Virus record (IMG/VR): IMGVR_UViG_3300045988_183986
Strand: one strand, 5' to 3'
From: a virus
DNA length: 64,000 nucleotides
Under the pieces are notes generated by a model. That model made no database searches and had not been told where the DNA came from. It saw only the letters and a list, made by a program, of their open reading frames with translations. Each line of letters begins with the position of its first letter. The first letter of the stretch is position 1. Below are positions 1-64,000 of the stretch, in pieces. A program made the translations under genes and the position numbers.

Positions 1-1152
1 GTGGCGTTCCTGCGGAGTGCTTGCGTTCTTGAACTTACCCTTCATTACATCGGCTCGCCAATAAGGGCTGATACCCAGCACCTCATCAGCGTCGAAATCG
101 ACGAATACGCGGTACTCAGTATACAGCGGCAAACCGTTGTAGATGGTCGGGTTGTGTTCCTTGTCCTTGATATATTCCCTGAGCACCCACTCGTTTGTGG
201 TATTCGCACCATAGAAGCAGGTATTGTTCAACGGCGAAGCCATAGAACAGGTCAGATGATTCAGGAACAGGAAATACTCGCCCATCTCATTGATTTCCTT
301 CGGGTCATGGATATGAGCGTTGCGGAACTCATACTTGGAAGAATAAGTTCCGGTCTTGATGAAGTAATCCTCGTGCTCATCCAGCTTGAATATCCGCTTG
401 CAATAACGGTTCACGATTTCCTTGGTCACAGGATTCAGGGTTTCAAAGCCAAGGCGAGTGAGCTGCAGCATCGGCAGCGGAACACGCAAAATCTTGGTAT
501 CAGGAATCCTGAAGAACTTGTTCCCGCACAACGCTTTTGCCAGCGGCGGAAGCCAGAATCCCATCGTGTTGGGATTCATTTCGAGCATCTGGTAGGTGAA
601 GTCGTCGAGGTCAAGAATATCAAGACCCTGACGGAACTGGTTGTAGTAGAACTTTTTCATGCGGTCATCGCGTGCATCCTTGTACTCGGCGTAATTCTGA
701 AGCAGAATCTTATACGACGGCTCCGAAATATCGACCTTCACGAGATTTCCTGTCAGCTGAGGTCTGAGCTCTTCCGGGTATTTTTTCAGGTCATTGTTCG
801 TTACCGTCACAGCGTATCGAGATGCTGCATAGTTTACATAATATCCGCCGCGTTTTTCATTGTAGATGTACAGGCGAGTACCATCTGTTAACTCACCTAC
901 GATACGGTCAATGAGTGTTTCAAGGTCCCGCGTAAACGGCACCCTCTTGTCAAGCATAGCTTTGACAGTAGCAGTATCCCACTGTAAAAAGTTCTCGGAT
1001 AATGCCCCGCTGTCCAGCACCTGTTTCTTGTAGGTGTCCTCGAATGTTTTGAGGGCATCAGGGCTGGTTTTCAGCATTGCGGCAAGTTCTTCGTAGGAAA
1101 ACGATTTATCTTCCATTTTGGTCATCATTTTACCAATTTTGGCAATCATATT
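1..1152 (-). CDS. hypothetical protein, 3' part outside window (possible ATP-grasp-like fold, weak)
   Basis: Not in ORF track because it runs off the window. Reverse-complement reading from ATG at 1150-1152 (preceded by AAAGGAGG) gives MIAKIGKMMTKMEDKSFSYEELAAMLK... with no stop through position 1. Downstream of and co-oriented with 1176..2201. Confidence 0.5.
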
Positions 1153-1175
1153 TTCGATTTCCTCCTTTTTGGGAA

Positions 1176-2201
1176 TCAGGTGTTTGCAAAATTCGGATTC
1201 TTCCAAATCGACTTATTCCCGTAATAGACTTCGGGAATGTACTTGATGGGAATTCTGCGATTGTCTTCGAGTTGCGAATCGTTGTTCGCGATAAACTCCT
1301 CGATGCGATTTTCTTCACTGCGCGGGGTGATGTTGCAAGTCGAGAAACCTCCACCGTACAGGATATCACTGTTCATCATACCTTTGACCGGATACTTTAC
1401 TTCGGTCGTTTTACCGTTGATGTTCAGGACAAGGCGAACGGTTTCGTATTGCTTAGCAAGTTCTACAAGAAGCCTGAACATGATTTCCTGAGTGTTCGGA
1501 CTATTGTACTTTCTCATATACTCTTCCGTCAACTCTTCCACCACAGCCAATGTAATCCCGTATAGGCGTCCAGACCGCCCGGAATTTGCCTTTTTGATTT
1601 TCTCCATCGTCCGTTCAGCCCAGCCGGTGGGATTAGCAAGATAATCCACTACCAGTTCATCGGCATTTGTGGATGTCAGGCCAAAGCAAGACCCGTTTCC
1701 AATCTCATCGACAATGCTGTCAATAGGGCTGCGATAATTCTTATGCTCATTTATTATGCGACAGAAAGCGTTCTGTCGTGCTATCTTGTCGTAATAACCG
1801 CCCTTGAGAATTTTCTTCTTGTCTTCTTCCATCACATTCTCTCGGAACATATCGAACAGCTTCTGTGCCATTTCCTCTATGACAGAATCCGAGGTAAAAG
1901 AAGAACGGCAGAAAATCGTTTTGAAGTCCTGTGTTTCATTGACGGTTTTGGCATTGTCGACAACGAGGCAAAGGAAGCGTATCTCTTGGTTGAATGTTAC
2001 GGGTTTCTTTTCCAAGGTTCCATAAAACCGCTGCCCGTACAAGGCATCTACCTTGTGTTCGCCATTGGCGAGCGGAACACGAATGAAACGGTAGTAGCGC
2101 CCGGACGGTTTTCCGGTATCGGGAATTGTGTTGCCTTCGAACACGGATGCGCCGGATTTGATAGCCTGCTCAAAATCCTCACGAGTTAAATTGATAGTCA
2201 T
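1176..2201 (-). CDS. hypothetical protein (341 aa), in operon with radical SAM gene
   Basis: Long minus-strand ORF with stop TGA at 1176-1178, tightly spaced between 2231..3016 and the 1..1152 gene. No recognisable motif. Confidence 0.55.
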   Translation of the reverse strand: MTINLTREDFEQAIKSGASVFEGNTIPDTGKPSGRYYRFIRVPLANGEHKVDALYGQRFYGTLEKKPVTFNQEIRFLCLVVDNAKTVNETQDFKTIFCRSSFTSDSVIEEMAQKLFDMFRENVMEEDKKKILKGGYYDKIARQNAFCRIINEHKNYRSPIDSIVDEIGNGSCFGLTSTNADELVVDYLANPTGWAERTMEKIKKANSGRSGRLYGITLAVVEELTEEYMRKYNSPNTQEIMFRLLVELAKQYETVRLVLNINGKTTEVKYPVKGMMNSDILYGGGFSTCNITPRSEENRIEEFIANNDSQLEDNRRIPIKYIPEVYYGNKSIWKNPNFANT

Positions 2202-2230
2202 AATTTCTTCCTTTCTGTTTTTATTATTTT

Positions 2231-3016
2231 TTAGCTATTTTCTTCGATGCACAATTCGCTGCTACGAATGTTTTCCAACCATTTTTCATCCATAACATTG
2301 CCAATACGATACTTCCTCTGGGATTCATAGGACCAGTCACAACCGACGACAACATCACCGATGGCATTCAGATACAGTTCTCCATCAGTGATATTGATTC
2401 CGGCTTCATTTCCCGGTTTACAATCTCTCTCATATTCAATCACAAGTTCCGAAACTATAGGTTCTCTCTTTAGAATCTGATTTGCGTTGATAGTTTTGGC
2501 ACGACCCTCGTTAATGAGATATTGCTTGCGAAAATCCGTTACTTTATCATTACGATTATATCTCAAACCGCTAAGAATACTCGCACTTTCGCGGGGAATT
2601 TCTTCATGAAAATCATCGCTGCTGATACAAAGACCACACGAATAGTCATCCTTGTCATCGCAATAATTCCACCATTCGAGGCTCGCCAAAGCGAGTTCTA
2701 CCATCTTATCGACGGCTTTCCCGTTGGTTACCATATAAAAACTCCCAACGGAAATGTTTCGCTCTCTTACGGCGTTCAAAGTATAGCGAATAGCAGGAAT
2801 GTTCAAAGAAATTTCTCCACCCGTAAAGGTCAAGGAACTGATGTATCCTGCATTAGCAAAACTGTCAAGAAACGCATCGATATATCTTTCCTGAATATCG
2901 ACCGCCTCCGCATCACCACGCAAACAATGCGCACAGCACATATTACAGCGACGGGTAATCTCAATTACCACATCACATGCACTCGAAATATACATTCTAT
3001 TTACTCCTTTCATCAA
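2231..3016 (-). CDS. radical SAM domain protein
   Basis: N-terminal CNMCCAHC (CxxxCxxC 4Fe-4S/SAM cluster motif) followed by a TFTGGE glycine-rich SAM motif. 261 aa. Confidence 0.7.
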   Translation of the reverse strand: MMKGVNRMYISSACDVVIEITRRCNMCCAHCLRGDAEAVDIQERYIDAFLDSFANAGYISSLTFTGGEISLNIPAIRYTLNAVRERNISVGSFYMVTNGKAVDKMVELALASLEWWNYCDDKDDYSCGLCISSDDFHEEIPRESASILSGLRYNRNDKVTDFRKQYLINEGRAKTINANQILKREPIVSELVIEYERDCKPGNEAGINITDGELYLNAIGDVVVGCDWSYESQRKYRIGNVMDEKWLENIRSSELCIEENS

Positions 3017-3327
3017 TTCTCGTCCGCAAAGCTCTCATTGCGGTCAACGATGATATCCACATCAAGTGGTGTAATTTTACCCAGACCGTAATTCAAGAAG
3101 AACGAGCCGGGAATGTCATCGACATCGCCCCAGTTCCAGCAACCACAGTTGATTTCAAGCTGTCGTTTGCCTTCGTCCGTCTTGAGATAATCTTTGATTG
3201 CGCCGCGCAGGACGCTTTCCGGGTCATAGATTTGCTCCGGATTATAGCTGAATTGCATCAGCGTGCATTCCGTTGTGGATAAGTCAATAGCCTCATTGGC
3301 AACAATTGTAAAAACCTTTGTCATAGT
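3013..3327 (-). CDS. hypothetical protein (~104 aa)
   Basis: ORF 3013..3396. Likely start MTKVFTIVANEA at ~3327 preceded by GAGGAGG. Confidence 0.45.
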   Translation of the reverse strand, partial: TMTKVFTIVANEAIDLSTTECTLMQFSYNPEQIYDPESVLRGAIKDYLKTDEGKRQLEINCGCWNWGDVDDIPGSFFLNYGLGKITPLDVDIIVDRNESFADEN

Positions 3328-3346
3328 AATCCTCCTCAATAAACAG

Positions 3347-3802
3347 TCAGGCACAACGAACGCGAATGACATTATCATCATTCGACAAGCAAACAATCAC
3401 GTCCACATCCGGTCCCTCTTTCTCAAGAGCACCTTCAAGGATTGGCTTGATTTTGTGCCATTGATTTTCTGTGATTTTGCAGCCGGGGCTCATAAGCAGA
3501 ATATTTGCTTCGGCCAGCTTTGCTTTCATGACCACTTGTAGGAAACAACCGTATAGGTATCCGTAATTCACCTTGTTACTTTCAAGACAAATCATATCTG
3601 CTATTACGGTCCTTTTATTACCATAGCAGTTCACAACATGTCCCAAGTGATGTTCAGATTTGTCATACCGTACCTTGGCATCCGGAAACATGCTTTCAAT
3701 AGATTCGTTTTTGAAAACACCACTGCTATCACAAAAAACACAAACGATATTTTTGCCGGGAAACTCCTGACTTGATAAACAGCTTTTTGTCTTTTTTATC
3801 AA
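3347..3802 (-). CDS. hypothetical protein (151 aa), possible TTG start
   Basis: ORF track. Start codon at 3800-3802 is TTG with AGGA upstream. Preceded by class B promoter and leader hairpin. Confidence 0.45.
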   Translation of the reverse strand: MIKKTKSCLSSQEFPGKNIVCVFCDSSGVFKNESIESMFPDAKVRYDKSEHHLGHVVNCYGNKRTVIADMICLESNKVNYGYLYGCFLQVVMKAKLAEANILLMSPGCKITENQWHKIKPILEGALEKEGPDVDVIVCLSNDDNVIRVRCA

Positions 3803-3829
3803 TTTTTCTTCATCATCCTTTCGGCGATA

Positions 3830-3867
3830 ACAAAAAATACCGCCACCTCTTACGAGATAGCGGTATG
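3830..3867 (-). terminator. leader hairpin + T-run between class B promoter and gene start
   Basis: ATACCGC...GCGGTAT stem then TTTTTT on minus strand, ~30 nt before start codon. Confidence 0.4.
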
Positions 3868-3904
3868 TTGATTTTGAATTGTAATTGTATTTTATCTATC
3901 GAAT

Positions 3905-3940
3905 ATACTTAGTATATCGATTTTGCAGCAATTTGCAAGC
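3905..3940 (-). promoter_or_regulatory. class B promoter (TTGCAA-aTTGCTGCAAAAtcga-TATACT)
   Basis: Conserved spacer motif. Followed by leader hairpin/T-run at 3830..3867. Confidence 0.5.
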
Positions 3941-3995
3941 GCAGCTATTTAGTGGCGCTTCAACTTTTTCCGGGGGTTTTATTTTTTCGCTTTAC

Positions 3996-4793
3996 TTACA
4001 GCAAACTCATCTCTGCACGATACGCATTGGCGTCGTAGCCCCAGATATTACAAGCAAAATCGATTGCTGCGTTACCTTTGCTGGGATAACCGTCGTCAAC
4101 AAAATCTCCTTTGCAAAGCGCATACCAGCCACAATTACTTCCGATATCCTCATCCGCATATTTTACACGAATATTGGCGTGTGGGAATTTACGGCTCAGT
4201 TCGACAATGGCGCATGCAGGTGTATTCCAAGGGGTTTTAAAATTGATGGCAATTTCCGTATCATTTATTCTACGGATATTCACATCAAAAACATCCCACT
4301 TTACGCCCCAGTTTGCGACACGCCAATAATACCATGAAGCATATCCATATTTTACGGCATTTTCCAAAGCACGCTCCGCTACAGTATCGAACTCTTCGAC
4401 ATTATAGGGGATACGTTTCAGGTTGATGAGTTTGCTATCTTTCACGTGTTCCAGTTTGGAGCGAGCTTCCGCAGCTTCCTTGCAAACACCAACCATATCT
4501 GATGCAGTAAGTTTTTCCTTCCTGTGCAGGAGAAAAGTTTCTCTGCAAATAGCCTTTCTTACGTTTTCCGGATACTTCTCCGGGTCAATTCCGTATTTAT
4601 TTACGGCCGCCCATGCGAGCATCCTGTCACATGGCGATACGATTTGCAGTGATTCCGGCATAGGAACAACAGACTGAAGCGAAAAATCTTTTTCGCCATC
4701 ATCGTCTTTTCCCTTGACACGATTCAGAAAATCCTCCAACTCTGCCTGAGAATTGAAAGAAACAGACATGATATTCATGATATTGTTTGCCAT
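3996..4793 (-). CDS. DUF1281 / Api92-like ferredoxin-like domain protein (mobile-element associated)
   Basis: Motifs VANWGVKWDVFD and ACNIWGYDA resemble the NWGTKWD signature of the DUF1281/Api92-like family. 265 aa. Confidence 0.5.
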   Translation of the reverse strand: MANNIMNIMSVSFNSQAELEDFLNRVKGKDDDGEKDFSLQSVVPMPESLQIVSPCDRMLAWAAVNKYGIDPEKYPENVRKAICRETFLLHRKEKLTASDMVGVCKEAAEARSKLEHVKDSKLINLKRIPYNVEEFDTVAERALENAVKYGYASWYYWRVANWGVKWDVFDVNIRRINDTEIAINFKTPWNTPACAIVELSRKFPHANIRVKYADEDIGSNCGWYALCKGDFVDDGYPSKGNAAIDFACNIWGYDANAYRAEMSLL

Positions 4794-4810
4794 TTATTTT
4801 CTCCTTTGTC

Positions 4811-4999
4811 TTACGCGGGTACGCGTACGCAAGAATAGTGGCAAGCTCCACAATTCAGGAACTTTGCCCGCTTCATCGCCTCATCCAAGCTGAACCGCGT
4901 CGCTTCGTTAATGTTGGCAGTATCACTCTTACACTCTACGTAAAAACGCACATCTCCAAAAAACGGGTCTTTACGGCTTAGCGCATACATATTTTCCAA
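4811..4999 (-). CDS. small hypothetical protein (62 aa, Cys-containing)
   Basis: Short ORF in the gap between flanking minus-strand genes. CGACHYSC motif. Confidence 0.3.
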   Translation of the reverse strand: MENMYALSRKDPFFGDVRFYVECKSDTANINEATRFSLDEAMKRAKFLNCGACHYSCVRVPA

Positions 5000-5011
5000 A
5001 ATAAGTCCTCC

Positions 5012-5752
5012 TCAAATGTACCTCTCCCAGAACTTTTCGAATTCCTCGCTCGGCATCTGTGCTTCCGTTTCATCCAACAGTCTTTCGTAAGAATCACTGG
5101 AAACATCGGTGCCAATAAAATCGGCAACGGCATCATGACCGCGCTGCATCAAAGCGTCTTTCAGAATCGCCCAACGGCATTCGTGAATGGCATCATCCAG
5201 CGTTTTGTTGCCATCAGGCTGCCAATACTCGCCTGTCTGCTGAATTCTATAAAACTCATCCAGCGCATCATCAACATTGTTTTCGAGAAGAATATCGTCA
5301 ATAAAATTGACAGGATAATCCTTGCCGTTGATTTTCACTTCTGCATAACTGAAACAGTCGTCGTCACACGGCATTGCTGCGCATGTGACATCGAAAATCT
5401 CGTGCGTTTTCTTGTTTACCTTGCAAGGCAACTGAAATGTTGCTCCGGACTCGAAACAAGAAAAGACAACCGCTTCCTCAACATCGTTGTCGGGGCACTT
5501 TGCAGACTGGATAAATTCCGGCATGGACAGCACATCAATACTCTCCCTTCGGTCACCCATGGCAGGATAAACCTTCATGATTGTATAACCATCATGCTGC
5601 AGCTTTCGGATAGCACGGCACAGGTCGAGATGCATTTCATGAAGACTGATGCCACTGCCTCGTCCGTCTTTTTTGGTATAGATTTCGACAACTACATCTT
5701 CAGAGGTGGTCTGAACAACATAATAAGTCTTATCATTACAAATCTTAAACAT
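5012..5752 (-). CDS. hypothetical protein
   Basis: ORF 5012..5773. Likely start MFKICNDK with GAGGGAG upstream. Confidence 0.5.
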   Translation of the reverse strand: MFKICNDKTYYVVQTTSEDVVVEIYTKKDGRGSGISLHEMHLDLCRAIRKLQHDGYTIMKVYPAMGDRRESIDVLSMPEFIQSAKCPDNDVEEAVVFSCFESGATFQLPCKVNKKTHEIFDVTCAAMPCDDDCFSYAEVKINGKDYPVNFIDDILLENNVDDALDEFYRIQQTGEYWQPDGNKTLDDAIHECRWAILKDALMQRGHDAVADFIGTDVSSDSYERLLDETEAQMPSEEFEKFWERYI

Positions 5753-5773
5753 AGCACTTATCTCCCTTCTCAA

Positions 5774-5971
5774 TCAAACAAAAGCCAGAAAATCGTTGGC
5801 CGGAATCTGTCGCTGGGCATCGTAAGCGGTGCCGTAGACATCATCACCCCAACTGATTTGCACATCCTTCGTCCACAGAGCAAGCTCAGACATTTTTGCT
5901 GCCACGGCTTTTGCGGAGCTGCAGATATACTTCTTGACGGCGTTGTTTTCTTTTACGTTAATTGTAAACAT
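5774..5971 (-). CDS. small hypothetical protein (~65 aa)
   Basis: ORF 5774..6028. Likely start MFTINVKENN preceded by AGGAGG, immediately after the leader terminator. Confidence 0.4.
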   Translation of the reverse strand: MFTINVKENNAVKKYICSSAKAVAAKMSELALWTKDVQISWGDDVYGTAYDAQRQIPANDFLAFV

Positions 5972-5992
5972 TTCAATTTCCTCCTTAACACA

Positions 5993-6026
5993 ACAAAAAA
6001 ACAGCCATCTCGATTGAGATGGCTGC
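5993..6026 (-). terminator. leader terminator (hairpin + T7) directly upstream of RBS
   Basis: CAGCCATCTCaatcGAGATGGCTG + TTTTTTT on minus strand, between promoter 6085..6120 and start at 5971. Confidence 0.55.
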
Positions 6027-6084
6027 ACGAACAGATTTTGAACTAAAACAAGTCAAGGAATTGATACTTTGATTTATCTTAGTT

Positions 6085-6120
6085 CCTTAATTATATCTAC
6101 TTTGCAGCAATTGACAAGAT
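6085..6120 (-). promoter_or_regulatory. class B promoter (TTGTCA-aTTGCTGCAAAGtaga-TATAAT)
   Basis: Conserved spacer motif. Confidence 0.5.
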
Positions 6121-6147
6121 AGCCACAACAGGAATGCAACATCGTAT

Positions 6148-6369
6148 TCACGGTACTTTTTCAACGACATCTTCACCGTAAACCACGAACAGACCAGAGC
6201 CGTTATCCCAGCGAACCATGATACTGCCGGTATCGTCTATACCTGAAACTGTGCCGAGTGTTCCAATAGGTGGAGCCTGAATATCATCCATTTTCAGCAG
6301 TTTCACGCGTGTTCCGGCTGGATATTCGGCACGGAGCGCAGCGACGATTTCTCGATTTGGGAAAGTCAT
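6148..6369 (-). CDS. DUF4314 domain protein
   Basis: 73 aa; LLKMDDIQAPPIGTLGTVSGIDDTGSIMVRWDNGSGL matches the DUF4314 pattern common in Firmicutes conjugative elements. Confidence 0.6.
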   Translation of the reverse strand: MTFPNREIVAALRAEYPAGTRVKLLKMDDIQAPPIGTLGTVSGIDDTGSIMVRWDNGSGLFVVYGEDVVEKVP

Positions 6370-6385
6370 AAATGTACCTCGCTTC

Positions 6386-6934
6386 TTAATATGTCACGGT
6401 GTCAAAGAACTCCTGACATTCCTCATCGTTCAACACAACGCCAAAGTACGCAACACGCTCGACGGTGGTTTCCCACACCTTAACGGTACGCGTCATAGGC
6501 TGAACGACCCACGAATGCTGTCGCCAAAGGCCATCTTCACTTAAAGCGTACCCGGTTGCAATCTGACATCTGCCACGATTTGCATCCCACAGATAAGCAG
6601 CGTTCTGATGGCAACGACAATCTTCGCCCTTCTTCATATATTTGGAACCATAGAAGAACTGTCCTCGTTCCAGAACTTTTTCCGCATCCTCATCACGGGT
6701 ATTGAGCAAAACCTCATCACCGCCGAAAGTTAAAATTCTATCACGCAGAGCACGCAAAGTTTTTTTCATTTCGTTTGTGAGCCAAGGCGCGGTGGCGTCC
6801 TCGTTGTACAGCTGCATTGCCTCTACTCGTTTTTTCCATTCCTTATCCATTGGATTCCAGCGGACAGGGTTCGCAACCATATCAGGAGAGGTCATGGGCG
6901 TTTTGGCATTCCAACTAAATTTCTTATTTGCCAT
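6386..6934 (-). CDS. hypothetical protein
   Basis: ORF 6386..6955. Likely start MANKKFSW. Confidence 0.45.
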   Translation of the reverse strand: MANKKFSWNAKTPMTSPDMVANPVRWNPMDKEWKKRVEAMQLYNEDATAPWLTNEMKKTLRALRDRILTFGGDEVLLNTRDEDAEKVLERGQFFYGSKYMKKGEDCRCHQNAAYLWDANRGRCQIATGYALSEDGLWRQHSWVVQPMTRTVKVWETTVERVAYFGVVLNDEECQEFFDTVTY

Positions 6935-6993
6935 TATAATACTCCTTTTCAACAAAACCGCTTACCTTTTTCAGGTAAGCGGTTATATTTTGA

Positions 6994-7662
6994 TTATGCG
7001 AGCATGGGATATATTTCTTTCTTTACCGCCCTCATAAGAGCGGCAGCATGTGCGGCGTTTTGTGCATTGCCAACACCTGCGCGAGATATTTTTGGATTCA
7101 CACGCTCAATGAAATTTTTCTTATACGGGGCAGAAATGCTCCTTGCAGCATCGATAATTTGTTTCATGTTTTCAGCGTCGATTTTTTGCTGAACGCATAA
7201 TTTTTGTAACCGTGTGCAAAAAGCGTCTTTGTTGTCCCGTACAGAAGTAGAATGATTTTTTGTTTCTTTATGTGGGATGACTGCCTCACAGGCTATCCGT
7301 TTAACGCTTAACCCTTTACTGCACATGGTCTGAATAAGCCCGTCATATCCCTTGTCTGCCGACACGATGATATAATTGCTTTTCTTTCCTGTTGTGCAAA
7401 GACTACCAAGTTTAGCAACAACGTGGAAATCCATGCTGTTTTTCCCTGCATTAGAGACGCAGAACTCTACTTGGTTGACTGGGTACTTTGCCAGAAAAAC
7501 CTGCAATTCTTTAAGTGACATGTATGTGGCTTCCGGACCGATGAAGATAATCAGCTTGTCCTTTTTGGTTTTAAAATGCACTACATTTAGCCATTTCTTT
7601 TGGACATTCTCGGTATCTATTAGCCAAACGGTTCGAGTGCAGCTCACACATTTCACCCCCAC
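6994..7662 (-). CDS. NYN/LabA-like (PIN-like) domain protein
   Basis: VWLIDTENV near the N-terminus and IIVSADKGYDGLIQ later resemble the D...SxDxD acidic residues of LabA/NYN nucleases. Confidence 0.45.
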   Translation of the reverse strand: MGVKCVSCTRTVWLIDTENVQKKWLNVVHFKTKKDKLIIFIGPEATYMSLKELQVFLAKYPVNQVEFCVSNAGKNSMDFHVVAKLGSLCTTGKKSNYIIVSADKGYDGLIQTMCSKGLSVKRIACEAVIPHKETKNHSTSVRDNKDAFCTRLQKLCVQQKIDAENMKQIIDAARSISAPYKKNFIERVNPKISRAGVGNAQNAAHAAALMRAVKKEIYPMLA

Positions 7663-7949
7663 ACTTCGGTGACTTTTCTGGGGATTCCGTGCTTGTCGAT
7701 TTTCCGTCGATAAATCGTGAATTTGCTCTTGGGATGAGCATTCACATAATCGTTTCTTGCGACATCGGTGTTCGCAATCAACAGATTTTTATCGGCAATA
7801 AGAACGCTTTCCCATCCGGAATCGAGAAGCGTACTGGCAACATCCTTGAAAGATACGTCTGCAGGCGTATCGCACTTACAAACCCCTCGTGCGATAGGAT
7901 GCGCAGTGGCAATGATTTTTGCTGCCGTCATCACAGTCTCGTAACTCAT
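7653..7949 (-). CDS. hypothetical protein (98 aa)
   Basis: ORF track, co-oriented, tightly packed. Confidence 0.4.
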   Translation of the reverse strand: MSYETVMTAAKIIATAHPIARGVCKCDTPADVSFKDVASTLLDSGWESVLIADKNLLIANTDVARNDYVNAHPKSKFTIYRRKIDKHGIPRKVTEVWG

Positions 7950-7961
7950 AGTGTCCTCCTA

Positions 7962-8219
7962 TCACGCCACCTCGAAATACTTTTCGACATCGCTGTTGAT
8001 AGAACGCGCAGGAACACCCTTGGTCTTCTCACTGTAGTAGCCACGCTTTTTCAGCGTGTTCTTAACAATAGAAATGCTCTTGTCGCTGCGCATGGTACGC
8101 TTTCTCTTTTCGATGCGTGCAGAACGAATGCGCTTTTCGTACTTCTGCATACGAACAGCGTCCATAATGATAGGAGCAGTAGTCTCCGCGACATACTCGT
8201 TAAAAGTTTTCATGTTCAC
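7962..8219 (-). CDS. hypothetical protein (85 aa, basic)
   Basis: ORF track. RBS GGAGGA upstream. Preceded by class B promoter and leader terminator. Confidence 0.4.
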   Translation of the reverse strand: MNMKTFNEYVAETTAPIIMDAVRMQKYEKRIRSARIEKRKRTMRSDKSISIVKNTLKKRGYYSEKTKGVPARSINSDVEKYFEVA

Positions 8220-8239
8220 ATATCCTCCGTAATATATTA

Positions 8240-8276
8240 TTTTTCTAAATAAAAAAGGCAGCTATTTTCTCAAAAA
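8240..8276 (-). terminator. leader terminator upstream of 7962..8219
   Basis: GGTAGCTATTTTTgagAAAAATAGCTGCC + TTTTTT on minus strand, ~95 nt downstream of class B promoter, ~20 nt before start. Confidence 0.5.
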
Positions 8277-8371
8277 TAGCTACCTTTAGTACATTGTGAT
8301 TGGCGATAATTCAATCATGCACGCCCACAAAACTCTGGTACGATGCATTGTGTGATTTTATTTATCGGATA

Positions 8372-8406
8372 ACTATATATTATTAACTTTGCAGCAATTT
8401 GCAAGT
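8372..8406 (-). promoter_or_regulatory. class B promoter (TTGCAA-aTTGCTGCAAAGttaa-TAATAT)
   Basis: Conserved spacer motif. Flanked by terminators on both sides. Confidence 0.5.
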
Positions 8407-8415
8407 ACAGGATAC

Positions 8416-8452
8416 AATAAAAGCGCCTCCCGTATTACGGGGAAGCGCCTTA
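8416..8452 (-). terminator. rho-independent terminator after membrane protein gene
   Basis: GGCGCTTCCCCGtaataCGGGAGGCGCT + TTTT on minus strand. Confidence 0.55.
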
Positions 8453-8459
8453 GTGTTAT

Positions 8460-9059
8460 TTATTCTTTGTTATCCGAAGAAATTTTCGGAGACTTCTTCT
8501 TCTCAACGAAAGCATCAATCGTTCGGCCGAAACGATTAAGAAGCATTGCGCCAAGATAAAGAATGATGCCGCTAATCATGATACCAACATCAAGCGTCTC
8601 AAATCCTGCGAAACTCTTGCAATAAATAGAACTGACTGCGAGAGCGCCAAGCGTTGGCAGCGAAGCAATCGTTACCGTAAGTGCCGCATACACAACACTA
8701 TTCAGAACAGTACCAATACTTGCAATGATGCCGCGCTTTTTAAATGTGCGCTGCTTATCGTAGGACATCTGATAAGCCCCGATAAGACTTGGTTCACGAA
8801 TAATGTCGCGCAGATGCAGCAGGCACCACGCCAAAACAGCACACCCGATGCCGCAGCCGACCTTATAGGCACTCATGCGAGAACCCCACAGGTCATTTGC
8901 GTTGGCGGGAACGACGAACGCCAGAATGTTGAACAGGACGGCAAACAAGACGAACATTGCCATGTGGGGATTCTTGGCATTGTTGCGAGCCTCGTTCTTT
9001 GCCTTACTGGCGACTTCCTCGGTCTGATTGTGAATTTTTACATTGAGAATCTTTTCCAT
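8460..9059 (-). CDS. membrane protein, hypothetical
   Basis: 199 aa with 4-5 hydrophobic segments. RBS AAAGGAAAGG upstream. Confidence 0.5.
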   Translation of the reverse strand: MEKILNVKIHNQTEEVASKAKNEARNNAKNPHMAMFVLFAVLFNILAFVVPANANDLWGSRMSAYKVGCGIGCAVLAWCLLHLRDIIREPSLIGAYQMSYDKQRTFKKRGIIASIGTVLNSVVYAALTVTIASLPTLGALAVSSIYCKSFAGFETLDVGIMISGIILYLGAMLLNRFGRTIDAFVEKKKSPKISSDNKE

Positions 9060-9104
9060 TTTTTTACCTTTCCTTTCGTGTGGACGATTTAGTTGTAAAT
9101 CGTT

Positions 9105-9422
9105 TTAATCTCTGTGATAGCGTTGCATCATACCGAACATAGCCGCAAGCGCCAATGCAAGGTAGATGTAAGTGTATCCCTTTTCAATCATGTTCAGAAT
9201 CACGATGGTAAAGCTCGAAAAAGCACCACAATAAAAAGCGGCACCAAGTTTATCGACCAAAAACATCAACATCTGGGCAACGACTGCCGCAGGAACAAGA
9301 AGCTTGAGACGCTTGGCCTCAATGATTCCGTCCCAGTCAAGAACAGCAATGAAGCTGGCTCCCATGCAGATGACCCAAACAAAAGCGAAAATAAGGGTTG
9401 CTGTGTCAAAAAAGTTACTCAT
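9105..9422 (-). CDS. small multi-TM membrane protein, paralog A
   Basis: ORF 9105..9437. Start MSNFFDTA with GGAGGT. Paralogous to 9478..9792; 3' ends share the nucleotide block atctgtgatagcg. Confidence 0.5.
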   Translation of the reverse strand: MSNFFDTATLIFAFVWVICMGASFIAVLDWDGIIEAKRLKLLVPAAVVAQMLMFLVDKLGAAFYCGAFSSFTIVILNMIEKGYTYIYLALALAAMFGMMQRYHRD

Positions 9423-9477
9423 ATCAGTTACCTCCAAAATTACTGATGGTTTACGGGTTTATGGACATCGAATCGCA

Positions 9478-9792
9478 TTATCTGTGATAGCGCTTTGTCA
9501 TGCCAAACATAGCTGCAATCATAATCGCCAAATATGCGTACAAATACAAGTTCTCAATCATTCCAAGAACTGAAATTGTAAGACTGGCGAACATACCGCA
9601 ATACAGAACAGCACCAATTTTTTTGATGATGAACAGCGTGGCTTGCGCAATGATGGCGACAACGAGAAAAACTTTGATGTATTTAGCCTCAAATAAACCA
9701 TCCCAATCGATGGCAAGGAAGATACAAGCCCCCACAGCGAGAGCCCAAACCAAAGCAGCAACAGATGCAACAGCGTCAAAGAAGCTTAACAT
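9478..9792 (-). CDS. small multi-TM membrane protein, paralog B
   Basis: ORF 9478..9807. Start MLSFFDAV. LAIDWDGLFEAKYIK matches AVLDWDGIIEAKRLK in the paralog. Confidence 0.5.
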   Translation of the reverse strand: MLSFFDAVASVAALVWALAVGACIFLAIDWDGLFEAKYIKVFLVVAIIAQATLFIIKKIGAVLYCGMFASLTISVLGMIENLYLYAYLAIMIAAMFGMTKRYHR

Positions 9793-9845
9793 AGCGAATA
9801 CCTCCATGTTTTAAATTAGGTTAATGTTCGGACATCTATATAAAC

Positions 9846-9883
9846 AGCAAAAAGCCGCCAATGGGACAATCCACTGGCGGCTC
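9846..9883 (-). terminator. leader terminator upstream of small membrane paralogs
   Basis: AGCCGCCAGTGGattgtcCCATTGGCGGCT + TTTTT on minus strand. Confidence 0.5.
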
Positions 9884-9929
9884 AGTTGCCGATTGCAATA
9901 ATACAGTTAAATCATTTGATTTATGTTAT

Positions 9930-9965
9930 GTCTCAATTATATTAACTTCGCAGCATAATGCAAGA
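9930..9965 (-). promoter_or_regulatory. class B promoter (TTGCAT-tATGCTGCGAAGttaa-TATAAT)
   Basis: Variant of conserved spacer, immediately after sortase stop. Confidence 0.45.
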
Positions 9966-9971
9966 GCTTTT

Positions 9972-10943
9972 TCAGAAGACTTCGTCAAGTTTTGCACATA
10001 CAATAAAACGAGTATCGTAATTATCACTGCCTGAACAGGTGGACAAAATCAAAACCTTATCATTCAATCCAACTTCTGTGGCGTACTGATTGTAAGAGTA
10101 AGCTTTCATACTTGCAATCTCTGTCAGAAAATACGAATCATCCGGATTCGCAATGGTATAACTTGGGTCAATAGGATAATCGGCAACAGCAAAGATTTTC
10201 CATCGTGTCTGTTGTTCACCCAGAGTAAGATAAATATACCGATGTTCTTTTGCAAAGTTGACATCGCGGAAGTATTTCAAAACACTGAATTTCTTGTGCA
10301 TACTGTTTCCGTTGCTATGTCCAAAAATAACAGTTACTCTGTACATATCATCAACATTGCTGACATTCCATTCGGAGGGAACAAAATAAGCGCCCCAGAT
10401 ACTTTCCCTATCGAACTCATTGTGAGTCAGATAATAATCATCGTCTGTGGGATGCTGCAAAATTGGCTCATCTGTAACATCAACGCCGGGAACAGTTAAG
10501 TAACCAACGGTGTTTTTGGAATACGCTGGCTTTGGTGTCGGTTCCGGTTCTGAATCACTCTCACTTGAATTAGAAGACGGGATAAGAATCGAGGGAGTAG
10601 AAACAGGTTCTTCTACATCATCGGAGATGTTTCCTGTCTCATATGCAGGGATATGATAGTAATCATACGCTTTCCATCCAATATAGCCAATCATGGCAAT
10701 AAGAACGATGCAGATTACGACCAACAAAACTGTCCAGATGGAAAATCGCCGTTTCTCTTTGTCCTCTGACGCGTCCATCGCATCCATCGATTCATTGTCA
10801 TCCTCGTCATGACTTGCCTTTTGATGAGGGAAGTTTTCACCAGTTCCATCATCCTCATCATTTGGAATGTAATTGTACGCACCAAGTTCCTGCTCGAAAT
10901 GTTCTTCTTCAGGCAGTGGTGGAATAATAGGTGTTTTTGCCAT
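9972..10943 (-). CDS. srtB: class B sortase
   Basis: N-terminal TM anchor. Conserved His in IFGHSNGNS, catalytic Cys in LILSTCSGSD (TLxTC-like), Arg in YDTRFIVCAKL. Confidence 0.7.
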   Translation of the reverse strand: MAKTPIIPPLPEEEHFEQELGAYNYIPNDEDDGTGENFPHQKASHDEDDNESMDAMDASEDKEKRRFSIWTVLLVVICIVLIAMIGYIGWKAYDYYHIPAYETGNISDDVEEPVSTPSILIPSSNSSESDSEPEPTPKPAYSKNTVGYLTVPGVDVTDEPILQHPTDDDYYLTHNEFDRESIWGAYFVPSEWNVSNVDDMYRVTVIFGHSNGNSMHKKFSVLKYFRDVNFAKEHRYIYLTLGEQQTRWKIFAVADYPIDPSYTIANPDDSYFLTEIASMKAYSYNQYATEVGLNDKVLILSTCSGSDNYDTRFIVCAKLDEVF

Positions 10944-10954
10944 AATACATCACC

Positions 10955-12118
10955 TTATTCAGCTGCGGCAGACCGCTCGTACACATCAATGCAGTAGTTG
11001 CCCATAATCTTGTTGTACATGCACTCCTGTGCCAAAGGACCTGCCCCATAGGTATCAACGGCGTTATCATAGTTACTGCCAATATAAGCTTTTACTTCAT
11101 CGACAGACGGTTTATAGTCCTGTTCCTCTGCCAGATACTGCGCAACAAGGCTCAGTAAAACATTTTCTTCCGTCTGACTACGAAGACTTTCTGAATACTC
11201 CTCCGAGGTCTTATAATTGCTGTATGTCTGAACGAATGTCTCCAAGTCCATATTGTAGGCAGTTGCTTCGTTTTCGACATACTTCAAGTTGGTTTCAAGA
11301 CTCAGGTTGACAAGGTCTGTCGTATCCTTTTTGAGTTTTACATTGTCAATGAAATACTGTTCAATCTCATTCTGAATCTTATTCATACGAAGATTCTCTT
11401 CAACATATTCACGAAGCAGGTCTACTGTAGTTACAGCAGTGCCGTCTTGCAGCTTGTAGCCACTCATGATACCGGCAACATCAGCATCTGTCATGCTATA
11501 TTGAGAAATCTTATTAAGCGTTACATGGAAAACAGCTTCCTTGTTGGCGAGCTCGATAGTCTGCTCGCCTGTGGTTCTATCTGTTGTACTGCTATATCCA
11601 TCAGGGAATGTTACTGTGACGTCAAACGAATCCCCCGTGTTATGCCCGACGATTTGCTCTTCAAATCCGTCAATAAAGGTATTGGAACCGAGTTCCAAAT
11701 CGTAGTCTTCTGTTGTTCCACCGGTAAAAGCAACACCATCAACCGTACCCTCGTAGTTAATGTTCACAACATCGCCTTCCTGTGCGGCGCGGTCTGTTAC
11801 CTCTGTCGTCAGCTTGTAATTGGACTGAAAATAATCCAACTCATTTTGAATCTCCTCGTCTGTAACGGCGTATACATCTTTGCTGACCGTATACTTCTTA
11901 TAATCCTTGGGCATTTTTATGTACTTGGATGCAGTCACATCACGAAAATACCCGTCATCATCAAGACCGAGGTCATACTCAACAGCGGAAGCTGTTTCGG
12001 AGGTGGCTGTTTCCGCAGTCTCAGATGCACTTGTATCGGCCGTATCTTTACTGCACGCGGTCAATGCAATACATGCAGCACTGATGACCGCCAGAATCAT
12101 TTTTGCGTTTTTCTTCAT
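10955..12118 (-). CDS. trigger-factor-like FKBP-type PPIase lipoprotein (lacks ribosome-binding N-domain)
   Basis: Start MKKNAKMILAVISAACIALTACS (signal peptide + lipobox LTAC) with AAGGAG RBS. GDVVNINYEGTVDGVAFTGGTTEDYDLELGSNTFIDGFEEQIVGHNTGDSFDVTVTFPDGY closely follows the trigger-factor PPIase domain pattern. C-terminal ~200 aa are TF C-domain-like. Confidence 0.65.
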   Translation of the reverse strand: MKKNAKMILAVISAACIALTACSKDTADTSASETAETATSETASAVEYDLGLDDDGYFRDVTASKYIKMPKDYKKYTVSKDVYAVTDEEIQNELDYFQSNYKLTTEVTDRAAQEGDVVNINYEGTVDGVAFTGGTTEDYDLELGSNTFIDGFEEQIVGHNTGDSFDVTVTFPDGYSSTTDRTTGEQTIELANKEAVFHVTLNKISQYSMTDADVAGIMSGYKLQDGTAVTTVDLLREYVEENLRMNKIQNEIEQYFIDNVKLKKDTTDLVNLSLETNLKYVENEATAYNMDLETFVQTYSNYKTSEEYSESLRSQTEENVLLSLVAQYLAEEQDYKPSVDEVKAYIGSNYDNAVDTYGAGPLAQECMYNKIMGNYCIDVYERSAAAE

Positions 12119-12132
12119 GAAAATCTCCTTTA

Positions 12133-12170
12133 TAAAAAGACCCCGGCAGACAGGTTGCCTACCGGGGCAG
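12133..12170 (-). terminator. GC-rich hairpin + T-run after secE-like gene
   Basis: CCCCGG...CCGGGG stem followed by TTTTT, then RBS of lipoprotein gene. Confidence 0.45.
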
Positions 12171-12174
12171 TATT

Positions 12175-12426
12175 TTAAACGAACAGGAACGGGACATGAA
12201 GCAGCAGGGCATAAGCTGCATCCATGATACCAATGATAACGGCAGACACAGCGCTCACAGCAAGAACTGCTCCGGTTCGACGGAACGTATTGCGCATACT
12301 CGGCCAAGTCACATTTTTGGGTGCAACCAGATTGTGCAGTTTCTTGGGCGTGCTCTTGATGAAAGAAGGAATTGCCTTCACGAAATTCACGATAGCCATT
12401 CCAATCTTTTTCAGTTTCTTTTTCAT
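12175..12426 (-). CDS. secE: SecE-like small translocon subunit
   Basis: Start MKKKLKKIGM. KNVTWPSMRNTFRRTGAVLAVSAVSAVIIGIMDAAYALLL matches the bacterial SecE pattern (K.V.WP...E..R.T..V......F.LD). ATG overlaps the upstream gene stop (ATGA). Confidence 0.6.
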   Translation of the reverse strand: MKKKLKKIGMAIVNFVKAIPSFIKSTPKKLHNLVAPKNVTWPSMRNTFRRTGAVLAVSAVSAVIIGIMDAAYALLLHVPFLFV

Positions 12427-12677
12427 GCCGCACCTCCTACTCCGGTTACTACGAACATGATGATTGCGATAACAAGCAGAATAGCTGTACATACAGCAAC
12501 CAGTTTATTTGCGGACGTTTTCGTGCTGTCTTTAGCACTCGAGCGCATTGTATCACTGATTCCGGTGATAACACTAAGACTGTTCTTGTCAGCCTTATCC
12601 ATGGAAAGCGTAACCGCACAAACCAGAACAGAAACCAGCAGAATCAAGATGCACAGAATGATTTCATAAATTGCCAT
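12423..12677 (-). CDS. secG: SecG-like two-TM protein
   Basis: 84 aa. TM1 + polar loop (NSLSVITGISDT) + TM2, resembling SecG topology. Translationally coupled between SecY and SecE paralogs. Confidence 0.45.
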   Translation of the reverse strand: MAIYEIILCILILLVSVLVCAVTLSMDKADKNSLSVITGISDTMRSSAKDSTKTSANKLVAVCTAILLVIAIIMFVVTGVGGAA

Positions 12678-12692
12678 TGTGTTGCCCTCCCG

Positions 12693-14033
12693 TCAATTCA
12701 AGAAACCCTTGTGATGGCGAACCACCAAATGGCTGTTAAGAGAATCGATAACTTCAAGCGTAACACCTGTGACAATCAACAGACTGGTACCGCCAAAGTG
12801 CATATTCAGACCTGTAACCGCAGTTGCCAAGATAGGCACACATGCAATAACCGAAAGAACAAATGCTCCCGAACCGGCGAGAGAATGGCAAGCATTGCGC
12901 AAATAATCACTGGTAGCTTTGCCTGCTCGAATACCGGGGATACTGCCGCCGTTCTTGCGCAGGTTGTTTGCCATTTCGATGGGGTCGAATGTGATGTCGA
13001 TGTAGAATAAGTTGAATGCGAAAATCAGGGCTACATACGCAACATCATAAATCCAATTCCGCGAATTCCAAGATGCCAGCGCCATATACAGGCTGGGGTG
13101 CTTGTTGTAATCGAGGAACATCGTCACGAGAGACGGCATACTGCAAATGGTGGACGAGAAAATAATAGGCATAACACCCGACATAATCAGTTTGATGGGG
13201 ATATAACTGGACTGACCAGTGGATGCTTTGTTCCCTACATTTTTACCGGCATACTGAACAGGAACGCGGCGCTCTGCATCGCTTGCGAAAACGACATAGA
13301 AGGTGGCCACCAAAACAAAGAGGATGACGCCGGGAATCATCAGATAATACCACCATCCATTTTCTTTGCCCATTGCAATAGAGTTCTGGAACAACGAGAT
13401 GACAGCATCCCATCTGGAAATGATACCGGTAAAGATGATAAGGGAAATACCGTTGCCAATACCTTTTTCGTCAATCAGCCATCCAAGCCAGATGACGATT
13501 TGAGAACCAGCAGTCAGAATGGCAATAACAGTAATGGCTTCCACGACCTGCGAAATGCCGGAAGTGTATTTCATCGCACCGTAGTTCTTCATAATAAAGA
13601 AGTACCCGATAGCTGTTACGACCGCCAAACCACAACCAACATACTGCGTGATTTTATTGATTTGCTTCTGCCCGCCGATGTCCTTGCTGATTTCTTCCAG
13701 TTTCGGAATCGCAACAGTCAAAAGCTGGATGATGATGCTTGCGTTGATGTATGCAGATACGCCAATCGCAAATACCGCACACTGAGAAAGTGCGCCACCG
13801 GAAACCAGATTGTAATAATCCAGTACAGAGGTGCTTCCGAACATAGTCTGAAGCGCAGCGGTGTTTACGAACGGAATCGTAATACCGCAACCCAGACGAT
13901 AAATCAGAAGACAAAGGATGGTGAAGAGAATCTTGTTGCGAACATCATCCACCATCAGCTTCTGAAAGATGGTGCTGTTCGAATAAGACTTTTTGAGTTT
14001 CGGCTTTTTCGCCGGATTTTTAATGTTGTCCAA
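12693..14033 (-). CDS. secY: preprotein translocase SecY paralog
   Basis: 446 aa, 10 TM. ILFTILCLLIYRLGCGITIPFVN...SGGALSQCAVFAIGVSAYINASIIIQLL is the canonical SecY N-terminal signature. Not flanked by ribosomal-protein/adk genes. Confidence 0.85.
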   Translation of the reverse strand: MDNIKNPAKKPKLKKSYSNSTIFQKLMVDDVRNKILFTILCLLIYRLGCGITIPFVNTAALQTMFGSTSVLDYYNLVSGGALSQCAVFAIGVSAYINASIIIQLLTVAIPKLEEISKDIGGQKQINKITQYVGCGLAVVTAIGYFFIMKNYGAMKYTSGISQVVEAITVIAILTAGSQIVIWLGWLIDEKGIGNGISLIIFTGIISRWDAVISLFQNSIAMGKENGWWYYLMIPGVILFVLVATFYVVFASDAERRVPVQYAGKNVGNKASTGQSSYIPIKLIMSGVMPIIFSSTICSMPSLVTMFLDYNKHPSLYMALASWNSRNWIYDVAYVALIFAFNLFYIDITFDPIEMANNLRKNGGSIPGIRAGKATSDYLRNACHSLAGSGAFVLSVIACVPILATAVTGLNMHFGGTSLLIVTGVTLEVIDSLNSHLVVRHHKGFLN

Positions 14034-14057
14034 TGCTTACTCCTTCCGCGACTGAGA

Positions 14058-14333
14058 TTATCGAGCAAAGAAAGCAACGATGATTCGCATCAGAAAGGCT
14101 ACAACGGCCAACTTCGTTGCAAGCCACATGAACCAATCGAGTTTGTCGATACCTTCGTCGAATACATTTGTTGCGGCAGCATCTTTTTTGTTACTGTCGC
14201 AATCCCCGTCAACATGGTTTTTCTTGATTTTGTTGCGATTAAGCACAAACAAAGTTCGAAACAAAGCCCATGTTGCAATACAGAATCCGTATACGATTAG
14301 AAGCTCGATACAGAAACTGTGCAAAGACGACAT
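14058..14333 (-). CDS. small membrane protein, hypothetical
   Basis: 91 aa, two hydrophobic segments. Immediately upstream of SecY paralog in same operon. Confidence 0.4.
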   Translation of the reverse strand: MSSLHSFCIELLIVYGFCIATWALFRTLFVLNRNKIKKNHVDGDCDSNKKDAAATNVFDEGIDKLDWFMWLATKLAVVAFLMRIIVAFFAR

Positions 14334-15010
14334 TAAGCGGATGCGCCGTTGGCGTCAGGAGTCGTATTGGAGGCGGTCTCGGCAACGGCCTCTACCGGAG
14401 TTTCCGTGACAGTCTCTGCGGGAGAAGTGATATCCCCGGTGATTGTGGGGACGTTGGCATCTTCTGCGACCGACTCATTGACGGGCGCTTCAATAACCGC
14501 ATCCTTGACTCCATCAGCAGTCACTTTCTTTGCTGCGATTTTTGCGAAGTGCTCATTGCGCTTTTCACGGCAAGCCTTGCAGCGGGTGGGGAGCTTGTAG
14601 TCATGGACGACATACCAGTACAGCTCGCGATTGGTAAACTGCAGCTTCTGACCGCAATCTGCGCAGGTGTCTTCCAGACCGATGTTATCCAGCCCGCGCT
14701 TCACGAAGTCGCGATGAATTTTGCGGCATTCCGGGCAGCGGTTCGGCAGAGAATAACCGTGACTCTCGAAGAAATCGCGGTCACGATTGGTGATGTCGAA
14801 TTCATGACCGCAGTCAACGCACTTGCGGGTCTCAAACACCTCATTGCTCTTTGCATCAGCTTCCTTGCGAGCTTCATCCTCTGCGCGGTGTTTTGCGAAA
14901 TCGTCACGCATACGACACTCGCGGCACAGCACCTCGCTCTCATTGGCGGTGCTGAACGGCTTGTTGCACTTCTCACAGGTCTTGCGGAACTTCTTTGCTG
15001 CATCTTTCAT
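14333..15010 (-). CDS. triple zinc-ribbon protein, hypothetical
   Basis: Three CxxC-(N15-22)-CxxC units (CEKC..CREC; CVDC..CPEC; CADC..CKAC), each followed by an FTN/ITN motif. Acidic C-terminal tail. Confidence 0.5.
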   Translation of the reverse strand: MKDAAKKFRKTCEKCNKPFSTANESEVLCRECRMRDDFAKHRAEDEARKEADAKSNEVFETRKCVDCGHEFDITNRDRDFFESHGYSLPNRCPECRKIHRDFVKRGLDNIGLEDTCADCGQKLQFTNRELYWYVVHDYKLPTRCKACREKRNEHFAKIAAKKVTADGVKDAVIEAPVNESVAEDANVPTITGDITSPAETVTETPVEAVAETASNTTPDANGASA

Positions 15011-15053
15011 GGTTTAAGTCTCCTTTATGGTAAAAAATTAAAATAATGATTGA

Positions 15054-15569
15054 TTAGGCGTTGGGACCAGAAAAAGAATCGATAATTTCATCAACGTGGA
15101 CGTTCAAGTCGGACTTGTCATCATCTTTCTTGGCGGGCTGTTTTACAGGAACAACGATATCAGGCTCATTCTTCTTTTCCTCCGCCGCCTTTTCTTCAAC
15201 AGGCTTCTCTGCGGATTTATCCTTGGCCTCAGTGACCTCGGACGCACTATCGGAATCCACCTTGCCGGATTCATCCTTACCGGCATCAGGATTCGCCTCG
15301 GTTGCCTTATCAGTATCCTTTTTCGTCTCATCATGCTTGCGTTCTACGCGGATGACATGAACGGCAGCCACGGGCGCGTGATGAATATCATCGATGCGCT
15401 CATCACAACCGCAGCACTCATCACAGTCATCACAATCGTCGTCATCATAAAGATAACCGTCATCCTCCAACTCTTTGATGACCTCGTTCTTCACATACTT
15501 GGTCGTGAGTTTCAGGGCAACGGCTGCAACAGTGGCGGCACCAATAACGGACAGAATGTTCTTCTTCAT
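15054..15569 (-). CDS. N-terminally anchored acidic protein with DDDDCDDCDECCGCDE cluster
   Basis: 171 aa. N-terminal hydrophobic segment. Asp/Cys-rich metal-binding-like cluster. K/E/D-rich tail. First gene after class A promoter at 15610..15646. Confidence 0.45.
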   Translation of the reverse strand: MKKNILSVIGAATVAAVALKLTTKYVKNEVIKELEDDGYLYDDDDCDDCDECCGCDERIDDIHHAPVAAVHVIRVERKHDETKKDTDKATEANPDAGKDESGKVDSDSASEVTEAKDKSAEKPVEEKAAEEKKNEPDIVVPVKQPAKKDDDKSDLNVHVDEIIDSFSGPNA

Positions 15570-15609
15570 AAATTTCTCCTTTGACTAAAAAGCAATGTTT
15601 CGCTTGGAA

Positions 15610-15646
15610 TATTTATATTATACCACATAAATATAATGTGGTCAAT
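15610..15646 (-). promoter_or_regulatory. class A promoter: TTGACC-N17-TATAAT with TGTGGTATAATATA
   Basis: Minus-strand reading TTGACCacattatatttatgTGGTATAATATA. Drives the 15569->12175 operon. Confidence 0.6.
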
Positions 15647-15862
15647 ACAAATTGCGAATAAAAAAATGCCCCGCCGAAGCAAGGCACGTAAAATATCAGA
15701 AGTGTCTTATCAGATTGCGCCGTAAAACCCCTTGTTTTAGCTATGGGGATATAAGGCGCAGTGAAACTTAAGTTGTAATGTTTACAAATCGCACAAGTAT
15801 TGAATGGCGAGCTGTGATATAATAAATCAAAAAACTTCTCAACGGCAAAAGGATAAAATGGG

Positions 15863-16966
15863 ATGACATTTCAAAAGGGTGTAAAATTTAGAATCTACCC
15901 AAACCGGGAGCAGCGCAATCTGATTGACCGCACTCTCGGTTGCAGCAGACTCATTTACAATAAAGGTCTTGCCATGCGGGAGGACGCTTTCAAAAGCGGG
16001 GAAAAGTGCGGCTACAAGCAAACTTCTGCTATGCTGACAGCGCTCAAGCAGGATGCGAACTACGCGTTTCTCAAAGAGGTGGATTCCATTGCTTTGCAGC
16101 AAGCGCTGCGAAACCTTGATGCCGGATACACAAACTTTTTCGAGCATAGAGCTGCACATCCAAAATTCAAAAGCAAAAAAAGCGCCAAACAATCATACCG
16201 CACACTCAATATTGATAACGGTATACGCATTTCTAATAAGCGCATTCACTTACCGAAAATCGGTTGGGTAAAAGTTCATCAGTCTATGGAGATTGGCGCA
16301 ATTCACAACGCAACAGTAGCACGCACAGCCACCGGTAAATATTTCGTAGTTCTTAATGTGGAATATGACCCTCAGCCTATGCCAAACAACGGTTGTGTAG
16401 TAGGCATTGATGTTGGACTCAAAGAATTCTATTCCGATAGTAACGGTACTGTGGTTAATAACCCCAAATACTTGGAGAAAAAAGCCAAAAAACTTGCTCG
16501 CGAACAGCGGCGTTTGGCTCGCAAACAGAAAGGCTCACATAATCGTGAAAAGCAGCGTATAAGAGTCGCTGCCGCCCACGAAAAGATTGCTAATCAACGA
16601 AACGATTTCCTTCAAAAACAGTCTACTATGCTGGTGCGTGAAAATCAAACCATCTGCATCGAAGACCTTAATGTAAAGGGAATGCTTCGTAATCATAAAC
16701 TTGCAAGAGCTATTTCCAGTGTTTCGTGGTCGTCTTTCTTTGGCATGCTGGAGTACAAAGCCTATTGGTACGGTTGTACAGTAATTCGTGTACCTACATT
16801 CTATCCGAGCAGCCAAACATGCAGTTGCTGCGGCTATAAGAATGTGGCTGTCAAGAACCTCAGCATCCGTCAATGGGAATGTCCGTCTTGTCACACGGTT
16901 CACAACCGCGATAAAAACGCTGCCGTTAATATTTTGCATAAAGGGCTTGAGCAAAAGTCCGCTTGA
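15863..16966 (+). CDS. tnpB: IS200/IS605-family transposase accessory protein TnpB (RuvC-like, RNA-guided nuclease family)
   Basis: [34 protein letters not shown]-terminus. C-terminal zinc finger [27 protein letters not shown]. Confidence 0.85.
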
Positions 16967-17095
16967 TAAATACATACCGTACCGTGGGACACACGGGAAG
17001 TAACGCCTGTCTGACATCGTGTAAGACGCAACAACCTCGGTTGCTGTGCAGTGGTGGTTGATGCAGGAATCCCCCTGCTTTAGCCGTGGGGAGAA
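16900..17095 (+). ncRNA. putative omega-RNA/right-end guide RNA region of the TnpB element
   Basis: By analogy with IS605 TnpB systems, whose guide RNA derives from the tnpB 3' end plus RE. RE hairpin at ~17068-17092. Confidence 0.3.
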
Positions 17096-17097
17096 TG

Positions 17098-17751
17098 TCA
17101 ACGAATACCGTATCCCATATCTTGTCGTACAAGTTTTATTTCCGAAGTGTCTTTCAGACTGTTCGGGAACATCTCTTTAGCGTAATCCTGATAGCGTTTC
17201 GTAACATACTTTACGCCGAGTTCTTCCGGCTTGATATCTGCTGCGGTCTTTCTGATACGTTGATTCGATGCGCGAGAAGAACATTTCTTGCATAAGCAAA
17301 GCGCGACATTAGAAATGCCTTCATTCCCGCAAACGGCGCATTTTGCATGCGTCTTATCTCTGTCCCATTCCTTTATTTCTTTTCCGTTTTCCGGGTCTAT
17401 TACAAGGCGGTTGCGCTTACAGCGGCGCACATAGAACACGCTTTGGCAGCAGGCAACGCATAAGCCTAAATCTTTGCGGTAGTGAGAAGAGAGACCATCT
17501 GTGACTTCACCGCACAAAAGGCATTTATTTTGAGAAACAATATTCTTGTACTTATTAGCCTTGTTCTCTAATAGCTTTTTTATGATTTCACCGGTCTTAT
17601 CGGGTTCAGGAGGATACGCATCCCATCCGTTTACAGGAAAAAAGCTGGAAAAGTCGTTCCATTCATCATCAGAAAACGAACAGCCGACAGGCTTGAGTAT
17701 CTTAGGAAGTTTATTGGACCATACTTTTTCTGCATTAGACTTCTTCGGCAT
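17098..17751 (-). CDS. Cys-rich hypothetical protein
   Basis: ORF 17098..17808. Likely start MPKKSNAEK. Multiple CxxC pairs. Stop abuts the IS right end. Confidence 0.45.
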   Translation of the reverse strand: MPKKSNAEKVWSNKLPKILKPVGCSFSDDEWNDFSSFFPVNGWDAYPPEPDKTGEIIKKLLENKANKYKNIVSQNKCLLCGEVTDGLSSHYRKDLGLCVACCQSVFYVRRCKRNRLVIDPENGKEIKEWDRDKTHAKCAVCGNEGISNVALCLCKKCSSRASNQRIRKTAADIKPEELGVKYVTKRYQDYAKEMFPNSLKDTSEIKLVRQDMGYGIR

Positions 17752-17782
17752 ACAGGCTCCTCCTTTGGAAGGAGTGACAGAA

Positions 17783-19207
17783 TCAATATTCTGCCACGAT
17801 GTTATCATCGGGTTTCTTCTTTATCAAAGAGTCCCCGAATCGATTTACATGTTCTTTCGGCGGTTCAATGACCTCGATGTCGGTATCCTCCACTTTTTCG
17901 ATTTCGTCAGAGGAATCGTCATCTTTTTCATTCTGAACCTTATCCGATGGATTGGTGATTTGTGCATCCTCTTTTGCAACATCTGAAAGCAAATCAAATG
18001 TCAACTGAGAATTTGAGGACGCTGGTTTCTTTTCTCTTTTCTTGGTTGTTTGGCGTTTTTTGGAAGTTCTTTTTGACTTTACAGGTTCATTGGAACCACC
18101 CTCGCTTGTTTTTGCACTTGCTGTGTTTGAATCAGCAACCGCATCCGCTGAAGCCTTATCCTTGTTTGTTTCTGTGACGGGTTCCTGAACCTTTTTGTTT
18201 TTTGATAAATCATCTTTGTCTGATTGTTTTGATTCCAAAGCAGAAGACTCTTGTGCGTTTGAACCTTGTCCTTCTTGCACTACAGATTCTTCCTTTACTG
18301 GAACCTTGGCAGTTCCCTTCTGCAAAAGGCCATCGATTGCTACAACGGCCTCAGACTTCTTTTCTTCGGACTCCGCCTTCTGTACTGCACGGCGAATCGC
18401 CTCGGTTTTTTCTTTCTTTTCTTTTTCTGCTGATGCGGTATTTTCGTTTTCCTTTATCTCAGCAGGCACATTCATGTCAGATTTCGAATTCCACCACTTT
18501 TCAATAGTAGTAATCGTTCTTTCTACTAATATTATACCACAAAATTTGTGGTTTGACAACTTGCGGCTCGGCACAAAGCATACAATGCCGCACAGAGAAA
18601 CAACCAGTAAAACAATAGCAAGTCCTGCATCAAAAATAAAACAAATAAACGACACCGGAATCAGCAGTTCACAGATACCACGCATGATAAATACTGTTTT
18701 ATCTCCTTGGTCTTTTCGGTTTTGCATAAAACTGTCTCTCCCCTTCTGCGGGTGATAAGACAAACCACTTGACAAGCCGTTTGTTGCCCAATCACAAGGT
18801 ATCTCGTAAGTCTTTTCTCCTAAGCTGTCTGTGTACTGAATTACAGCAATATCAAAATACTCACCATTCTTCTGTGATGCCAAGAATGCACGTAAGAATT
18901 CATTTCCAACAGACCGCGCAGGAACAATAATCGTTTCGATGCCGTCAGAATCTTTTGCGGCGATATCTACTACATAGGTATCATCTTCACCGCGCCATAC
19001 GTTCTGCACAATACCGCGCACCAATATACCGCGCTTATGAACACGCCTTCCCATAAAAGTAAAGGAGTTTTCAGAGTACCATGTGTTTACCATGCAATAC
19101 GCAGCAATAATAAGCAATGTAAGGTACTTAACATTTATGGAGATAATGCTTAAAGAAAAAATATACGGAACGAGCATCAGCAAGACGAATGATACAAAGC
19201 TATTCAC
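17783..19207 (-). CDS. membrane protein with K/E-rich C-terminal half, hypothetical (contains internal class A promoter)
   Basis: 474-aa ORF. N-terminal TM segments. C-terminal low-complexity K/E/S-rich region. Confidence 0.45.
18525..18560 (-). promoter_or_regulatory. class A promoter-like sequence inside ORF 17783..19207
   Basis: Minus strand TTGTCAaaccacaaattttgTGGTATAATATT shares the exact TGTGGTATAATAT block with intergenic class A promoters. Confidence 0.4.
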
Positions 19208-19887
19208 TTTGAATCACCGCCTTCGCCAAATCCGTCCAAAAAGACAAGATTTTCTTTTGTGTGTTTCTTTTTTTGTTCAATAACTTCTTTTTCGGCTTCT
19301 TGTTTGACTTTATCGTACGCTTCCAACGGACTCATGGAAGGTACAGATTTCTGCGTATCAGCAGGGACGATAGTATCATCGTTTTTGACGGCTGTCGTTA
19401 CACGACTGCAGGTTACGAGATTTCTGTCATTAAACGCAGTTACGCCATCCTCATTTGATTTAAAAATAAAGTCATACATAGCACCAACGAAGAAAGAGTT
19501 TTTAACGTTTTTCTTTGATTCGTTGACGCTGAGGAAAAAATCGTATTTTCCGTTTTTGTCGATAAACTCTCCATCCTCATTGACAGGGATGATTCGATAG
19601 GTTGAAATCTGCTGGCGAATCATATTTTTGCTGGACTCATCGGATACAACAATTCCCTTAACAGTCTTATACCGTTCATTTTTTTCATCATTATGAATCT
19701 CATAAATTTGAAAAATAAAATAAGCAGCGCACATCAAGCCGATAAGAAGAATCTTCCACTCCCGCATTACAACAACACCGAAAATAGAAGCAATCAAGAA
19801 CAGAATGGCGATAAGCCCATTCTTCACATACATAGATGTGATAAGGGATTTGCAATCCGGATGATAAATCTTAGACATTTTATTCAC
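19204..19887 (-). CDS. membrane protein, hypothetical
   Basis: 227 aa, two N-terminal TM segments. Confidence 0.45.
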
Positions 19888-20866
19888 CGCCTTCTACGTT
19901 AGAATCTTTATCTGCGCTGTTTGTCGTACTGGCCGACTGTAAAATGCTTGCACCCTGCTCATTCAAAACATCCTCGATTGTCTTGTCGCGTAGTTTAATA
20001 CTGGACAAAACGACATCGTAAGACTCCCCAGACGAAGTAGTTACCCGTGCGATATATTGAATGGTCGTATCCCCCGCAAGCAATGCGCCATCTATTGTTT
20101 GCTTCTGACGATTTCCATCCTTATCTTCGGTCTCAACCACATACATATCCTGTGACGCTTTTTGTGCAGATACAGAAGACGTCATAACAATATCTCCGGC
20201 CTTCATATCAGAGGTCGCGAACTTATTTACGATGGAACCTGTTCTATCCACAAAGAACACGGGAGTATCCTGCTGCATCTTCCCATCGCCGTCTACGAAA
20301 TGCGAACCGCATAAGGATTCGTATTCGTTGACACTCAAAGTCTTATAGCTGAGTTCTGAATCCTCGATGGTATCCCCAGAAGGAATATCCACATTTACGA
20401 CAGCAACTTTATATTCTCCGGTAAGCTGCCCGCTGATTTGGACCCAGTTTGTGTATACGAAGAAGCCAATAGCGATGGCGGCAACGGCAACAATGAACAT
20501 TGCGATACCGATATTACGCTTGTTATTGTTTTTGATGATTTGTGCCTGTTCTAGGATTTCCTTACTGGCATGCTTAGTATCTTTAAGCGTCTGGTTTGCT
20601 TCATCCAGTGTATCGCTTGTCTTTGTAAGCACTTCGTAAGCTTTGGTCTCTCTATGGCCGACATTCACATTCAGCCCTTTTGCGCCATTGTTGTTGGCAG
20701 ACTTTGCGTTGTTGTATTCGGCGCGAAGCGTTTCCACAACGGAATCGTCAAGCGTCATCTGTTCCCCGTTAGGCAGAATTACCGTACCATCATCATAGAC
20801 ATCGAAAACACGTTCCTTGCCTTCATACATGGCGCGTACCTGACCGATAACATAATGTTCGTTCAT
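19880..20866 (-). CDS. single-pass membrane protein, hypothetical
   Basis: ORF 19880..20941. Likely start MNEHYVIGQ with AAGGGA RBS. Central TM IGIAMFIVAVAAIAIGFFVY. Confidence 0.45.
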   Translation of the reverse strand: MNEHYVIGQVRAMYEGKERVFDVYDDGTVILPNGEQMTLDDSVVETLRAEYNNAKSANNNGAKGLNVNVGHRETKAYEVLTKTSDTLDEANQTLKDTKHASKEILEQAQIIKNNNKRNIGIAMFIVAVAAIAIGFFVYTNWVQISGQLTGEYKVAVVNVDIPSGDTIEDSELSYKTLSVNEYESLCGSHFVDGDGKMQQDTPVFFVDRTGSIVNKFATSDMKAGDIVMTSSVSAQKASQDMYVVETEDKDGNRQKQTIDGALLAGDTTIQYIARVTTSSGESYDVVLSSIKLRDKTIEDVLNEQGASILQSASTTNSADKDSNVEGGE

Positions 20867-20880
20867 GTTTATCACATCCC

Positions 20881-21375
20881 TTATCTCTTGTACTTTTCGA
20901 ACACCTTGCGCGAAGGAGCTCTCGGACCGCACATCTTGCACTTTTTACTCTGCTCAACATAATCAATGAGCATCTGACGTTCCCATTCAAGGTATTCGTC
21001 CATATTTTTTTCTTTCCATGAATCGAATTTGCCGTATGAAACACCGAGATAACTGGCGAATATGCTGACAGCATTCAGCATATAATCATTCGGGATTACA
21101 ACCCTTTTCCCGTCCAGATTGTAAGCATGTCCCGTAGTGATTTTGTTTCTTGTCTGTCCTATCTTCATTCGCCTCGTTTCTGTGTTCTTCTTTACCTGAG
21201 TTTCTCTTCTTAGGGTACTGCAGGACTTACAATATTGAGTGTTTTTGGCGGTAGAATAAAAAATCCTGCCGCATTCCTTGCATTTGCGTTCGTACGTTAT
21301 GGTTTTAGGAGTTGTACTTTGTTTTTGGGTTTCTGTATGGTTGCTGTTTTCAGAAGTACAATGATTCCGAGCCAT
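20881..21375 (-). CDS. zinc-ribbon hypothetical protein
   Basis: CKECGRIF...CKSC and CKMCG motifs. Confidence 0.4.
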   Translation of the reverse strand: MARNHCTSENSNHTETQKQSTTPKTITYERKCKECGRIFYSTAKNTQYCKSCSTLRRETQVKKNTETRRMKIGQTRNKITTGHAYNLDGKRVVIPNDYMLNAVSIFASYLGVSYGKFDSWKEKNMDEYLEWERQMLIDYVEQSKKCKMCGPRAPSRKVFEKYKR

Positions 21376-21391
21376 AATCTGTACCTCTTAT

Positions 21392-22453
21392 TTAAACGCG
21401 AGCGTCAATCAGGCAATTCAGCAGCCCGTTCGCGTCACAGCCAAACAATAAGCATCCGAACACACCAATGGCATGTCCTTTTCTGGTAGAGAATGTTCCT
21501 GCCGTAACACCAAGATGCCCGGCAATCTGCTCATCTGTCCAGTTGTACTTTTTCCCCTCAATCATTGCAAGGATAACGTCATAATAACGTTGACCAAGCG
21601 GAAACTGTTTCATGATTTCGACAGCCCCTCGTATGAGTTTCACATACTCCACAATGAGATAGGCATCGCTTCTGTTTTTATCAGAAACTTTGATTTTACT
21701 CAAATCTTCGTACGAAGAAGACCCAAGCAGTTTCATGGCGGGGTCCTTTGACCGTGAGGCACGATACAGAATACGCGTGTATTCCGTAAGAAGCAGCGGA
21801 ACATTATGATAAAGGCTTGCTTCTTCTACCCCGTCCACATCACTGCTTGTCATCAGGATTTTATAATATTCCTTGATAACACTACCTGCTGTATTGTAAA
21901 CGGATTCAATGCACCGCTCGCAATACTTCATGATTTTGATGCGTCCATTCTTCGGAAGAACGGCGGGATTCAAAAAGCAATCAAACACCTCCCGCATGCT
22001 GGAACAATAATCGACTTCGTACAAGAGTTCTAACCGCGACTCCTCAATGGCGTCAAGAAGCATCTGACAACTTTCGAAGTATTCTTTGCGTTTCCTGAAA
22101 TGCAAAGACTCTTCCTCAATATTCGGAGCCAGCCAGCTCTGAATACGGCGCAAACGGGAAATGGCTTCGACATCGCACATCTCATCGTCGTGAACGTTTT
22201 CACAGTTCTGCATCATGACATCAAGGTCTTGTGCCTGCATCATCCATTTGAGTGCCGGATACAATATCATCAGAACAGCCGCTTCTTTCAGTTCCGGCCG
22301 CTCTTCCACAACACGGTTTACGCACTTTGTCAGCACATAAGAATTGGGGATGTCTCCGCCAAAACTTCTACGCAGAACAATGTTGTCCTGCATAATAGCA
22401 TCGAGCAATGCGTAAAGCTGCTGTTCTTGGGCTTTATTCAATGCTTCGGACAA
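21392..22453 (-). CDS. sigma-70 region-4 (HTH) domain protein, possible divergent sigma factor/regulator
   Basis: C-terminus FPLGQRYYDVILAMIEGKKYNWTDEQIAGHLGVTAGTFSTRKGHAIGVF fits the sigma70_r4 pattern (LP.RQR.V..L.Y..g.s..EIA..LG.s.GTV.SR). No clear region 2 seen. Confidence 0.5.
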   Translation of the reverse strand: MSEALNKAQEQQLYALLDAIMQDNIVLRRSFGGDIPNSYVLTKCVNRVVEERPELKEAAVLMILYPALKWMMQAQDLDVMMQNCENVHDDEMCDVEAISRLRRIQSWLAPNIEEESLHFRKRKEYFESCQMLLDAIEESRLELLYEVDYCSSMREVFDCFLNPAVLPKNGRIKIMKYCERCIESVYNTAGSVIKEYYKILMTSSDVDGVEEASLYHNVPLLLTEYTRILYRASRSKDPAMKLLGSSSYEDLSKIKVSDKNRSDAYLIVEYVKLIRGAVEIMKQFPLGQRYYDVILAMIEGKKYNWTDEQIAGHLGVTAGTFSTRKGHAIGVFGCLLFGCDANGLLNCLIDARV

Positions 22454-22893
22454 TTTGCCTTCCCTCCTTTCGCAAGATTCGTTTCAATATGAATATGCGT
22501 GTTATCATGTACGGTTTCGGACAAAAGGCCACTATAATGGAACATGACCTTGTACTTCTTTGCGCTACAGGCATATTTGAGTCGCGCCCAAAGGTCTTTG
22601 TTATGACTGGGCTCAGTATCGCCGTCCTCTACGCCAAAAGAAGCACCAGTACGCGCAATCGCATTATCGCTGCTGAATACGACAATCTGAGACCCTGTTG
22701 GCAAACCGATGTTCTCGATAATGCGGCAGAGCTCTGCCAATTTCAGTCTTGTATAACCAATTGGAGTAGCCATAAAATAAGTATCCTTCTGTCTATCCGA
22801 CTTGGCGGAAGGATTTACGACAAAACTGTGAACGCACACCTCCCCATTCAGTTCCGGCGTTTTGACGATATCAAGATAAATAATAGCGGCCAT
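22438..22893 (-). CDS. RNase HI-like protein
   Basis: IIYLDIVK (first Asp), YTRLKLAELCRI (Glu), IVVFSSDNA (Asp), DLWARL and HYSGLLSETVHDN align with RNase HI catalytic motifs (TDGS/ME-L/STDS/DLW-RL/GH). Overlaps and is coupled to the sigma r4 gene. Confidence 0.55.
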   Translation of the reverse strand: MAAIIYLDIVKTPELNGEVCVHSFVVNPSAKSDRQKDTYFMATPIGYTRLKLAELCRIIENIGLPTGSQIVVFSSDNAIARTGASFGVEDGDTEPSHNKDLWARLKYACSAKKYKVMFHYSGLLSETVHDNTHIHIETNLAKGGKANCPKH

Positions 22894-22919
22894 AAATCGC
22901 TCCCCCTAATGTACAGTAA

Positions 22920-22952
22920 TTGACTTTTTCGCGTTTTTGTGGTATTATATAA
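22920..22952 (+). promoter_or_regulatory. class A-type promoter on plus strand
   Basis: TTGACTttttcgcgtttttgTGGTATTATATA upstream of 23048..23710. Confidence 0.5.
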
Positions 22953-23047
22953 GTGCAGTAAAGGTATAATTTATATTACCGGTTACAAAGATTGTTGTTT
23001 TCGGTAATTATATAAACTTGTCTGTTAAACCAAGCAGGAGGGAAATT

Positions 23048-23710
23048 ATGAGTAACAATATCAACAACAACCACGAATCGGTAGAGAATATCTTCAATGC
23101 TTTCTTGATGGGAGGCAAAATGAACACTGCTTCCAAACAAGAACGAGCAAAAATTGTAGATACCTTTATGGAACAGGCAAAATCTTGCTTTGTTGACACG
23201 GAGAATACCGTGAAATATCTGAATGTTCTGATGGAACGGACGAGACTCCGTTATGGGTTTACCGCTGATGAATTTGCAGCAATGTTGGGATACAGCAGCA
23301 CTGCCGCTTACAACAAGACATTCATGCAACCAAATGCAAACTTTGGAACTGTAGTATTTCCTTATGTGGTTCAGTTTTGCTATCTGTTTGGCTATAATTT
23401 GTCAATTCCTGATTCCGTGTCTGCTCCGCAAACAGTGGCAGACCTATACTCTTTGGAACTGGCTTCTTTTCTGATTTCTCTTGGCCCCGATGCAATGGAT
23501 GATATTTCAAGAACATTGGTCGGTGCCGAATACCTTGACCCGAATTTAAGAAAAACAAGTTCTCAAATACTTTCAAAGGCAAAGAAATACTTCTATGGTA
23601 ATGATGGTGAAGCGTTACCCAATGAAGTTCAGTACCGCAACAGATTAGATAACGCTGAGAATAAGATTAAGCGTCTCGATAAAATAGAGAAAGCCAATCA
23701 CGACAAATGA
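23048..23710 (+). CDS. HTH (XRE-like) domain protein
   Basis: ORF 23018..23710. Start MSNNINNNHE with GGAGGG RBS. FTADEFAAMLGYSSTAAYNK helix-turn-helix-like segment. Confidence 0.45.
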   Translation: MSNNINNNHESVENIFNAFLMGGKMNTASKQERAKIVDTFMEQAKSCFVDTENTVKYLNVLMERTRLRYGFTADEFAAMLGYSSTAAYNKTFMQPNANFGTVVFPYVVQFCYLFGYNLSIPDSVSAPQTVADLYSLELASFLISLGPDAMDDISRTLVGAEYLDPNLRKTSSQILSKAKKYFYGNDGEALPNEVQYRNRLDNAENKIKRLDKIEKANHDK

Positions 23711-24175
23711 TTAGCCGCCAAACATATCGGCTAACTGTAATGCAAGCATCGCTTCTTCTGAAATAGGAGGCGGTGCTTCTTCTGTTTTGGGAGTTGTGTT
23801 GATGGTTTGTGTGTCTGTAATGTTTTGGGGGGAGTAATTTGAAGCTGGCGCAGCTACCGCAATCCCGTTTTTCTGAATGCTGCTTGTCACTGCATCTACA
23901 ATCTGAGGGATACAGCTTCTGATTTCTTCTGCTATTGTGTTTTGCAGTTCCTCTTTTAAGATGGACTGCGCTTCTTGCATCTCATGTTGTTTTGTAGCCT
24001 TGTCGATTATAGCATTTACAACCGCATCGGTTTTTCCGCCGCGTTGCAAACTGTTCAGATAATCATATACAAGTACATGATTGTCTTTGCTTAAATCAAA
24101 AACAAGTGTGGTTCGTACCGTCGTGCCAACGGTCTCTTTTTCTGTTTCATTCTTTTTGGGACGTCCACGCGGCAT
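23711..24175 (-). CDS. parR: ParR-like ribbon-helix-helix centromere-binding protein
   Basis: DNHVLVYDYLNSLQRGGKTDAVVNAIIDKAT resembles the pSK41-type ParR N-terminal RHH (YPQIFDFLENVPRGTKTAHIREAL). AT-hook-like MPRGRPKK. Immediately downstream of parM. Confidence 0.5.
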   Translation of the reverse strand: MPRGRPKKNETEKETVGTTVRTTLVFDLSKDNHVLVYDYLNSLQRGGKTDAVVNAIIDKATKQHEMQEAQSILKEELQNTIAEEIRSCIPQIVDAVTSSIQKNGIAVAAPASNYSPQNITDTQTINTTPKTEEAPPPISEEAMLALQLADMFGG

Positions 24176-24208
24176 TCAGTGCTCACCACGCTTTCGAAAA
24201 CGGTGCTC

Positions 24209-25168
24209 TTAAATTTCACCGCTCATGGTCAGCTTTGCACGAGCCATGATTTCATATCCTTTTGCATTTGCGGTTACATCCGTCAAGAAGAAAAGGTTCT
24301 TGGTGTCAATGGCTCGCTCGATGCTTTCGCGCATCATAGCAGAACCACCGCCCATAAAGATGAAATAGGATGTTTTGAAGTCGTCCTTGATTTTTTCGGA
24401 AATCGTACGAATCAATGCTGTTGCATAATTGTCTGCGGTTTCCTTGGCAATTTTCACGGCGTTTTCATCGACCAGCATGTTGTTGTTCCCTGCAAGGATT
24501 GCCTCAGCCATGTAGTCATCGACCGACAAGGAACAATGGACACGCAGCTCGCTCTCGACAGTGCTCAGGAGTTCAATGACTCCACGGTCATAGCTTTCGC
24601 AGAAAGAAAGGTCCGGAGCATAAGTGTTGCCACGACCAGAGAAACGAATCACATCCGTGGTATACCCGCCGATGTCTACGACATAAGAACGGGGATAGCG
24701 CTTGATTTCCTTCTGAATCTCGCTTGCTGCCGTAATAGAAAAGCCCTGAGGATAGACAAAGACATGCTTGACAGTAATCTCAAACGGGATATCTTTGTAC
24801 ATGAAATTGATGAGTTTCCCGCTTTTGCCGAAATACTCATCATACTTCGCTTTCAGGGACATATGCTGCGGGGGCAAGCCCATCGCGAGGCATACATCGT
24901 ATTTGTAGAATTTCTGATTGGGATACTTCTTTATAAGGTTCTTTGCTACGGCAATCAGCGTCAGCAAAAAGTAAGTATCATCCTTCGTCTTATCCTGCTG
25001 ATAAGGCGTGCGGCTGTCATTGAGAGAATAATACTTCCCCATATAGCACATCGTCTCTCCCTTGATAGCCGGTTCAGTCGTACCGTGACGAACAAGACCA
25101 GTGGGAAACGGCTCACAGCCAGGCGTCTTCATTGCCTTGTTTCCGGTATCTACTCCAATAATCTCCAT
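24209..25168 (-). CDS. parM: actin-like segregation ATPase ParM/StbA family
   Basis: ORF 24209..25468. Start MEIIGVDTGNKAMK with GGAGGA RBS (phosphate-1 motif). DIGGYTTDV (phosphate-2/adenosine motif). Confidence 0.7.
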   Translation of the reverse strand: MEIIGVDTGNKAMKTPGCEPFPTGLVRHGTTEPAIKGETMCYMGKYYSLNDSRTPYQQDKTKDDTYFLLTLIAVAKNLIKKYPNQKFYKYDVCLAMGLPPQHMSLKAKYDEYFGKSGKLINFMYKDIPFEITVKHVFVYPQGFSITAASEIQKEIKRYPRSYVVDIGGYTTDVIRFSGRGNTYAPDLSFCESYDRGVIELLSTVESELRVHCSLSVDDYMAEAILAGNNNMLVDENAVKIAKETADNYATALIRTISEKIKDDFKTSYFIFMGGGSAMMRESIERAIDTKNLFFLTDVTANAKGYEIMARAKLTMSGEI

Positions 25169-25279
25169 AAAAAATCCTCCGAACGAGTCGCAATATAGTT
25201 GAAAGTACGAATTTTGGGATACTCTGCGTGATAAAATATAAGTGTCTACCAGATAACAATGGGACTCACTGACTGATGT

Positions 25280-25390
25280 ATAGCGGTTGTTAAAACGGAA
25301 AGAACAACTAATATACAACTGCCTGTTGTTATCATGATACCACACATGCAGTTGTCCAGCAACGAACTTTTGTTCGCATAGACAACAAAA
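25280..25390. promoter_or_regulatory. cluster of GTTGT/ACAAC inverted repeats (candidate parC centromere / divergent operator region)
   Basis: GTTGTTaaaacggaaagAACAAC, ACAACtgcctGTTGT, GTTGtccagCAAC, gACAACa within ~110 bp between parM (minus) and the XRE gene (plus). Confidence 0.45.
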
Positions 25391-25406
25391 AAGAAAGGAG
25401 TTATTT

Positions 25407-25637
25407 ATGCCATCCACCTTTGATACCATGGTAGGAAAGCGAATCAAAAAGCAACGAATGGAAATCAATTACAGCCAAGAACAGTTGGCGGCAAGCACGA
25501 ATTGTTCCTATCGCTGCATCCAAAAATGGGAGTCAGGAAAGACGATGCCGCGAGCGCAGATGCTATGTAATTTAGCAAAAGCCTTACATGTTTCGTCTGA
25601 CTGGCTGCTGGGTATTTCCAATGACAGGAACGGTTAA
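25407..25637 (+). CDS. XRE-family HTH transcriptional regulator
   Basis: 76 aa. INYSQEQLAASTNCSYRCIQKWESGKTMP is a classic Cro/CI-type HTH. AAAGGAG RBS. Confidence 0.7.
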   Translation: MPSTFDTMVGKRIKKQRMEINYSQEQLAASTNCSYRCIQKWESGKTMPRAQMLCNLAKALHVSSDWLLGISNDRNG

Positions 25638-26983
25638 TCGTTTACCGGGAAAACCAGCGTCTTAGCGATTGTCTCGGCAAGGTCCTGAAACTCGCTCTCA
25701 ACGTGCTCCGGGATAAAACCGATAGCAGCTTCCCTCTTCAAAACGTCGATAGCCTTCGTAAACTGAGAACGGGTGTACGAATACCCCCAACGAAGACCAT
25801 CGGCGTTTTGCTGTAGAATTTCGCAAAGCGGGTCCAGCACAACAAACATGATTTCCTTCACGTTGTTTTCCGTGCAGATACGCATAGCCTCGATAGCTCC
25901 GGCAAAGCCGTACTCCCATTCATCGCTCGTGTGTCCACACATACCGTGGATGATTCGCTTGTCTCCCATATCTACCACGATACCGTAAGCGCCTTCACGC
26001 GTCTCGTCGTTGTAAACGCAAGTGAGGAATACATTCGTACGGAATGCATTCGAAGCCTTCATGGCGGAATCATATTTTGAACCACGGTCGCTCTTCATCG
26101 GAACAATGCCGGTAATAGAAAGCTTGTCTGTCTTAGGCTTCTCCATCTGCATACCGGACTGTCCACGAGCCATGATTGCACTATTCCCTTTCTGAGGAGA
26201 TTCTGTGCGCTGTGCAGGCTGTGAAACAGGCTTCTGAACGGGTTTCGCCTCTGGCTTCATTTCCGGTGCAGAAGCCGTCTTATCCGTCACGGGCTTTTTA
26301 TCCTTAGCCGGAATGACAGGAGGCTTGGGCTGTTCCGAAATCTGTTCGGAAACAGGAGGCTTTGCAATCACCGGAGCGACCTTCTTCTGTTCCGGTTCGG
26401 CATCTTTCGGCCCTTGTTCGTTTTCTTCCGTTTTGTTCAGAACCGTTTCAAAAACATGGAGCGCTTCCTTCGTTTTAGACTCGGTAGCCTCATTTTTGGA
26501 TTCGTCCTTTACAGGAAGAGATTCTTCTTTTACGGGTTCATCCTTTGTTGCAAGCTTGACGGCGGGATTTGATTGCGGTTTCGGTTCTTTCTTAGCGGTG
26601 ACACCGAAAAGGTTTGCGAGAAGTTCTTCCTCTTTCTTCTTCCTTTCAGCTTCCTGCTTCTTGCGTTCTTCCGCAAGCTTACGTTCCTGCTCTGCCTTTT
26701 CGGCTTCTTCTTTTTCAATTTGCTTGCGCATCTTTGCGCGGCGAGCTTCCTCGATGCGCTTTGCTTCTTCTTCTTCTTTCTTTTTCTTTTCGAGATACTC
26801 AGAGTGAATCGGACGAGATGTCGTGGGAGCTGCCTGCAGAGGCTTCTTTGCTTCCACCTGTTCCCCCTTATTCTCCTCCTTCTTGAGCTTTTCCTTTTCT
26901 GCGGCATCAACTTTGCGCTGTGTCATATTGTTGAACAGCTTATTCAACGCCTCAGACTCGGCGATATAAGACTCCTTACTCAT
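25634..26983 (-). CDS. K/E-rich coiled-coil protein with conserved C-terminal globular domain, hypothetical
   Basis: 449 aa. Long charged low-complexity region then ~150-aa ordered domain. Overlaps upstream gene by 8 nt. Confidence 0.4.
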   Translation of the reverse strand: MSKESYIAESEALNKLFNNMTQRKVDAAEKEKLKKEENKGEQVEAKKPLQAAPTTSRPIHSEYLEKKKKEEEEAKRIEEARRAKMRKQIEKEEAEKAEQERKLAEERKKQEAERKKKEEELLANLFGVTAKKEPKPQSNPAVKLATKDEPVKEESLPVKDESKNEATESKTKEALHVFETVLNKTEENEQGPKDAEPEQKKVAPVIAKPPVSEQISEQPKPPVIPAKDKKPVTDKTASAPEMKPEAKPVQKPVSQPAQRTESPQKGNSAIMARGQSGMQMEKPKTDKLSITGIVPMKSDRGSKYDSAMKASNAFRTNVFLTCVYNDETREGAYGIVVDMGDKRIIHGMCGHTSDEWEYGFAGAIEAMRICTENNVKEIMFVVLDPLCEILQQNADGLRWGYSYTRSQFTKAIDVLKREAAIGFIPEHVESEFQDLAETIAKTLVFPVND

Positions 26984-28646
26984 TACCGGTTGCCTCCTTT
27001 TTCGTGATGAGTGTATAGATTAACTCCTCTGTAAGAGGAATAGATGTAACATTGGGCAGATGCTCGAATCGAATACCACGAGCCTTACAAATCTGCTTCG
27101 CCTTTCCGTACAAAGAATGGCTCATCTGTGTAACACGGAAAATAACAATGTCACTGTTTGCGATAAGCGCATCGCAAGTAGCCAGATTACACTGGTCAAC
27201 ATACGAGATGTCCGGCTGTGCATTACGAAGCATGTTGACAAAGTTCTGCTGTCCACCGCAGAAAACAATTTTCTTGTTCTTTGCCATCTGATTCAGCTCT
27301 TTATGATAGTCAATGACTTCTGTTTCCTGTTCACAGATACCTGCATCGGAATCATCAAAGTCATCAAACTCGGAAGTTTCTGGCCGAAGCTGAATGAGCT
27401 TTCGCTCTGCGTTCGCCAACAGCTTTTCCAGTTCATGGATTCTACTCTCGGCATCATCGTTCTTTTTGCGCAAAGCCGTTTCTCGTTTCATGGATGTGGC
27501 CTTGAAATCGTAAAGTTCTTTCTTGACCTTTTCCAGTTTGGCGTTTGTACTTGCCTCAGCCACTTCTTTTTTGACTTCGGAAGCTTTTTGCTTTAGCTGC
27601 TCCTCGTATTTTTTGTTTTCGAGTTCGCGTTTTCTCAGCTTTCTCTGGTTATAGATTGTAGTGCTCTTTTCGAGAATCGCATTCTTTTGTTGCTTTTCTC
27701 CAAAAGAAGAAACAACATATTGCCAGACAAGAGCAATATAAGCATCACGAATTCCTCTGTCGATAGACGCTCTATGTACCATCTTTCTCGGGTCTACTGT
27801 GCAGCTCATTGCCATAATTGCGCAAATTCGCTCTTTCATTTTCTCCGTGATGGGGAACTTATAAAGCGAATGATGATTGACACCAATACTGGTAGAAATC
27901 CGAAAAGAACTCATACACATATCGATACGTGGACGACTGGACATATTTAACGGAGGCGCTGGAGCAACGCCATTCTTGACGGCTTGCGTAAAGAAATCCG
28001 CCATTTCCGGCATATCCCAGCTGTTACAGTCACTGTCGTATCGCAGCGCATAAATCATATCGCCGAGTGTGGCGACATCCCAGATATCGGACACTGCTTC
28101 TTTCACAAAGGCCATCATCGCTTCCGTGCCGCTGTCAGAGAAGGAGTTATCAAAATCTTTGACGATTTTCCTGATACTGTCTCCGTCCTTCACGGATGCT
28201 GCCTGAAAAATGTCCAATGCAGCCTTAAATCCATGCGTAATGGTTCTCTTACTCAAATCATTCTCGTGGAACATCTTTTCGAATAGCTTATCCGATTCGC
28301 CGTCGATTTTCTTTACAATCTGGTACAGCGTGGGATTCGTCTTATCGGCTTTGATGACCAGATACGAAAGGATGTCAAGTGCCGTATCTGTCAATCCATC
28401 ATTCCCTGCAAGAATGATGGTAAGGTCATTTTCGCCTTTAAGGATTTTCCTTTTCATCTTCTGGCAATCGTTGTCTGACTGAGCCAGTTCAATGATTTCC
28501 TTCCTCAAAGGGAAGCACTCGATTAGAAAAGCAATCCGCTGATACACAAAATCAACGGTGCTGATTTTAAATTCTCGCGGGAAATCCCTGATTTCAGCAA
28601 TATCATCAGGAATCACAAAGCCGTTAATCACATTCTGTGTAACCAA
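26976..28646 (-). CDS. hypothetical protein (556 aa)
   Basis: Long ORF. Central coiled-coil. No recognisable motifs. Confidence 0.45.
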   Translation of the reverse strand: MVTQNVINGFVIPDDIAEIRDFPREFKISTVDFVYQRIAFLIECFPLRKEIIELAQSDNDCQKMKRKILKGENDLTIILAGNDGLTDTALDILSYLVIKADKTNPTLYQIVKKIDGESDKLFEKMFHENDLSKRTITHGFKAALDIFQAASVKDGDSIRKIVKDFDNSFSDSGTEAMMAFVKEAVSDIWDVATLGDMIYALRYDSDCNSWDMPEMADFFTQAVKNGVAPAPPLNMSSRPRIDMCMSSFRISTSIGVNHHSLYKFPITEKMKERICAIMAMSCTVDPRKMVHRASIDRGIRDAYIALVWQYVVSSFGEKQQKNAILEKSTTIYNQRKLRKRELENKKYEEQLKQKASEVKKEVAEASTNAKLEKVKKELYDFKATSMKRETALRKKNDDAESRIHELEKLLANAERKLIQLRPETSEFDDFDDSDAGICEQETEVIDYHKELNQMAKNKKIVFCGGQQNFVNMLRNAQPDISYVDQCNLATCDALIANSDIVIFRVTQMSHSLYGKAKQICKARGIRFEHLPNVTSIPLTEELIYTLITKKEATGNE

Positions 28647-28670
28647 GTTATCAACTCCTTCACCGGCAGT

Positions 28671-28952
28671 TTAAGTTCGATGAACTTTGTTTTTCATACA
28701 ACAAGGAAGGCAACAGACACCGTATGTGTTATTGCCCCACTCGCAATGCGCTCGACTGCAAATAACACCGCGTTGGGCTTTGACGGTTTTCTTCTCTTCT
28801 TTCTTCTTTTCGATTTCGCCTTCCCGAAGAATGGTCTTTACTTCCTTTGTTGTGATACCATACTTTCTGGCAATCTGAACGACCGTTTTTCCTCCGTTGA
28901 ATTCCTCTACAGCCTGTTCATGTGTTACGCCACAGCCAAATTTTCCGTACAT
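28671..28952 (-). CDS. small HTH + Cys-rich protein
   Basis: GKTVVQIARKYGITTKEVKTIL HTH-like. C-terminal CxxxxHCxWG..CCLPCC. Confidence 0.4.
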   Translation of the reverse strand: MYGKFGCGVTHEQAVEEFNGGKTVVQIARKYGITTKEVKTILREGEIEKKKEEKKTVKAQRGVICSRAHCEWGNNTYGVCCLPCCMKNKVHRT

Positions 28953-29036
28953 GATTTAACCCTCACTCTAAATACGGCAAAAAGGCCATGCGCTCTATTT
29001 CTTATAAGAAATGGCGGTATGGCCTGTTTGCCTCGC

Positions 29037-29555
29037 TTAAATAATCGAGAACTTACGCTTTTTGTTTGTGAACTCAACAATCATAGAAGGACGACGACTG
29101 CCGATAGTCTCTTTCCGATTCTCAGAATCAATGAACAGATAAGGGTTCGTCATCTTAATTCTGGCAGGCAGAAACTTTACCCTTACTCCCTGCTGTCCAT
29201 AAATGTATCTCTGGAACCAGTCAGAGTCCGTAGAAACGGGTAAAAGCATGACGACCGTGGTATTCTTTTTCCTTGACTCCTCGTACGCCTTGCGCACCCA
29301 CAACTTAAAGGACTTATGCCCTGTCGGGGGATTGCAAAATACTGTTTCACCTTTCCAGTCCTGCAAGAGACCATCGACACGCTCCGTGTAATATTTCTTG
29401 CATTTATGATTTTTGTCCGATGCAGCCGCATCCAGAGTGAAACCGTATTCCTTGTTCAGGTCATCGAAAAGCCCCTGAGGCGTCTCCCATTCCTGTTTGT
29501 GAGTATTCTTGACTGCATAAGTCTTATCCGTTGTTTTCGTTTCTACGCTGTTCAT
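29037..29555 (-). CDS. phage/plasmid-type DNA N6-adenine methyltransferase (Dam family)
   Basis: EWETPQGLFDDLNKEYGFTLDAAAS followed by VFCNPPTG (NPPY-like catalytic motif). Typical of orphan Dam MTases of mobile elements. Confidence 0.7.
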   Translation of the reverse strand: MNSVETKTTDKTYAVKNTHKQEWETPQGLFDDLNKEYGFTLDAAASDKNHKCKKYYTERVDGLLQDWKGETVFCNPPTGHKSFKLWVRKAYEESRKKNTTVVMLLPVSTDSDWFQRYIYGQQGVRVKFLPARIKMTNPYLFIDSENRKETIGSRRPSMIVEFTNKKRKFSII

Positions 29556-29584
29556 GGCAATCTTCCCCTTACGATTGATGATGT

Positions 29585-30223
29585 TTATTTCGTGGTCTTT
29601 GGGCCTTTTAAAAGCCCCTTGGTTCTGAGAATGTTCCGCACATATGCAAGGCGTCTTCTGCCAAAGCCATGTGCATTCTGCTTACTTTTGTTTTCGGCAT
29701 AAGCCATATCAGAATACTTGATGCCGTCTTTGTAATGCTTCAAGAGATAATCTGTAACAGTCGTATCTCTGATTGCAAGAATAGCATCGACAATTCTCGC
29801 TTCTTCTTTTTTCGAATAAGGATAATCGTCGATGTTATACCTGACCCCGTCCAGCCCGCAAATGATATTCACGGGCCAACCCTTACGGAAGGCAATGTTT
29901 GCTTCGCGGATATTCCGTTCTGTCATGACATCGCCGGTCTTATCTCTTCTGTGCCTGTACAATGTTCGCTGCGCACAGGCTTTGCATACACCCCGCGCAT
30001 ATATGATAGAAAGCCTATTACAAATAGGGCATTCTTCGATTCGGACATGTTTTCCGGACTTAACGGTTTGATAATCCAATCCGTTGATGTAAGTCTTGTT
30101 GTTAAAGGTGATTGTTTCTGCACCCTTATATTCAGGGAACTCATCTCCTGTATAAATTCCCTTCATCTCTGCGGGGAGAGTATCTGCGTCGCTTTGAAGT
30201 ACGTAGAATTTCTTTTTGCTCAT
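29585..30223 (-). CDS. zinc-finger hypothetical protein
   Basis: CPICN...CKAC pair. 212 aa. Confidence 0.45.
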   Translation of the reverse strand: MSKKKFYVLQSDADTLPAEMKGIYTGDEFPEYKGAETITFNNKTYINGLDYQTVKSGKHVRIEECPICNRLSIIYARGVCKACAQRTLYRHRRDKTGDVMTERNIREANIAFRKGWPVNIICGLDGVRYNIDDYPYSKKEEARIVDAILAIRDTTVTDYLLKHYKDGIKYSDMAYAENKSKQNAHGFGRRRLAYVRNILRTKGLLKGPKTTK

Positions 30224-30242
30224 GGTCTACCACCGTTTCTGT

Positions 30243-30962
30243 TTATCCTGCGATGCTGCTTTCAGCAACCTCGAATGGCTTTACATCAACAAGCCTTACA
30301 GAAACAATGGTAGCAAGCAGGTCTTTGGTGCTATTGAAGATGATGTTCTTCTTCTCGCCAAAGGTATCATAGAACTGAGCAGAGCAGCGATTCGGATTGT
30401 CATCGGTATCCAGCATTTTGAATCCGCTCTCTCCTCTGCACAGCATCGTGGTAATATAACTACCCATGTTGCAGAAGAAATCGGTTGTAGTGAACCGGAA
30501 TACCGGAGGCGTTTTCTTACGGATGGTGATGTACCGCTCGTAAAGCTCTCCGTTGATTTCCGTAACCATCAGAAGTTCAAAGGTACAGATGAACTGCCCT
30601 GCTGTCGGTGACGGAATTCCGTGCGTAGGAGTTCCCTTGTGCTGCGCCGCACTCTCCGCCTCGTACATGATTCCGTACTGTGTAACGTTGACGGTGCCGA
30701 GATTGTCAATCTTCTTGACAGTCTGATGTTTGACGAGATAGCCGTCGTACATAAGACGGTCAATAATTCTCTCGCCCTTGGCTTTCAGATTGTCGCCCTC
30801 AATCGTTGAAACGACTTCGTCAGAACCCTCGTACTGATAGCCAACGACACGACCAAAACATGCAGGCGCATCGTTTTCACTTTCTACTTTCAGGGACATA
30901 ACTGACCCGAAAGGGCAATACTCCGGAATTCTTTTCTTTGCTACATAACGTTTTTCTACCAT
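30243..30962 (-). CDS. hypothetical protein (239 aa)
   Basis: ORF track. Class A promoter at 31120..31156 upstream. Confidence 0.45.
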   Translation of the reverse strand: MVEKRYVAKKRIPEYCPFGSVMSLKVESENDAPACFGRVVGYQYEGSDEVVSTIEGDNLKAKGERIIDRLMYDGYLVKHQTVKKIDNLGTVNVTQYGIMYEAESAAQHKGTPTHGIPSPTAGQFICTFELLMVTEINGELYERYITIRKKTPPVFRFTTTDFFCNMGSYITTMLCRGESGFKMLDTDDNPNRCSAQFYDTFGEKKNIIFNSTKDLLATIVSVRLVDVKPFEVAESSIAG

Positions 30963-31119
30963 TGAATCTGTCCCCCGTATTTGCTTGTTAATTCGTATGA
31001 TATTGCCTATTTATTCTAATATAGTCAACATCAAAAAACTGCGTAAAAAATCGCACAGATGTTCTTCTGCGCTGTTCCACCATAGAAATATCACCGATAT
31101 TCCCTGTTCATCTTGAACA

Positions 31120-31156
31120 TATCTATATTATACCACATTAAAACAAGGTAGTCAAC
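31120..31156 (-). promoter_or_regulatory. class A promoter TTGACT-N17-TATAAT (TGTGGTATAATATA)
   Basis: Minus strand TTGACTaccttgttttaatgTGGTATAATATA. Confidence 0.55.
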
Positions 31157-31162
31157 GACAAA

Positions 31163-31200
31163 AACCGTCGCAAATGTTAGTTTTCGCATTTACGACGGCT
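31163..31200 (-). terminator. rho-independent terminator after flotillin gene
   Basis: 12-bp stem CCGTCGcAAATG/CATTTaCGACGG followed by T-run on minus strand. Confidence 0.5.
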
Positions 31201-31223
31201 GAAGTTATATTTTTTTGAGCAAA

Positions 31224-32759
31224 TTATTTTATATCGCTTGCGTTTTCGTCAGGTTCGATGTGCGCATTGTCATCAGCCTTCTCGATTGCAGGCAAACCGT
31301 GAATGTTGATATTGCGGTCGGTCTTAGCATTGATACTGTTCGCACGAACGATATCGGCCATATCGATACCGGTAGCTTCCTTGACAGTCTGCATGGTCTG
31401 TGCCATCAGCACGGGAACATTCCCAGACACGCCGGAAACGCCAGATGCATCGCCGCCGATGATAGATACCTTGTCGATTGCGGACAAGGGCTGAGCCACA
31501 TTCTTAGCAATATCAGGCAGGACCTTGATAAGCATTTCAGCGACAGCGGCATCGTTGTACTGCTTGTAAGCCTCCGCCTTTTGCTTCATAGCTTCGGCTT
31601 CAGCAATACCCTTCTGACGGATAGCCTCAGCTTCTGCCTTACCTACAAGGGCAATACCTTCGGCTTCCTGCTGCTTTGCAAATTTCTGAGCCTCAGCAGC
31701 GCGTTCGGCTTCGTATTTTTTTGCTTCTGCTTCTTTTTGGCGTTTATACAATTCGGCATCCGCAGCTTTGCGAACCTCTGCATCCAGTTTTCTCTGCTGA
31801 ACCTCGGCTTCCTGTGCAGCAAGGTCGACCATCTTTTTCTGCTTTGCGATTTCCGCATCAGCTTCGGCTTCTTTGATTTCCTTGGCGCGAAGATTTGTCT
31901 GAATCTGTCCTGCAGCGTTGGCATCAGCAGCAGCCTTGTCAGCCTCGGCCTTCAATTTGGCCTTTGCCAGCTGCAATTCATTGTTGCGCTGTGCAATAGC
32001 AGTCTGGGCTTCAACTTCCTTTTCATTGGCTGCCATTTCAGCGTCAGCCTTTGCGCGAGCAATATCACGAGCGGCTTCGGCACGAGCAATCTCTGCGCGT
32101 TTCTTGACGGCTTCTTCCTGCTCAATACCAATAGCCTCAATGACGCCGTGATTGTGACCTTGCGCATCGACGGCGTCTTTTACATCCTGCACATTGAAGG
32201 TCACAACTTCAAGACCCATTTTTGCAAGGTCAGGACGGGCATTTTCGATTACTGACAGCGCCATTTGTTTACGATTTGTGAGAATCTGGTCAACCGTCAT
32301 ATCCGAAACGATTTCGCGCAGGTTGCCTTGCAAGACATCATTTACTTTGTCATTGATGCCTTTTTCGTCCATGCCAAGGAAGTTCGAAATAGCCGACTGC
32401 TGACGACCCGTAATATATTCCTTGACATCCTTTGCACCAGATGCCTGAACCTCAGAGTCGAGAACAGTAGAATTATCGCTGTATACCTGAATCGTTACAA
32501 CAGAATCAATCCAGAGCGATACGCCTTCTTTTGTCTTGACACCCGTCTCAGGGGTTTTGACATCAATTTTCAGAAGACGCATATTCAGCTTATCTGCACG
32601 CTGCAGCACAGGGATGACAAATGTACCCTTTCCACAAACGACCTTGGGCTTTTTCAAGCCGAATCCAGTCACAACGATGGCTGCTGTGGGAGGCGCTTTT
32701 TTGTAGCATGTGAATGCGAACAAAACAAACAATACGACAATGATGATTCCTAAAAACAT
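31224..32759 (-). CDS. flotillin / SPFH (band 7) family protein
   Basis: N-terminal TM. SPFH core followed by long Ala/Glu/Lys-rich heptad region (AEAEA/KAEA repeats). 511 aa, typical of FloA/YqiK-type flotillins. Confidence 0.8.
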   Translation of the reverse strand: MFLGIIIVVLFVLFAFTCYKKAPPTAAIVVTGFGLKKPKVVCGKGTFVIPVLQRADKLNMRLLKIDVKTPETGVKTKEGVSLWIDSVVTIQVYSDNSTVLDSEVQASGAKDVKEYITGRQQSAISNFLGMDEKGINDKVNDVLQGNLREIVSDMTVDQILTNRKQMALSVIENARPDLAKMGLEVVTFNVQDVKDAVDAQGHNHGVIEAIGIEQEEAVKKRAEIARAEAARDIARAKADAEMAANEKEVEAQTAIAQRNNELQLAKAKLKAEADKAAADANAAGQIQTNLRAKEIKEAEADAEIAKQKKMVDLAAQEAEVQQRKLDAEVRKAADAELYKRQKEAEAKKYEAERAAEAQKFAKQQEAEGIALVGKAEAEAIRQKGIAEAEAMKQKAEAYKQYNDAAVAEMLIKVLPDIAKNVAQPLSAIDKVSIIGGDASGVSGVSGNVPVLMAQTMQTVKEATGIDMADIVRANSINAKTDRNINIHGLPAIEKADDNAHIEPDENASDIK

Positions 32760-32774
32760 GGTATACTCCTTTTC

Positions 32775-33005
32775 TTATCTGCAATGGGATTTGCAATACT
32801 TTGACACTTTGCTGGCGACCTCTTTCTTGAATGCATATTCATCACATTGTGCCAAACGCATTTTATATATCTCCTGCTGTTTGGCAACACGAGCCGAATA
32901 GCCTTCGCATACGGAATGACATCCAGCTTTGCGATGTGGGCATTGATAACAGGTTCTAAAAATGTCGTGTTCGCTCGCACTTCCAGTATTGCTGTTCGAT
33001 GTCAT
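32775..33005 (-). CDS. small Cys-rich protein
   Basis: 76 aa with CYQCPHRKAGCHSVCEGY and C-terminal CKSHC. Own promoter at ~33038..33068 (TGTGGTATAATATA). Confidence 0.4.
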   Translation of the reverse strand: MTSNSNTGSASEHDIFRTCYQCPHRKAGCHSVCEGYSARVAKQQEIYKMRLAQCDEYAFKKEVASKVSKYCKSHCR

Positions 33006-33037
33006 AAATGGAACTCCCCCTATCTTTCCAATTGATA

Positions 33038-33068
33038 TATTATATTATACCACAAATAGGCAAAAGAA
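33038..33068 (-). promoter_or_regulatory. class A-type extended -10 promoter (weak -35)
   Basis: tttgTGGTATAATATA on minus strand. Confidence 0.4.
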
Positions 33069-33123
33069 TCAATTAAAAAGATGAGCAAGATACTTCTCGC
33101 TCGCCTTCTGCTTTTCTGTGTTG

Positions 33124-34212
33124 TTAGATTTCTTCGCTGCCTTCGCTATCTTCTTCTTTGCGACTATCCTTAGAGAACCCAACAAAACCGCATGCGCCTG
33201 CGGAAATTCCGAAGATTACTGCCATGATGGGCATGATGAGTCTGTTTCGATATACAGCGCCTACAATGAAATTGGCGTTAGCTACCTGCTCCAATACATA
33301 GTGTGCAATCGCGCAAATCGTAAGTTCAGAAGCGTTACCGAACGATTCATCAAGACCGATGCTGAGCAACGACATGGAATAGGTTGCGCTGGCTACATAC
33401 TTGATTTCGATAGGTGCAGCAGTTTCATATACAGCTACATAGCTCTTGCCGGTATTCTTTTGACCGTAGAAAGACAGTGTGCGGTAGAATCCGCCTTCTG
33501 CCCTTGCTACTGGGTCGCTTGTCCACTTACCGCCTGTGATTTTATAGGAATCACTGTTCAGACCGATGGCAGACATCAAATCGCTCTTATAACCATCCCA
33601 AAGCGGTGTGGCGGGATTGTATGTGTGGACTTTTCCGAGATAGACATATGCGGTGGCACCTTCCGGAATTACGACTTGTCCATCAATCGTGAAATCGACC
33701 CATGTATCGGTGTCCTCGACTTCATTGACCTCTTTCAGAACGCCTTCAACTTCCGTACCATCATCAAGAGTGAAGGTCTTGTTTTGCGGGGCGTTCGGTT
33801 TCTTGTCTTCGCCCTTGTACTCTACTGTCATTTCTGTGGGAATATCGGCTTGTTCTTCCGTGTACTGAACATCTTCGAGCGGCAATTCATACTGTTCTCC
33901 GCCCAGCGTTACAGTATAGGTCTGAGGAACTTCTTTTACAGTCAAATCCGTATATTCTACGGTTTCTTGATACTTGGTATTGAGTTCCCTTTGCTGATAA
34001 TCTACGCTGTCTTCGTCGAGGACATAGGTATTACCGTTCTCCTCAATTTCCTTCGGAAGAGGATTGGCATCGGCTTCTTCTTGGTCCTTGTAATTGAACT
34101 CACGAGTGATATCAATATCAATATCACCAAGAGAAGTCAACGCTTGTGTAGAAATGCATCCTACGCAAAGCAGCGCACTTACAAAAGCAAGCACTCTCAT
34201 TATATTCTTCAT
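33124..34212 (-). CDS. secreted/membrane-anchored surface protein, hypothetical
   Basis: ORF 33124..34329. Likely start MKNIMRVLAFVSALLCVGC (signal peptide). C-terminal hydrophobic segment IMAVIFGISAGACGFVGF. Confidence 0.5.
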   Translation of the reverse strand: MKNIMRVLAFVSALLCVGCISTQALTSLGDIDIDITREFNYKDQEEADANPLPKEIEENGNTYVLDEDSVDYQQRELNTKYQETVEYTDLTVKEVPQTYTVTLGGEQYELPLEDVQYTEEQADIPTEMTVEYKGEDKKPNAPQNKTFTLDDGTEVEGVLKEVNEVEDTDTWVDFTIDGQVVIPEGATAYVYLGKVHTYNPATPLWDGYKSDLMSAIGLNSDSYKITGGKWTSDPVARAEGGFYRTLSFYGQKNTGKSYVAVYETAAPIEIKYVASATYSMSLLSIGLDESFGNASELTICAIAHYVLEQVANANFIVGAVYRNRLIMPIMAVIFGISAGACGFVGFSKDSRKEEDSEGSEEI

Positions 34213-34271
34213 AGCTTTTTTTGGCGTCTTAGCAGCTTGTCTGCCTGTACGCCGCCTCCTTTCGAATTCTC

Positions 34272-34306
34272 CTTTTATTGTATCTACTTTGCAGCAAATA
34301 GCAAAG
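34272..34306 (-). promoter_or_regulatory. class B promoter (TTGCTA-tTTGCTGCAAAGtaga-TACAAT)
   Basis: Contains the conserved TTGCTGCAAAG spacer. Overlaps upstream terminator. Confidence 0.5.
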
Positions 34307-34337
34307 AAAAAAGCCGAGCGGCTTATCACCGCTCGGC
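34304..34337 (-). terminator. rho-independent terminator
   Basis: GCCGAGCGGtgataaGCCGCTCGGC + T-run on minus strand after 34352..34912. Confidence 0.55.
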
Positions 34338-34351
34338 ATCCCCATCACATA

Positions 34352-34912
34352 TCAATCTTCATCGACGTCTTCGTTGACAGTCGTGTTTACTCGTTCCTCT
34401 TTCGGAATGTACTTAGGTGTGGACTCACAACGACATTTGAGTACATATTCACTATCGCCAAACGCAAGTTCCTTTAATGCTAACGGATAGGCAAAAAACA
34501 GCTTCTTGGCAAATGCTTCATCCTTATCAAACGCTTTTGCCAGTTTCTTGTAGAAGAACCAGCAATAAGCAGACAATGCAAGAGTGTAAGCAATGGAATC
34601 GAACTGGAACATTGTAAATCCAGTTCCCAACTCGACATGGTTCATAAAATACCACACCCAAAGCCAAGACGGAACACACTGAATGATAGAGCCTACACCG
34701 TATACCAGCGGATACACGCCATAGGTACCATAGGCGAAAATGAGCGGAGAAGCTCCCTTCTTATATGCCTTATAGGACATTTTCATAACACAAACAAAAA
34801 TAAAAAGAAGTGTTACGGTAGTCAGCAGATTAGCAATGAAGTGTAAGAAGCCAAGCCCCTTCGTACAAAGATGTAAAGTCAATCCTAAATAAAGAATAAT
34901 CGGCATTTTCAT
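34352..34912 (-). CDS. multi-TM membrane protein, hypothetical
   Basis: 186 aa, 5-6 hydrophobic segments. GAGGAGG RBS. Class A promoter at 34922..34958. Confidence 0.45.
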   Translation of the reverse strand: MKMPIILYLGLTLHLCTKGLGFLHFIANLLTTVTLLFIFVCVMKMSYKAYKKGASPLIFAYGTYGVYPLVYGVGSIIQCVPSWLWVWYFMNHVELGTGFTMFQFDSIAYTLALSAYCWFFYKKLAKAFDKDEAFAKKLFFAYPLALKELAFGDSEYVLKCRCESTPKYIPKEERVNTTVNEDVDED

Positions 34913-34921
34913 TCCTCCTCT

Positions 34922-34958
34922 TTTCTATATTATACCACATTTTGCCTTAATGGTCAAC
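34922..34958 (-). promoter_or_regulatory. class A promoter TTGACC-N17-TATAAT
   Basis: TTGACCattaaggcaaaatgTGGTATAATATA on minus strand. Confidence 0.55.
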
Positions 34959-34969
34959 TTGTATAATAC

Positions 34970-35005
34970 AAAAAAGATAGCCGCCCATTTCTGAGCGGCT
35001 ATCTG
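34970..35005 (-). terminator. rho-independent terminator
   Basis: AGATAGCCGCtcagaaatggGCGGCTATCT + TTTTTT on minus strand after lipoprotein gene. Confidence 0.55.
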
Positions 35006-35154
35006 AAGATTTGAGGTCCACATTCAGCGCCTAAACCCTGTTCTGCTTCCCTGATGACTGGTTTTATCGTTGCTCGCCAACCGCAGGTCTATACATCCTG
35101 CATCGCACTTTGAGAAAATAATCGAGTTTATGTGCCAGCCTCACAAGGCGTCTT

Positions 35155-35811
35155 TTAGCCTACTGCAGTTTCGTCAGCAGGGGCCTCGGACTCAGCAGCA
35201 GAATCGGCTTCGGCAGTATCCTCAGAGGAAGCCTCCTCAGTGGATTCGGCGGCATCGCCATCAGTCTCGGCGCTTTCAGCCTCGCTGTCGGAAGCCTCAC
35301 TGTCAGCAGCTTCGGATTCAGCAGTGCTCTCAGCCTCGGATGCAGCCGCTTCCTCAGCAGGCACGGAGGTAGCCACCAGCAGATTGCCCTCGGCATCAGC
35401 CTGACCACAGTTGTACAGATATGCGAACGCGGCGCTCAGATTGTCGAACTTGGACAGGTCAGGAACCTCAACAGTAGAACCGTCATCAGCGGTCTTGGTA
35501 CCGTCGAAATGAACGCTGCCATCCTCGTCATAGCGAACGGTGACGGTATAGCCATCGCTTGCCAGAGCCTCGGTCATATAAGCGGCATAAGCGTTCATGG
35601 TGGTCTTCATCTGGTCCTCGCTCAGAGAAACACCATCGGGCATCTCAGTCAGCTTGCTGTTATCCAGAACCTCAACTGCGGACTCACTGGTCGCGCCGCT
35701 TGCACTGGCAGCATCATCCTTCTTGCCACAACCAACAAATGCAGTGCAGGCCATTGCCATAGCGAGACACAGCGCAGCACCCTTCTTTACAGAACTCTTG
35801 TTAACCTTCTG
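35155..35811 (-). CDS. acidic lipoprotein, hypothetical
   Basis: ORF 35155..35862. Likely start MQKVNKSS with AAAAGGAG RBS. Lipobox LAMAMAC. SEAES/AESE acidic repeats at C-terminus. Confidence 0.5.
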   Translation of the reverse strand, partial: QKVNKSSVKKGAALCLAMAMACTAFVGCGKKDDAASASGATSESAVEVLDNSKLTEMPDGVSLSEDQMKTTMNAYAAYMTEALASDGYTVTVRYDEDGSVHFDGTKTADDGSTVEVPDLSKFDNLSAAFAYLYNCGQADAEGNLLVATSVPAEEAAASEAESTAESEAADSEASDSEAESAETDGDAAESTEEASSEDTAEADSAAESEAPADETAVG

Positions 35812-35875
35812 CATGAGTAACTTCTCCTTTTTCATGTGTGTTTGTTTGATGTGCATAAACAAGCTTCATGCACTA

Positions 35876-35912
35876 TGCTTATATTATACCACCAAAAGCA
35901 TAAATAGTCAAC
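35876..35912 (-). promoter_or_regulatory. class A promoter TTGACT-N17-TATAAT
   Basis: TTGACTatttatgcttttggTGGTATAATATA on minus strand. Confidence 0.55.
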
Positions 35913-35990
35913 AAAGAATAGCGCCCCACAGATTTACCTGCGGAGCGCTATATGTTATCTCTTACGCGGAGTAGAGATTATTTCAGTTGG

Positions 35991-38900
35991 TTACTGCTTC
36001 TTTTCCTCGGTTTTATCCTCGGTCTTTTCAGCAGCTTTTTCTTCGCTATCGCCCTTCTTCTTCTTAACGATGACAAATGCGCCAACGCCAATCAGAGCAA
36101 CAACAACGATAACAGGAACGATGATGTCTGCGCCAAAACCAACGCCAGTCTTGTAGTTGACTACAACAGGTGCCGGAGTGGGAGCAGGTTCATTCTTGAC
36201 TACAGGAGTCGGAGTCGGTCTGCTTTCTTCCGGAGGATTCTCCAGCTTAACGCTTGCTACCCGGACATCGCCGTAGTTGCCTGCCTTATCGACTGTACGG
36301 GTCACAATGTAACCAGTCCAATCGGGGCTCAGCTTGAAGGTAACGTAACCGTTGTCCTTATCAATGCTTGTGACATTGACAGTCTCGAACTTGGTTTCGT
36401 CGAAGGTGTAATCGCCCTTAGCACTCTTGGCAATAGCAGAACCATTGACCTTGTAATACTGAATCTTAGCAACACCGGAGTTGTACTCGCCATCCAGAGC
36501 GGAGATAGCAGGAACGGAATCCTTGACCTTTACAACAGGCACGAAGTCGGGGTCTTCGGTATCATCCTTGCCACCGTTTTCGTCGGGAGTAGCAACGACA
36601 TCGTTACCGTTTTCGTCACCGGTCTCGTCGCCAGTTGTGAAGAGAGCGGGCTTGCCATGAGCAATACGAAGCGTAGTGGCTTCGGTCTTGTCATTGGTCG
36701 TTTCGGTCTTCTCGGACTCGGCGGGAACCTTCTCATCGGTACCGGATTCGGTTTCATCCTTCTTACCGGAATCTTCCTTCTTGTCGGTATCGTTCTTCTT
36801 ATCGTCCTTCTTATCGTTGTCCTTTTCGGGAGCCTTGCCGGTCTCTTCACCAGTAATGAACACATTGATGGTGCTCTCGAACTTGACAAACTTTTCGTTC
36901 AGCAAGTCGGTCTTATTGGTAGAATCAACCTTATCGGCAGCGAAAGCGGAAGCAACGACAGGAGCTTCGGTATCAAGAGAAGTGATGATAGTTCCCATCT
37001 CGGTAATGGCACCGGTCTTCAGGTCAATCAGGTAATAGGTAGAAGTAACCTTCTCACTATTAGCGGAAATGACCATCTTCTCGGCCCACTCAGCATCGGT
37101 CAGGGAATCGCTGGTTCCGATTGCGTAACCCTTAGGAGCGATAACTTCAACCTTAGAGTTGAAGTACAGGCCACTCAGGTCATCAGTCGTCTTCTTGGTA
37201 ACCTCAACAGGCTTACCGGTCTTTTCGTCAGCCACAGTACCAACGATAGTTGCGGGCTCTACATCGGCAAGATGCAGACGCTGAACTTCGAGGTCTCCGG
37301 TGGTAGGTAGGTAATTGTAGTTGTCGTAAGCGCCGCCAACATACTTGAAAGCGTCCTTCGTCAAGCCAACATTACCGAAGATACCATCGATGCTGGAAGC
37401 AACAATGAGTTCGAAGGAAGGCAGCTTAACGGTTTCAGCAGTCTCGTCGAAAGCGTAACCACTGGTCTTGATTTCGGGAATCTCCGTCTTAGTGCCATAC
37501 AGCTTGACGACGGGGTTCGGGTCGAGAGTAACCGTCAGGTCTTTACGAGCAATAACGAACTGACCATCGGCTTCGTTCTTATCGGCATCAACGACCTTGA
37601 TGGTTACTGCGTAATTCTGCTCAACAGCAGCATCGTAATCAGAAGTAACGGTGTAGGTGTAAGTACCAGCGTTCTTGACGTTTTCAGTCTTGAATTGGCT
37701 GTCACTCTCCACGCCGTCATCGCCGCTTGCGATATCAGGAGTCAGAGTAGCCTTTGCATCAGCGGTCAAGGGAGCAGTCTGTGCATTGTCGGTGGTCTTG
37801 TCGTTCTCGAAAGGAGTATAAACAAGTGCCATCTTCAGACCCAGAGAATCAGGTTTGACAGCTGCACCGTGTGTACCGTCGCCATTAGTGGCAACAGCAT
37901 TAACGGTGAAATCGGGGTTAGTGGTATCGCCATAGACGATATCCTTGGGCTCGGTGACAGTGACTTCTACCAGACGCTCGCCAATGGTGTAGACGCCATT
38001 GACAATCGTAATCAGGTAATCGTCATTGTCGTAAGAACCGACCATGTCGTATGCACCGTAATTCTTGACAGATTCGGGCACGCTCTCCGCAACCAGAGAA
38101 GCAGCACCATCAGCAGACTTCATGGAAATCTTTTCGGCAACCGCGTTCTCAACATCCTTCTGAGTGATGCTGATAATAGCTTTCAGGTCATCGCCATTTA
38201 CGATGGTCTTCTTATCGGCATCGCCAGTATAGGTAAGAGTATTGCTCAGTTCAGCCATTTCATTGCCGTAGACAGAACCAACAGTGCCGATGGTCCAAGT
38301 CAGAGGACGCTGAGTGACCGTGTAAGTGCCGTTCATAGCAGTTACCAGATAATCCTGATAAGAAGCTTGACCGACGCGGTGAGCCAGACCGGAGAAGGAA
38401 GGAACAATGTCATAGCCTCCGACATGGCTTGCAGAAGTGACGAGGCACAGGTTCGTGCCTTCCAGAATATCACCATTGACCAGAGCTGCCTTGGCAGTGT
38501 CACCAGTGTATTCCAGAACGTTCACGGTGCCGTAATCAGACCAATCTTCAACAGCAACATCGTCGCCATAGATAGAAGTCTGGGGCTTAGCGGTGACAGT
38601 GATGGGACGCTTGTCGATAACAAAATCAACGGGAGCGTAAACAAAGGTGTAGTTGTTTGCTGCGGCATTCTCAACATTTGCAGGAACGACCTTGCCGGTA
38701 CCAGCGTGAGAAGCTACCGTTGCGGGAGCTCCCTCAGCATCTGTGAAGTTGAAGGTCAGGTTTGCAATGCTCAGGACACCAGCATCATCAGGAGTGGTGT
38801 TGCCCTTGACGGGTTTCACAACGAATCCATCGAAAATCAGGTCGTCGCCGGAGAGAACAGGGTTCTCATCGCCGTAAATCTTGCTCTGGGGAGCCAGAGT

Positions 38901-41900
38901 AACATTCAGCGTAGCAGGAGTGATTTCAAAGGTGTTGTTTACGCGGGTGATATTGAAGTTGGCATCATCGCCCTCGATAATCATCGGGTGCTTGCCGACA
39001 TCTTCACCAGCATCGGTGCCAGCGTCAGGACGAACAACCTTCAGATTTGCAAGGTCGCCTGCATCCTCGCTCACATAGTAAGCGCCGTCACCAGTTGCAG
39101 TCCAAGTCAGTTCGGGGTCAGCCTCGCCGTAGACCTTCTTCTGGCCTTCGTCAACAACCACGATTACATCGCGCTTATCGACATGCAGAGAACCATCAAC
39201 AAAGACAATGGGGTCATAGTTCTTTGCGCCCTTGTTTTCCAGACCGCTCATGGTGATGACATAATCGCCAGCAGCAGGACGAGCAGGAATCTCGGACAGA
39301 GAACCGTCAGCATTCTTGATGTTGTAGACAACCGAGCCAGTGAATGCGGAAGCAACGGTGTCATTGTTCTTCAAGCCAGTAACGGTGTAGCTGAACGTGG
39401 GAACGGTGCCGCCATAAATCATGGAGTAACCGCCAGCCACAGTAAAGGTGACCTTAACGGGCTTGATGGTCAGAGTAGCAACTTCCATAGCTTCGGGCTC
39501 GGTGGTGGAAGAACCAACATCGACGGAAGTGCCGGAGCCAGTCACGATGGTGATGGCGTAGTTGCCGTACTTGTTGTACAGAGTAGAGCTGATGGGATAT
39601 TCACCGACATCCTCACCGGCTTTGCGAGTGACAGAACCACTCAGAGCACCAGTAGTCAGTTCCAGCGTATTCTTCTTCAGACCATCGTTGGAAATGTTGC
39701 CGGAAATCTCGCTGTAAGAGAATGCGGGGTCTGCATCGCCGTAATCCTTCTCGTAGTTGGAGAAAGTCAGGGTGATGGGACGAGGAGTGATGGTGATGGT
39801 AGAATCAATCACCGTCAGGTCGTAGTTGGCAGGCTGTGCGTAGATAGCTTTCAGAGCATAAGTGCCAACGCTTGCGGAAGCAGAAGTTGCACCGGAAGTC
39901 AGGGTAATGCCCTTAAGAATCTTTTCGGCTTCTGCTGCCTGAACATCAGTAGTAGTCAGCAGACCAGTGCCGCCCTTGATGTAATCCTTCACGTTCATAG
40001 AAGTGAGGGTCTCACCATAGGTCTTTTCGGTTTCAAGCAGGTTGATAACGGCAGTACGCTTATTGATGGTGAAGCGAACATCATTGGTGAAGCTGATACG
40101 ATAGTTCTTTGCCATCGTCTGCTCATAGATGTTACCGCTGTAAATCGGATAAGTGCCAGCGTTCTCGCCTGCTTCACGGCTCAGACGAGCCTGTGCGAAG
40201 TCGGCCTTGGGTTCTGCGAAGCTGGTGGTGTTGTAGTCGAAGATGACATAGGTATCGTTGACTGCAAAGCTGGGGTCAGTCTCGCCGTAAGTCTTGGACA
40301 GGCCATAGCGAGGAGTGATGGTCAGGGGCATCTGATGAACAATCAGCATGTTCTTGCCATCGGGCTCAGACAGCTTAACGCTGTTTGCGGGCTGGTTATC
40401 CAGACGGAAGGTCAGGTTGTAAGAACCTGCATCGTACAGACCAGAAGCGTTCGCAGTAGCCTCAACGGCGATACGAACAACACCCAGAGAAACATCCTTG
40501 CCGTCCATCTTGATGTTGACGGTTTCGCCATCGTGGTAAATCTGAGTGCCATCGGAGGTATTCACGTTGACGGAAACTTCCTTGGCGATGGTATCGGGCT
40601 TCTTCTCACCGTAAGTAGTCTGCAGTGCGTTGAAGGTGACAGAGACATCAGCCTCGGTGACTTGGAACGTAGCCTGCGGAGCAATCGTTACGATGTAGTT
40701 GGGGTTCTCATCATAAGAGATGGTAGCCTCATAGTTGCCGACAACCGTAGTGGGGTCTTCCCACTTGGTCAGGTCGATGTGGATGTTCAGCGGGCTGCCC
40801 TGCGGGTCAACCACATTGATAGCCTGAGAACCGGTCTCGTCATACAGCGCATAGCTGGGGGTGTTCTTACCGGCAACGCCATACTTACGGACGCTGTTGG
40901 TAGTACCCTTGATGGTGACAGGCAGTGCATTGATAGTCAGCGTACCGCTTGTACCATCGCTGTAAGTGCCGGTATAAACGATGTTGTAGTTGGGGTTGGT
41001 GTAACCGGAAACAACAATAGGATAGGTACCGACACCAGTCAGCTTACCAACGGTATTGTCAACGCCATACTTGATGGTGACAGTGCCGCCCAGAGAAGCG
41101 ACGGTATCATGGATGCCGATTTCATCGTTGCTTGCGAAGTTCTTGTATTCCAGTGCGCCGGTAATGTCGGCATCGCTGGGATTCTCTGCGCCATACAGAC
41201 GCTCACGGTTCGGAACGGTGATGGTCAGAGTACGCTTGGTGATAGTGTACTTATCGGGAGCATTGAAGGTGATGTCGTAGTTCTTGGCGATTTCAGCAGT
41301 CTGGAACTGTGCATCGCTGTAAGCGTAAGAGCCAACAGTCTCGCCGACCTCACGAGTCACAACGCAGCCAGCAAAGTCGGAACCAACACGGCCACCCTTG
41401 CCATTGACGGGGTCAAGAGTAAAGGCAACGCCGCCCTTGGCATCACTGTCGCCGTAAACCTTCGTCTGACCGCCCATCACATTGATGGCGATAGGACGCT
41501 TGGTAACGGTCAGCTTGCTGTTGACAAAACGAACCAGATAGTTGTCGTAACGGTCGTAGTTCTTGCCATCGGCATTGGGGTCCCAGTCAGAAGACCAACG
41601 CTCCTGAGAAGCACCCTGCACAGATGCGCTGACGGTGTATTCGCCAACATTGGCAGTTGTAGGAGTGCCGCTGTTACCAGCCGCATCTACCATAGTAAAG
41701 CCAAGCTTGTCCTCGGTCAAACCGATGCTTGCCTGTGTATCGTTCAGCTTGAAACCTTCGATGGATTTAATCTTGCCGGAACGAGCAGCGCCATACATTG
41801 CGGACAGGTCATCGAGAGTGACAGTCAGCATTGCAGGATGGATGATGTACTTGCTGTTGATGACCTTGACGTCATAGTAAGCAGTGCATGCAGGGGGAAC

Positions 41901-43943
41901 TTCGACAGTCATCGGATATTCGCCAACATTCTTATTGTCGATATCCTGACGCTGTGTTGTCAGAACCATGCTGACCAGCTTGTTCACACCGTCATCAGCG
42001 GTGATGTCGGAACCGGCGACAATACGCTTATCGGAGGCCACTGCCTGAGCAGCACCGTTATAAGCAACAGCGTCGAAGGTGATGGTGGAAGACTTGCCCT
42101 TTTCAGCCTCACCATAGATGGCATCAATCTGGTCATTGGTGATGGTTACGTTACGCTTGGTAATTTCAAACGTTGCGGTAGCAAGGTTGATGTTATAACC
42201 ATTGATAGGCGCATTCGTCTGGATATTGCCGATTGTAACAGTGTAGCCACCGGGAGCAGAGGTGATGCTGGGCAGAACAACGGTGGGTTCACCGCTCAGA
42301 CCAAGCATCTCTTTCAGAGCAACTGCGTTGGACTTGTGCTCGTTGTTGGTCTTATACTCGAAATTGGTTTTATCGGTATCAGACCAACCGGTAATCACGA
42401 AGTCAACCTGAGGATTCTGCTGACCATACTGACGAGTGGCTTTGCTGCCGGTCGTCTGTACGCCATCATTGCCCTTGAAGACAAATACAGGAGTCAGGGT
42501 CAGAGTCTTTTCAGAAACGACAACATACACATCGCCGGTATTGGGCTGAATGTCGATGTTGTAGTTCGTGTTGCTCTTCGCGGAGGAACCTAAGATGATT
42601 TTGTAAGAACCGGTAGTGTCCTTATCGAAGTTCTCTGTGGTCAGAACATCCGCAGGAAGCAGGTCGCCGTCAACCAGACCACCATTGGTATCCATAACGG
42701 TGTAGTTAATCTGGCTGATGGTATTGCCCTTCGTAACATAGGTGGTATGAGGGACAATGTAAATCTGACGCTTGTTGATAGTCACACCCGTGTCATTGCG
42801 GATGTTCTTGGAAGAATCCAAGTTGGAACCATCAATGATGGTGTAATTCAGACCATTCACAGTAACGCTTGTGGCACCTGTATCAACATAAGTCGGATAA
42901 GTACCGGCATTGCAATGAATGTCTGTGGGATTCTGGCCGTCGCCATCAGCCGGAGCATACATGATGAAGCTCAGACCGTCGATAGCTGCCTGAATATCCT
43001 TTTCGACTTCCTGAGAAGTACGGGAATCAGCAGTGCTGTATTCGATGGTCAGACCCTTAGACTTGAAAGAGTCACCGTAGGTGTAGGTAACAGTCTGAGG
43101 CAGAATGCGAATGACATTCTCCTGACCGCTAATCTTGGTATACTGAATACCCGTGCCTGCGGCAATCTGCTTACCAGTCTCAGCAGCGGTGATTGCCTGA
43201 TAGTCCCCGATGACAGTCGTAGAACCGCCGCCATCAAACGCGCTGGCACCGCTGTTGTCTACGGGGTTTTCCTGACGGTCGCAAACCTGCAGATACAGGT
43301 CAGACATGTCAAGGTATGCATTCATGACGGGCTCGGCGACCTGCTCATCCTCGCTCAGAGAATAATACATGTCTTCAATGGGTTCCCAGTCATAAACTGC
43401 ATCCAGTTCCTCAGTGCGACGCGTGACCATCGCATCAAGAACCGCGTTTTCCTTGTCAGCCTGCCATGCCTTGCTTGCAAGACCGAAGTTGTTTGCAGCA
43501 GTCAGAATTTCATCTTTACGGCTTACAAGGGCGTTAGCCGCATCGATAAATGCCTGTGCTGCTTCACTGATGCTGCCAGTGGTAGAAGCTTCGCTGGAAG
43601 TGCTGGTGCTTGCACCAGTATCAGAGGCAGCACTGTTTGCGTAGGCAGTGGTCGTTTCAGACCCCGCCTGACTTGTAGCCTCAGAAGAAACATCGCTCGT
43701 CACAGAAGTGTCGCTGGACGCGGAACTTGCTGTGTCGGTAACATCGCTTTTCGGCGCGGGAGTAGTAGCGGAAGAGTCGGAGTTTGTTGTCGTAGTGCTG
43801 AGTGCATCAGTTTCCTTCGGAGCTTCTTCACTCTGCGTGATTCCACTCGCGCTCTCCACTGCATAAGCAGTGACAGGAGCAAACTGAGACAGGCACATTG
43901 CTACGGCGACAATCGCACTCAAAAACCGCTTACGAGGTTTCTG
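35991..43943 (-). CDS. giant cell-wall-anchored adhesin (~2,650 aa) with MBG (YGX-type) repeats and C-terminal N-Y-K-T-G sorting signal
   Basis: ORF 35991..44009. Start MQKPRKRFLSAIVAVAMCLSQFAPVTAYA (signal peptide, AGGAGGG RBS). Ser/Thr-rich N-terminal stalk. >15 repeats with TxTKRPxT...KxYGxxDP signature. C-terminus PTPAPVVVNYKTGVGFGADIIVPVIVVVALIGVGAFVIVKKKKGD. Confidence 0.85.
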   Translation of the reverse strand, partial: QKPRKRFLSAIVAVAMCLSQFAPVTAYAVESASGITQSEEAPKETDALSTTTTNSDSSATTPAPKSDVTDTASSASSDTSVTSDVSSEATSQAGSETTTAYANSAASDTGASTSTSSEASTTGSISEAAQAFIDAANALVSRKDEILTAANNFGLASKAWQADKENAVLDAMVTRRTEELDAVYDWEPIEDMYYSLSEDEQVAEPVMNAYLDMSDLYLQVCDRQENPVDNSGASAFDGGGSTTVIGDYQAITAAETGKQIAAGTGIQYTKISGQENVIRILPQTVTYTYGDSFKSKGLTIEYSTADSRTSQEVEKDIQAAIDGLSFIMYAPADGDGQNPTDIHCNAGTYPTYVDTGATSVTVNGLNYTIIDGSNLDSSKNIRNDTGVTINKRQIYIVPHTTYVTKGNTISQINYTVMDTNGGLVDGDLLPADVLTTENFDKDTTGSYKIILGSSAKSNTNYNIDIQPNTGDVYVVVSEKTLTLTPVFVFKGNDGVQTTGSKATRQYGQQNPQVDFVITGWSDTDKTNFEYKTNNEHKSNAVALKEMLGLSGEPTVVLPSITSAPGGYTVTIGNIQTNAPINGYNINLATATFEITKRNVTITNDQIDAIYGEAEKGKSSTITFDAVAYNGAAQAVASDKRIVAGSDITADDGVNKLVSMVLTTQRQDIDNKNVGEYPMTVEVPPACTAYYDVKVINSKYIIHPAMLTVTLDDLSAMYGAARSGKIKSIEGFKLNDTQASIGLTEDKLGFTMVDAAGNSGTPTTANVGEYTVSASVQGASQERWSSDWDPNADGKNYDRYDNYLVRFVNSKLTVTKRPIAINVMGGQTKVYGDSDAKGGVAFTLDPVNGKGGRVGSDFAGCVVTREVGETVGSYAYSDAQFQTAEIAKNYDITFNAPDKYTITKRTLTITVPNRERLYGAENPSDADITGALEYKNFASNDEIGIHDTVASLGGTVTIKYGVDNTVGKLTGVGTYPIVVSGYTNPNYNIVYTGTYSDGTSGTLTINALPVTIKGTTNSVRKYGVAGKNTPSYALYDETGSQAINVVDPQGSPLNIHIDLTKWEDPTTVVGNYEATISYDENPNYIVTIAPQATFQVTEADVSVTFNALQTTYGEKKPDTIAKEVSVNVNTSDGTQIYHDGETVNIKMDGKDVSLGVVRIAVEATANASGLYDAGSYNLTFRLDNQPANSVKLSEPDGKNMLIVHQMPLTITPRYGLSKTYGETDPSFAVNDTYVIFDYNTTSFAEPKADFAQARLSREAGENAGTYPIYSGNIYEQTMAKNYRISFTNDVRFTINKRTAVINLLETEKTYGETLTSMNVKDYIKGGTGLLTTTDVQAAEAEKILKGITLTSGATSASASVGTYALKAIYAQPANYDLTVIDSTITITPRPITLTFSNYEKDYGDADPAFSYSEISGNISNDGLKKNTLELTTGALSGSVTRKAGEDVGEYPISSTLYNKYGNYAITIVTGSGTSVDVGSSTTEPEAMEVATLTIKPVKVTFTVAGGYSMIYGGTVPTFSYTVTGLKNNDTVASAFTGSVVYNIKNADGSLSEIPARPAAGDYVITMSGLENKGAKNYDPIVFVDGSLHVDKRDVIVVVDEGQKKVYGEADPELTWTATGDGAYYVSEDAGDLANLKVVRPDAGTDAGEDVGKHPMIIEGDDANFNITRVNNTFEITPATLNVTLAPQSKIYGDENPVLSGDDLIFDGFVVKPVKGNTTPDDAGVLSIANLTFNFTDAEGAPATVASHAGTGKVVPANVENAAANNYTFVYAPVDFVIDKRPITVTAKPQTSIYGDDVAVEDWSDYGTVNVLEYTGDTAKAALVNGDILEGTNLCLVTSASHVGGYDIVPSFSGLAHRVGQASYQDYLVTAMNGTYTVTQRPLTWTIGTVGSVYGNEMAELSNTLTYTGDADKKTIVNGDDLKAIISITQKDVENAVAEKISMKSADGAASLVAESVPESVKNYGAYDMVGSYDNDDYLITIVNGVYTIGERLVEVTVTEPKDIVYGDTTNPDFTVNAVATNGDGTHGAAVKPDSLGLKMALVYTPFENDKTTDNAQTAPLTADAKATLTPDIASGDDGVESDSQFKTENVKNAGTYTYTVTSDYDAAVEQNYAVTIKVVDADKNEADGQFVIARKDLTVTLDPNPVVKLYGTKTEIPEIKTSGYAFDETAETVKLPSFELIVASSIDGIFGNVGLTKDAFKYVGGAYDNYNYLPTTGDLEVQRLHLADVEPATIVGTVADEKTGKPVEVTKKTTDDLSGLYFNSKVEVIAPKGYAIGTSDSLTDAEWAEKMVISANSEKVTSTYYLIDLKTGAITEMGTIITSLDTEAPVVASAFAADKVDSTNKTDLLNEKFVKFESTINVFITGEETGKAPEKDNDKKDDKKNDTDKKEDSGKKDETESGTDEKVPAESEKTETTNDKTEATTLRIAHGKPALFTTGDETGDENGNDVVATPDENGGKDDTEDPDFVPVVKVKDSVPAISALDGEYNSGVAKIQYYKVNGSAIAKSAKGDYTFDETKFETVNVTSIDKDNGYVTFKLSPDWTGYIVTRTVDKAGNYGDVRVASVKLENPPEESRPTPTPVVKNEPAPTPAPVVVNYKTGVGFGADIIVPVIVVVALIGVGAFVIVKKKKGDSEEKAAEKTEDKTEEKKQ

Positions 43944-44087
43944 CATGTTAGTTGCCCTCCTAATAATGTGAGTGTTCTGTGGTTTTACCACAGCCGGATT
44001 TATATACACCCTTACCTACTCCCTAGTGTGCAGCCTCGATTGTAGATAAGAAAGTATATCAAAACACAAGCAATCAAATTGCATATT

Positions 44088-44120
44088 TACAATATGCCAC
44101 AAAAAGACAGAAAAGTCAAT
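44088..44120 (-). promoter_or_regulatory. degenerate class A-like promoter inside long 5' UTR
   Basis: TTGACTtttctgtctttttgTGGCATATTGT on minus strand. Confidence 0.3.
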
Positions 44121-44129
44121 CAAAAATTT

Positions 44130-44145
44130 TGGCACAAAAATGCCA
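44130..44145. promoter_or_regulatory. perfect palindrome TGGCA-N6-TGCCA in adhesin 5' UTR
   Basis: tggcacaaaaatgcca. Candidate operator. Confidence 0.3.
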
Positions 44146-44257
44146 CCCATGAACGCATTCTCATATTTCGTATGGACATGGATGGTTGAAACATTAACGC
44201 AAAACCTGCTTGACTATAGCTATTATTTGTTCTGAGAAATTTGATGCTGTATTTATA

Positions 44258-44292
44258 TCTATTATATTACTTACTTTGCAGCAACGGTCAAT
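44258..44292 (-). promoter_or_regulatory. class B promoter (TTGACC-gTTGCTGCAAAGtaag-TAATAT)
   Basis: Conserved TTGCTGCAAAG spacer. ~230-nt 5' UTR to the 2,650-aa adhesin gene. Confidence 0.5.
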
Positions 44293-44322
44293 AATTATTC
44301 TGAAAATTAGAAGTTTTTTACG

Positions 44323-44361
44323 CAAAAAAAAGAGCGGCAGCTCTTTCGAACCACCGCTCTA
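44323..44361 (-). terminator. rho-independent terminator after giant adhesin gene
   Basis: AGAGCGG...CCGCTCT stem followed by TTTTTTTT on minus strand. Confidence 0.5.
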
Positions 44362-44373
44362 TTGTTTTACCGC

Positions 44374-47300
44374 TTATTCAGCGGAATCATCCTTATGGTT
44401 ATCTTTGTTGTCGTTTTCGTCCTTCTTGCGCTTGTGGTTTACTACCACCAGAGCAGCGACGCCAATGCCAACCATTGCTACCAGCCCAACAATGCTCTGT
44501 GCAAATCCGATACCCGTCTTCTTGTTGCTCGTGAAGATAGAGAAGAGGGAGAAGGGTTTGCCGTCTACCTTGAAGATATCGAGCCAGCCAATCGGCGGGG
44601 TCTTGGGCTTCTCAGTAGGAACAGGGGTCGGAGTAGGCTTCGGGTTGTCGGGAGTCGGAGTCGGTTTAGGCTCGTCAGGCGTTGTGGGAGTAGAGGGTTT
44701 CACAACAGGGACTTTCACCTCGTTGGAAGGTTTCTCTACATCTTCATCAATCGGCTTGGACGGGTCCTTACCATGACCCGGATTCTCGGGGTCTTCGGGA
44801 TTCTGACCCGGAGCCTTAGCGACAGCCACGTTAATGACATCGTGTCCGGCATCCGCGTCAACGGCAACATAAGAATAGGTCAGAGTGAAGGATTCGCCAA
44901 CAGGGATACGAGCAATAGTGAACGTTGTCGTTGCGCTATTGTAAGTATATCCATCACCGTTCTGAGCTTCAATATGGCTTTCGCCGTCATTGTTGTCCTT
45001 TACGGTTACATTGACAAGGTCTACTTCACCAGTATTGGTTACTACCACACGATAATTGATGGTTTCACCGACATTGACTTTCGTCTTGTCAGCACTCTTC
45101 ACAATCGTGAGGCTCTTTTCGAGCGGAACATCCGTTTCCGTACCGGAACCCGGAACTTCCACATCGACCTTGTTGGACGGAATATCCGTATCAGGGTCAA
45201 TCGGTTTCGTCGGGTCTTTACCCTGTCCGGGATTCTCCGGGTCTTCAGGGTTCGTACCGGGAACATGAATCGTCGCTACGTTTTCAAGAATGTGCGTGGT
45301 CACATCGGCGATACCGACAGTATAAGCGTAGTGGACAACCACATCGCCGCCAGCAGGAATCGTGTCGATGGTGAATACACCATTCTCATAGTGATAACCA
45401 GCGCCATCCACTGCGAAAATGCTTCCGGAGAAGTTATTCTCATCAGTCAGAGCAGCATTCTGAATATCGTGGTCTTTGCCATTGTGTACCGTTACGGTAT
45501 AGGTGACAGTCTCACCCAGCTTTGCGACAGTCTTGTTTGCAGACTTCCAGATGGTGACAACGCCATCATCAGGCTTCTTCACATCGACTGTATTGGACGG
45601 GATATTATACTGCTCGCCATCGTGCGTGTACTTAATGGTTGCGGTATTCTCCATAACGCTCTCATCGGTCGTCTCTACCGTATAGGTATAAACGATATCA
45701 AGAGCCTCACCGGCATCCAGATAACCGATAGTCCAAGTACCGTCTCCGTTATAGGTATAGCGGTTAGAACTCTCAGCCGTAACATCACCCGCAAAGTTGT
45801 TATGGTCTGCGACAGTGATATCGTTTACGGTTTTGTCTGTCGTATTCTTCACCGTAATGGTGTAGGTCACAACATCTGTCACCTTAGCGATATACTTATC
45901 GGCATCCTTTTCAACATCGATAGGCGGTGTCGGGTCTTTCACAACAGCAGCGTTCAGAACCTTAGGAGCATCAGCGGTAACTACCACATAGGTGAAGTTA
46001 AGCGTTACGCTCTCGCCAGCCTTTACAGTGCTGATGGTATAGGAGTTGTCGCCGTTATCCGCAACACCATCCATAGGTACGAAGTTGAGCGTTCCGTTGC
46101 CATCGAAGAAGTCTTCGACAACAACATTTTCCGCATCAATCTTGCCCTTGTTGGCGACAGTAACCATATAGTTGAGCGTATCGCCAACCTTGGCTTCTGC
46201 CTTATCAACGGACTTGGTGATTTCGATTACAGGAATCTCTGTTTCGGTTTCAGAGCCGGAAACTTCCACATCAACCTTGTTGGACGGAATCTCCGTATCG
46301 GGGTCAATGGGTTTCTCGGGGTCTTTGCCGTGACCCGGATTATTCGGGTCTTCGGGATTCGTGCCGGGAACATGGATTGTTGCAATGTTTTCGAGAATCT
46401 GCGTGGGCACATCAGCAATTTCAACCGTATAGGTGTAGTGGATAACCACATCACCGCCTGCGGGAATCTTATTGATTGTGAATTCGCCGTTCTCGAAGGT
46501 GTAATCTGCACCTTCAACGCTTACGATTTCGCCAGCAAAGTTGTTGGTGTCTGTCAGACGAGCGTTTTCGATGTCGTGATTCTTTCCGTTATGAACCGTG
46601 ACGGTATAGGTTACAACCTCACCCGGCTCAGCCTTTGTCTTATCTGCAGCCTTGCGGATGGTAACAACACCATCATCGGGCTTCTCGACATCGACGGGGT
46701 TAGAGGGGATATTGTAATCTGTGCCATCCTTGCTGTAAGTCACATTTGCAATGTTTTCGATGACGGTGGCATCCTCAGCCTGCATCGTATAGGTGTAGGT
46801 GATATGGATGGTCTCGCCAGCGGCAATAGTCGGAATAGTCCATGTCTTATTGCCATTGTAAGTGTACTTGTCAGCGTTTTCGGCCTTGATTTCGCCCTTG
46901 AAGTTGTTAGTATCGGTGACAGTTACATTGTCAACAGGCTCAGAAGTGGTGTTCTTCACGGAAATCGTGTAGGTTACAACCTCATCAACCTTTGCAATGT
47001 GCTTGTCGGCTTCCTTCTCGACGTCAACAGGCGGTGTCGGGTCTTTGATTACTGCGGCGTTCAGTACGAGAGGTTCGTCTCCTTCAACTACAACATAGCT
47101 GAAACGAAGCTTTACGCTCTCCCCTGCCTTGACCGTAGAAATAGTGTAGGTGTTGTCTCCGTTATCTGTCACACCATCCATGGCCTTGAAGTTCAGCGTT
47201 CCGTTTCCGTCAAAGAAGTCCTTAATCAGGATATTCTCAGCATCCGCGTTACCGCCGTTCTTGACAGTGACGGTGTAGTTTAGCGTATCACCAATCTTGG

Positions 47301-50300
47301 CAGTAGGCTTATCTACAGACTTGGTAATAGAGATTTCCGGAATCTCGGTCTCAACTTCGGAACCGGGGACTTTCACTTCGACCTTATTGGACGGAATGTC
47401 CGTATCGGGGTCAATAGGTTTATCCGGGTCCTTGCCGTGTCCGGGATTCTCAGGGTCTTCCGGATTCGTGCCGGGCACATGTGCCGTGGCAACATTTTCC
47501 AGAATGTGAGTGGGTACATCTGCAATCTGCACCGTGTAGGTGTAGGTTAGAACGGCGTCTGCACCAGCAGCAATCTTATCGATTACAAAGTGTCCGTCAA
47601 CGAACTTGTAGCCGACACCATTTGTGCCGGTAATCGTTCCAGCAAAGTTGTTGGAATCGCTTACGACCACATTGGTGATGTCATGCGCCTTGCCGTTGTG
47701 AATCGTAACCGTGTAGGTCACGACCTCACCGGGCTCTGCAATCTTCTTGTCACCGCTCTTGACAATCGTAACTTCGCCATCCTTCGGAACAACGACTTCA
47801 ACGGGGTCTGCCTTGATGACATACTCGCCGTCATCGGTCGTGTAGCGAACATCAGCTTTGTTGACCAGTGTAGAGGGGTCGGTAGTCTTCACCGTATAGG
47901 TGTAGAGAATATCGATGCTCTCACCAGCCTTGATGCTGGGGATAGTCCAAGTATGGTTGCCATTGTAGGTGTACTTGGCGTTGTCTTTAGAGGTGATTGC
48001 ACCTGTAAAGTTGTTGGTATCGCTGACCAGCAGGTCGGTAACGGTCTTATCAGTCGTGTTCTTCACCGTGATGGTGTAGTTGACGACTTCATCGACCATC
48101 GCCACATGCTTGTCTGCGGTTTTCTCGATGTCAATGGGAGGAGTCGGGTCTTTCACAACAGCAGCGTTCAGGACCATCGGTGCATCTCCGGCAACGACCG
48201 TGTAAGTGAAGCGGAGCGTAATGCTCTGACCCTTCTCCACATTCGCAACCGTGTAGGTGTAATCACCGTTATCCGTCACACCGTCCATCGGAACGAAGTT
48301 CAGGACACCGTTACCGTCAAAGAAATCCTTGACGATAGCGTTCTTGACTGCCTGTCCGCCAACATTCGTCAGCGTAATCGTGTAGTTCAGCGTATCGCCA
48401 ACCTTGGCTTCCGTTTTATCTACACTCTTAACGATTTCGAGCTTGCCTTCCGGCACATCAACATGCGTGCCGTCACCGGGAACCTCAACATCGACCTTGT
48501 TGGAAGGAATCTCCTCATCAGGGTCGCCGGGGTTCTTGCCGGGGACATGAGCCGTTGCAATGTTTTCAAGAATCTTGGTCGGAACATCGGCAATCTGGAC
48601 TGTGTAGGTGTAACGGACCACTGCGTCACCGCCAGCAGGAATCTTGTCAATGACAAATTCGCCGTTGGTGAACTTGTAGCCAGCGCCATCTACGCCTTCA
48701 ATCTTGCCCGCGAAGTTGTTCGCGTCAGTCAGACGGACATTCTTGATGTCGTAATCCTTACCGTTGTGAATTGTAACCGTATAGGTAACGACCTCGTTCG
48801 GCTCAGCCTTGGTCTTGTCGGCAGTCTTAAAGATGGTAACGACACCATCGTTAGGCTTTTCGACTTCGACGGGGTTGGACGGAATATCGTAGTCAGTACC
48901 GTTGTAGCTATAACGCACATCGGCAGTGTTTTCAATGACAGTTTCATCGCTTGCCTGCATCGTATAGGTGTAGGTAATGTCGATGGACTTGCCGGATTCG
49001 AGCGTTGCGATGGTCCAAGTCTTATCACCGTTGTAGGTGTAGCCCTTGCCATCTTTGCCTTCGATTTCGCCCTTGAAGTTGTTCGTATCGCTTACCAGCA
49101 GATTCGTCAAGGTGTCCTTGGAATTGTTCTTCACCGTAATGGTGTAGGTAACAATCTCATTAACCTTAGCGATATGCTTGTCTGCGCTCTTCACAATATC
49201 CGTGGACGGTTTGGGAGTTGTGATGACTGCCGCGTTCAAAACCTCAGGTGCGTCACCGTCAACCACCACATAGGTGAAGTTAAGCGTTACGCTCTCGCCA
49301 GCCTTGACACTTGCAATCGTGTAGGTGTCATCACCGTTATCGGTGACGCCATCCATAGCCACGAAGTTCAGTGTGCCCTTGCCGTCGAAGAAGTCCTTGA
49401 CCATGACATTCTCGGCATCGCCCTTACCGTTGTTCTTGACAGTAATCGTGTAGTTCAGGGTATCACCGACAGCGGCTTCACTCTTGTCTACACTCTTCGT
49501 CAGAACAAGGTCAGGAATCTTGGTTTCTGTCTCGGAACCCGGAACCTCAACATCGACAGGATTCGAAGGAATCTTCTCATCGTTATCGATAGGCTTATTC
49601 GGGTCTTTACCGTGACCGGGGTTGTTCGGGTCTTCGGGGTTCATTCCGGGAACATCAGCCGTAGCGATGTTTTCCAGAATCTGAGTAGGCACATCACCAA
49701 TTTCAACCGTGTAGGTGTAGGTCAGAGTGACCGAAGCGCCTGCGGCAATCTCAGCGATATGGAACTCGCCGTTCTCGAAGGTGTAATCTGCGCCGTCAAC
49801 ACCAGTGATTTCACCAGCGAAGTTGTTGGCATCAGTTACTACAACATCGTGAACATCGAAGCCCTTGTTGTTGGTAACGGTTACATTGTAGGTGACGACC
49901 TCACCCGGCTTAGCCATCTTCTTGTCCGCTTCTTTGTGGATGGAGACAGTGCCCTTATCGGGTACGACCACATCGACAGTCGGCGTATCAAGTTTCACGG
50001 TATCGCCGTTCTCGGAATACGTCACATCAGCCTTGTTCTCGAGGAGCTTCTCATCATTGCTCTGTACCGTGTAGGTATAGGTGATGTTGATAGTCTCCCC
50101 TGCTCCGATTTCCGGAATCGTCCAAGTGCTATCGCCGTTATAGGTGTACTTATCTGTATTGGCGGCATTGATGCTGCCAACAAAGTTATTGGTATCCTTG
50201 ACAGTGACATTCGTCTTTGCTTTGGTATCGGGGTTATACACGCTGATGGTGTAGGTCACGATTTCATCGACAAATGCGAACTTCTTGTCAGCCGTCTTGG

Positions 50301-53300
50301 TGGGTTCGAGCGGCGGGTCAACGGGCGGTGTCGTGACGACAGCGGCGTTCAGGACCTCAGGCTCATCGCCTTCCACGATAACATAGGTGAAGCGGAGCTC
50401 CATGAATGTACCGGCAGGCAGTTTGTTGATGGTGTAAGTGCCATCACCGTTCACTACAACACCGACAGCCGGGATGTAGTTGAGTTTACCGTGTCCATCG
50501 AAGAAGTCTTCGACCAGAATATTTTTCAGTTCGCCATCGCCAACATTAGACACCTTAACGGTGTAATGCAGCATATCGCCAACAGAAGCACTCTTCTTGT
50601 CTACGAATTTCTCGACTTTCAACTTGCCCTCGGGCGGGTTGACAGGAACAGGTACATCACTGCCGGGAACCTTGACGGTGACCTCGTTAGAAGGCTTCGT
50701 CTTTTCATTCTCAGGAGTCTGGTCTTCGTCAGCGAACCAGTAATGCAGCGTAGCCACATTCTTCAGCTCGTTGTAGGTATCCTGACCCTTACCGGCATCG
50801 GTATTCAGCACAATGTAATCATATTCTACCGTGACAGTCTTGCCAGCCGGAATAGTGCCGACCTTGATGACTGCGGAACCGGCAGATGCAGATTCCAGAG
50901 TACCGTTCTTGACATTCGTGATAACGCCGTTGAAGTTGTTCTTGTCGTGCAGCGCTGCATTCACATAGTCAACAGTGTCATTGTTGTGCATGACGACGGT
51001 ATAATGCACCGTATCGCCGATGTTTGCAATGGCCTTGTCTGCCTGTTTTACAACGGTGGGTCCGACATGTTCCGGCGTGGGAGTTTCGGGGATGACAGGG
51101 ATATCAACCTCATTGGAAGGAATCTTTACCTTGCCGGAATCCGTCACATATGTCATTTCGGCGTTATTGACAAGCATGGCATTGGGAGCATCTTCATTCA
51201 TTACCGTGTAGGTGTAGACAATGTCTACGCTCTCACCAGCGCCGATAGAAGAAATATTCCAGACCTTGTCGCCAATATAGCTTACAACATCAGTGTTTTC
51301 GGCAGGCGTGATAACGCCCGTGAAGTTGTTCGTATCCTTGACCTCAACATTCGTCTTGGTTTCGTTAGTCGTATTGGTAACGGTAATGGTGTAAGTCACC
51401 ACCTCGCCAACTACTACGGTCTGTTTATCTGCCTTTTTCTCGATTTCGGGAATTTCCGGAATCTCGACAGCAGCATTGTTTACGACATCCTTGTCGCCTT
51501 CCTGTACGGTATAGGTGACAGGAATCTCAACGACCTCACCAGCCGCAATTTCTGCGATGGTGAAGGAATGAGTCGCTGCGTCATAGGTGTACTTGTCGGA
51601 ACTTGCAGCATTGATTTCACCAATGCCGTCATTGAAGTCGCGCACAACTACATTCTGAGCAGTCATTGCACCGTTGTTCGTAACGGTAATGGTGTAGTGA
51701 ATGGTATCGCCAATCATCACACTGGATTCAAGAGAAGTCTTCACAACGCGAATGTCGCGGTCAGGCACTTCGCCTACATGGACAGTCTCAGTATCGGGGT
51801 CGCTCGTAACAGTCTTGTTGTCGGGGTTCTTGCCCTCAGCAACAGCCGTATTCACGATGTTACCGTTATCGAGGTTCATGTCCTCTGCCACAGCAGTATA
51901 GACATAAGTGATTTCAACGGAATCGCCTGCGTTCAGCTCAGGAATCATCCACTTGCCGTTTCCGTCATACATCAAATCGCCAGTGTACTTGACAGTGCCG
52001 TTGCCGTTGGATGTATCGGTAACGATAACATTCGTCAGCTTGGTATTGCCACTGTTCTTGACGGTCAGAGTATAGGTTACGGTCGTGTCATTGCCGTTCA
52101 TATCAACGAAGCTCTTGTCAGCGTTCTTTACGATGGTCAGTTCATCACGGAGCACATCAACCTCAACAGGTTTAGAAGGTTCTTCGATGTCCTTGTCACC
52201 CGGAATCTCAGTATCGGGATTCTTGGGAGCGTGAGCAGTAGCTACGTTGATAATCGTTTCGGGGTCACCGTTCTGCACAATATACAGGTAATTCAGAGTA
52301 ACGGAATCACCGATATTCAGAGCAGGAATGGTGAACAGTCTGGTTTCGGGGTTATAGGTATATCCGTCGCCGGTAGAGACGATAAACATACCCAGAGCAT
52401 TGGTGTCATCGGAGACGGTAACATTCGTCATATCGACAGTGCCGTCGTTCGTGACAGTGACCTGATACTTGACGACTTCGCCGGGATAAGCGTGGTCGCG
52501 GTCAGCAGACTTGACAATCGTCAGGTGCTTGTAGTACAGCGGCACGATTACTTCGTTGGAATCGACAGGTTTCTCAGGAATAGTCGGGTCTTCGCGAGCA
52601 GGAATCGTTGCGGTAGCAATGTTATCCAGCTTGCCGTTTGCGAGGTCATCTGCAACAACCGTGTACTTATAGGTGATGGTTACGGACTTACCAACGCCAA
52701 GGCTGGTGATTGTCCATGTTCCATCATCGTTGACACGATAGCCGAAGTGGAGCTTCGTGTTCTCGACAGGCTCGCCCATGAAGTTGTTCGTATCCTTTAC
52801 GACAACATTTTCAAGCTTCGTGTTGCCCGTATTGGTGACTTTCAGCGTGTAAGTGACGACATCACCTACGCCAGCCTCAGTCTTATCAGCACTCTTTTCG
52901 ATGGTCAGATTCTGACGGATGATTTCCACATCAACATCAGGAGTCTCAACCAACCAATCCTTGTTAGGCTCGGTATAGTTCGGAGTGGTGCTGCCATCAG
53001 GGTTCTCAGTATAGCTCTCGACTACCTTCATATCGGTAATCTTGGCGTTGTTTTCGAGGATATCGTTGTTGTTGGTGCCGTGGTCGGTCGGGTCTACCGT
53101 GTAGGTATAGGTGAACGTTACAGCATTGGTATGGGTTTCATCGCGCAGATGGGAAATCTCTGCGATAACGAACTCGCCCTTCTCTGCATCATAGGTCACA
53201 CCGTTTGCCTGAGACAGGACAGGAACACCAACGAAGTTGTTGGTATCTTTAACGATGACGTTGTGCAGGTCATGACTGGTCGCGTTCGTAACGGTAATCG

Positions 53301-56300
53301 TGTAGCGAATCACATCGTAATCCGTAGCGCGTTCACGGTCAGCAGATTTCTCGATAGAGACAATTTCCTTATCGCGAACGGTCAGAGTACCATCCACATA
53401 CTTGATGATGTAGTTGGCATTGCTGCCGCTGCCATCTTCGGTGTTGATGATAACTGCATCGCTGGGAACGTTCTTGCTGGAACCCACTTCGGTCTGAGAA
53501 CCGGTTACGGTCACAGAATCCATCTTATCGTGAATGCCAAGCAGGTCGTTATCTACGAGTTCCGGAGCGTAGGTATAGCCGGGTTCCGTCAACGGAGTAC
53601 CGTCATATACCTTTTCTGCGGAGTTTGCAGTAATGGTTACCTCACGCGGGTCAATGAAGAAATGTCCGGGAGTTACTGTGCCAATCTCAATATTATCTAC
53701 CTCTGTATAGGTAGGAACAATGGAATAGCCGGGGTTCTCGGTACGAACATTCTCACCCGGAACACGAGCTGCATCCAGATTCAGGGCACGGTCGATATAA
53801 TCGCGCAGGTCCTTATCCGGAGTGTAAGGCTCATCCTTCTCGTTCGTGAGCGTATAGGAAACATTGAACTTATCTGGGTCGTTATCACCGTAGGTCTTGC
53901 GGTCGTCTTCTGCCTTGATGTTAATAATCAAGGGTTTGACGGTCAACTTACCATCGATGTAAACGAAATCGTAGTTCGGGTTATGGAAAGTAGAATCCTT
54001 GGCAGATACAGGATATTCACCAACAGGGCTCCACTTCTCTGCATCAGTCTTGGTCTTGAGCGCATCTTTACCACCGATATCATCGATGGTGTCACCGCGC
54101 TTATAGCCGGTAATGGTTACGTTGGGTGTCGGGTTATCTTCGCCGAAATACTTTTCGTCGTCAATAACTGTAACAACGATGGTTGCAGGTACAATAGTCA
54201 GAGTTCCGGGAGTGGTAATGATTTCGTAGTTGCCGGACGGGTCAGTGCCATCAATGGTGATGGGATACTTGCCTACCTGCTCACCGTCATCAGTATCAGC
54301 GCCGGGACGCTTTGTGGTGATATCGAAGAAGTCTTCGTCACCGGGATTGACCAGTTCTTCGGGGTCAGTAATCGTCCAAGTCAGCGGGTCGGGGTCTTTC
54401 TCTCCGTAAACCTTCTGCTGGTCATCTGCCTTCACATGGATAGGTTTCTTACCAATCGTCAGGTCACCGCCAACATAGATAAACTTGTAATTGCTCTTGT
54501 CAGCAACCAACTGCTGTCTATCGTAGTTGATGGGATAATTACCAACTTTCGTCTTATTCGTTACGGGATTGCCAGCGTTATCGTTGCAGTACATTGTAGC
54601 AGTGCCGGAGACCTTGGATTCATCGTCCTTGATACCGGTACCTGTTTCGTCCTTAACGTCACGACCGACAAAACCTGTGATGGAATAAGTGAATTCGGGA
54701 ATCTCATCGCCGTAGGTGGTCTTGTATCCGCCATCGACCGTAACAGTGAGCGTTGCGGGGATGATTTTCAGAGAACCATCGTATACGGTAACGGCATAGT
54801 TCTTGTTGCTTGTATCGTACTTTGCGGAAATGAGGTAATCACCATCATAGAGGGTAGTTCCCCACTTATTGAGAGAATCTGCTGCAGTGACATCGCCGCG
54901 CACAACATTCTCACCCTTGGTGCGGTACAACTCAACATTCAGCGGGCTGTTTTCGGGGTCAATCAGGCCAATCACATTGCCAGCATTGTCTTCGTAATGG
55001 AAGGTAAATGCCGGGTCAGCAGTGCCGTAGGTCTTGACCTTATGGTCAATACGAACAATCAGTTCCTTCGGGTTGACAGTGATATCGCCATTGACATAGC
55101 GGATAACATAGTTCTTCTCGAAGTTTGTGTTGCTCTTGACTTCGAAAGTGGAGCCGATATGCTCTTCACCGTCTTCCAGAACAACGCAATCCGGGTTCAC
55201 CGCATCCTCGTTGTTGTTGCCAGCAGTTACGATGTACTTGCCAGCGTCAGACAGGTCGAAGCACAGAGTAGCGAAGCCAAGTTCACCGTTCAGAACGGTT
55301 TCCTTCGTGTCATCACGCTTGAAGCCGGTAATATCGGCATCAAATGCGGGATTCTCTTCGCCATAGGTCTTGGAATAGCCACCCTTTACGGTAACAACCA
55401 GCTCAGCCGGAGTAATCGTAAAGTTGCCGTTCTCCATGGTAATAACGTAGTTGGTGATACCATCCTTGCTGACAGGGCTGATATCGTTGGCATTGATGGC
55501 GTAAGCCTTGCCGAACGAATGCTCGCCAGTCCAGACATCTTCACCGGGTTCACGAGTCACGCCAGTACCTTCGAGGTCGCCGGGCTGGACAGGCACATCC
55601 GCGCCTTCCTTCTCGGTGAGAACGGGACCGTTTGCGTACTCGATGTAGTAGTTGCCATCTTCGCCACGGACACCGTCATGGAGCGTGTACTTCAATTCAG
55701 GGTCAGCGTCGCCGTAAACCTTGGTGTTATCCGCAGCAATAACGGAAACGGGGCGAGGAATGATAGTCAGGTTGCCAGCGGTAATCGTGATGTCATCATC
55801 ATCATAGATGGTGCTGTGGACACCGGACAGGCTGATGCAATCCTTGTAAGTGCCGCTGGAGCTGGTCTGTGTATCCAGATGGGTAAAGGTAAAGGAATTG
55901 GTGTTGATACCGGCTTCCTCTGCCGTGATTTCAACAGCCTCGCCGTTTTCTACCTTAAACACATGATAGGTGTAATCGGTAGAACCATCGTAGAAGCGGT
56001 TGACACGGTCGCCGTAATAGCGAACCTTATCATCCACGGTAATCATCAGACCCTGACGCTTGACAATGAGGTCGTTTGCGTAACGGTACTCAAAGTCGTA
56101 GTTCGGGTTATCCAGCTCAAGCTGTTTCTGGTCGTTCGCTGCGAGGTTACCGATTTGACGGTCCTGCGGCGTGGAGTAGACGGGATAAGAACCGACTTCC
56201 TCACCCTCTGCACGGACCAGATTGAAGACGATGGGAACCTTATCGGGGTTCACAACAACGCTTGCATCCGTGATACGGCTGCCTGCGCCGAGCTTCTGCT

Positions 56301-59300
56301 GACCATTTACGGAATTATGGGTAATCATATCGGTCAGGGTGAAATCCTGAACCTTATCAGCATCGCCCAGTTCCTTCTGCCAGCCAGTGACTTCCAGCAG
56401 CATCGGACGAGGTTTGATAGTCAGAACACCGGGCGTGTAGTTCGCAATCGTATAGTTATAACCGCCATCTGCGTTTTCACGAGGTACGAGAATCGTATGC
56501 TCTTCGCAGTAACTCTTATCGCCATACAAGTAATTGGAACCGACATCGGTGTACTTATTGTAAGTCAGGTTGATGTAATCGCTCAGAGTATTCTTTGCGG
56601 TTTCAAGAACCTTTGCGGTTGCGCCATCGTTATTCTTCAAAGCAACATCAGCAGTATCGCCGTGCTTCAAGCCAACAACGGTCAGCGTGTAGTCGTTTTT
56701 GTTATCTTCGCCGTAGTAACGCTCCTGATTACCGAATACGATTGTCAACGGGACAGGCGTAATGGTCATCTTAGCGTCGTTCGTTTCGACGATATAGTTG
56801 CTTGCTGTGCTCTTTTCGTAAGAGATACGGATGGTATAGCCTTCGTCACGGACATTCTCACCGCTGTCACGAACTGCCTTGATGCCGAGCATTTCGCTGG
56901 TAGGCTTAATGATTTCGCCATCGACAGTCCACTTCAATGCGGGTTCCGTGCCGCCGTATGCCTTCGTTGCATCGAGAGCCGCAATGCGAATCAGACGAGG
57001 ATGTACTTTCAGAACATTGGACTCGTAAACGAGTTCGTAGTTGGAAACTACCTGTCCTTCACTGTTCGTGACGGTCTTGATGCCAAGAGTATTGCCGTAA
57101 CCGGTGTTTTCGTTCACGGATACAGGATATCCGTTTACGGGAACATGGGTATGCGGATGGTCATCGTCATGATAATGCTCATGACCCTTGTGCATTTCGT
57201 TGTATTTCTCCAAGCAGTAAGCGCATTCTTCTTCGGGAACATCCGTCTGATAGATTACATCACTGCTCTGTGTAGCGGTTGTCAGATAAGGCAGATTAGA
57301 AGTGCCGTTCTTGAATGCCAGAGCGGTGCGGGAAGCGCCGTTTACGACCTCAACCACATTACCGATGGTATCATTACCAATCAGATGCATGTTGTTGTAA
57401 TCAACGGTAGCGTCATCGCCCAGAACGGTCCAGTTGTTCTCGTCCGAAACATCCAGTTCATTGCCTTGGTCATCTGTGCCAAGAACCTTGAATGTGGAGT
57501 TGAAGAACGGGTTCGTCGTACCGTAAATCTTCTGGCTTTCGTCAACGGAAATCATAATCTTGCGGGGTTTGACCTCGATGGAGCCGGGGTCTTCCGTGAC
57601 AACATAGTTCTTCAACACATCATAGTTGAATTCGTTCAGACCAATGTAAGATACGGGGTAAGAACCAGCATCTGTTGTCTCACTCGGTACTACATTGTAA
57701 ACGAACTTGCTCTGATAGTTGTTTGTTTTCTTCGCTTTCAGGTCGAGTTTTTCATCGTCCTGTGCAGCAGTCTTATGGTCTTCGACCAGACCTTCCATGG
57801 TCAGCCAGCTGTCAGAACCCTTATTCCAGTAGTAGACATCGTCTGCATACGGAAGCTTGATGTTCTTGAAACCGTGTCCATAAGTGGTGCTTACGCTCTT
57901 GACCTGCGCACGCAGCGTCGTACGGTAAATACCACCGCTGAAAGTCTTGTCTGCGATATAGTAGTCGTTGTAGTTGTTATTCACAAGGTACATTTCATTG
58001 TTCTGCTCAATGTCACGTACCAGTGCGTTCGTATCATCGATATCCTGTACAGTGTACTCAAATTCGATGTTTACGGTACCGCCGACCGGAATCGTGTCAA
58101 TGTAGAACTCTGTGCCCTGCTGGTTCATACGAATGCCATTGGTGGATTTCAGAGTGATGGGGCCATTGCCTGCAAATCTGCTCTTGAGACGCAGGTTCTG
58201 GATAGCAACAGGAGCAACATAGTTGTTCTGCGCGGCCAGACCATATCCAGTATCCTTGTTCGTAACTGCAATCGTAACAGTCATCTTCTGACCAACCTGC
58301 GGGGTGGTCGTGCTGTAGCTGTACTTTACAGAATACGGCAGATGGCGAATCGTATTCGTCGAAAGACCATTGTAACGGTCTTCTTTGATGACACCATTGT
58401 CGCCGTTTGCATCATACCCGGTCAGCTGCTCGCCAGCATTGCTGTCAGCATAAGAACCAACATAGGTCTGAGCATTCAGTTCAACGGAATCGTAGTTGGT
58501 GATATTATCAATATAGATATTTCCCTGCCCTTCTTCACCAATATTGGCGTTGTAGTAGGAATCATATACCTTGATGTTGTTCGGATTCACTACCGTGTTC
58601 TGGTAGTTATCCTGCTCGGTCTTGGTATAGCGGGTAATATCGATGTTTTCCTGTTTACCAGCAAGAATCATTTCATATGCCTGCTCGATAGTCACATTCT
58701 GATTATCGTAGACAGTCGTATCGGTCAGATACTTGCCGTTTCCGATATCATTGGAGTTGCCATCGTAGTTCCACTTGTATTTGTTCACATCATGGTACTG
58801 ACTGTGAACATACAGAGGACGAGGATTGATGGTACCAGTGAAATCTTCACTTGCAATATAATAGTTGTCAAACGGGTTGTTAATCAGTTCAAGAATCGTA
58901 ACGGTCTTGATACTGTGCAGACCCGTATGGATGGACTCTCTGAAACTCGTTTTTGCGAAGTCCTCAGGAGCATAGTTTTCGCAATAATAGCCGTAAGCCA
59001 GTGTGCTGTTCAGCGCGACAGTATCGCCGTGAACAATACCGGAATCAGCAGTTGCTGCTTTGATTTTAATATCAGATACCTTTGCGGTGCTGATATTGTC
59101 GTAAATCTTATTGTTGTCATAGCTGTAAAGATGCAGCGGGCGCGGATAAATATCGAAGTATACGACATTACCGTTGCCGGATACATATTCATCAGGTGTA
59201 GTGCTTTCGCCACGGACTACATAAGTCTTGCCGGGCTTCGTGTTCTCCCAGCAGAAAGTAACTTCGTACTTGCCCGTGTAGGTTGCCGTAGCAGTGTAGG

Positions 59301-62300
59301 AACCGGTACGAACGAGAGGCTTCTTCTTGCTATCGGTAGTAGCGTTTGTAGGATATGTGATGTTGGGAGATTCGTTGTTCGAATAGGTGATGTTTACGCC
59401 GCGCAGGATTTCCTGTTCATCGATACCTGCATCGGTATCGCCGTCCCATACAACGTGTGCGGTAACAGTCAACTGGTTGCCGTCGTACATCTTATTAGCA
59501 ACAGTCAGCATGACCTTGGCACGAGTAGGAGTGCATTCGTTTGCATCCTCGAAGCCAATATCCATTGCGTTCTTGCCAACGCGACGATACAGACGCTTAT
59601 TCAGGTCAACAACCTTGATTTTTGCACGACCAGCCTGGCCAATACCGGAACCGGCACCGTCATTCAGCTGGTTTGCACCAGTGACGTTTGCTTTAATGAT
59701 GATGTTGCCGTTGTCAAGGTTTGTACCAACAGAAGCGGCATAAGAAGAACCACGCAATGCACCATCGGTAGAAGCAGACTGCCAACCAGAACCGCCGCCG
59801 TTTTCGTGCAGTGTGTTGTTGTAGCCTTCCTCGTCTTCTCGCTGCATTTTGATATCACTGCTGTGGGTGCCACTGTAAGTCCAGCCACAGATATCGCCAT
59901 GATGGTATTCGTAGCCATCGCTGAAGACCTTGTCTTCCTTTAATGCACAGTGATAACGCTGACCACTGTAGTCTGAACCAGAACCGCCGACACCACGCTC
60001 GGTGTATCCATTGCCGGAGATAATTGCAGCACCGGAACCGCCGCCAGCAACGCCGAACATCGACGAGCCGTCACCGTAGTTCTTCAGCTGTCCGTCACCA
60101 ATAAGGCCGAATGCAACCGTGGTAGCGCCACCACCACCGCCAAAGCCTATGGGAGAATTGCTGTGGTAGCTGTGGTCAGGGTCGCCTCCCCCTTTATAGC
60201 AGTCATAGAACACTGCGCCGACACCACCGGAACCACCGCCGTTATAGCCACCGGAACCACCGGAACCACTGCCGGTAGAACCGCCACCGGAACCACCACC
60301 GGAACCGCCACCGCCTGCACCGCCAGCGACAAAGTAGAGGGTCGTGCCTTCCTTAATGTCTGCTGTGATAATGGTGTGGCTGCCGGAGTTGCCGCTGATA
60401 CCATCTGTCATACTTGCATTGCCGCCGCCAGCACCCCACAGGTCAATCTGATAGGTTGCATCGAACGGAGCGGTCCAAGAAGAAGTGGGATTGTTTCCGT
60501 CATTGGCTTTGAAGGACTTGTCGGCCGCACGAACATTCTTTTCATCGATGTAGAAGAAAACCTGTTCGTTGGTGCCGTCAAACTCTTCCATGTCGTAGCA
60601 ATGATACTGGATAGCATTGCGCCAGAACCATTGCCAGATTTCCTTCGGGTAAGAATAATCGGACCATAATGCATAGCCGTGGTCCAGATAAGGCGCATAG
60701 TCCTCGTTGTTCTTGTCCAGATATCCGCGTTCATCGAGGGAAATGCCAAGTTCAGCCATCGTCTTGCCCTGAACATCAATCTGAGAAGGATTGCCGTTCA
60801 TGTCATAACGAGTAACGGTTGTCATTTGTCCACGATACTGAGTACCGAGATTGACGCTCAGATGGTCACTCTGGTTAAACACAGTACGAGAAGTGTCTCT
60901 GTGCTTGCCATACGGGAACTCATTCACAATCTGATAGCGGGACATAATGTACCGAAGTCCATTAGGCGCTTCAATTGTCAGTTCGGGATACATGAAAATA
61001 GAGTGCTTATCAACGCCGCAACTAACAAGATTGCGCTCGTTTGCATGGATACTGATATTGTAATCCAGCCACAACTCTGCACCAGTGTCGGTGTTATCTT
61101 CATCGATACCGCCGTTCACATAGTCAAAGTTATGAGCAAGGGTATTTGTGATGGTCTGACTCTTCAGTTTCGTGCTGTTGTAGCCGCGAATGTATTCCAG
61201 ATACGGCTTGCACTGGAAATAGAAGTGCTCAGTACCGAAGTCCATCGGGTTCGTTGCGGATTCAATGTGCAGGCTCGTGGTAATGCTCCACTTAGCATAT
61301 GCACTGTTGATGTCAAACGGCTGACCATTCAACATCGTATCCTCAACGGGTTTGATATCATCAATGGTGATGTAGGCGGTGAACTTGCCGAACGGAGAAC
61401 CGGAATGCTCAGTTTCGATTGCGTCCACGACCTGCTTCATCACAGAACTGTCATCTGTATTGATGTCGTATCTGGTTTTGACGATATTTGCCCAGTCTTT
61501 GTAGTTTTCGGTAGTCAAACCGTTACCGTTGTTAGCGTACCCGTTGATATTGATGGGGTTGATGACGGGCTTATAATCGGTAGATTCCGAATTCAAGTCG
61601 TCTTGGAAGCCCCACTGCAATACAGGGATAAGGATACGGTTTCCGGATTCTGTCAATTTGCTGGGAGAGAATGTGATAGTCGTTGTATAAACGGCCACGT
61701 TCTTATCAGAAATCAACGGGTTATTGGAATCGCCTCTGCTGGCATTCCAGTTATCCACTTGGTCTTGCGTTGTCTCAACAGACCAGTAATTCTGACCAAA
61801 ATCGCCAGTCGCATCGCCCTCGCTGTTATGCTCCTGCATCATCAATGCACGGGCTTCCAGCATAGTTGCGGAAACGAAAGGTGCATCGACCTGCAACAAG
61901 CCATAACGGGAAGTGTCGAATCCTGCGTTGTCAGCATCGCCGATTGCGCTGTAGGAGTTCTCGACCTTGGTTCTCTTTTCGTTAAAGCGATAGCTTGCAA
62001 CGATACGGAAATAATATCCGGACCAGTTGTAATCTGCCGCGTGCAGGGTAAGGGTGATAGTAGTGTGTTTCTGAGCACACTGCTGGTCAGTGAAACCATC
62101 AGGACGCCAGAAATCGGCAGGCAGCCATTTGTTGTCATGAATCATACTTGCGGTCTCTTTCCCCTTTGCGAGGGTATCGACCGTATGTGCTTCAATGTCA
62201 ACCTTGTTTACCTGACTATTATCTACGGTATTCAATGTATAAGTACCGCCGAATGTGACGGATGTGGCAAGAGTCTGCCAATCGTCATCATAGGGGTCTT

Positions 62301-64000
62301 TGTACTGAACATCGTAGCTGTAGCCCTTATCATCAAGGCCCTTCCAGTAATCTGTTTCAAATACGAAGGTGGCTTCGTCCTGAGTCATAACACGCTGATT
62401 CGGTGCCTGCGTCATGGACATGGGGCGCTCTTCGATTTGAATGATACCGGAAGCTTCCGGAGTGATTACGCCGGGGTCGATGGTGGAATAAGTCTTACCC
62501 TCAACCTCGTAGTCTGTACGAAGCTGAATAGCGTTTCCTGTATATGCCAGCATTTGCAGCTGTACATCCACGGAACTGTGCGGGTAATTGTATACACCAT
62601 CATTGCCGTCGTGGAATACCGGCGTTTTGATGATACCTGTTACGGCACCGTCTTCGGTAGTGAACTGACCGTAATGGCCAATCTTGACCCAGTCGCTCAG
62701 AGCATTATTGGTATTGCGCAGGTCAACCACGCGGTAATACCATGTTACGGATTCATTGCTGATGGGCTGATTGTAGATGATACCGGAACCTTCGAGAACC
62801 TTAGTGGTCTCGCCTTCCCAGTAACGGTAGTTCTCAATAGGTGTTGCTTCGATTGTCAGCAGTTCCAGAGGAACCGTTTCGCAGTCGTTCCAGAAATGAG
62901 GAGGAACCTTTGCAACGATAGGACCGTATTTGGTGACCTCATTGCCAGCCTTGTCATATACGCGGGCACGAAGAATCGTCTTACCGCCTACATAGATACA
63001 TGGCAGGTTAGAAATACAATACTGGTCTACGTTGTTGACTACACAGCTGAAATCGTCGCCCGGCTGTAATAGTGCCGTGTTATCCTCGTACCGGATATGA
63101 ACGGTATATCCCTCGTGAACCTGACCATCATTGAACAACTTTGCGTCGCTCAGCTTGCCGTAGATACGAGCGATACCGGTGGTACGAACGGACGGAGAGC
63201 TGTTACCGCTGTCCTTAAAGACAGTGTCCCAGCCTTTCAGTCTATCAGTACCAAGGTTCCAGTCGTTGCCGTCTCCGGTACGGTATGCACCCAAATCACC
63301 GGTGGTGTTATCGAACAGAGCACCGTCTTTGGGAACTTTTACATCGAAGTATTTGCTGTTCCAGTGACCTGTGAAGTTCTTGATGGGCTTCCAAGTCGTG
63401 GAATCAAAGCCCAGCTTCGTCAGGTCGAGGTCTTCCATCAGTTCGTAGCAATCGCTCAGAGGATACCAGTAGCTGCCGCCATTGGCGAGAGCTGTCAGAA
63501 TCTTCTTGGCGTTTGCTGCATTGACACGATGGACGAAGTGCGTCATCTGCTGGTCGGCTTGGTCAGCGGCACAGACTTCACACTGCTTGCGCTGAGAAAT
63601 CCACATCAGGGTGTTGACGCAAAGTTGCATCTCCTCAGAAGAAGCGTGGTTGATTTGACGACCACCTACTTCAATCGGCAAGTGACCAATCTGGTTCATA
63701 ACAAAGTTGCCGGAACCAGCCAGATAGAAATTGTTGGTACCATTGCGTCCATCGACGGTAGGCTCATACAACTTGCCGAGTCCAGCATTTGTAAACACGC
63801 TAGAGCATCCATTGTATTGAACCCAGATATCATCGAATGCGACCTGACCATTACTGTGCGTCAGAGCAGCAGGAATCGTCTGCCCTACACTGAACTTATA
63901 AGGCCAGTTGGTTGGTGTACGATGCTTGATGTCGGGGTTGACCATCGCCTCTTCGTATGTAAAACCGCCGTTAGAACGGATACGTAAGGAGGTGTTGCCG
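44374..64000 (-). CDS. giant cell-wall-anchored adhesin, 5' end outside window (>6,540 aa): Gly-rich domain + MBG repeats + ~18 DUF11/CnaB-type repeats + N-K-K-T-G sorting signal
   Basis: ORF 44374..63945 extends without a stop to the window edge, so the true N-terminus and signal peptide are upstream. GAGGG/GGSGGG region. MBG motifs (KxYGxxDP). Repeats of type LTIEKSADKTEAGVGDVVTYTLKVTNTGN (DUF11). C-terminus SNKKTGIGFAQSIVGLVAMVGIGVAALVVVNHKRKKD. Confidence 0.85.
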   Translation of the reverse strand, partial: GNTSLRIRSNGGFTYEEAMVNPDIKHRTPTNWPYKFSVGQTIPAALTHSNGQVAFDDIWVQYNGCSSVFTNAGLGKLYEPTVDGRNGTNNFYLAGSGNFVMNQIGHLPIEVGGRQINHASSEEMQLCVNTLMWISQRKQCEVCAADQADQQMTHFVHRVNAANAKKILTALANGGSYWYPLSDCYELMEDLDLTKLGFDSTTWKPIKNFTGHWNSKYFDVKVPKDGALFDNTTGDLGAYRTGDGNDWNLGTDRLKGWDTVFKDSGNSSPSVRTTGIARIYGKLSDAKLFNDGQVHEGYTVHIRYEDNTALLQPGDDFSCVVNNVDQYCISNLPCIYVGGKTILRARVYDKAGNEVTKYGPIVAKVPPHFWNDCETVPLELLTIEATPIENYRYWEGETTKVLEGSGIIYNQPISNESVTWYYRVVDLRNTNNALSDWVKIGHYGQFTTEDGAVTGIIKTPVFHDGNDGVYNYPHSSVDVQLQMLAYTGNAIQLRTDYEVEGKTYSTIDPGVITPEASGIIQIEERPMSMTQAPNQRVMTQDEATFVFETDYWKGLDDKGYSYDVQYKDPYDDDWQTLATSVTFGGTYTLNTVDNSQVNKVDIEAHTVDTLAKGKETASMIHDNKWLPADFWRPDGFTDQQCAQKHTTITLTLHAADYNWSGYYFRIVASYRFNEKRTKVENSYSAIGDADNAGFDTSRYGLLQVDAPFVSATMLEARALMMQEHNSEGDATGDFGQNYWSVETTQDQVDNWNASRGDSNNPLISDKNVAVYTTTITFSPSKLTESGNRILIPVLQWGFQDDLNSESTDYKPVINPININGYANNGNGLTTENYKDWANIVKTRYDINTDDSSVMKQVVDAIETEHSGSPFGKFTAYITIDDIKPVEDTMLNGQPFDINSAYAKWSITTSLHIESATNPMDFGTEHFYFQCKPYLEYIRGYNSTKLKSQTITNTLAHNFDYVNGGIDEDNTDTGAELWLDYNISIHANERNLVSCGVDKHSIFMYPELTIEAPNGLRYIMSRYQIVNEFPYGKHRDTSRTVFNQSDHLSVNLGTQYRGQMTTVTRYDMNGNPSQIDVQGKTMAELGISLDERGYLDKNNEDYAPYLDHGYALWSDYSYPKEIWQWFWRNAIQYHCYDMEEFDGTNEQVFFYIDEKNVRAADKSFKANDGNNPTSSWTAPFDATYQIDLWGAGGGNASMTDGISGNSGSHTIITADIKEGTTLYFVAGGAGGGGSGGGSGGGSTGSGSGGSGGYNGGGSGGVGAVFYDCYKGGGDPDHSYHSNSPIGFGGGGGATTVAFGLIGDGQLKNYGDGSSMFGVAGGGSGAAIISGNGYTERGVGGSGSDYSGQRYHCALKEDKVFSDGYEYHHGDICGWTYSGTHSSDIKMQREDEEGYNNTLHENGGGSGWQSASTDGALRGSSYAASVGTNLDNGNIIIKANVTGANQLNDGAGSGIGQAGRAKIKVVDLNKRLYRRVGKNAMDIGFEDANECTPTRAKVMLTVANKMYDGNQLTVTAHVVWDGDTDAGIDEQEILRGVNITYSNNESPNITYPTNATTDSKKKPLVRTGSYTATATYTGKYEVTFCWENTKPGKTYVVRGESTTPDEYVSGNGNVVYFDIYPRPLHLYSYDNNKIYDNISTAKVSDIKIKAATADSGIVHGDTVALNSTLAYGYYCENYAPEDFAKTSFRESIHTGLHSIKTVTILELINNPFDNYYIASEDFTGTINPRPLYVHSQYHDVNKYKWNYDGNSNDIGNGKYLTDTTVYDNQNVTIEQAYEMILAGKQENIDITRYTKTEQDNYQNTVVNPNNIKVYDSYYNANIGEEGQGNIYIDNITNYDSVELNAQTYVGSYADSNAGEQLTGYDANGDNGVIKEDRYNGLSTNTIRHLPYSVKYSYSTTTPQVGQKMTVTIAVTNKDTGYGLAAQNNYVAPVAIQNLRLKSRFAGNGPITLKSTNGIRMNQQGTEFYIDTIPVGGTVNIEFEYTVQDIDDTNALVRDIEQNNEMYLVNNNYNDYYIADKTFSGGIYRTTLRAQVKSVSTTYGHGFKNIKLPYADDVYYWNKGSDSWLTMEGLVEDHKTAAQDDEKLDLKAKKTNNYQSKFVYNVVPSETTDAGSYPVSYIGLNEFNYDVLKNYVVTEDPGSIEVKPRKIMISVDESQKIYGTTNPFFNSTFKVLGTDDQGNELDVSDENNWTVLGDDATVDYNNMHLIGNDTIGNVVEVVNGASRTALAFKNGTSNLPYLTTATQSSDVIYQTDVPEEECAYCLEKYNEMHKGHEHYHDDDHPHTHVPVNGYPVSVNENTGYGNTLGIKTVTNSEGQVVSNYELVYESNVLKVHPRLIRIAALDATKAYGGTEPALKWTVDGEIIKPTSEMLGIKAVRDSGENVRDEGYTIRISYEKSTASNYIVETNDAKMTITPVPLTIVFGNQERYYGEDNKNDYTLTVVGLKHGDTADVALKNNDGATAKVLETAKNTLSDYINLTYNKYTDVGSNYLYGDKSYCEEHTILVPRENADGGYNYTIANYTPGVLTIKPRPMLLEVTGWQKELGDADKVQDFTLTDMITHNSVNGQQKLGAGSRITDASVVVNPDKVPIVFNLVRAEGEEVGSYPVYSTPQDRQIGNLAANDQKQLELDNPNYDFEYRYANDLIVKRQGLMITVDDKVRYYGDRVNRFYDGSTDYTYHVFKVENGEAVEITAEEAGINTNSFTFTHLDTQTSSSGTYKDCISLSGVHSTIYDDDDITITAGNLTIIPRPVSVIAADNTKVYGDADPELKYTLHDGVRGEDGNYYIEYANGPVLTEKEGADVPVQPGDLEGTGVTREPGEDVWTGEHSFGKAYAINANDISPVSKDGITNYVITMENGNFTITPAELVVTVKGGYSKTYGEENPAFDADITGFKRDDTKETVLNGELGFATLCFDLSDAGKYIVTAGNNNEDAVNPDCVVLEDGEEHIGSTFEVKSNTNFEKNYVIRYVNGDITVNPKELIVRIDHKVKTYGTADPAFTFHYEDNAGNVIGLIDPENSPLNVELYRTKGENVVRGDVTAADSLNKWGTTLYDGDYLISAKYDTSNKNYAVTVYDGSLKIIPATLTVTVDGGYKTTYGDEIPEFTYSITGFVGRDVKDETGTGIKDDESKVSGTATMYCNDNAGNPVTNKTKVGNYPINYDRQQLVADKSNYKFIYVGGDLTIGKKPIHVKADDQQKVYGEKDPDPLTWTITDPEELVNPGDEDFFDITTKRPGADTDDGEQVGKYPITIDGTDPSGNYEIITTPGTLTIVPATIVVTVIDDEKYFGEDNPTPNVTITGYKRGDTIDDIGGKDALKTKTDAEKWSPVGEYPVSAKDSTFHNPNYDFVYIDGKLTVKPLIINIKAEDDRKTYGDNDPDKFNVSYTLTNEKDEPYTPDKDLRDYIDRALNLDAARVPGENVRTENPGYSIVPTYTEVDNIEIGTVTPGHFFIDPREVTITANSAEKVYDGTPLTEPGYTYAPELVDNDLLGIHDKMDSVTVTGSQTEVGSSKNVPSDAVIINTEDGSGSNANYIIKYVDGTLTVRDKEIVSIEKSADRERATDYDVIRYTITVTNATSHDLHNVIVKDTNNFVGVPVLSQANGVTYDAEKGEFVIAEISHLRDETHTNAVTFTYTYTVDPTDHGTNNNDILENNAKITDMKVVESYTENPDGSTTPNYTEPNKDWLVETPDVDVEIIRQNLTIEKSADKTEAGVGDVVTYTLKVTNTGNTKLENVVVKDTNNFMGEPVENTKLHFGYRVNDDGTWTITSLGVGKSVTITYKYTVVADDLANGKLDNIATATIPAREDPTIPEKPVDSNEVIVPLYYKHLTIVKSADRDHAYPGEVVKYQVTVTNDGTVDMTNVTVSDDTNALGMFIVSTGDGYTYNPETRLFTIPALNIGDSVTLNYLYIVQNGDPETIINVATAHAPKNPDTEIPGDKDIEEPSKPVEVDVLRDELTIVKNADKSFVDMNGNDTTVTYTLTVKNSGNTKLTNVIVTDTSNGNGTVKYTGDLMYDGNGKWMIPELNAGDSVEITYVYTAVAEDMNLDNGNIVNTAVAEGKNPDNKTVTSDPDTETVHVGEVPDRDIRVVKTSLESSVMIGDTIHYTITVTNNGAMTAQNVVVRDFNDGIGEINAASSDKYTYDAATHSFTIAEIAAGEVVEIPVTYTVQEGDKDVVNNAAVEIPEIPEIEKKADKQTVVVGEVVTYTITVTNTTNETKTNVEVKDTNNFTGVITPAENTDVVSYIGDKVWNISSIGAGESVDIVYTYTVMNEDAPNAMLVNNAEMTYVTDSGKVKIPSNEVDIPVIPETPTPEHVGPTVVKQADKAIANIGDTVHYTVVMHNNDTVDYVNAALHDKNNFNGVITNVKNGTLESASAGSAVIKVGTIPAGKTVTVEYDYIVLNTDAGKGQDTYNELKNVATLHYWFADEDQTPENEKTKPSNEVTVKVPGSDVPVPVNPPEGKLKVEKFVDKKSASVGDMLHYTVKVSNVGDGELKNILVEDFFDGHGKLNYIPAVGVVVNGDGTYTINKLPAGTFMELRFTYVIVEGDEPEVLNAAVVTTPPVDPPLEPTKTADKKFAFVDEIVTYTISVYNPDTKAKTNVTVKDTNNFVGSINAANTDKYTYNGDSTWTIPEIGAGETINITYTYTVQSNDEKLLENKADVTYSENGDTVKLDTPTVDVVVPDKGTVSIHKEADKKMAKPGEVVTYNVTVTNNKGFDVHDVVVTDANNFAGEITGVDGADYTFENGEFHIAEIAAGASVTLTYTYTVEIGDVPTQILENIATADVPGMNPEDPNNPGHGKDPNKPIDNDEKIPSNPVDVEVPGSETETKIPDLVLTKSVDKSEAAVGDTLNYTITVKNNGKGDAENVMVKDFFDGKGTLNFVAMDGVTDNGDDTYTIASVKAGESVTLNFTYVVVDGDAPEVLNAAVITTPKPSTDIVKSADKHIAKVNEIVTYTITVKNNSKDTLTNLLVSDTNNFKGEIEGKDGKGYTYNGDKTWTIATLESGKSIDITYTYTMQASDETVIENTADVRYSYNGTDYDIPSNPVEVEKPNDGVVTIFKTADKTKAEPNEVVTYTVTIHNGKDYDIKNVRLTDANNFAGKIEGVDGAGYKFTNGEFVIDKIPAGGDAVVRYTYTVQIADVPTKILENIATAHVPGKNPGDPDEEIPSNKVDVEVPGDGTHVDVPEGKLEIVKSVDKTEAKVGDTLNYTITLTNVGGQAVKNAIVKDFFDGNGVLNFVPMDGVTDNGDYTYTVANVEKGQSITLRFTYTVVAGDAPMVLNAAVVKDPTPPIDIEKTADKHVAMVDEVVNYTITVKNTTDKTVTDLLVSDTNNFTGAITSKDNAKYTYNGNHTWTIPSIKAGESIDILYTYTVKTTDPSTLVNKADVRYTTDDGEYVIKADPVEVVVPKDGEVTIVKSGDKKIAEPGEVVTYTVTIHNGKAHDITNVVVSDSNNFAGTITGTNGVGYKFVDGHFVIDKIAAGADAVLTYTYTVQIADVPTHILENVATAHVPGTNPEDPENPGHGKDPDKPIDPDTDIPSNKVEVKVPGSEVETEIPEISITKSVDKPTAKIGDTLNYTVTVKNGGNADAENILIKDFFDGNGTLNFKAMDGVTDNGDNTYTISTVKAGESVKLRFSYVVVEGDEPLVLNAAVIKDPTPPVDVEKEADKHIAKVDEVVTYTISVKNTTSEPVDNVTVTDTNNFKGEIKAENADKYTYNGNKTWTIPTIAAGETIHITYTYTMQAEDATVIENIANVTYSKDGTDYNIPSNPVDVEKPDDGVVTIRKAADKTKAEPGEVVTYTVTVHNGKNHDIENARLTDTNNFAGEIVSVEGADYTFENGEFTINKIPAGGDVVIHYTYTVEIADVPTQILENIATIHVPGTNPEDPNNPGHGKDPEKPIDPDTEIPSNKVDVEVSGSETETEIPVIEITKSVDKAEAKVGDTLNYMVTVANKGKIDAENVVVEDFFDGNGTLNFVPMDGVADNGDNSYTISTVKAGESVTLNFTYVVVTADAPKVLNAAVVKDPTPPIDVEKDADKYIAKVTDVVTYTITVKNTTDKTVNDITVADHNNFAGDVTAESSNRYTYNGDGTWTIGYLDAGEALDIVYTYTVETTDESVMENTATIKYTHDGEQYNIPSNTVDVKKPDDGVVTIWKSANKTVAKLGETVTYTVTVHNGKDHDIQNAALTDENNFSGSIFAVDGAGYHYENGVFTIDTIPAGGDVVVHYAYTVGIADVTTHILENVATIHVPGTNPEDPENPGQGKDPTKPIDPDTDIPSNKVDVEVPGSGTETDVPLEKSLTIVKSADKTKVNVGETINYRVVVTNTGEVDLVNVTVKDNNDGESHIEAQNGDGYTYNSATTTFTIARIPVGESFTLTYSYVAVDADAGHDVINVAVAKAPGQNPEDPENPGHGKDPSKPIDEDVEKPSNEVKVPVVKPSTPTTPDEPKPTPTPDNPKPTPTPVPTEKPKTPPIGWLDIFKVDGKPFSLFSIFTSNKKTGIGFAQSIVGLVAMVGIGVAALVVVNHKRKKDENDNKDNHKDDSAE

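Follow-up and report, generated by a model that had tools for sequence, protein, structure and literature searches.

The window, which is the whole stretch of 64,000 nucleotides that was analysed, carries on its minus strand a giant surface-protein gene, whose product contains at least 10 MBG_2 domains beside 23 CLIPPER domains in a Pfam search. The first ATG lies at 63,945 and is followed by 6,523 codons in a reading frame that is intact throughout, and since this frame is still open from 63,945 to base 64,000 the gene is cut by the window. The missing N-terminus was supplied by a relative and comprises about 820 more residues, including a signal peptide; the signal peptide MSKGKTWQRVASAFLAAVMTFSTFSTTIAYAAEA occurs in the relatives L005 and P0004, whose sequence runs on into the first residues of the window. 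The full-length protein is about 7,300 aa. MBG_2 is the sole Pfam match within the first 3,333 window-encoded residues, where no recognisable adhesive domain was found, and an NCBIfam search with the first 2,000 residues gave no match. The organism is an uncultured human-gut Firmicute, the nearest genome being a Peptococcaceae MAG, and blastn of the region against plasmid and phage collections returned no match. The features of the region are as follows.

44374..64000, minus strand: giant surface-protein gene, cut by the window end, with Pfam MBG_2 and DUF11/CLIPPER matches
50758..53373, minus strand: seven single CLIPPER domains (d1-d7), mutually diverged (neighbours 31-41 % identical), upstream of the triplet array
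49651..50757, minus strand: unit U0, protein 4397-4765, an A-B-C triplet, the most diverged copy and without a PEDP linker in front
48544..49650, minus strand: unit U1, protein 4766-5134, 369 aa, long PEDP..NPGHGKDP linker followed by A, B and C
47476..48543, minus strand: unit U2, protein 5135-5490, 356 aa, short linker PGKNPGDPDEEIPSN followed by A, B and C
46369..47475, minus strand: unit U3, protein 5491-5859, 369 aa, long linker followed by A, B and C; the unit modelled with AlphaFold2
45262..46368, minus strand: unit U4, protein 5860-6228, 369 aa, long linker followed by A, B and C
44812..45261, minus strand: partial unit, protein 6229-6378, long linker (NPGQGKDP variant) and one terminal CLIPPER domain
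44374..44811, minus strand: last linker copy, proline-rich spacer KPSTPTTPDEPKPTPTPDNPKPTPTPVPTEKPKTP, NKKTG, hydrophobic helix, KRKK tail and stop, in a sorting-signal layout
47590..59943, plus strand: 4,117-codon antisense open frame, a codon-opposite shadow of the sense gene

Judged by its sequence, the C-terminus of the giant protein has the layout of a sortase-type sorting signal with a motif other than LPXTG; to our knowledge, NKKTG is not a documented sorting motif. The neighbouring giant protein has NYKTG in the same C-terminal layout, and a class-B-sortase-like gene is present in the window at 9,972-10,943 (78 bits, below the NCBIfam cut-off of 153.75). The giant surface protein is probably anchored by a sortase.

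A tandem period of about 1.1 kb, proposed in an earlier sequence-only reading of this DNA, is real. It was found by a direct-repeat search, in which the starts of successive family members, from about 45,120 to 50,400, lie 1107, 1107, 1068 and 1107 nt apart, and by a protein lag scan, in which self-similarity was best at lags of 369, 356, 725, 738 and 1094 aa; Tandem Repeats Finder reported nothing in the region because its maximum period is 500. The array as delimited here, 44,812-50,757, agrees with the span of 44,900-50,700 given in that reading. Its account of the repeat was confirmed as well: the giant surface-protein gene contains four to five copies of a supra-repeat that combines three DUF11 domains with a PEDP...NPGHGKDP linker. 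Five consecutive CLIPPER/DUF11 triplets lie on the minus strand at 44.7-50.8 kb, with one extra domain after them. Units U1-U4 (369, 356, 369 and 369 aa) each open with a PG.NPEDP..NPGHGKDP linker, and the linkers start at protein positions 4766, 5135 (13 aa shorter), 5491, 5860, 6229 and 6379; the short linker of U2 accounts for the 1068-nt spacing. Within a triplet, A measures 102 aa, B 121 aa and C 146 aa, the last including a proline/aspartate-rich disordered segment. The nucleotide landmark CGTGTAGGTGTAGG, said to recur at four sites, is exact only at 47,533 and 49,708. At 46,426 it carries two mismatches, and around 48,605 nothing matches even when two mismatches are allowed. It turns up at further spacings too, since in reverse complement it spells the YTYT beta-strand codons of B-type and C-type domains. 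A protein consensus described as recurring almost verbatim matched 0 positions as written, and two once loosened.

The domains score well beyond the family threshold: PF01345 (CLIPPER/DUF11) matches 23 stretches with an E-value of 2.5e-240 and 782 bits, against a Pfam gathering cut-off of 24.6, and PF24346 (CLIPPER_2) matches with 547 bits. PF01345 has been renamed CLIPPER and identified as an isopeptide domain, and the crystal structure 9IFR is that of a CLIPPER domain from the fibrillar-adhesin stalk of Acinetobacter silvestris B9T28_05395 (PMC12617251). For 9IFR, K-to-A mutation has been shown to lower thermal and protease stability. Residues K9, D43 and N96 are invariant in 23/23 domains, at a mean column identity of 43 %, and across 10 units taken from five proteins this Lys/Asp/Asn triad is likewise without exception. 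In a phmmer search against PDB sequences, K9 and D43 (K154 and D188 of U3) were paired, in a weak alignment (E 0.048), with two residues of 9IFR, one Lys and one Asp; these would be its isopeptide Lys-715 and catalytic Asp, with the numbering off by one. A single-domain AlphaFold2 model reached a pLDDT of 96, and its best Foldseek match in the PDB was 9IFR (E 1e-5, TM 0.68), with 4HSS also among the matches. The model of the whole U3 triplet (pLDDT 82) shows three beta-sandwiches and just 39-62 in the PEDP segment; Foldseek with this three-domain model returned generic multi-Ig proteins alone (integrins, alpha-2-macroglobulins) and was uninformative. The domains are thus predicted to adopt a CnaA-like Ig beta-sandwich fold, and the invariant triad suggests that they would form Lys-Asn isopeptide bonds.

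The copies had been called near-identical, which they are not. Pairwise identities among U1-U4 are 60-71 % for protein and 63-72 % for DNA (28-37 % DNA divergence between units), U0 is 49-57 % identical to U1-U4 at the protein level, and the longest exact run common to any two units is 41 nt, most being 12-29 nt. Between unit pairs, pS is 0.63-0.74 and therefore saturated, dN is 0.20-0.31 and dN/dS is 0.09-0.18. Orthologous units in relatives are 87-97 % identical, as against 63-72 % for paralogous units, and for some units clear orthologues were found even in proteins that are just 56-64 % identical overall. Adjacent CLIPPER domains share 23-41 % identity and same-type domains 51-76 %. With synonymous differences saturated, the units are to be read as old duplicates and not recent ones. 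Recent gene conversion between units was rejected as a general process on the same grounds; the only conspicuous exact matches in register between units are three runs of 23-41 nt. A recombination hotspot of the high-identity kind, also suggested in the earlier reading, is not supported by this divergence, as identity and exact sharing of this order, together with saturation, make the units poor substrates both for RecA recombination and for assembly collapse.

Unit number does seem to vary among relatives, both near and more distant, for which the material consisted of gut-metagenome assemblies, short-read only, that are 80-97 % identical. Counted as linker-bounded units, there are 3 in L002, 4 in the window and 5 in L003, L004 and P0015. 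In L002, which is also frameshifted, exactly 1107 nt are missing; the joint at TGTAGATAA is clean and is flanked on either side by sequence of 96-97 % identity, and a k-mer misjoin is an unlikely source of this one-unit deletion, as U2 and U3 of the window share just 9 nt at the joint. The extra unit of L003, L004 and P0015 is mosaic, its B domain being U4-like and its C domain U3-like. Four scaffolds (L003, L004, L006 and L007) have N gaps within the repeat zone, and in L006 U2 is fused to the terminal linker with identity falling from 95 % to 86 % at the joint, so that this variant may be chimeric. Strains 96-99 % identical to the window mostly keep its unit order (P0002, P0003). The expected variation in adhesin length seems to hold to the extent that the relatives' assemblies show 3, 4 or 5 units, and the hotspot of recombinational expansion and contraction offered as its cause is not supported.

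Most likely, the region encodes the cell-proximal part of a stalk that belongs to a giant surface protein and is built of 23 CLIPPER domains, with old triplet duplications and slow turnover of units. The stalk would be a chain of 23 CnaA-like beta-sandwiches; in characterised CLIPPER members, a self-made Lys-Asn isopeptide bond locks the first and last strands together. The 15 domains before the terminal one would be five copies of an A-B-C block that was duplicated whole long ago, the copies then diverging to about 65-70 % identity under purifying selection. Each three-domain duplication would have lengthened the stalk by roughly three Ig-like domains, length being the function that the chain suggests, while keeping every neighbouring pair at no more than 41 % identity. 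Dissimilarity of neighbouring domains is widely regarded as a safeguard of multidomain proteins against inter-domain misfolding, and by analogy such protection may be the rationale for the arrangement seen here. Now and then units would be lost, gained or reshuffled in register, giving the 3, 4 or 5 units of relatives, and this turnover would be slow and would proceed through microhomology or homeologous recombination, unlike that of high-identity repeats.

The alternative of a periscope-type stalk, in which similar DNA repeats recombine often, expand and contract rapidly between and within strains and collapse in assemblies, is unlikely. The differing unit numbers, the mosaic extra unit (which suggests past recombination between units), the N gaps in relatives' scaffolds and the three in-register exact runs are all in keeping with it. 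Periscope proteins such as SasG, Aap, Rib and the SHIRT-containing Sgo_0707 are defined as a class by long, highly identical repeats, with adjacent SHIRT domains 82-100 % identical and high DNA identity as the proposed cause of variation (PMC8201768), whereas 63-72 % DNA identity with saturated synonymous sites here implies that there was no recent duplication or homogenisation. The constancy of unit order in the strains closest to the window also counts against it, and the variation spans lineages that are 80-97 % identical and is therefore slow. Still less credit is due to the possibility that the period or unit count is an artefact of collapse or spurious duplication, which is highly improbable: gapped related scaffolds and a possibly chimeric joint at a linker are what such an account can draw on, but the window has no N, the frame is intact across 6,523 codons, and each unit's sequence is unique, with exact sharing of at most 41 nt, so that ordinary reads and k-mers resolve the units. 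The U1-U2, U2-U3, U3-U4 and U4-terminal junctions each recur in independent assemblies (L003/L004/L006, P0002 and P0001/P0003), and the unit order of the window is reproduced piecewise by P0002, P0003 and L003/L004. The earlier warning of proneness to assembly collapse finds no support for this sequence, and the window can be trusted here. Within the preferred account of an old and slowly changing stalk, it is conceivable, if rather doubtful, that units are gained and lost in register at useful rates despite about 65-75 % DNA identity, as a "slow periscope". If this is true, gut strains carry 3-, 4- and 5-unit stalks and a 1,683-aa mini version, stalk length is tuned without the misfolding cost of identical neighbours, and crossing-over takes place in the disordered PEDP..NPGHGKDP segments or at conserved strands of short length. 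For unit turnover generally, recombination would be the mechanism.

The antisense open frame had been attributed to the repeats, which do not generate it, as the repeat zone covers 3,111 of its 12,354 nt and leaves about three quarters outside. Codon usage marks it as a shadow of the sense gene, neither a gene nor a repeat product. That it is a real overlapping gene held open by selection, repeats included, might be argued from the total lack of TTA, CTA and TCA in 4,130 sense codons, where about 31 are expected from 29 neighbouring ORFs (P ~2e-14), and from relatives 87-91 % identical that likewise have 0 such codons in about 3,300. Against this, ATA (0.2 %), CCA (1 %), CGA, AGG, GGG and TCG are equally avoided in both giant genes, the neighbouring giant gene has the same shadow frame, and the frame is exactly codon-opposite, which is the usual position of a shadow ORF. 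Judged against the codon usage of this gene itself, about 4 stops would be expected over the same stretch (P ~0.014), the whole sense gene having 7 TTA/CTA/TCA codons among 6,523. The frame is open because the giant gene avoids all rare codons, including these three, a strong bias that suggests high expression; as the avoidance is equal for all, a selected overlapping gene was rejected as highly improbable, and the frame does not merit annotation as a gene.

The 1.1-kb triplet array is a real and ordinary design, a newly described instance of a known family, and the finding matters chiefly for annotation and interpretation. The region is properly annotated as a CLIPPER stalk with 23 isopeptide domains, of which five diverged triplets account for 15, and not as a near-identical array. 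The region offers an example of very long stalks growing by block duplication with neighbouring domains kept dissimilar, and its 3-, 4- and 5-unit forms and natural deletion allele are candidates for stalk-length variation between gut strains.

Among known systems, periscope proteins are cell-wall-anchored, as this one probably is, and resemble it in having a rod-like stalk of tandem domains; their repeat number differs among related strains, as it seems to do here. They differ in the similarity of the repeats: adjacent domains are 23-41 % identical here, units are 63-72 % identical as DNA with synonymous sites saturated, and the high DNA-level repeat identity of the periscope class is absent from the array. 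Titin, a eukaryotic intracellular filament protein, has 7- and 11-domain super-repeats of Ig and Fn3 domains. Its likeness to the present protein is one of organisation only, in that blocks of dissimilar beta-sandwich domains are duplicated whole and equivalent positions are more alike than neighbours; its domain family is unrelated and has no isopeptide bonds. Gram-positive pilins and MSCRAMM stalks (CnaA/CnaB, SpaD 4HSS) share the Ig-like domains, the Lys-Asn triad and a sortase-type signal, putative here, but the isopeptide pilins are polymers of subunits and this is a single giant polypeptide, for which neither a pilin motif nor a pilus-sortase operon was seen. Of the traits of fibrillar adhesins, the signal peptide (via relatives) and the repetitive stalk are present. 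Compared with CLIPPER stalks, the protein stands apart in its 23 domains, of which 15 form a three-domain super-repeat that carries a disordered PEDP..NPGHGKDP insertion, has no cysteines and no disulfide motif, and has a putative Gram-positive-type NxKTG sorting signal where A. silvestris B9T28_05395 has an OmpA-like anchor. It shares with them (9IFR) the Pfam family, the predicted CnaA-like sandwich and the triad positions in 23/23 domains, as well as the general layout, in which tandem domains make up the stalk, from the middle to the C-terminal part, of a very long secreted protein whose sorting signal is here putative.

The region is the CLIPPER-domain (PF01345, DUF11) stalk of a fibrillar surface protein, organized as a diverged three-domain super-repeat. 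The giant gene encoding it has 6,523 codons on the minus strand, from an ATG at 63,945 to a stop at 44,374, and is cut by the window end, since its frame is free of stops from 63,945 to the last base. Two relatives, L005 (a contig of a MAG from the human gut, named as Peptococcaceae bacterium HGM14211) and P0004 (a metagenome protein), extend it upstream by ~820 residues, which start with a signal peptide and lead directly into the first residues of the frame in the window, so the complete protein has ~7,300 aa. The extension in relatives includes an acidic Thr/Pro/Glu-rich segment (L005 7,580-10,489). No Pfam or NCBIfam family matched the window's first ~2,000 encoded residues, among them a block rich in glycine (GAGGGNAS...GGSGGGSGGG...). 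Pfam placed MBG_2 domains mid-protein and 23 PF01345 stretches in the last 3,375 aa (E 2.5e-240), overlapped by PF24346.

A DNA repeat search found families of 4-6 copies with start-to-start distances of 1107, 1107, 1068 and 1107 nt across ~45,120-50,400, and a protein lag scan peaked at 369, 356, 725, 738 and 1094 aa. The linker PG.NPEDP..NPGHGKDP..PID....IPSN begins at protein positions 4766, 5135, 5491, 5860, 6229 and 6379; it is 13 aa shorter at 5135. Domains of types A, B and C measure 102, 121 and 146 aa (C with the linker counted), and U0 is preceded by seven single CLIPPER domains. The protein closes, past the partial unit, with a final linker copy, a spacer rich in proline, the motif NKKTG, a hydrophobic helix and the tail KRKK.

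Three-domain units of the giant protein (protein coordinates)
4397-4765, U0, 369 aa: A-B-C triplet, more diverged, with no PEDP-type linker ahead
4766-5134, U1, 369 aa: long linker, A, B, C
5135-5490, U2, 356 aa: short linker, A, B, C
5491-5859, U3, 369 aa: long linker, A, B, C
5860-6228, U4, 369 aa: long linker, A, B, C
6229-6378, partial unit, 150 aa: linker and one domain

This layout of linker positions and repeat spacing agrees with the location (44,900-50,700) and the make-up of three domains plus linker proposed in a sequence-only reading, which recognized periodicity and composition correctly but overstated the degree of identity by calling the copies near-identical. U1-U4 share 60-71 % pairwise identity in protein and 63-72 % in DNA, and U0 shares 49-57 % protein identity with them. 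Synonymous differences between units (0.63-0.74 per site, Nei-Gojobori) are saturated, with non-synonymous distances of 0.20-0.31 and dN/dS of 0.09-0.18 by the same method. The longest exact DNA run common to two units is 41 nt (U1/U4), encoding KAGESVTLNFTYVV, and only three in-register exact runs of at least 23 nt occur between units. The proposed protein consensus had 0 matches as written and 2 once loosened. The proposed 14-nt landmark, which encodes a YTYT strand, was exact at two of its four supposed places but not at the other two, and other spacings are also present. The best-conserved stretch, formed by the linker and the closing part of domain C, accounts for the apparent verbatim repetition.

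Neighbours in the chain of 23 domains share 23-41 % identity and same-type domains, three positions apart, 51-76 %, the pattern predicted by duplication, in one piece, of three domains that were already unlike one another. The array is old, because some units have clear orthologues in proteins just 56-64 % identical overall; U4C is 78 % identical to the last C domain of P0014, and U0C 76 % to the middle C domain of P0012 (both related proteins). Adjacent domains in large proteins usually share <50 % identity, a difference believed to keep misfolding low (quoted in PMC8201768), and the dissimilar neighbours in the giant stalk would fit this rationale.

PF01345 has been renamed CLIPPER and is described as the typical fibrillar-adhesin stalk; in one solved member (PDB 9IFR), a Lys715-Asn806 isopeptide bond confers thermal and protease stability (PMC12617251). 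In an alignment of all 23 domains (43 % mean column identity), K9, D43 and N96 are among the invariant positions, and the same three triad residues per domain are invariant across ten units from five proteins. The K and D of domain B fall on a Lys and an Asp of 9IFR in a weak phmmer alignment, and these two 9IFR residues are taken as the putative counterparts in its triad. We infer isopeptide bond formation in the domains of the giant protein. A single-domain AlphaFold2 model (pLDDT 96) had 9IFR as its top solved-structure match (TM 0.68). The whole-unit model (pLDDT 82) contained three beta-sandwiches, in which the PEDP..NPGHGKDP segment is predicted to be disordered (pLDDT 39-62) and the IPSNxVxV stretch past it forms a strand; by comparison with domain B, the 'linker' occupies the place of a short hairpin.

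The gene directly downstream encodes a second giant protein. At the C-terminus of each giant stand N[KY]KTG[IV]GF, a hydrophobic helix and a lysine-rich tail (44,374-44,520 for the larger), a layout that on sequence grounds is that of a putative sortase-type sorting signal with a non-LPXTG motif (NxKTG). The other genes of the window include a cluster at 9,972-15,010 (-), downstream of both giant genes and outside any ribosomal-operon context.

Neighbouring genes in the window
35,991-44,009 (-): second giant protein, 2,672 aa, MBG_2 domains
31,224-32,759: flotillin
24,209-25,468: ParM/Alp-like actin
15,863-16,966: IS605-type TnpB
within 15,100-35,900: DUF2325 protein and many family-less ORFs
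within 9,972-15,010 (-): treble-clef zinc protein
within 9,972-15,010 (-): SecY, 330 bits, above the TIGR00967 cut-off (SecY2 model only 150 bits)
within 9,972-15,010 (-): SecE-like protein
within 9,972-15,010 (-): trigger-factor-like FKBP protein, just below cut-off
within 9,972-15,010 (-): class-B-sortase-like protein, below cut-off
6,994-7,662: PIN7-domain protein
3,996-4,793: Api92-like (DUF1281_C) protein
2,231-3,016: radical-SAM protein

The last three sit among many family-less ORFs at the low-coordinate end. The SecY cluster may serve the giant proteins as a dedicated module for export and anchoring, or may simply consist of housekeeping genes of the organism. In L001, a related contig, the SecY/SecE/trigger-factor set directly follows the adhesin genes, the zinc-protein/SecY cluster lying within ~2.3 kb (three short ORFs) after them. 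The ~20 kb at 15,100-35,900, which separate the SecY cluster from the second giant gene, are absent from L001 and may be an inserted mobile element.

The 4,117-codon antisense frame (47,590-59,943, +) is exactly codon-opposite to the giant gene, and a stop in it requires a TTA, CTA or TCA codon in the sense frame; these number 7 of 6,523 (51 expected from 29 neighbouring ORFs). The antisense frame had been ascribed to the repeats, yet just 3,111 of its 12,354 nt overlap the repeat zone, and the second giant gene, in which such codons number 2 of 2,672, carries a 1,632-codon shadow frame of its own. That the frame is itself a gene was rejected: the depletion is not specific to antisense-stop codons, since ATA, CCA, CGA, AGG, GGG and TCG are equally avoided in both giant genes. 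The open frame results from strong codon bias combined with a low content of Leu and Ser. The bias of both giant genes (35,991-63,945) is much stronger than that of the 29 neighbouring ORFs (1-35,900): ATA makes up 0.2-0.6 % of Ile codons vs 7 %, CCA 1 % of Pro codons vs 11 %, and GC3, in the larger giant gene only, is 0.57 vs 0.48. The pattern suggests that these very long genes are highly expressed or selected for accurate translation.

Unit number in related contigs and proteins (identity to the window; every case is a short-read assembly, and four scaffolds are gapped inside the repeat zone)
L002 (Logan contig), 96-97 %: 3 units, exactly one 1107-nt unit missing; no Ns, an extra G shifts the frame
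P0002, P0003, 98-99 %: unit order as in the window; no caveat noted
L003, L004 (87-89 %) and P0015, ~80-89 % (P0015 by protein identity): 5 units, one extra mosaic; N gaps in L003 (9,972-9,981) and L004 (5,345-5,354 and 9,969-9,980)
L007, ~84-91 %: unit number as in the window; N gap at the U4 linker (9,885-9,912)
L006, 95 % falling to 86 % at the joint: U2 runs directly into the terminal linker; possibly a chimera, given this change in identity; N gap at 1,047-1,056
L001 (P0004), ~80 %: N-terminal region joined to mid A domain; found in two samples

In L002 the short U2 linker leads into the U3 body, the switch falling within ~10 nt around TGTAGATAA between flanks highly identical to the window. 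A k-mer misjoin is unlikely, since U2 and U3 of the window have too little sequence in common at the joint. The extra unit of L003, L004 and P0015 combines, by inspection of the sequences, a B domain ~85 % identical to the U4B of that lineage with a C domain ~83 % identical to its U3C. L001 9,422-14,473 (P0004) is a naturally occurring 'mini' allele that encodes 1,683 aa and has lost ~5,700 residues, its signal peptide and ~820-aa region running straight into the midpart of a CLIPPER domain of type A; ~5 nt of microhomology at this joint was read from sequences other than the L001 DNA joint itself. The second giant gene beside it is also halved (1,365 aa). Scaffolds of the relatives are gapped in the repeat zone although units there are only ~65-77 % identical, and strain mixtures with differing unit numbers are a possible cause of these N gaps.

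Unit number (3, 4 or 5) thus probably differs among lineages, all cases being short-read, as the sequence-only reading anticipated for stalk length, but the rate of change is clearly not that of high-identity repeats. The repetitive adhesin-type stalk of its interpretation also survives; near-identity and a repeat origin of the antisense frame do not, and the supposed risk of assembly collapse is wrong for the window's sequence. Periscope proteins are defined by long, highly identical repeats, with 82-100 % identity between adjacent SHIRT domains (PMC8201768), and the units of the giant protein differ from that class in lacking such high identity.
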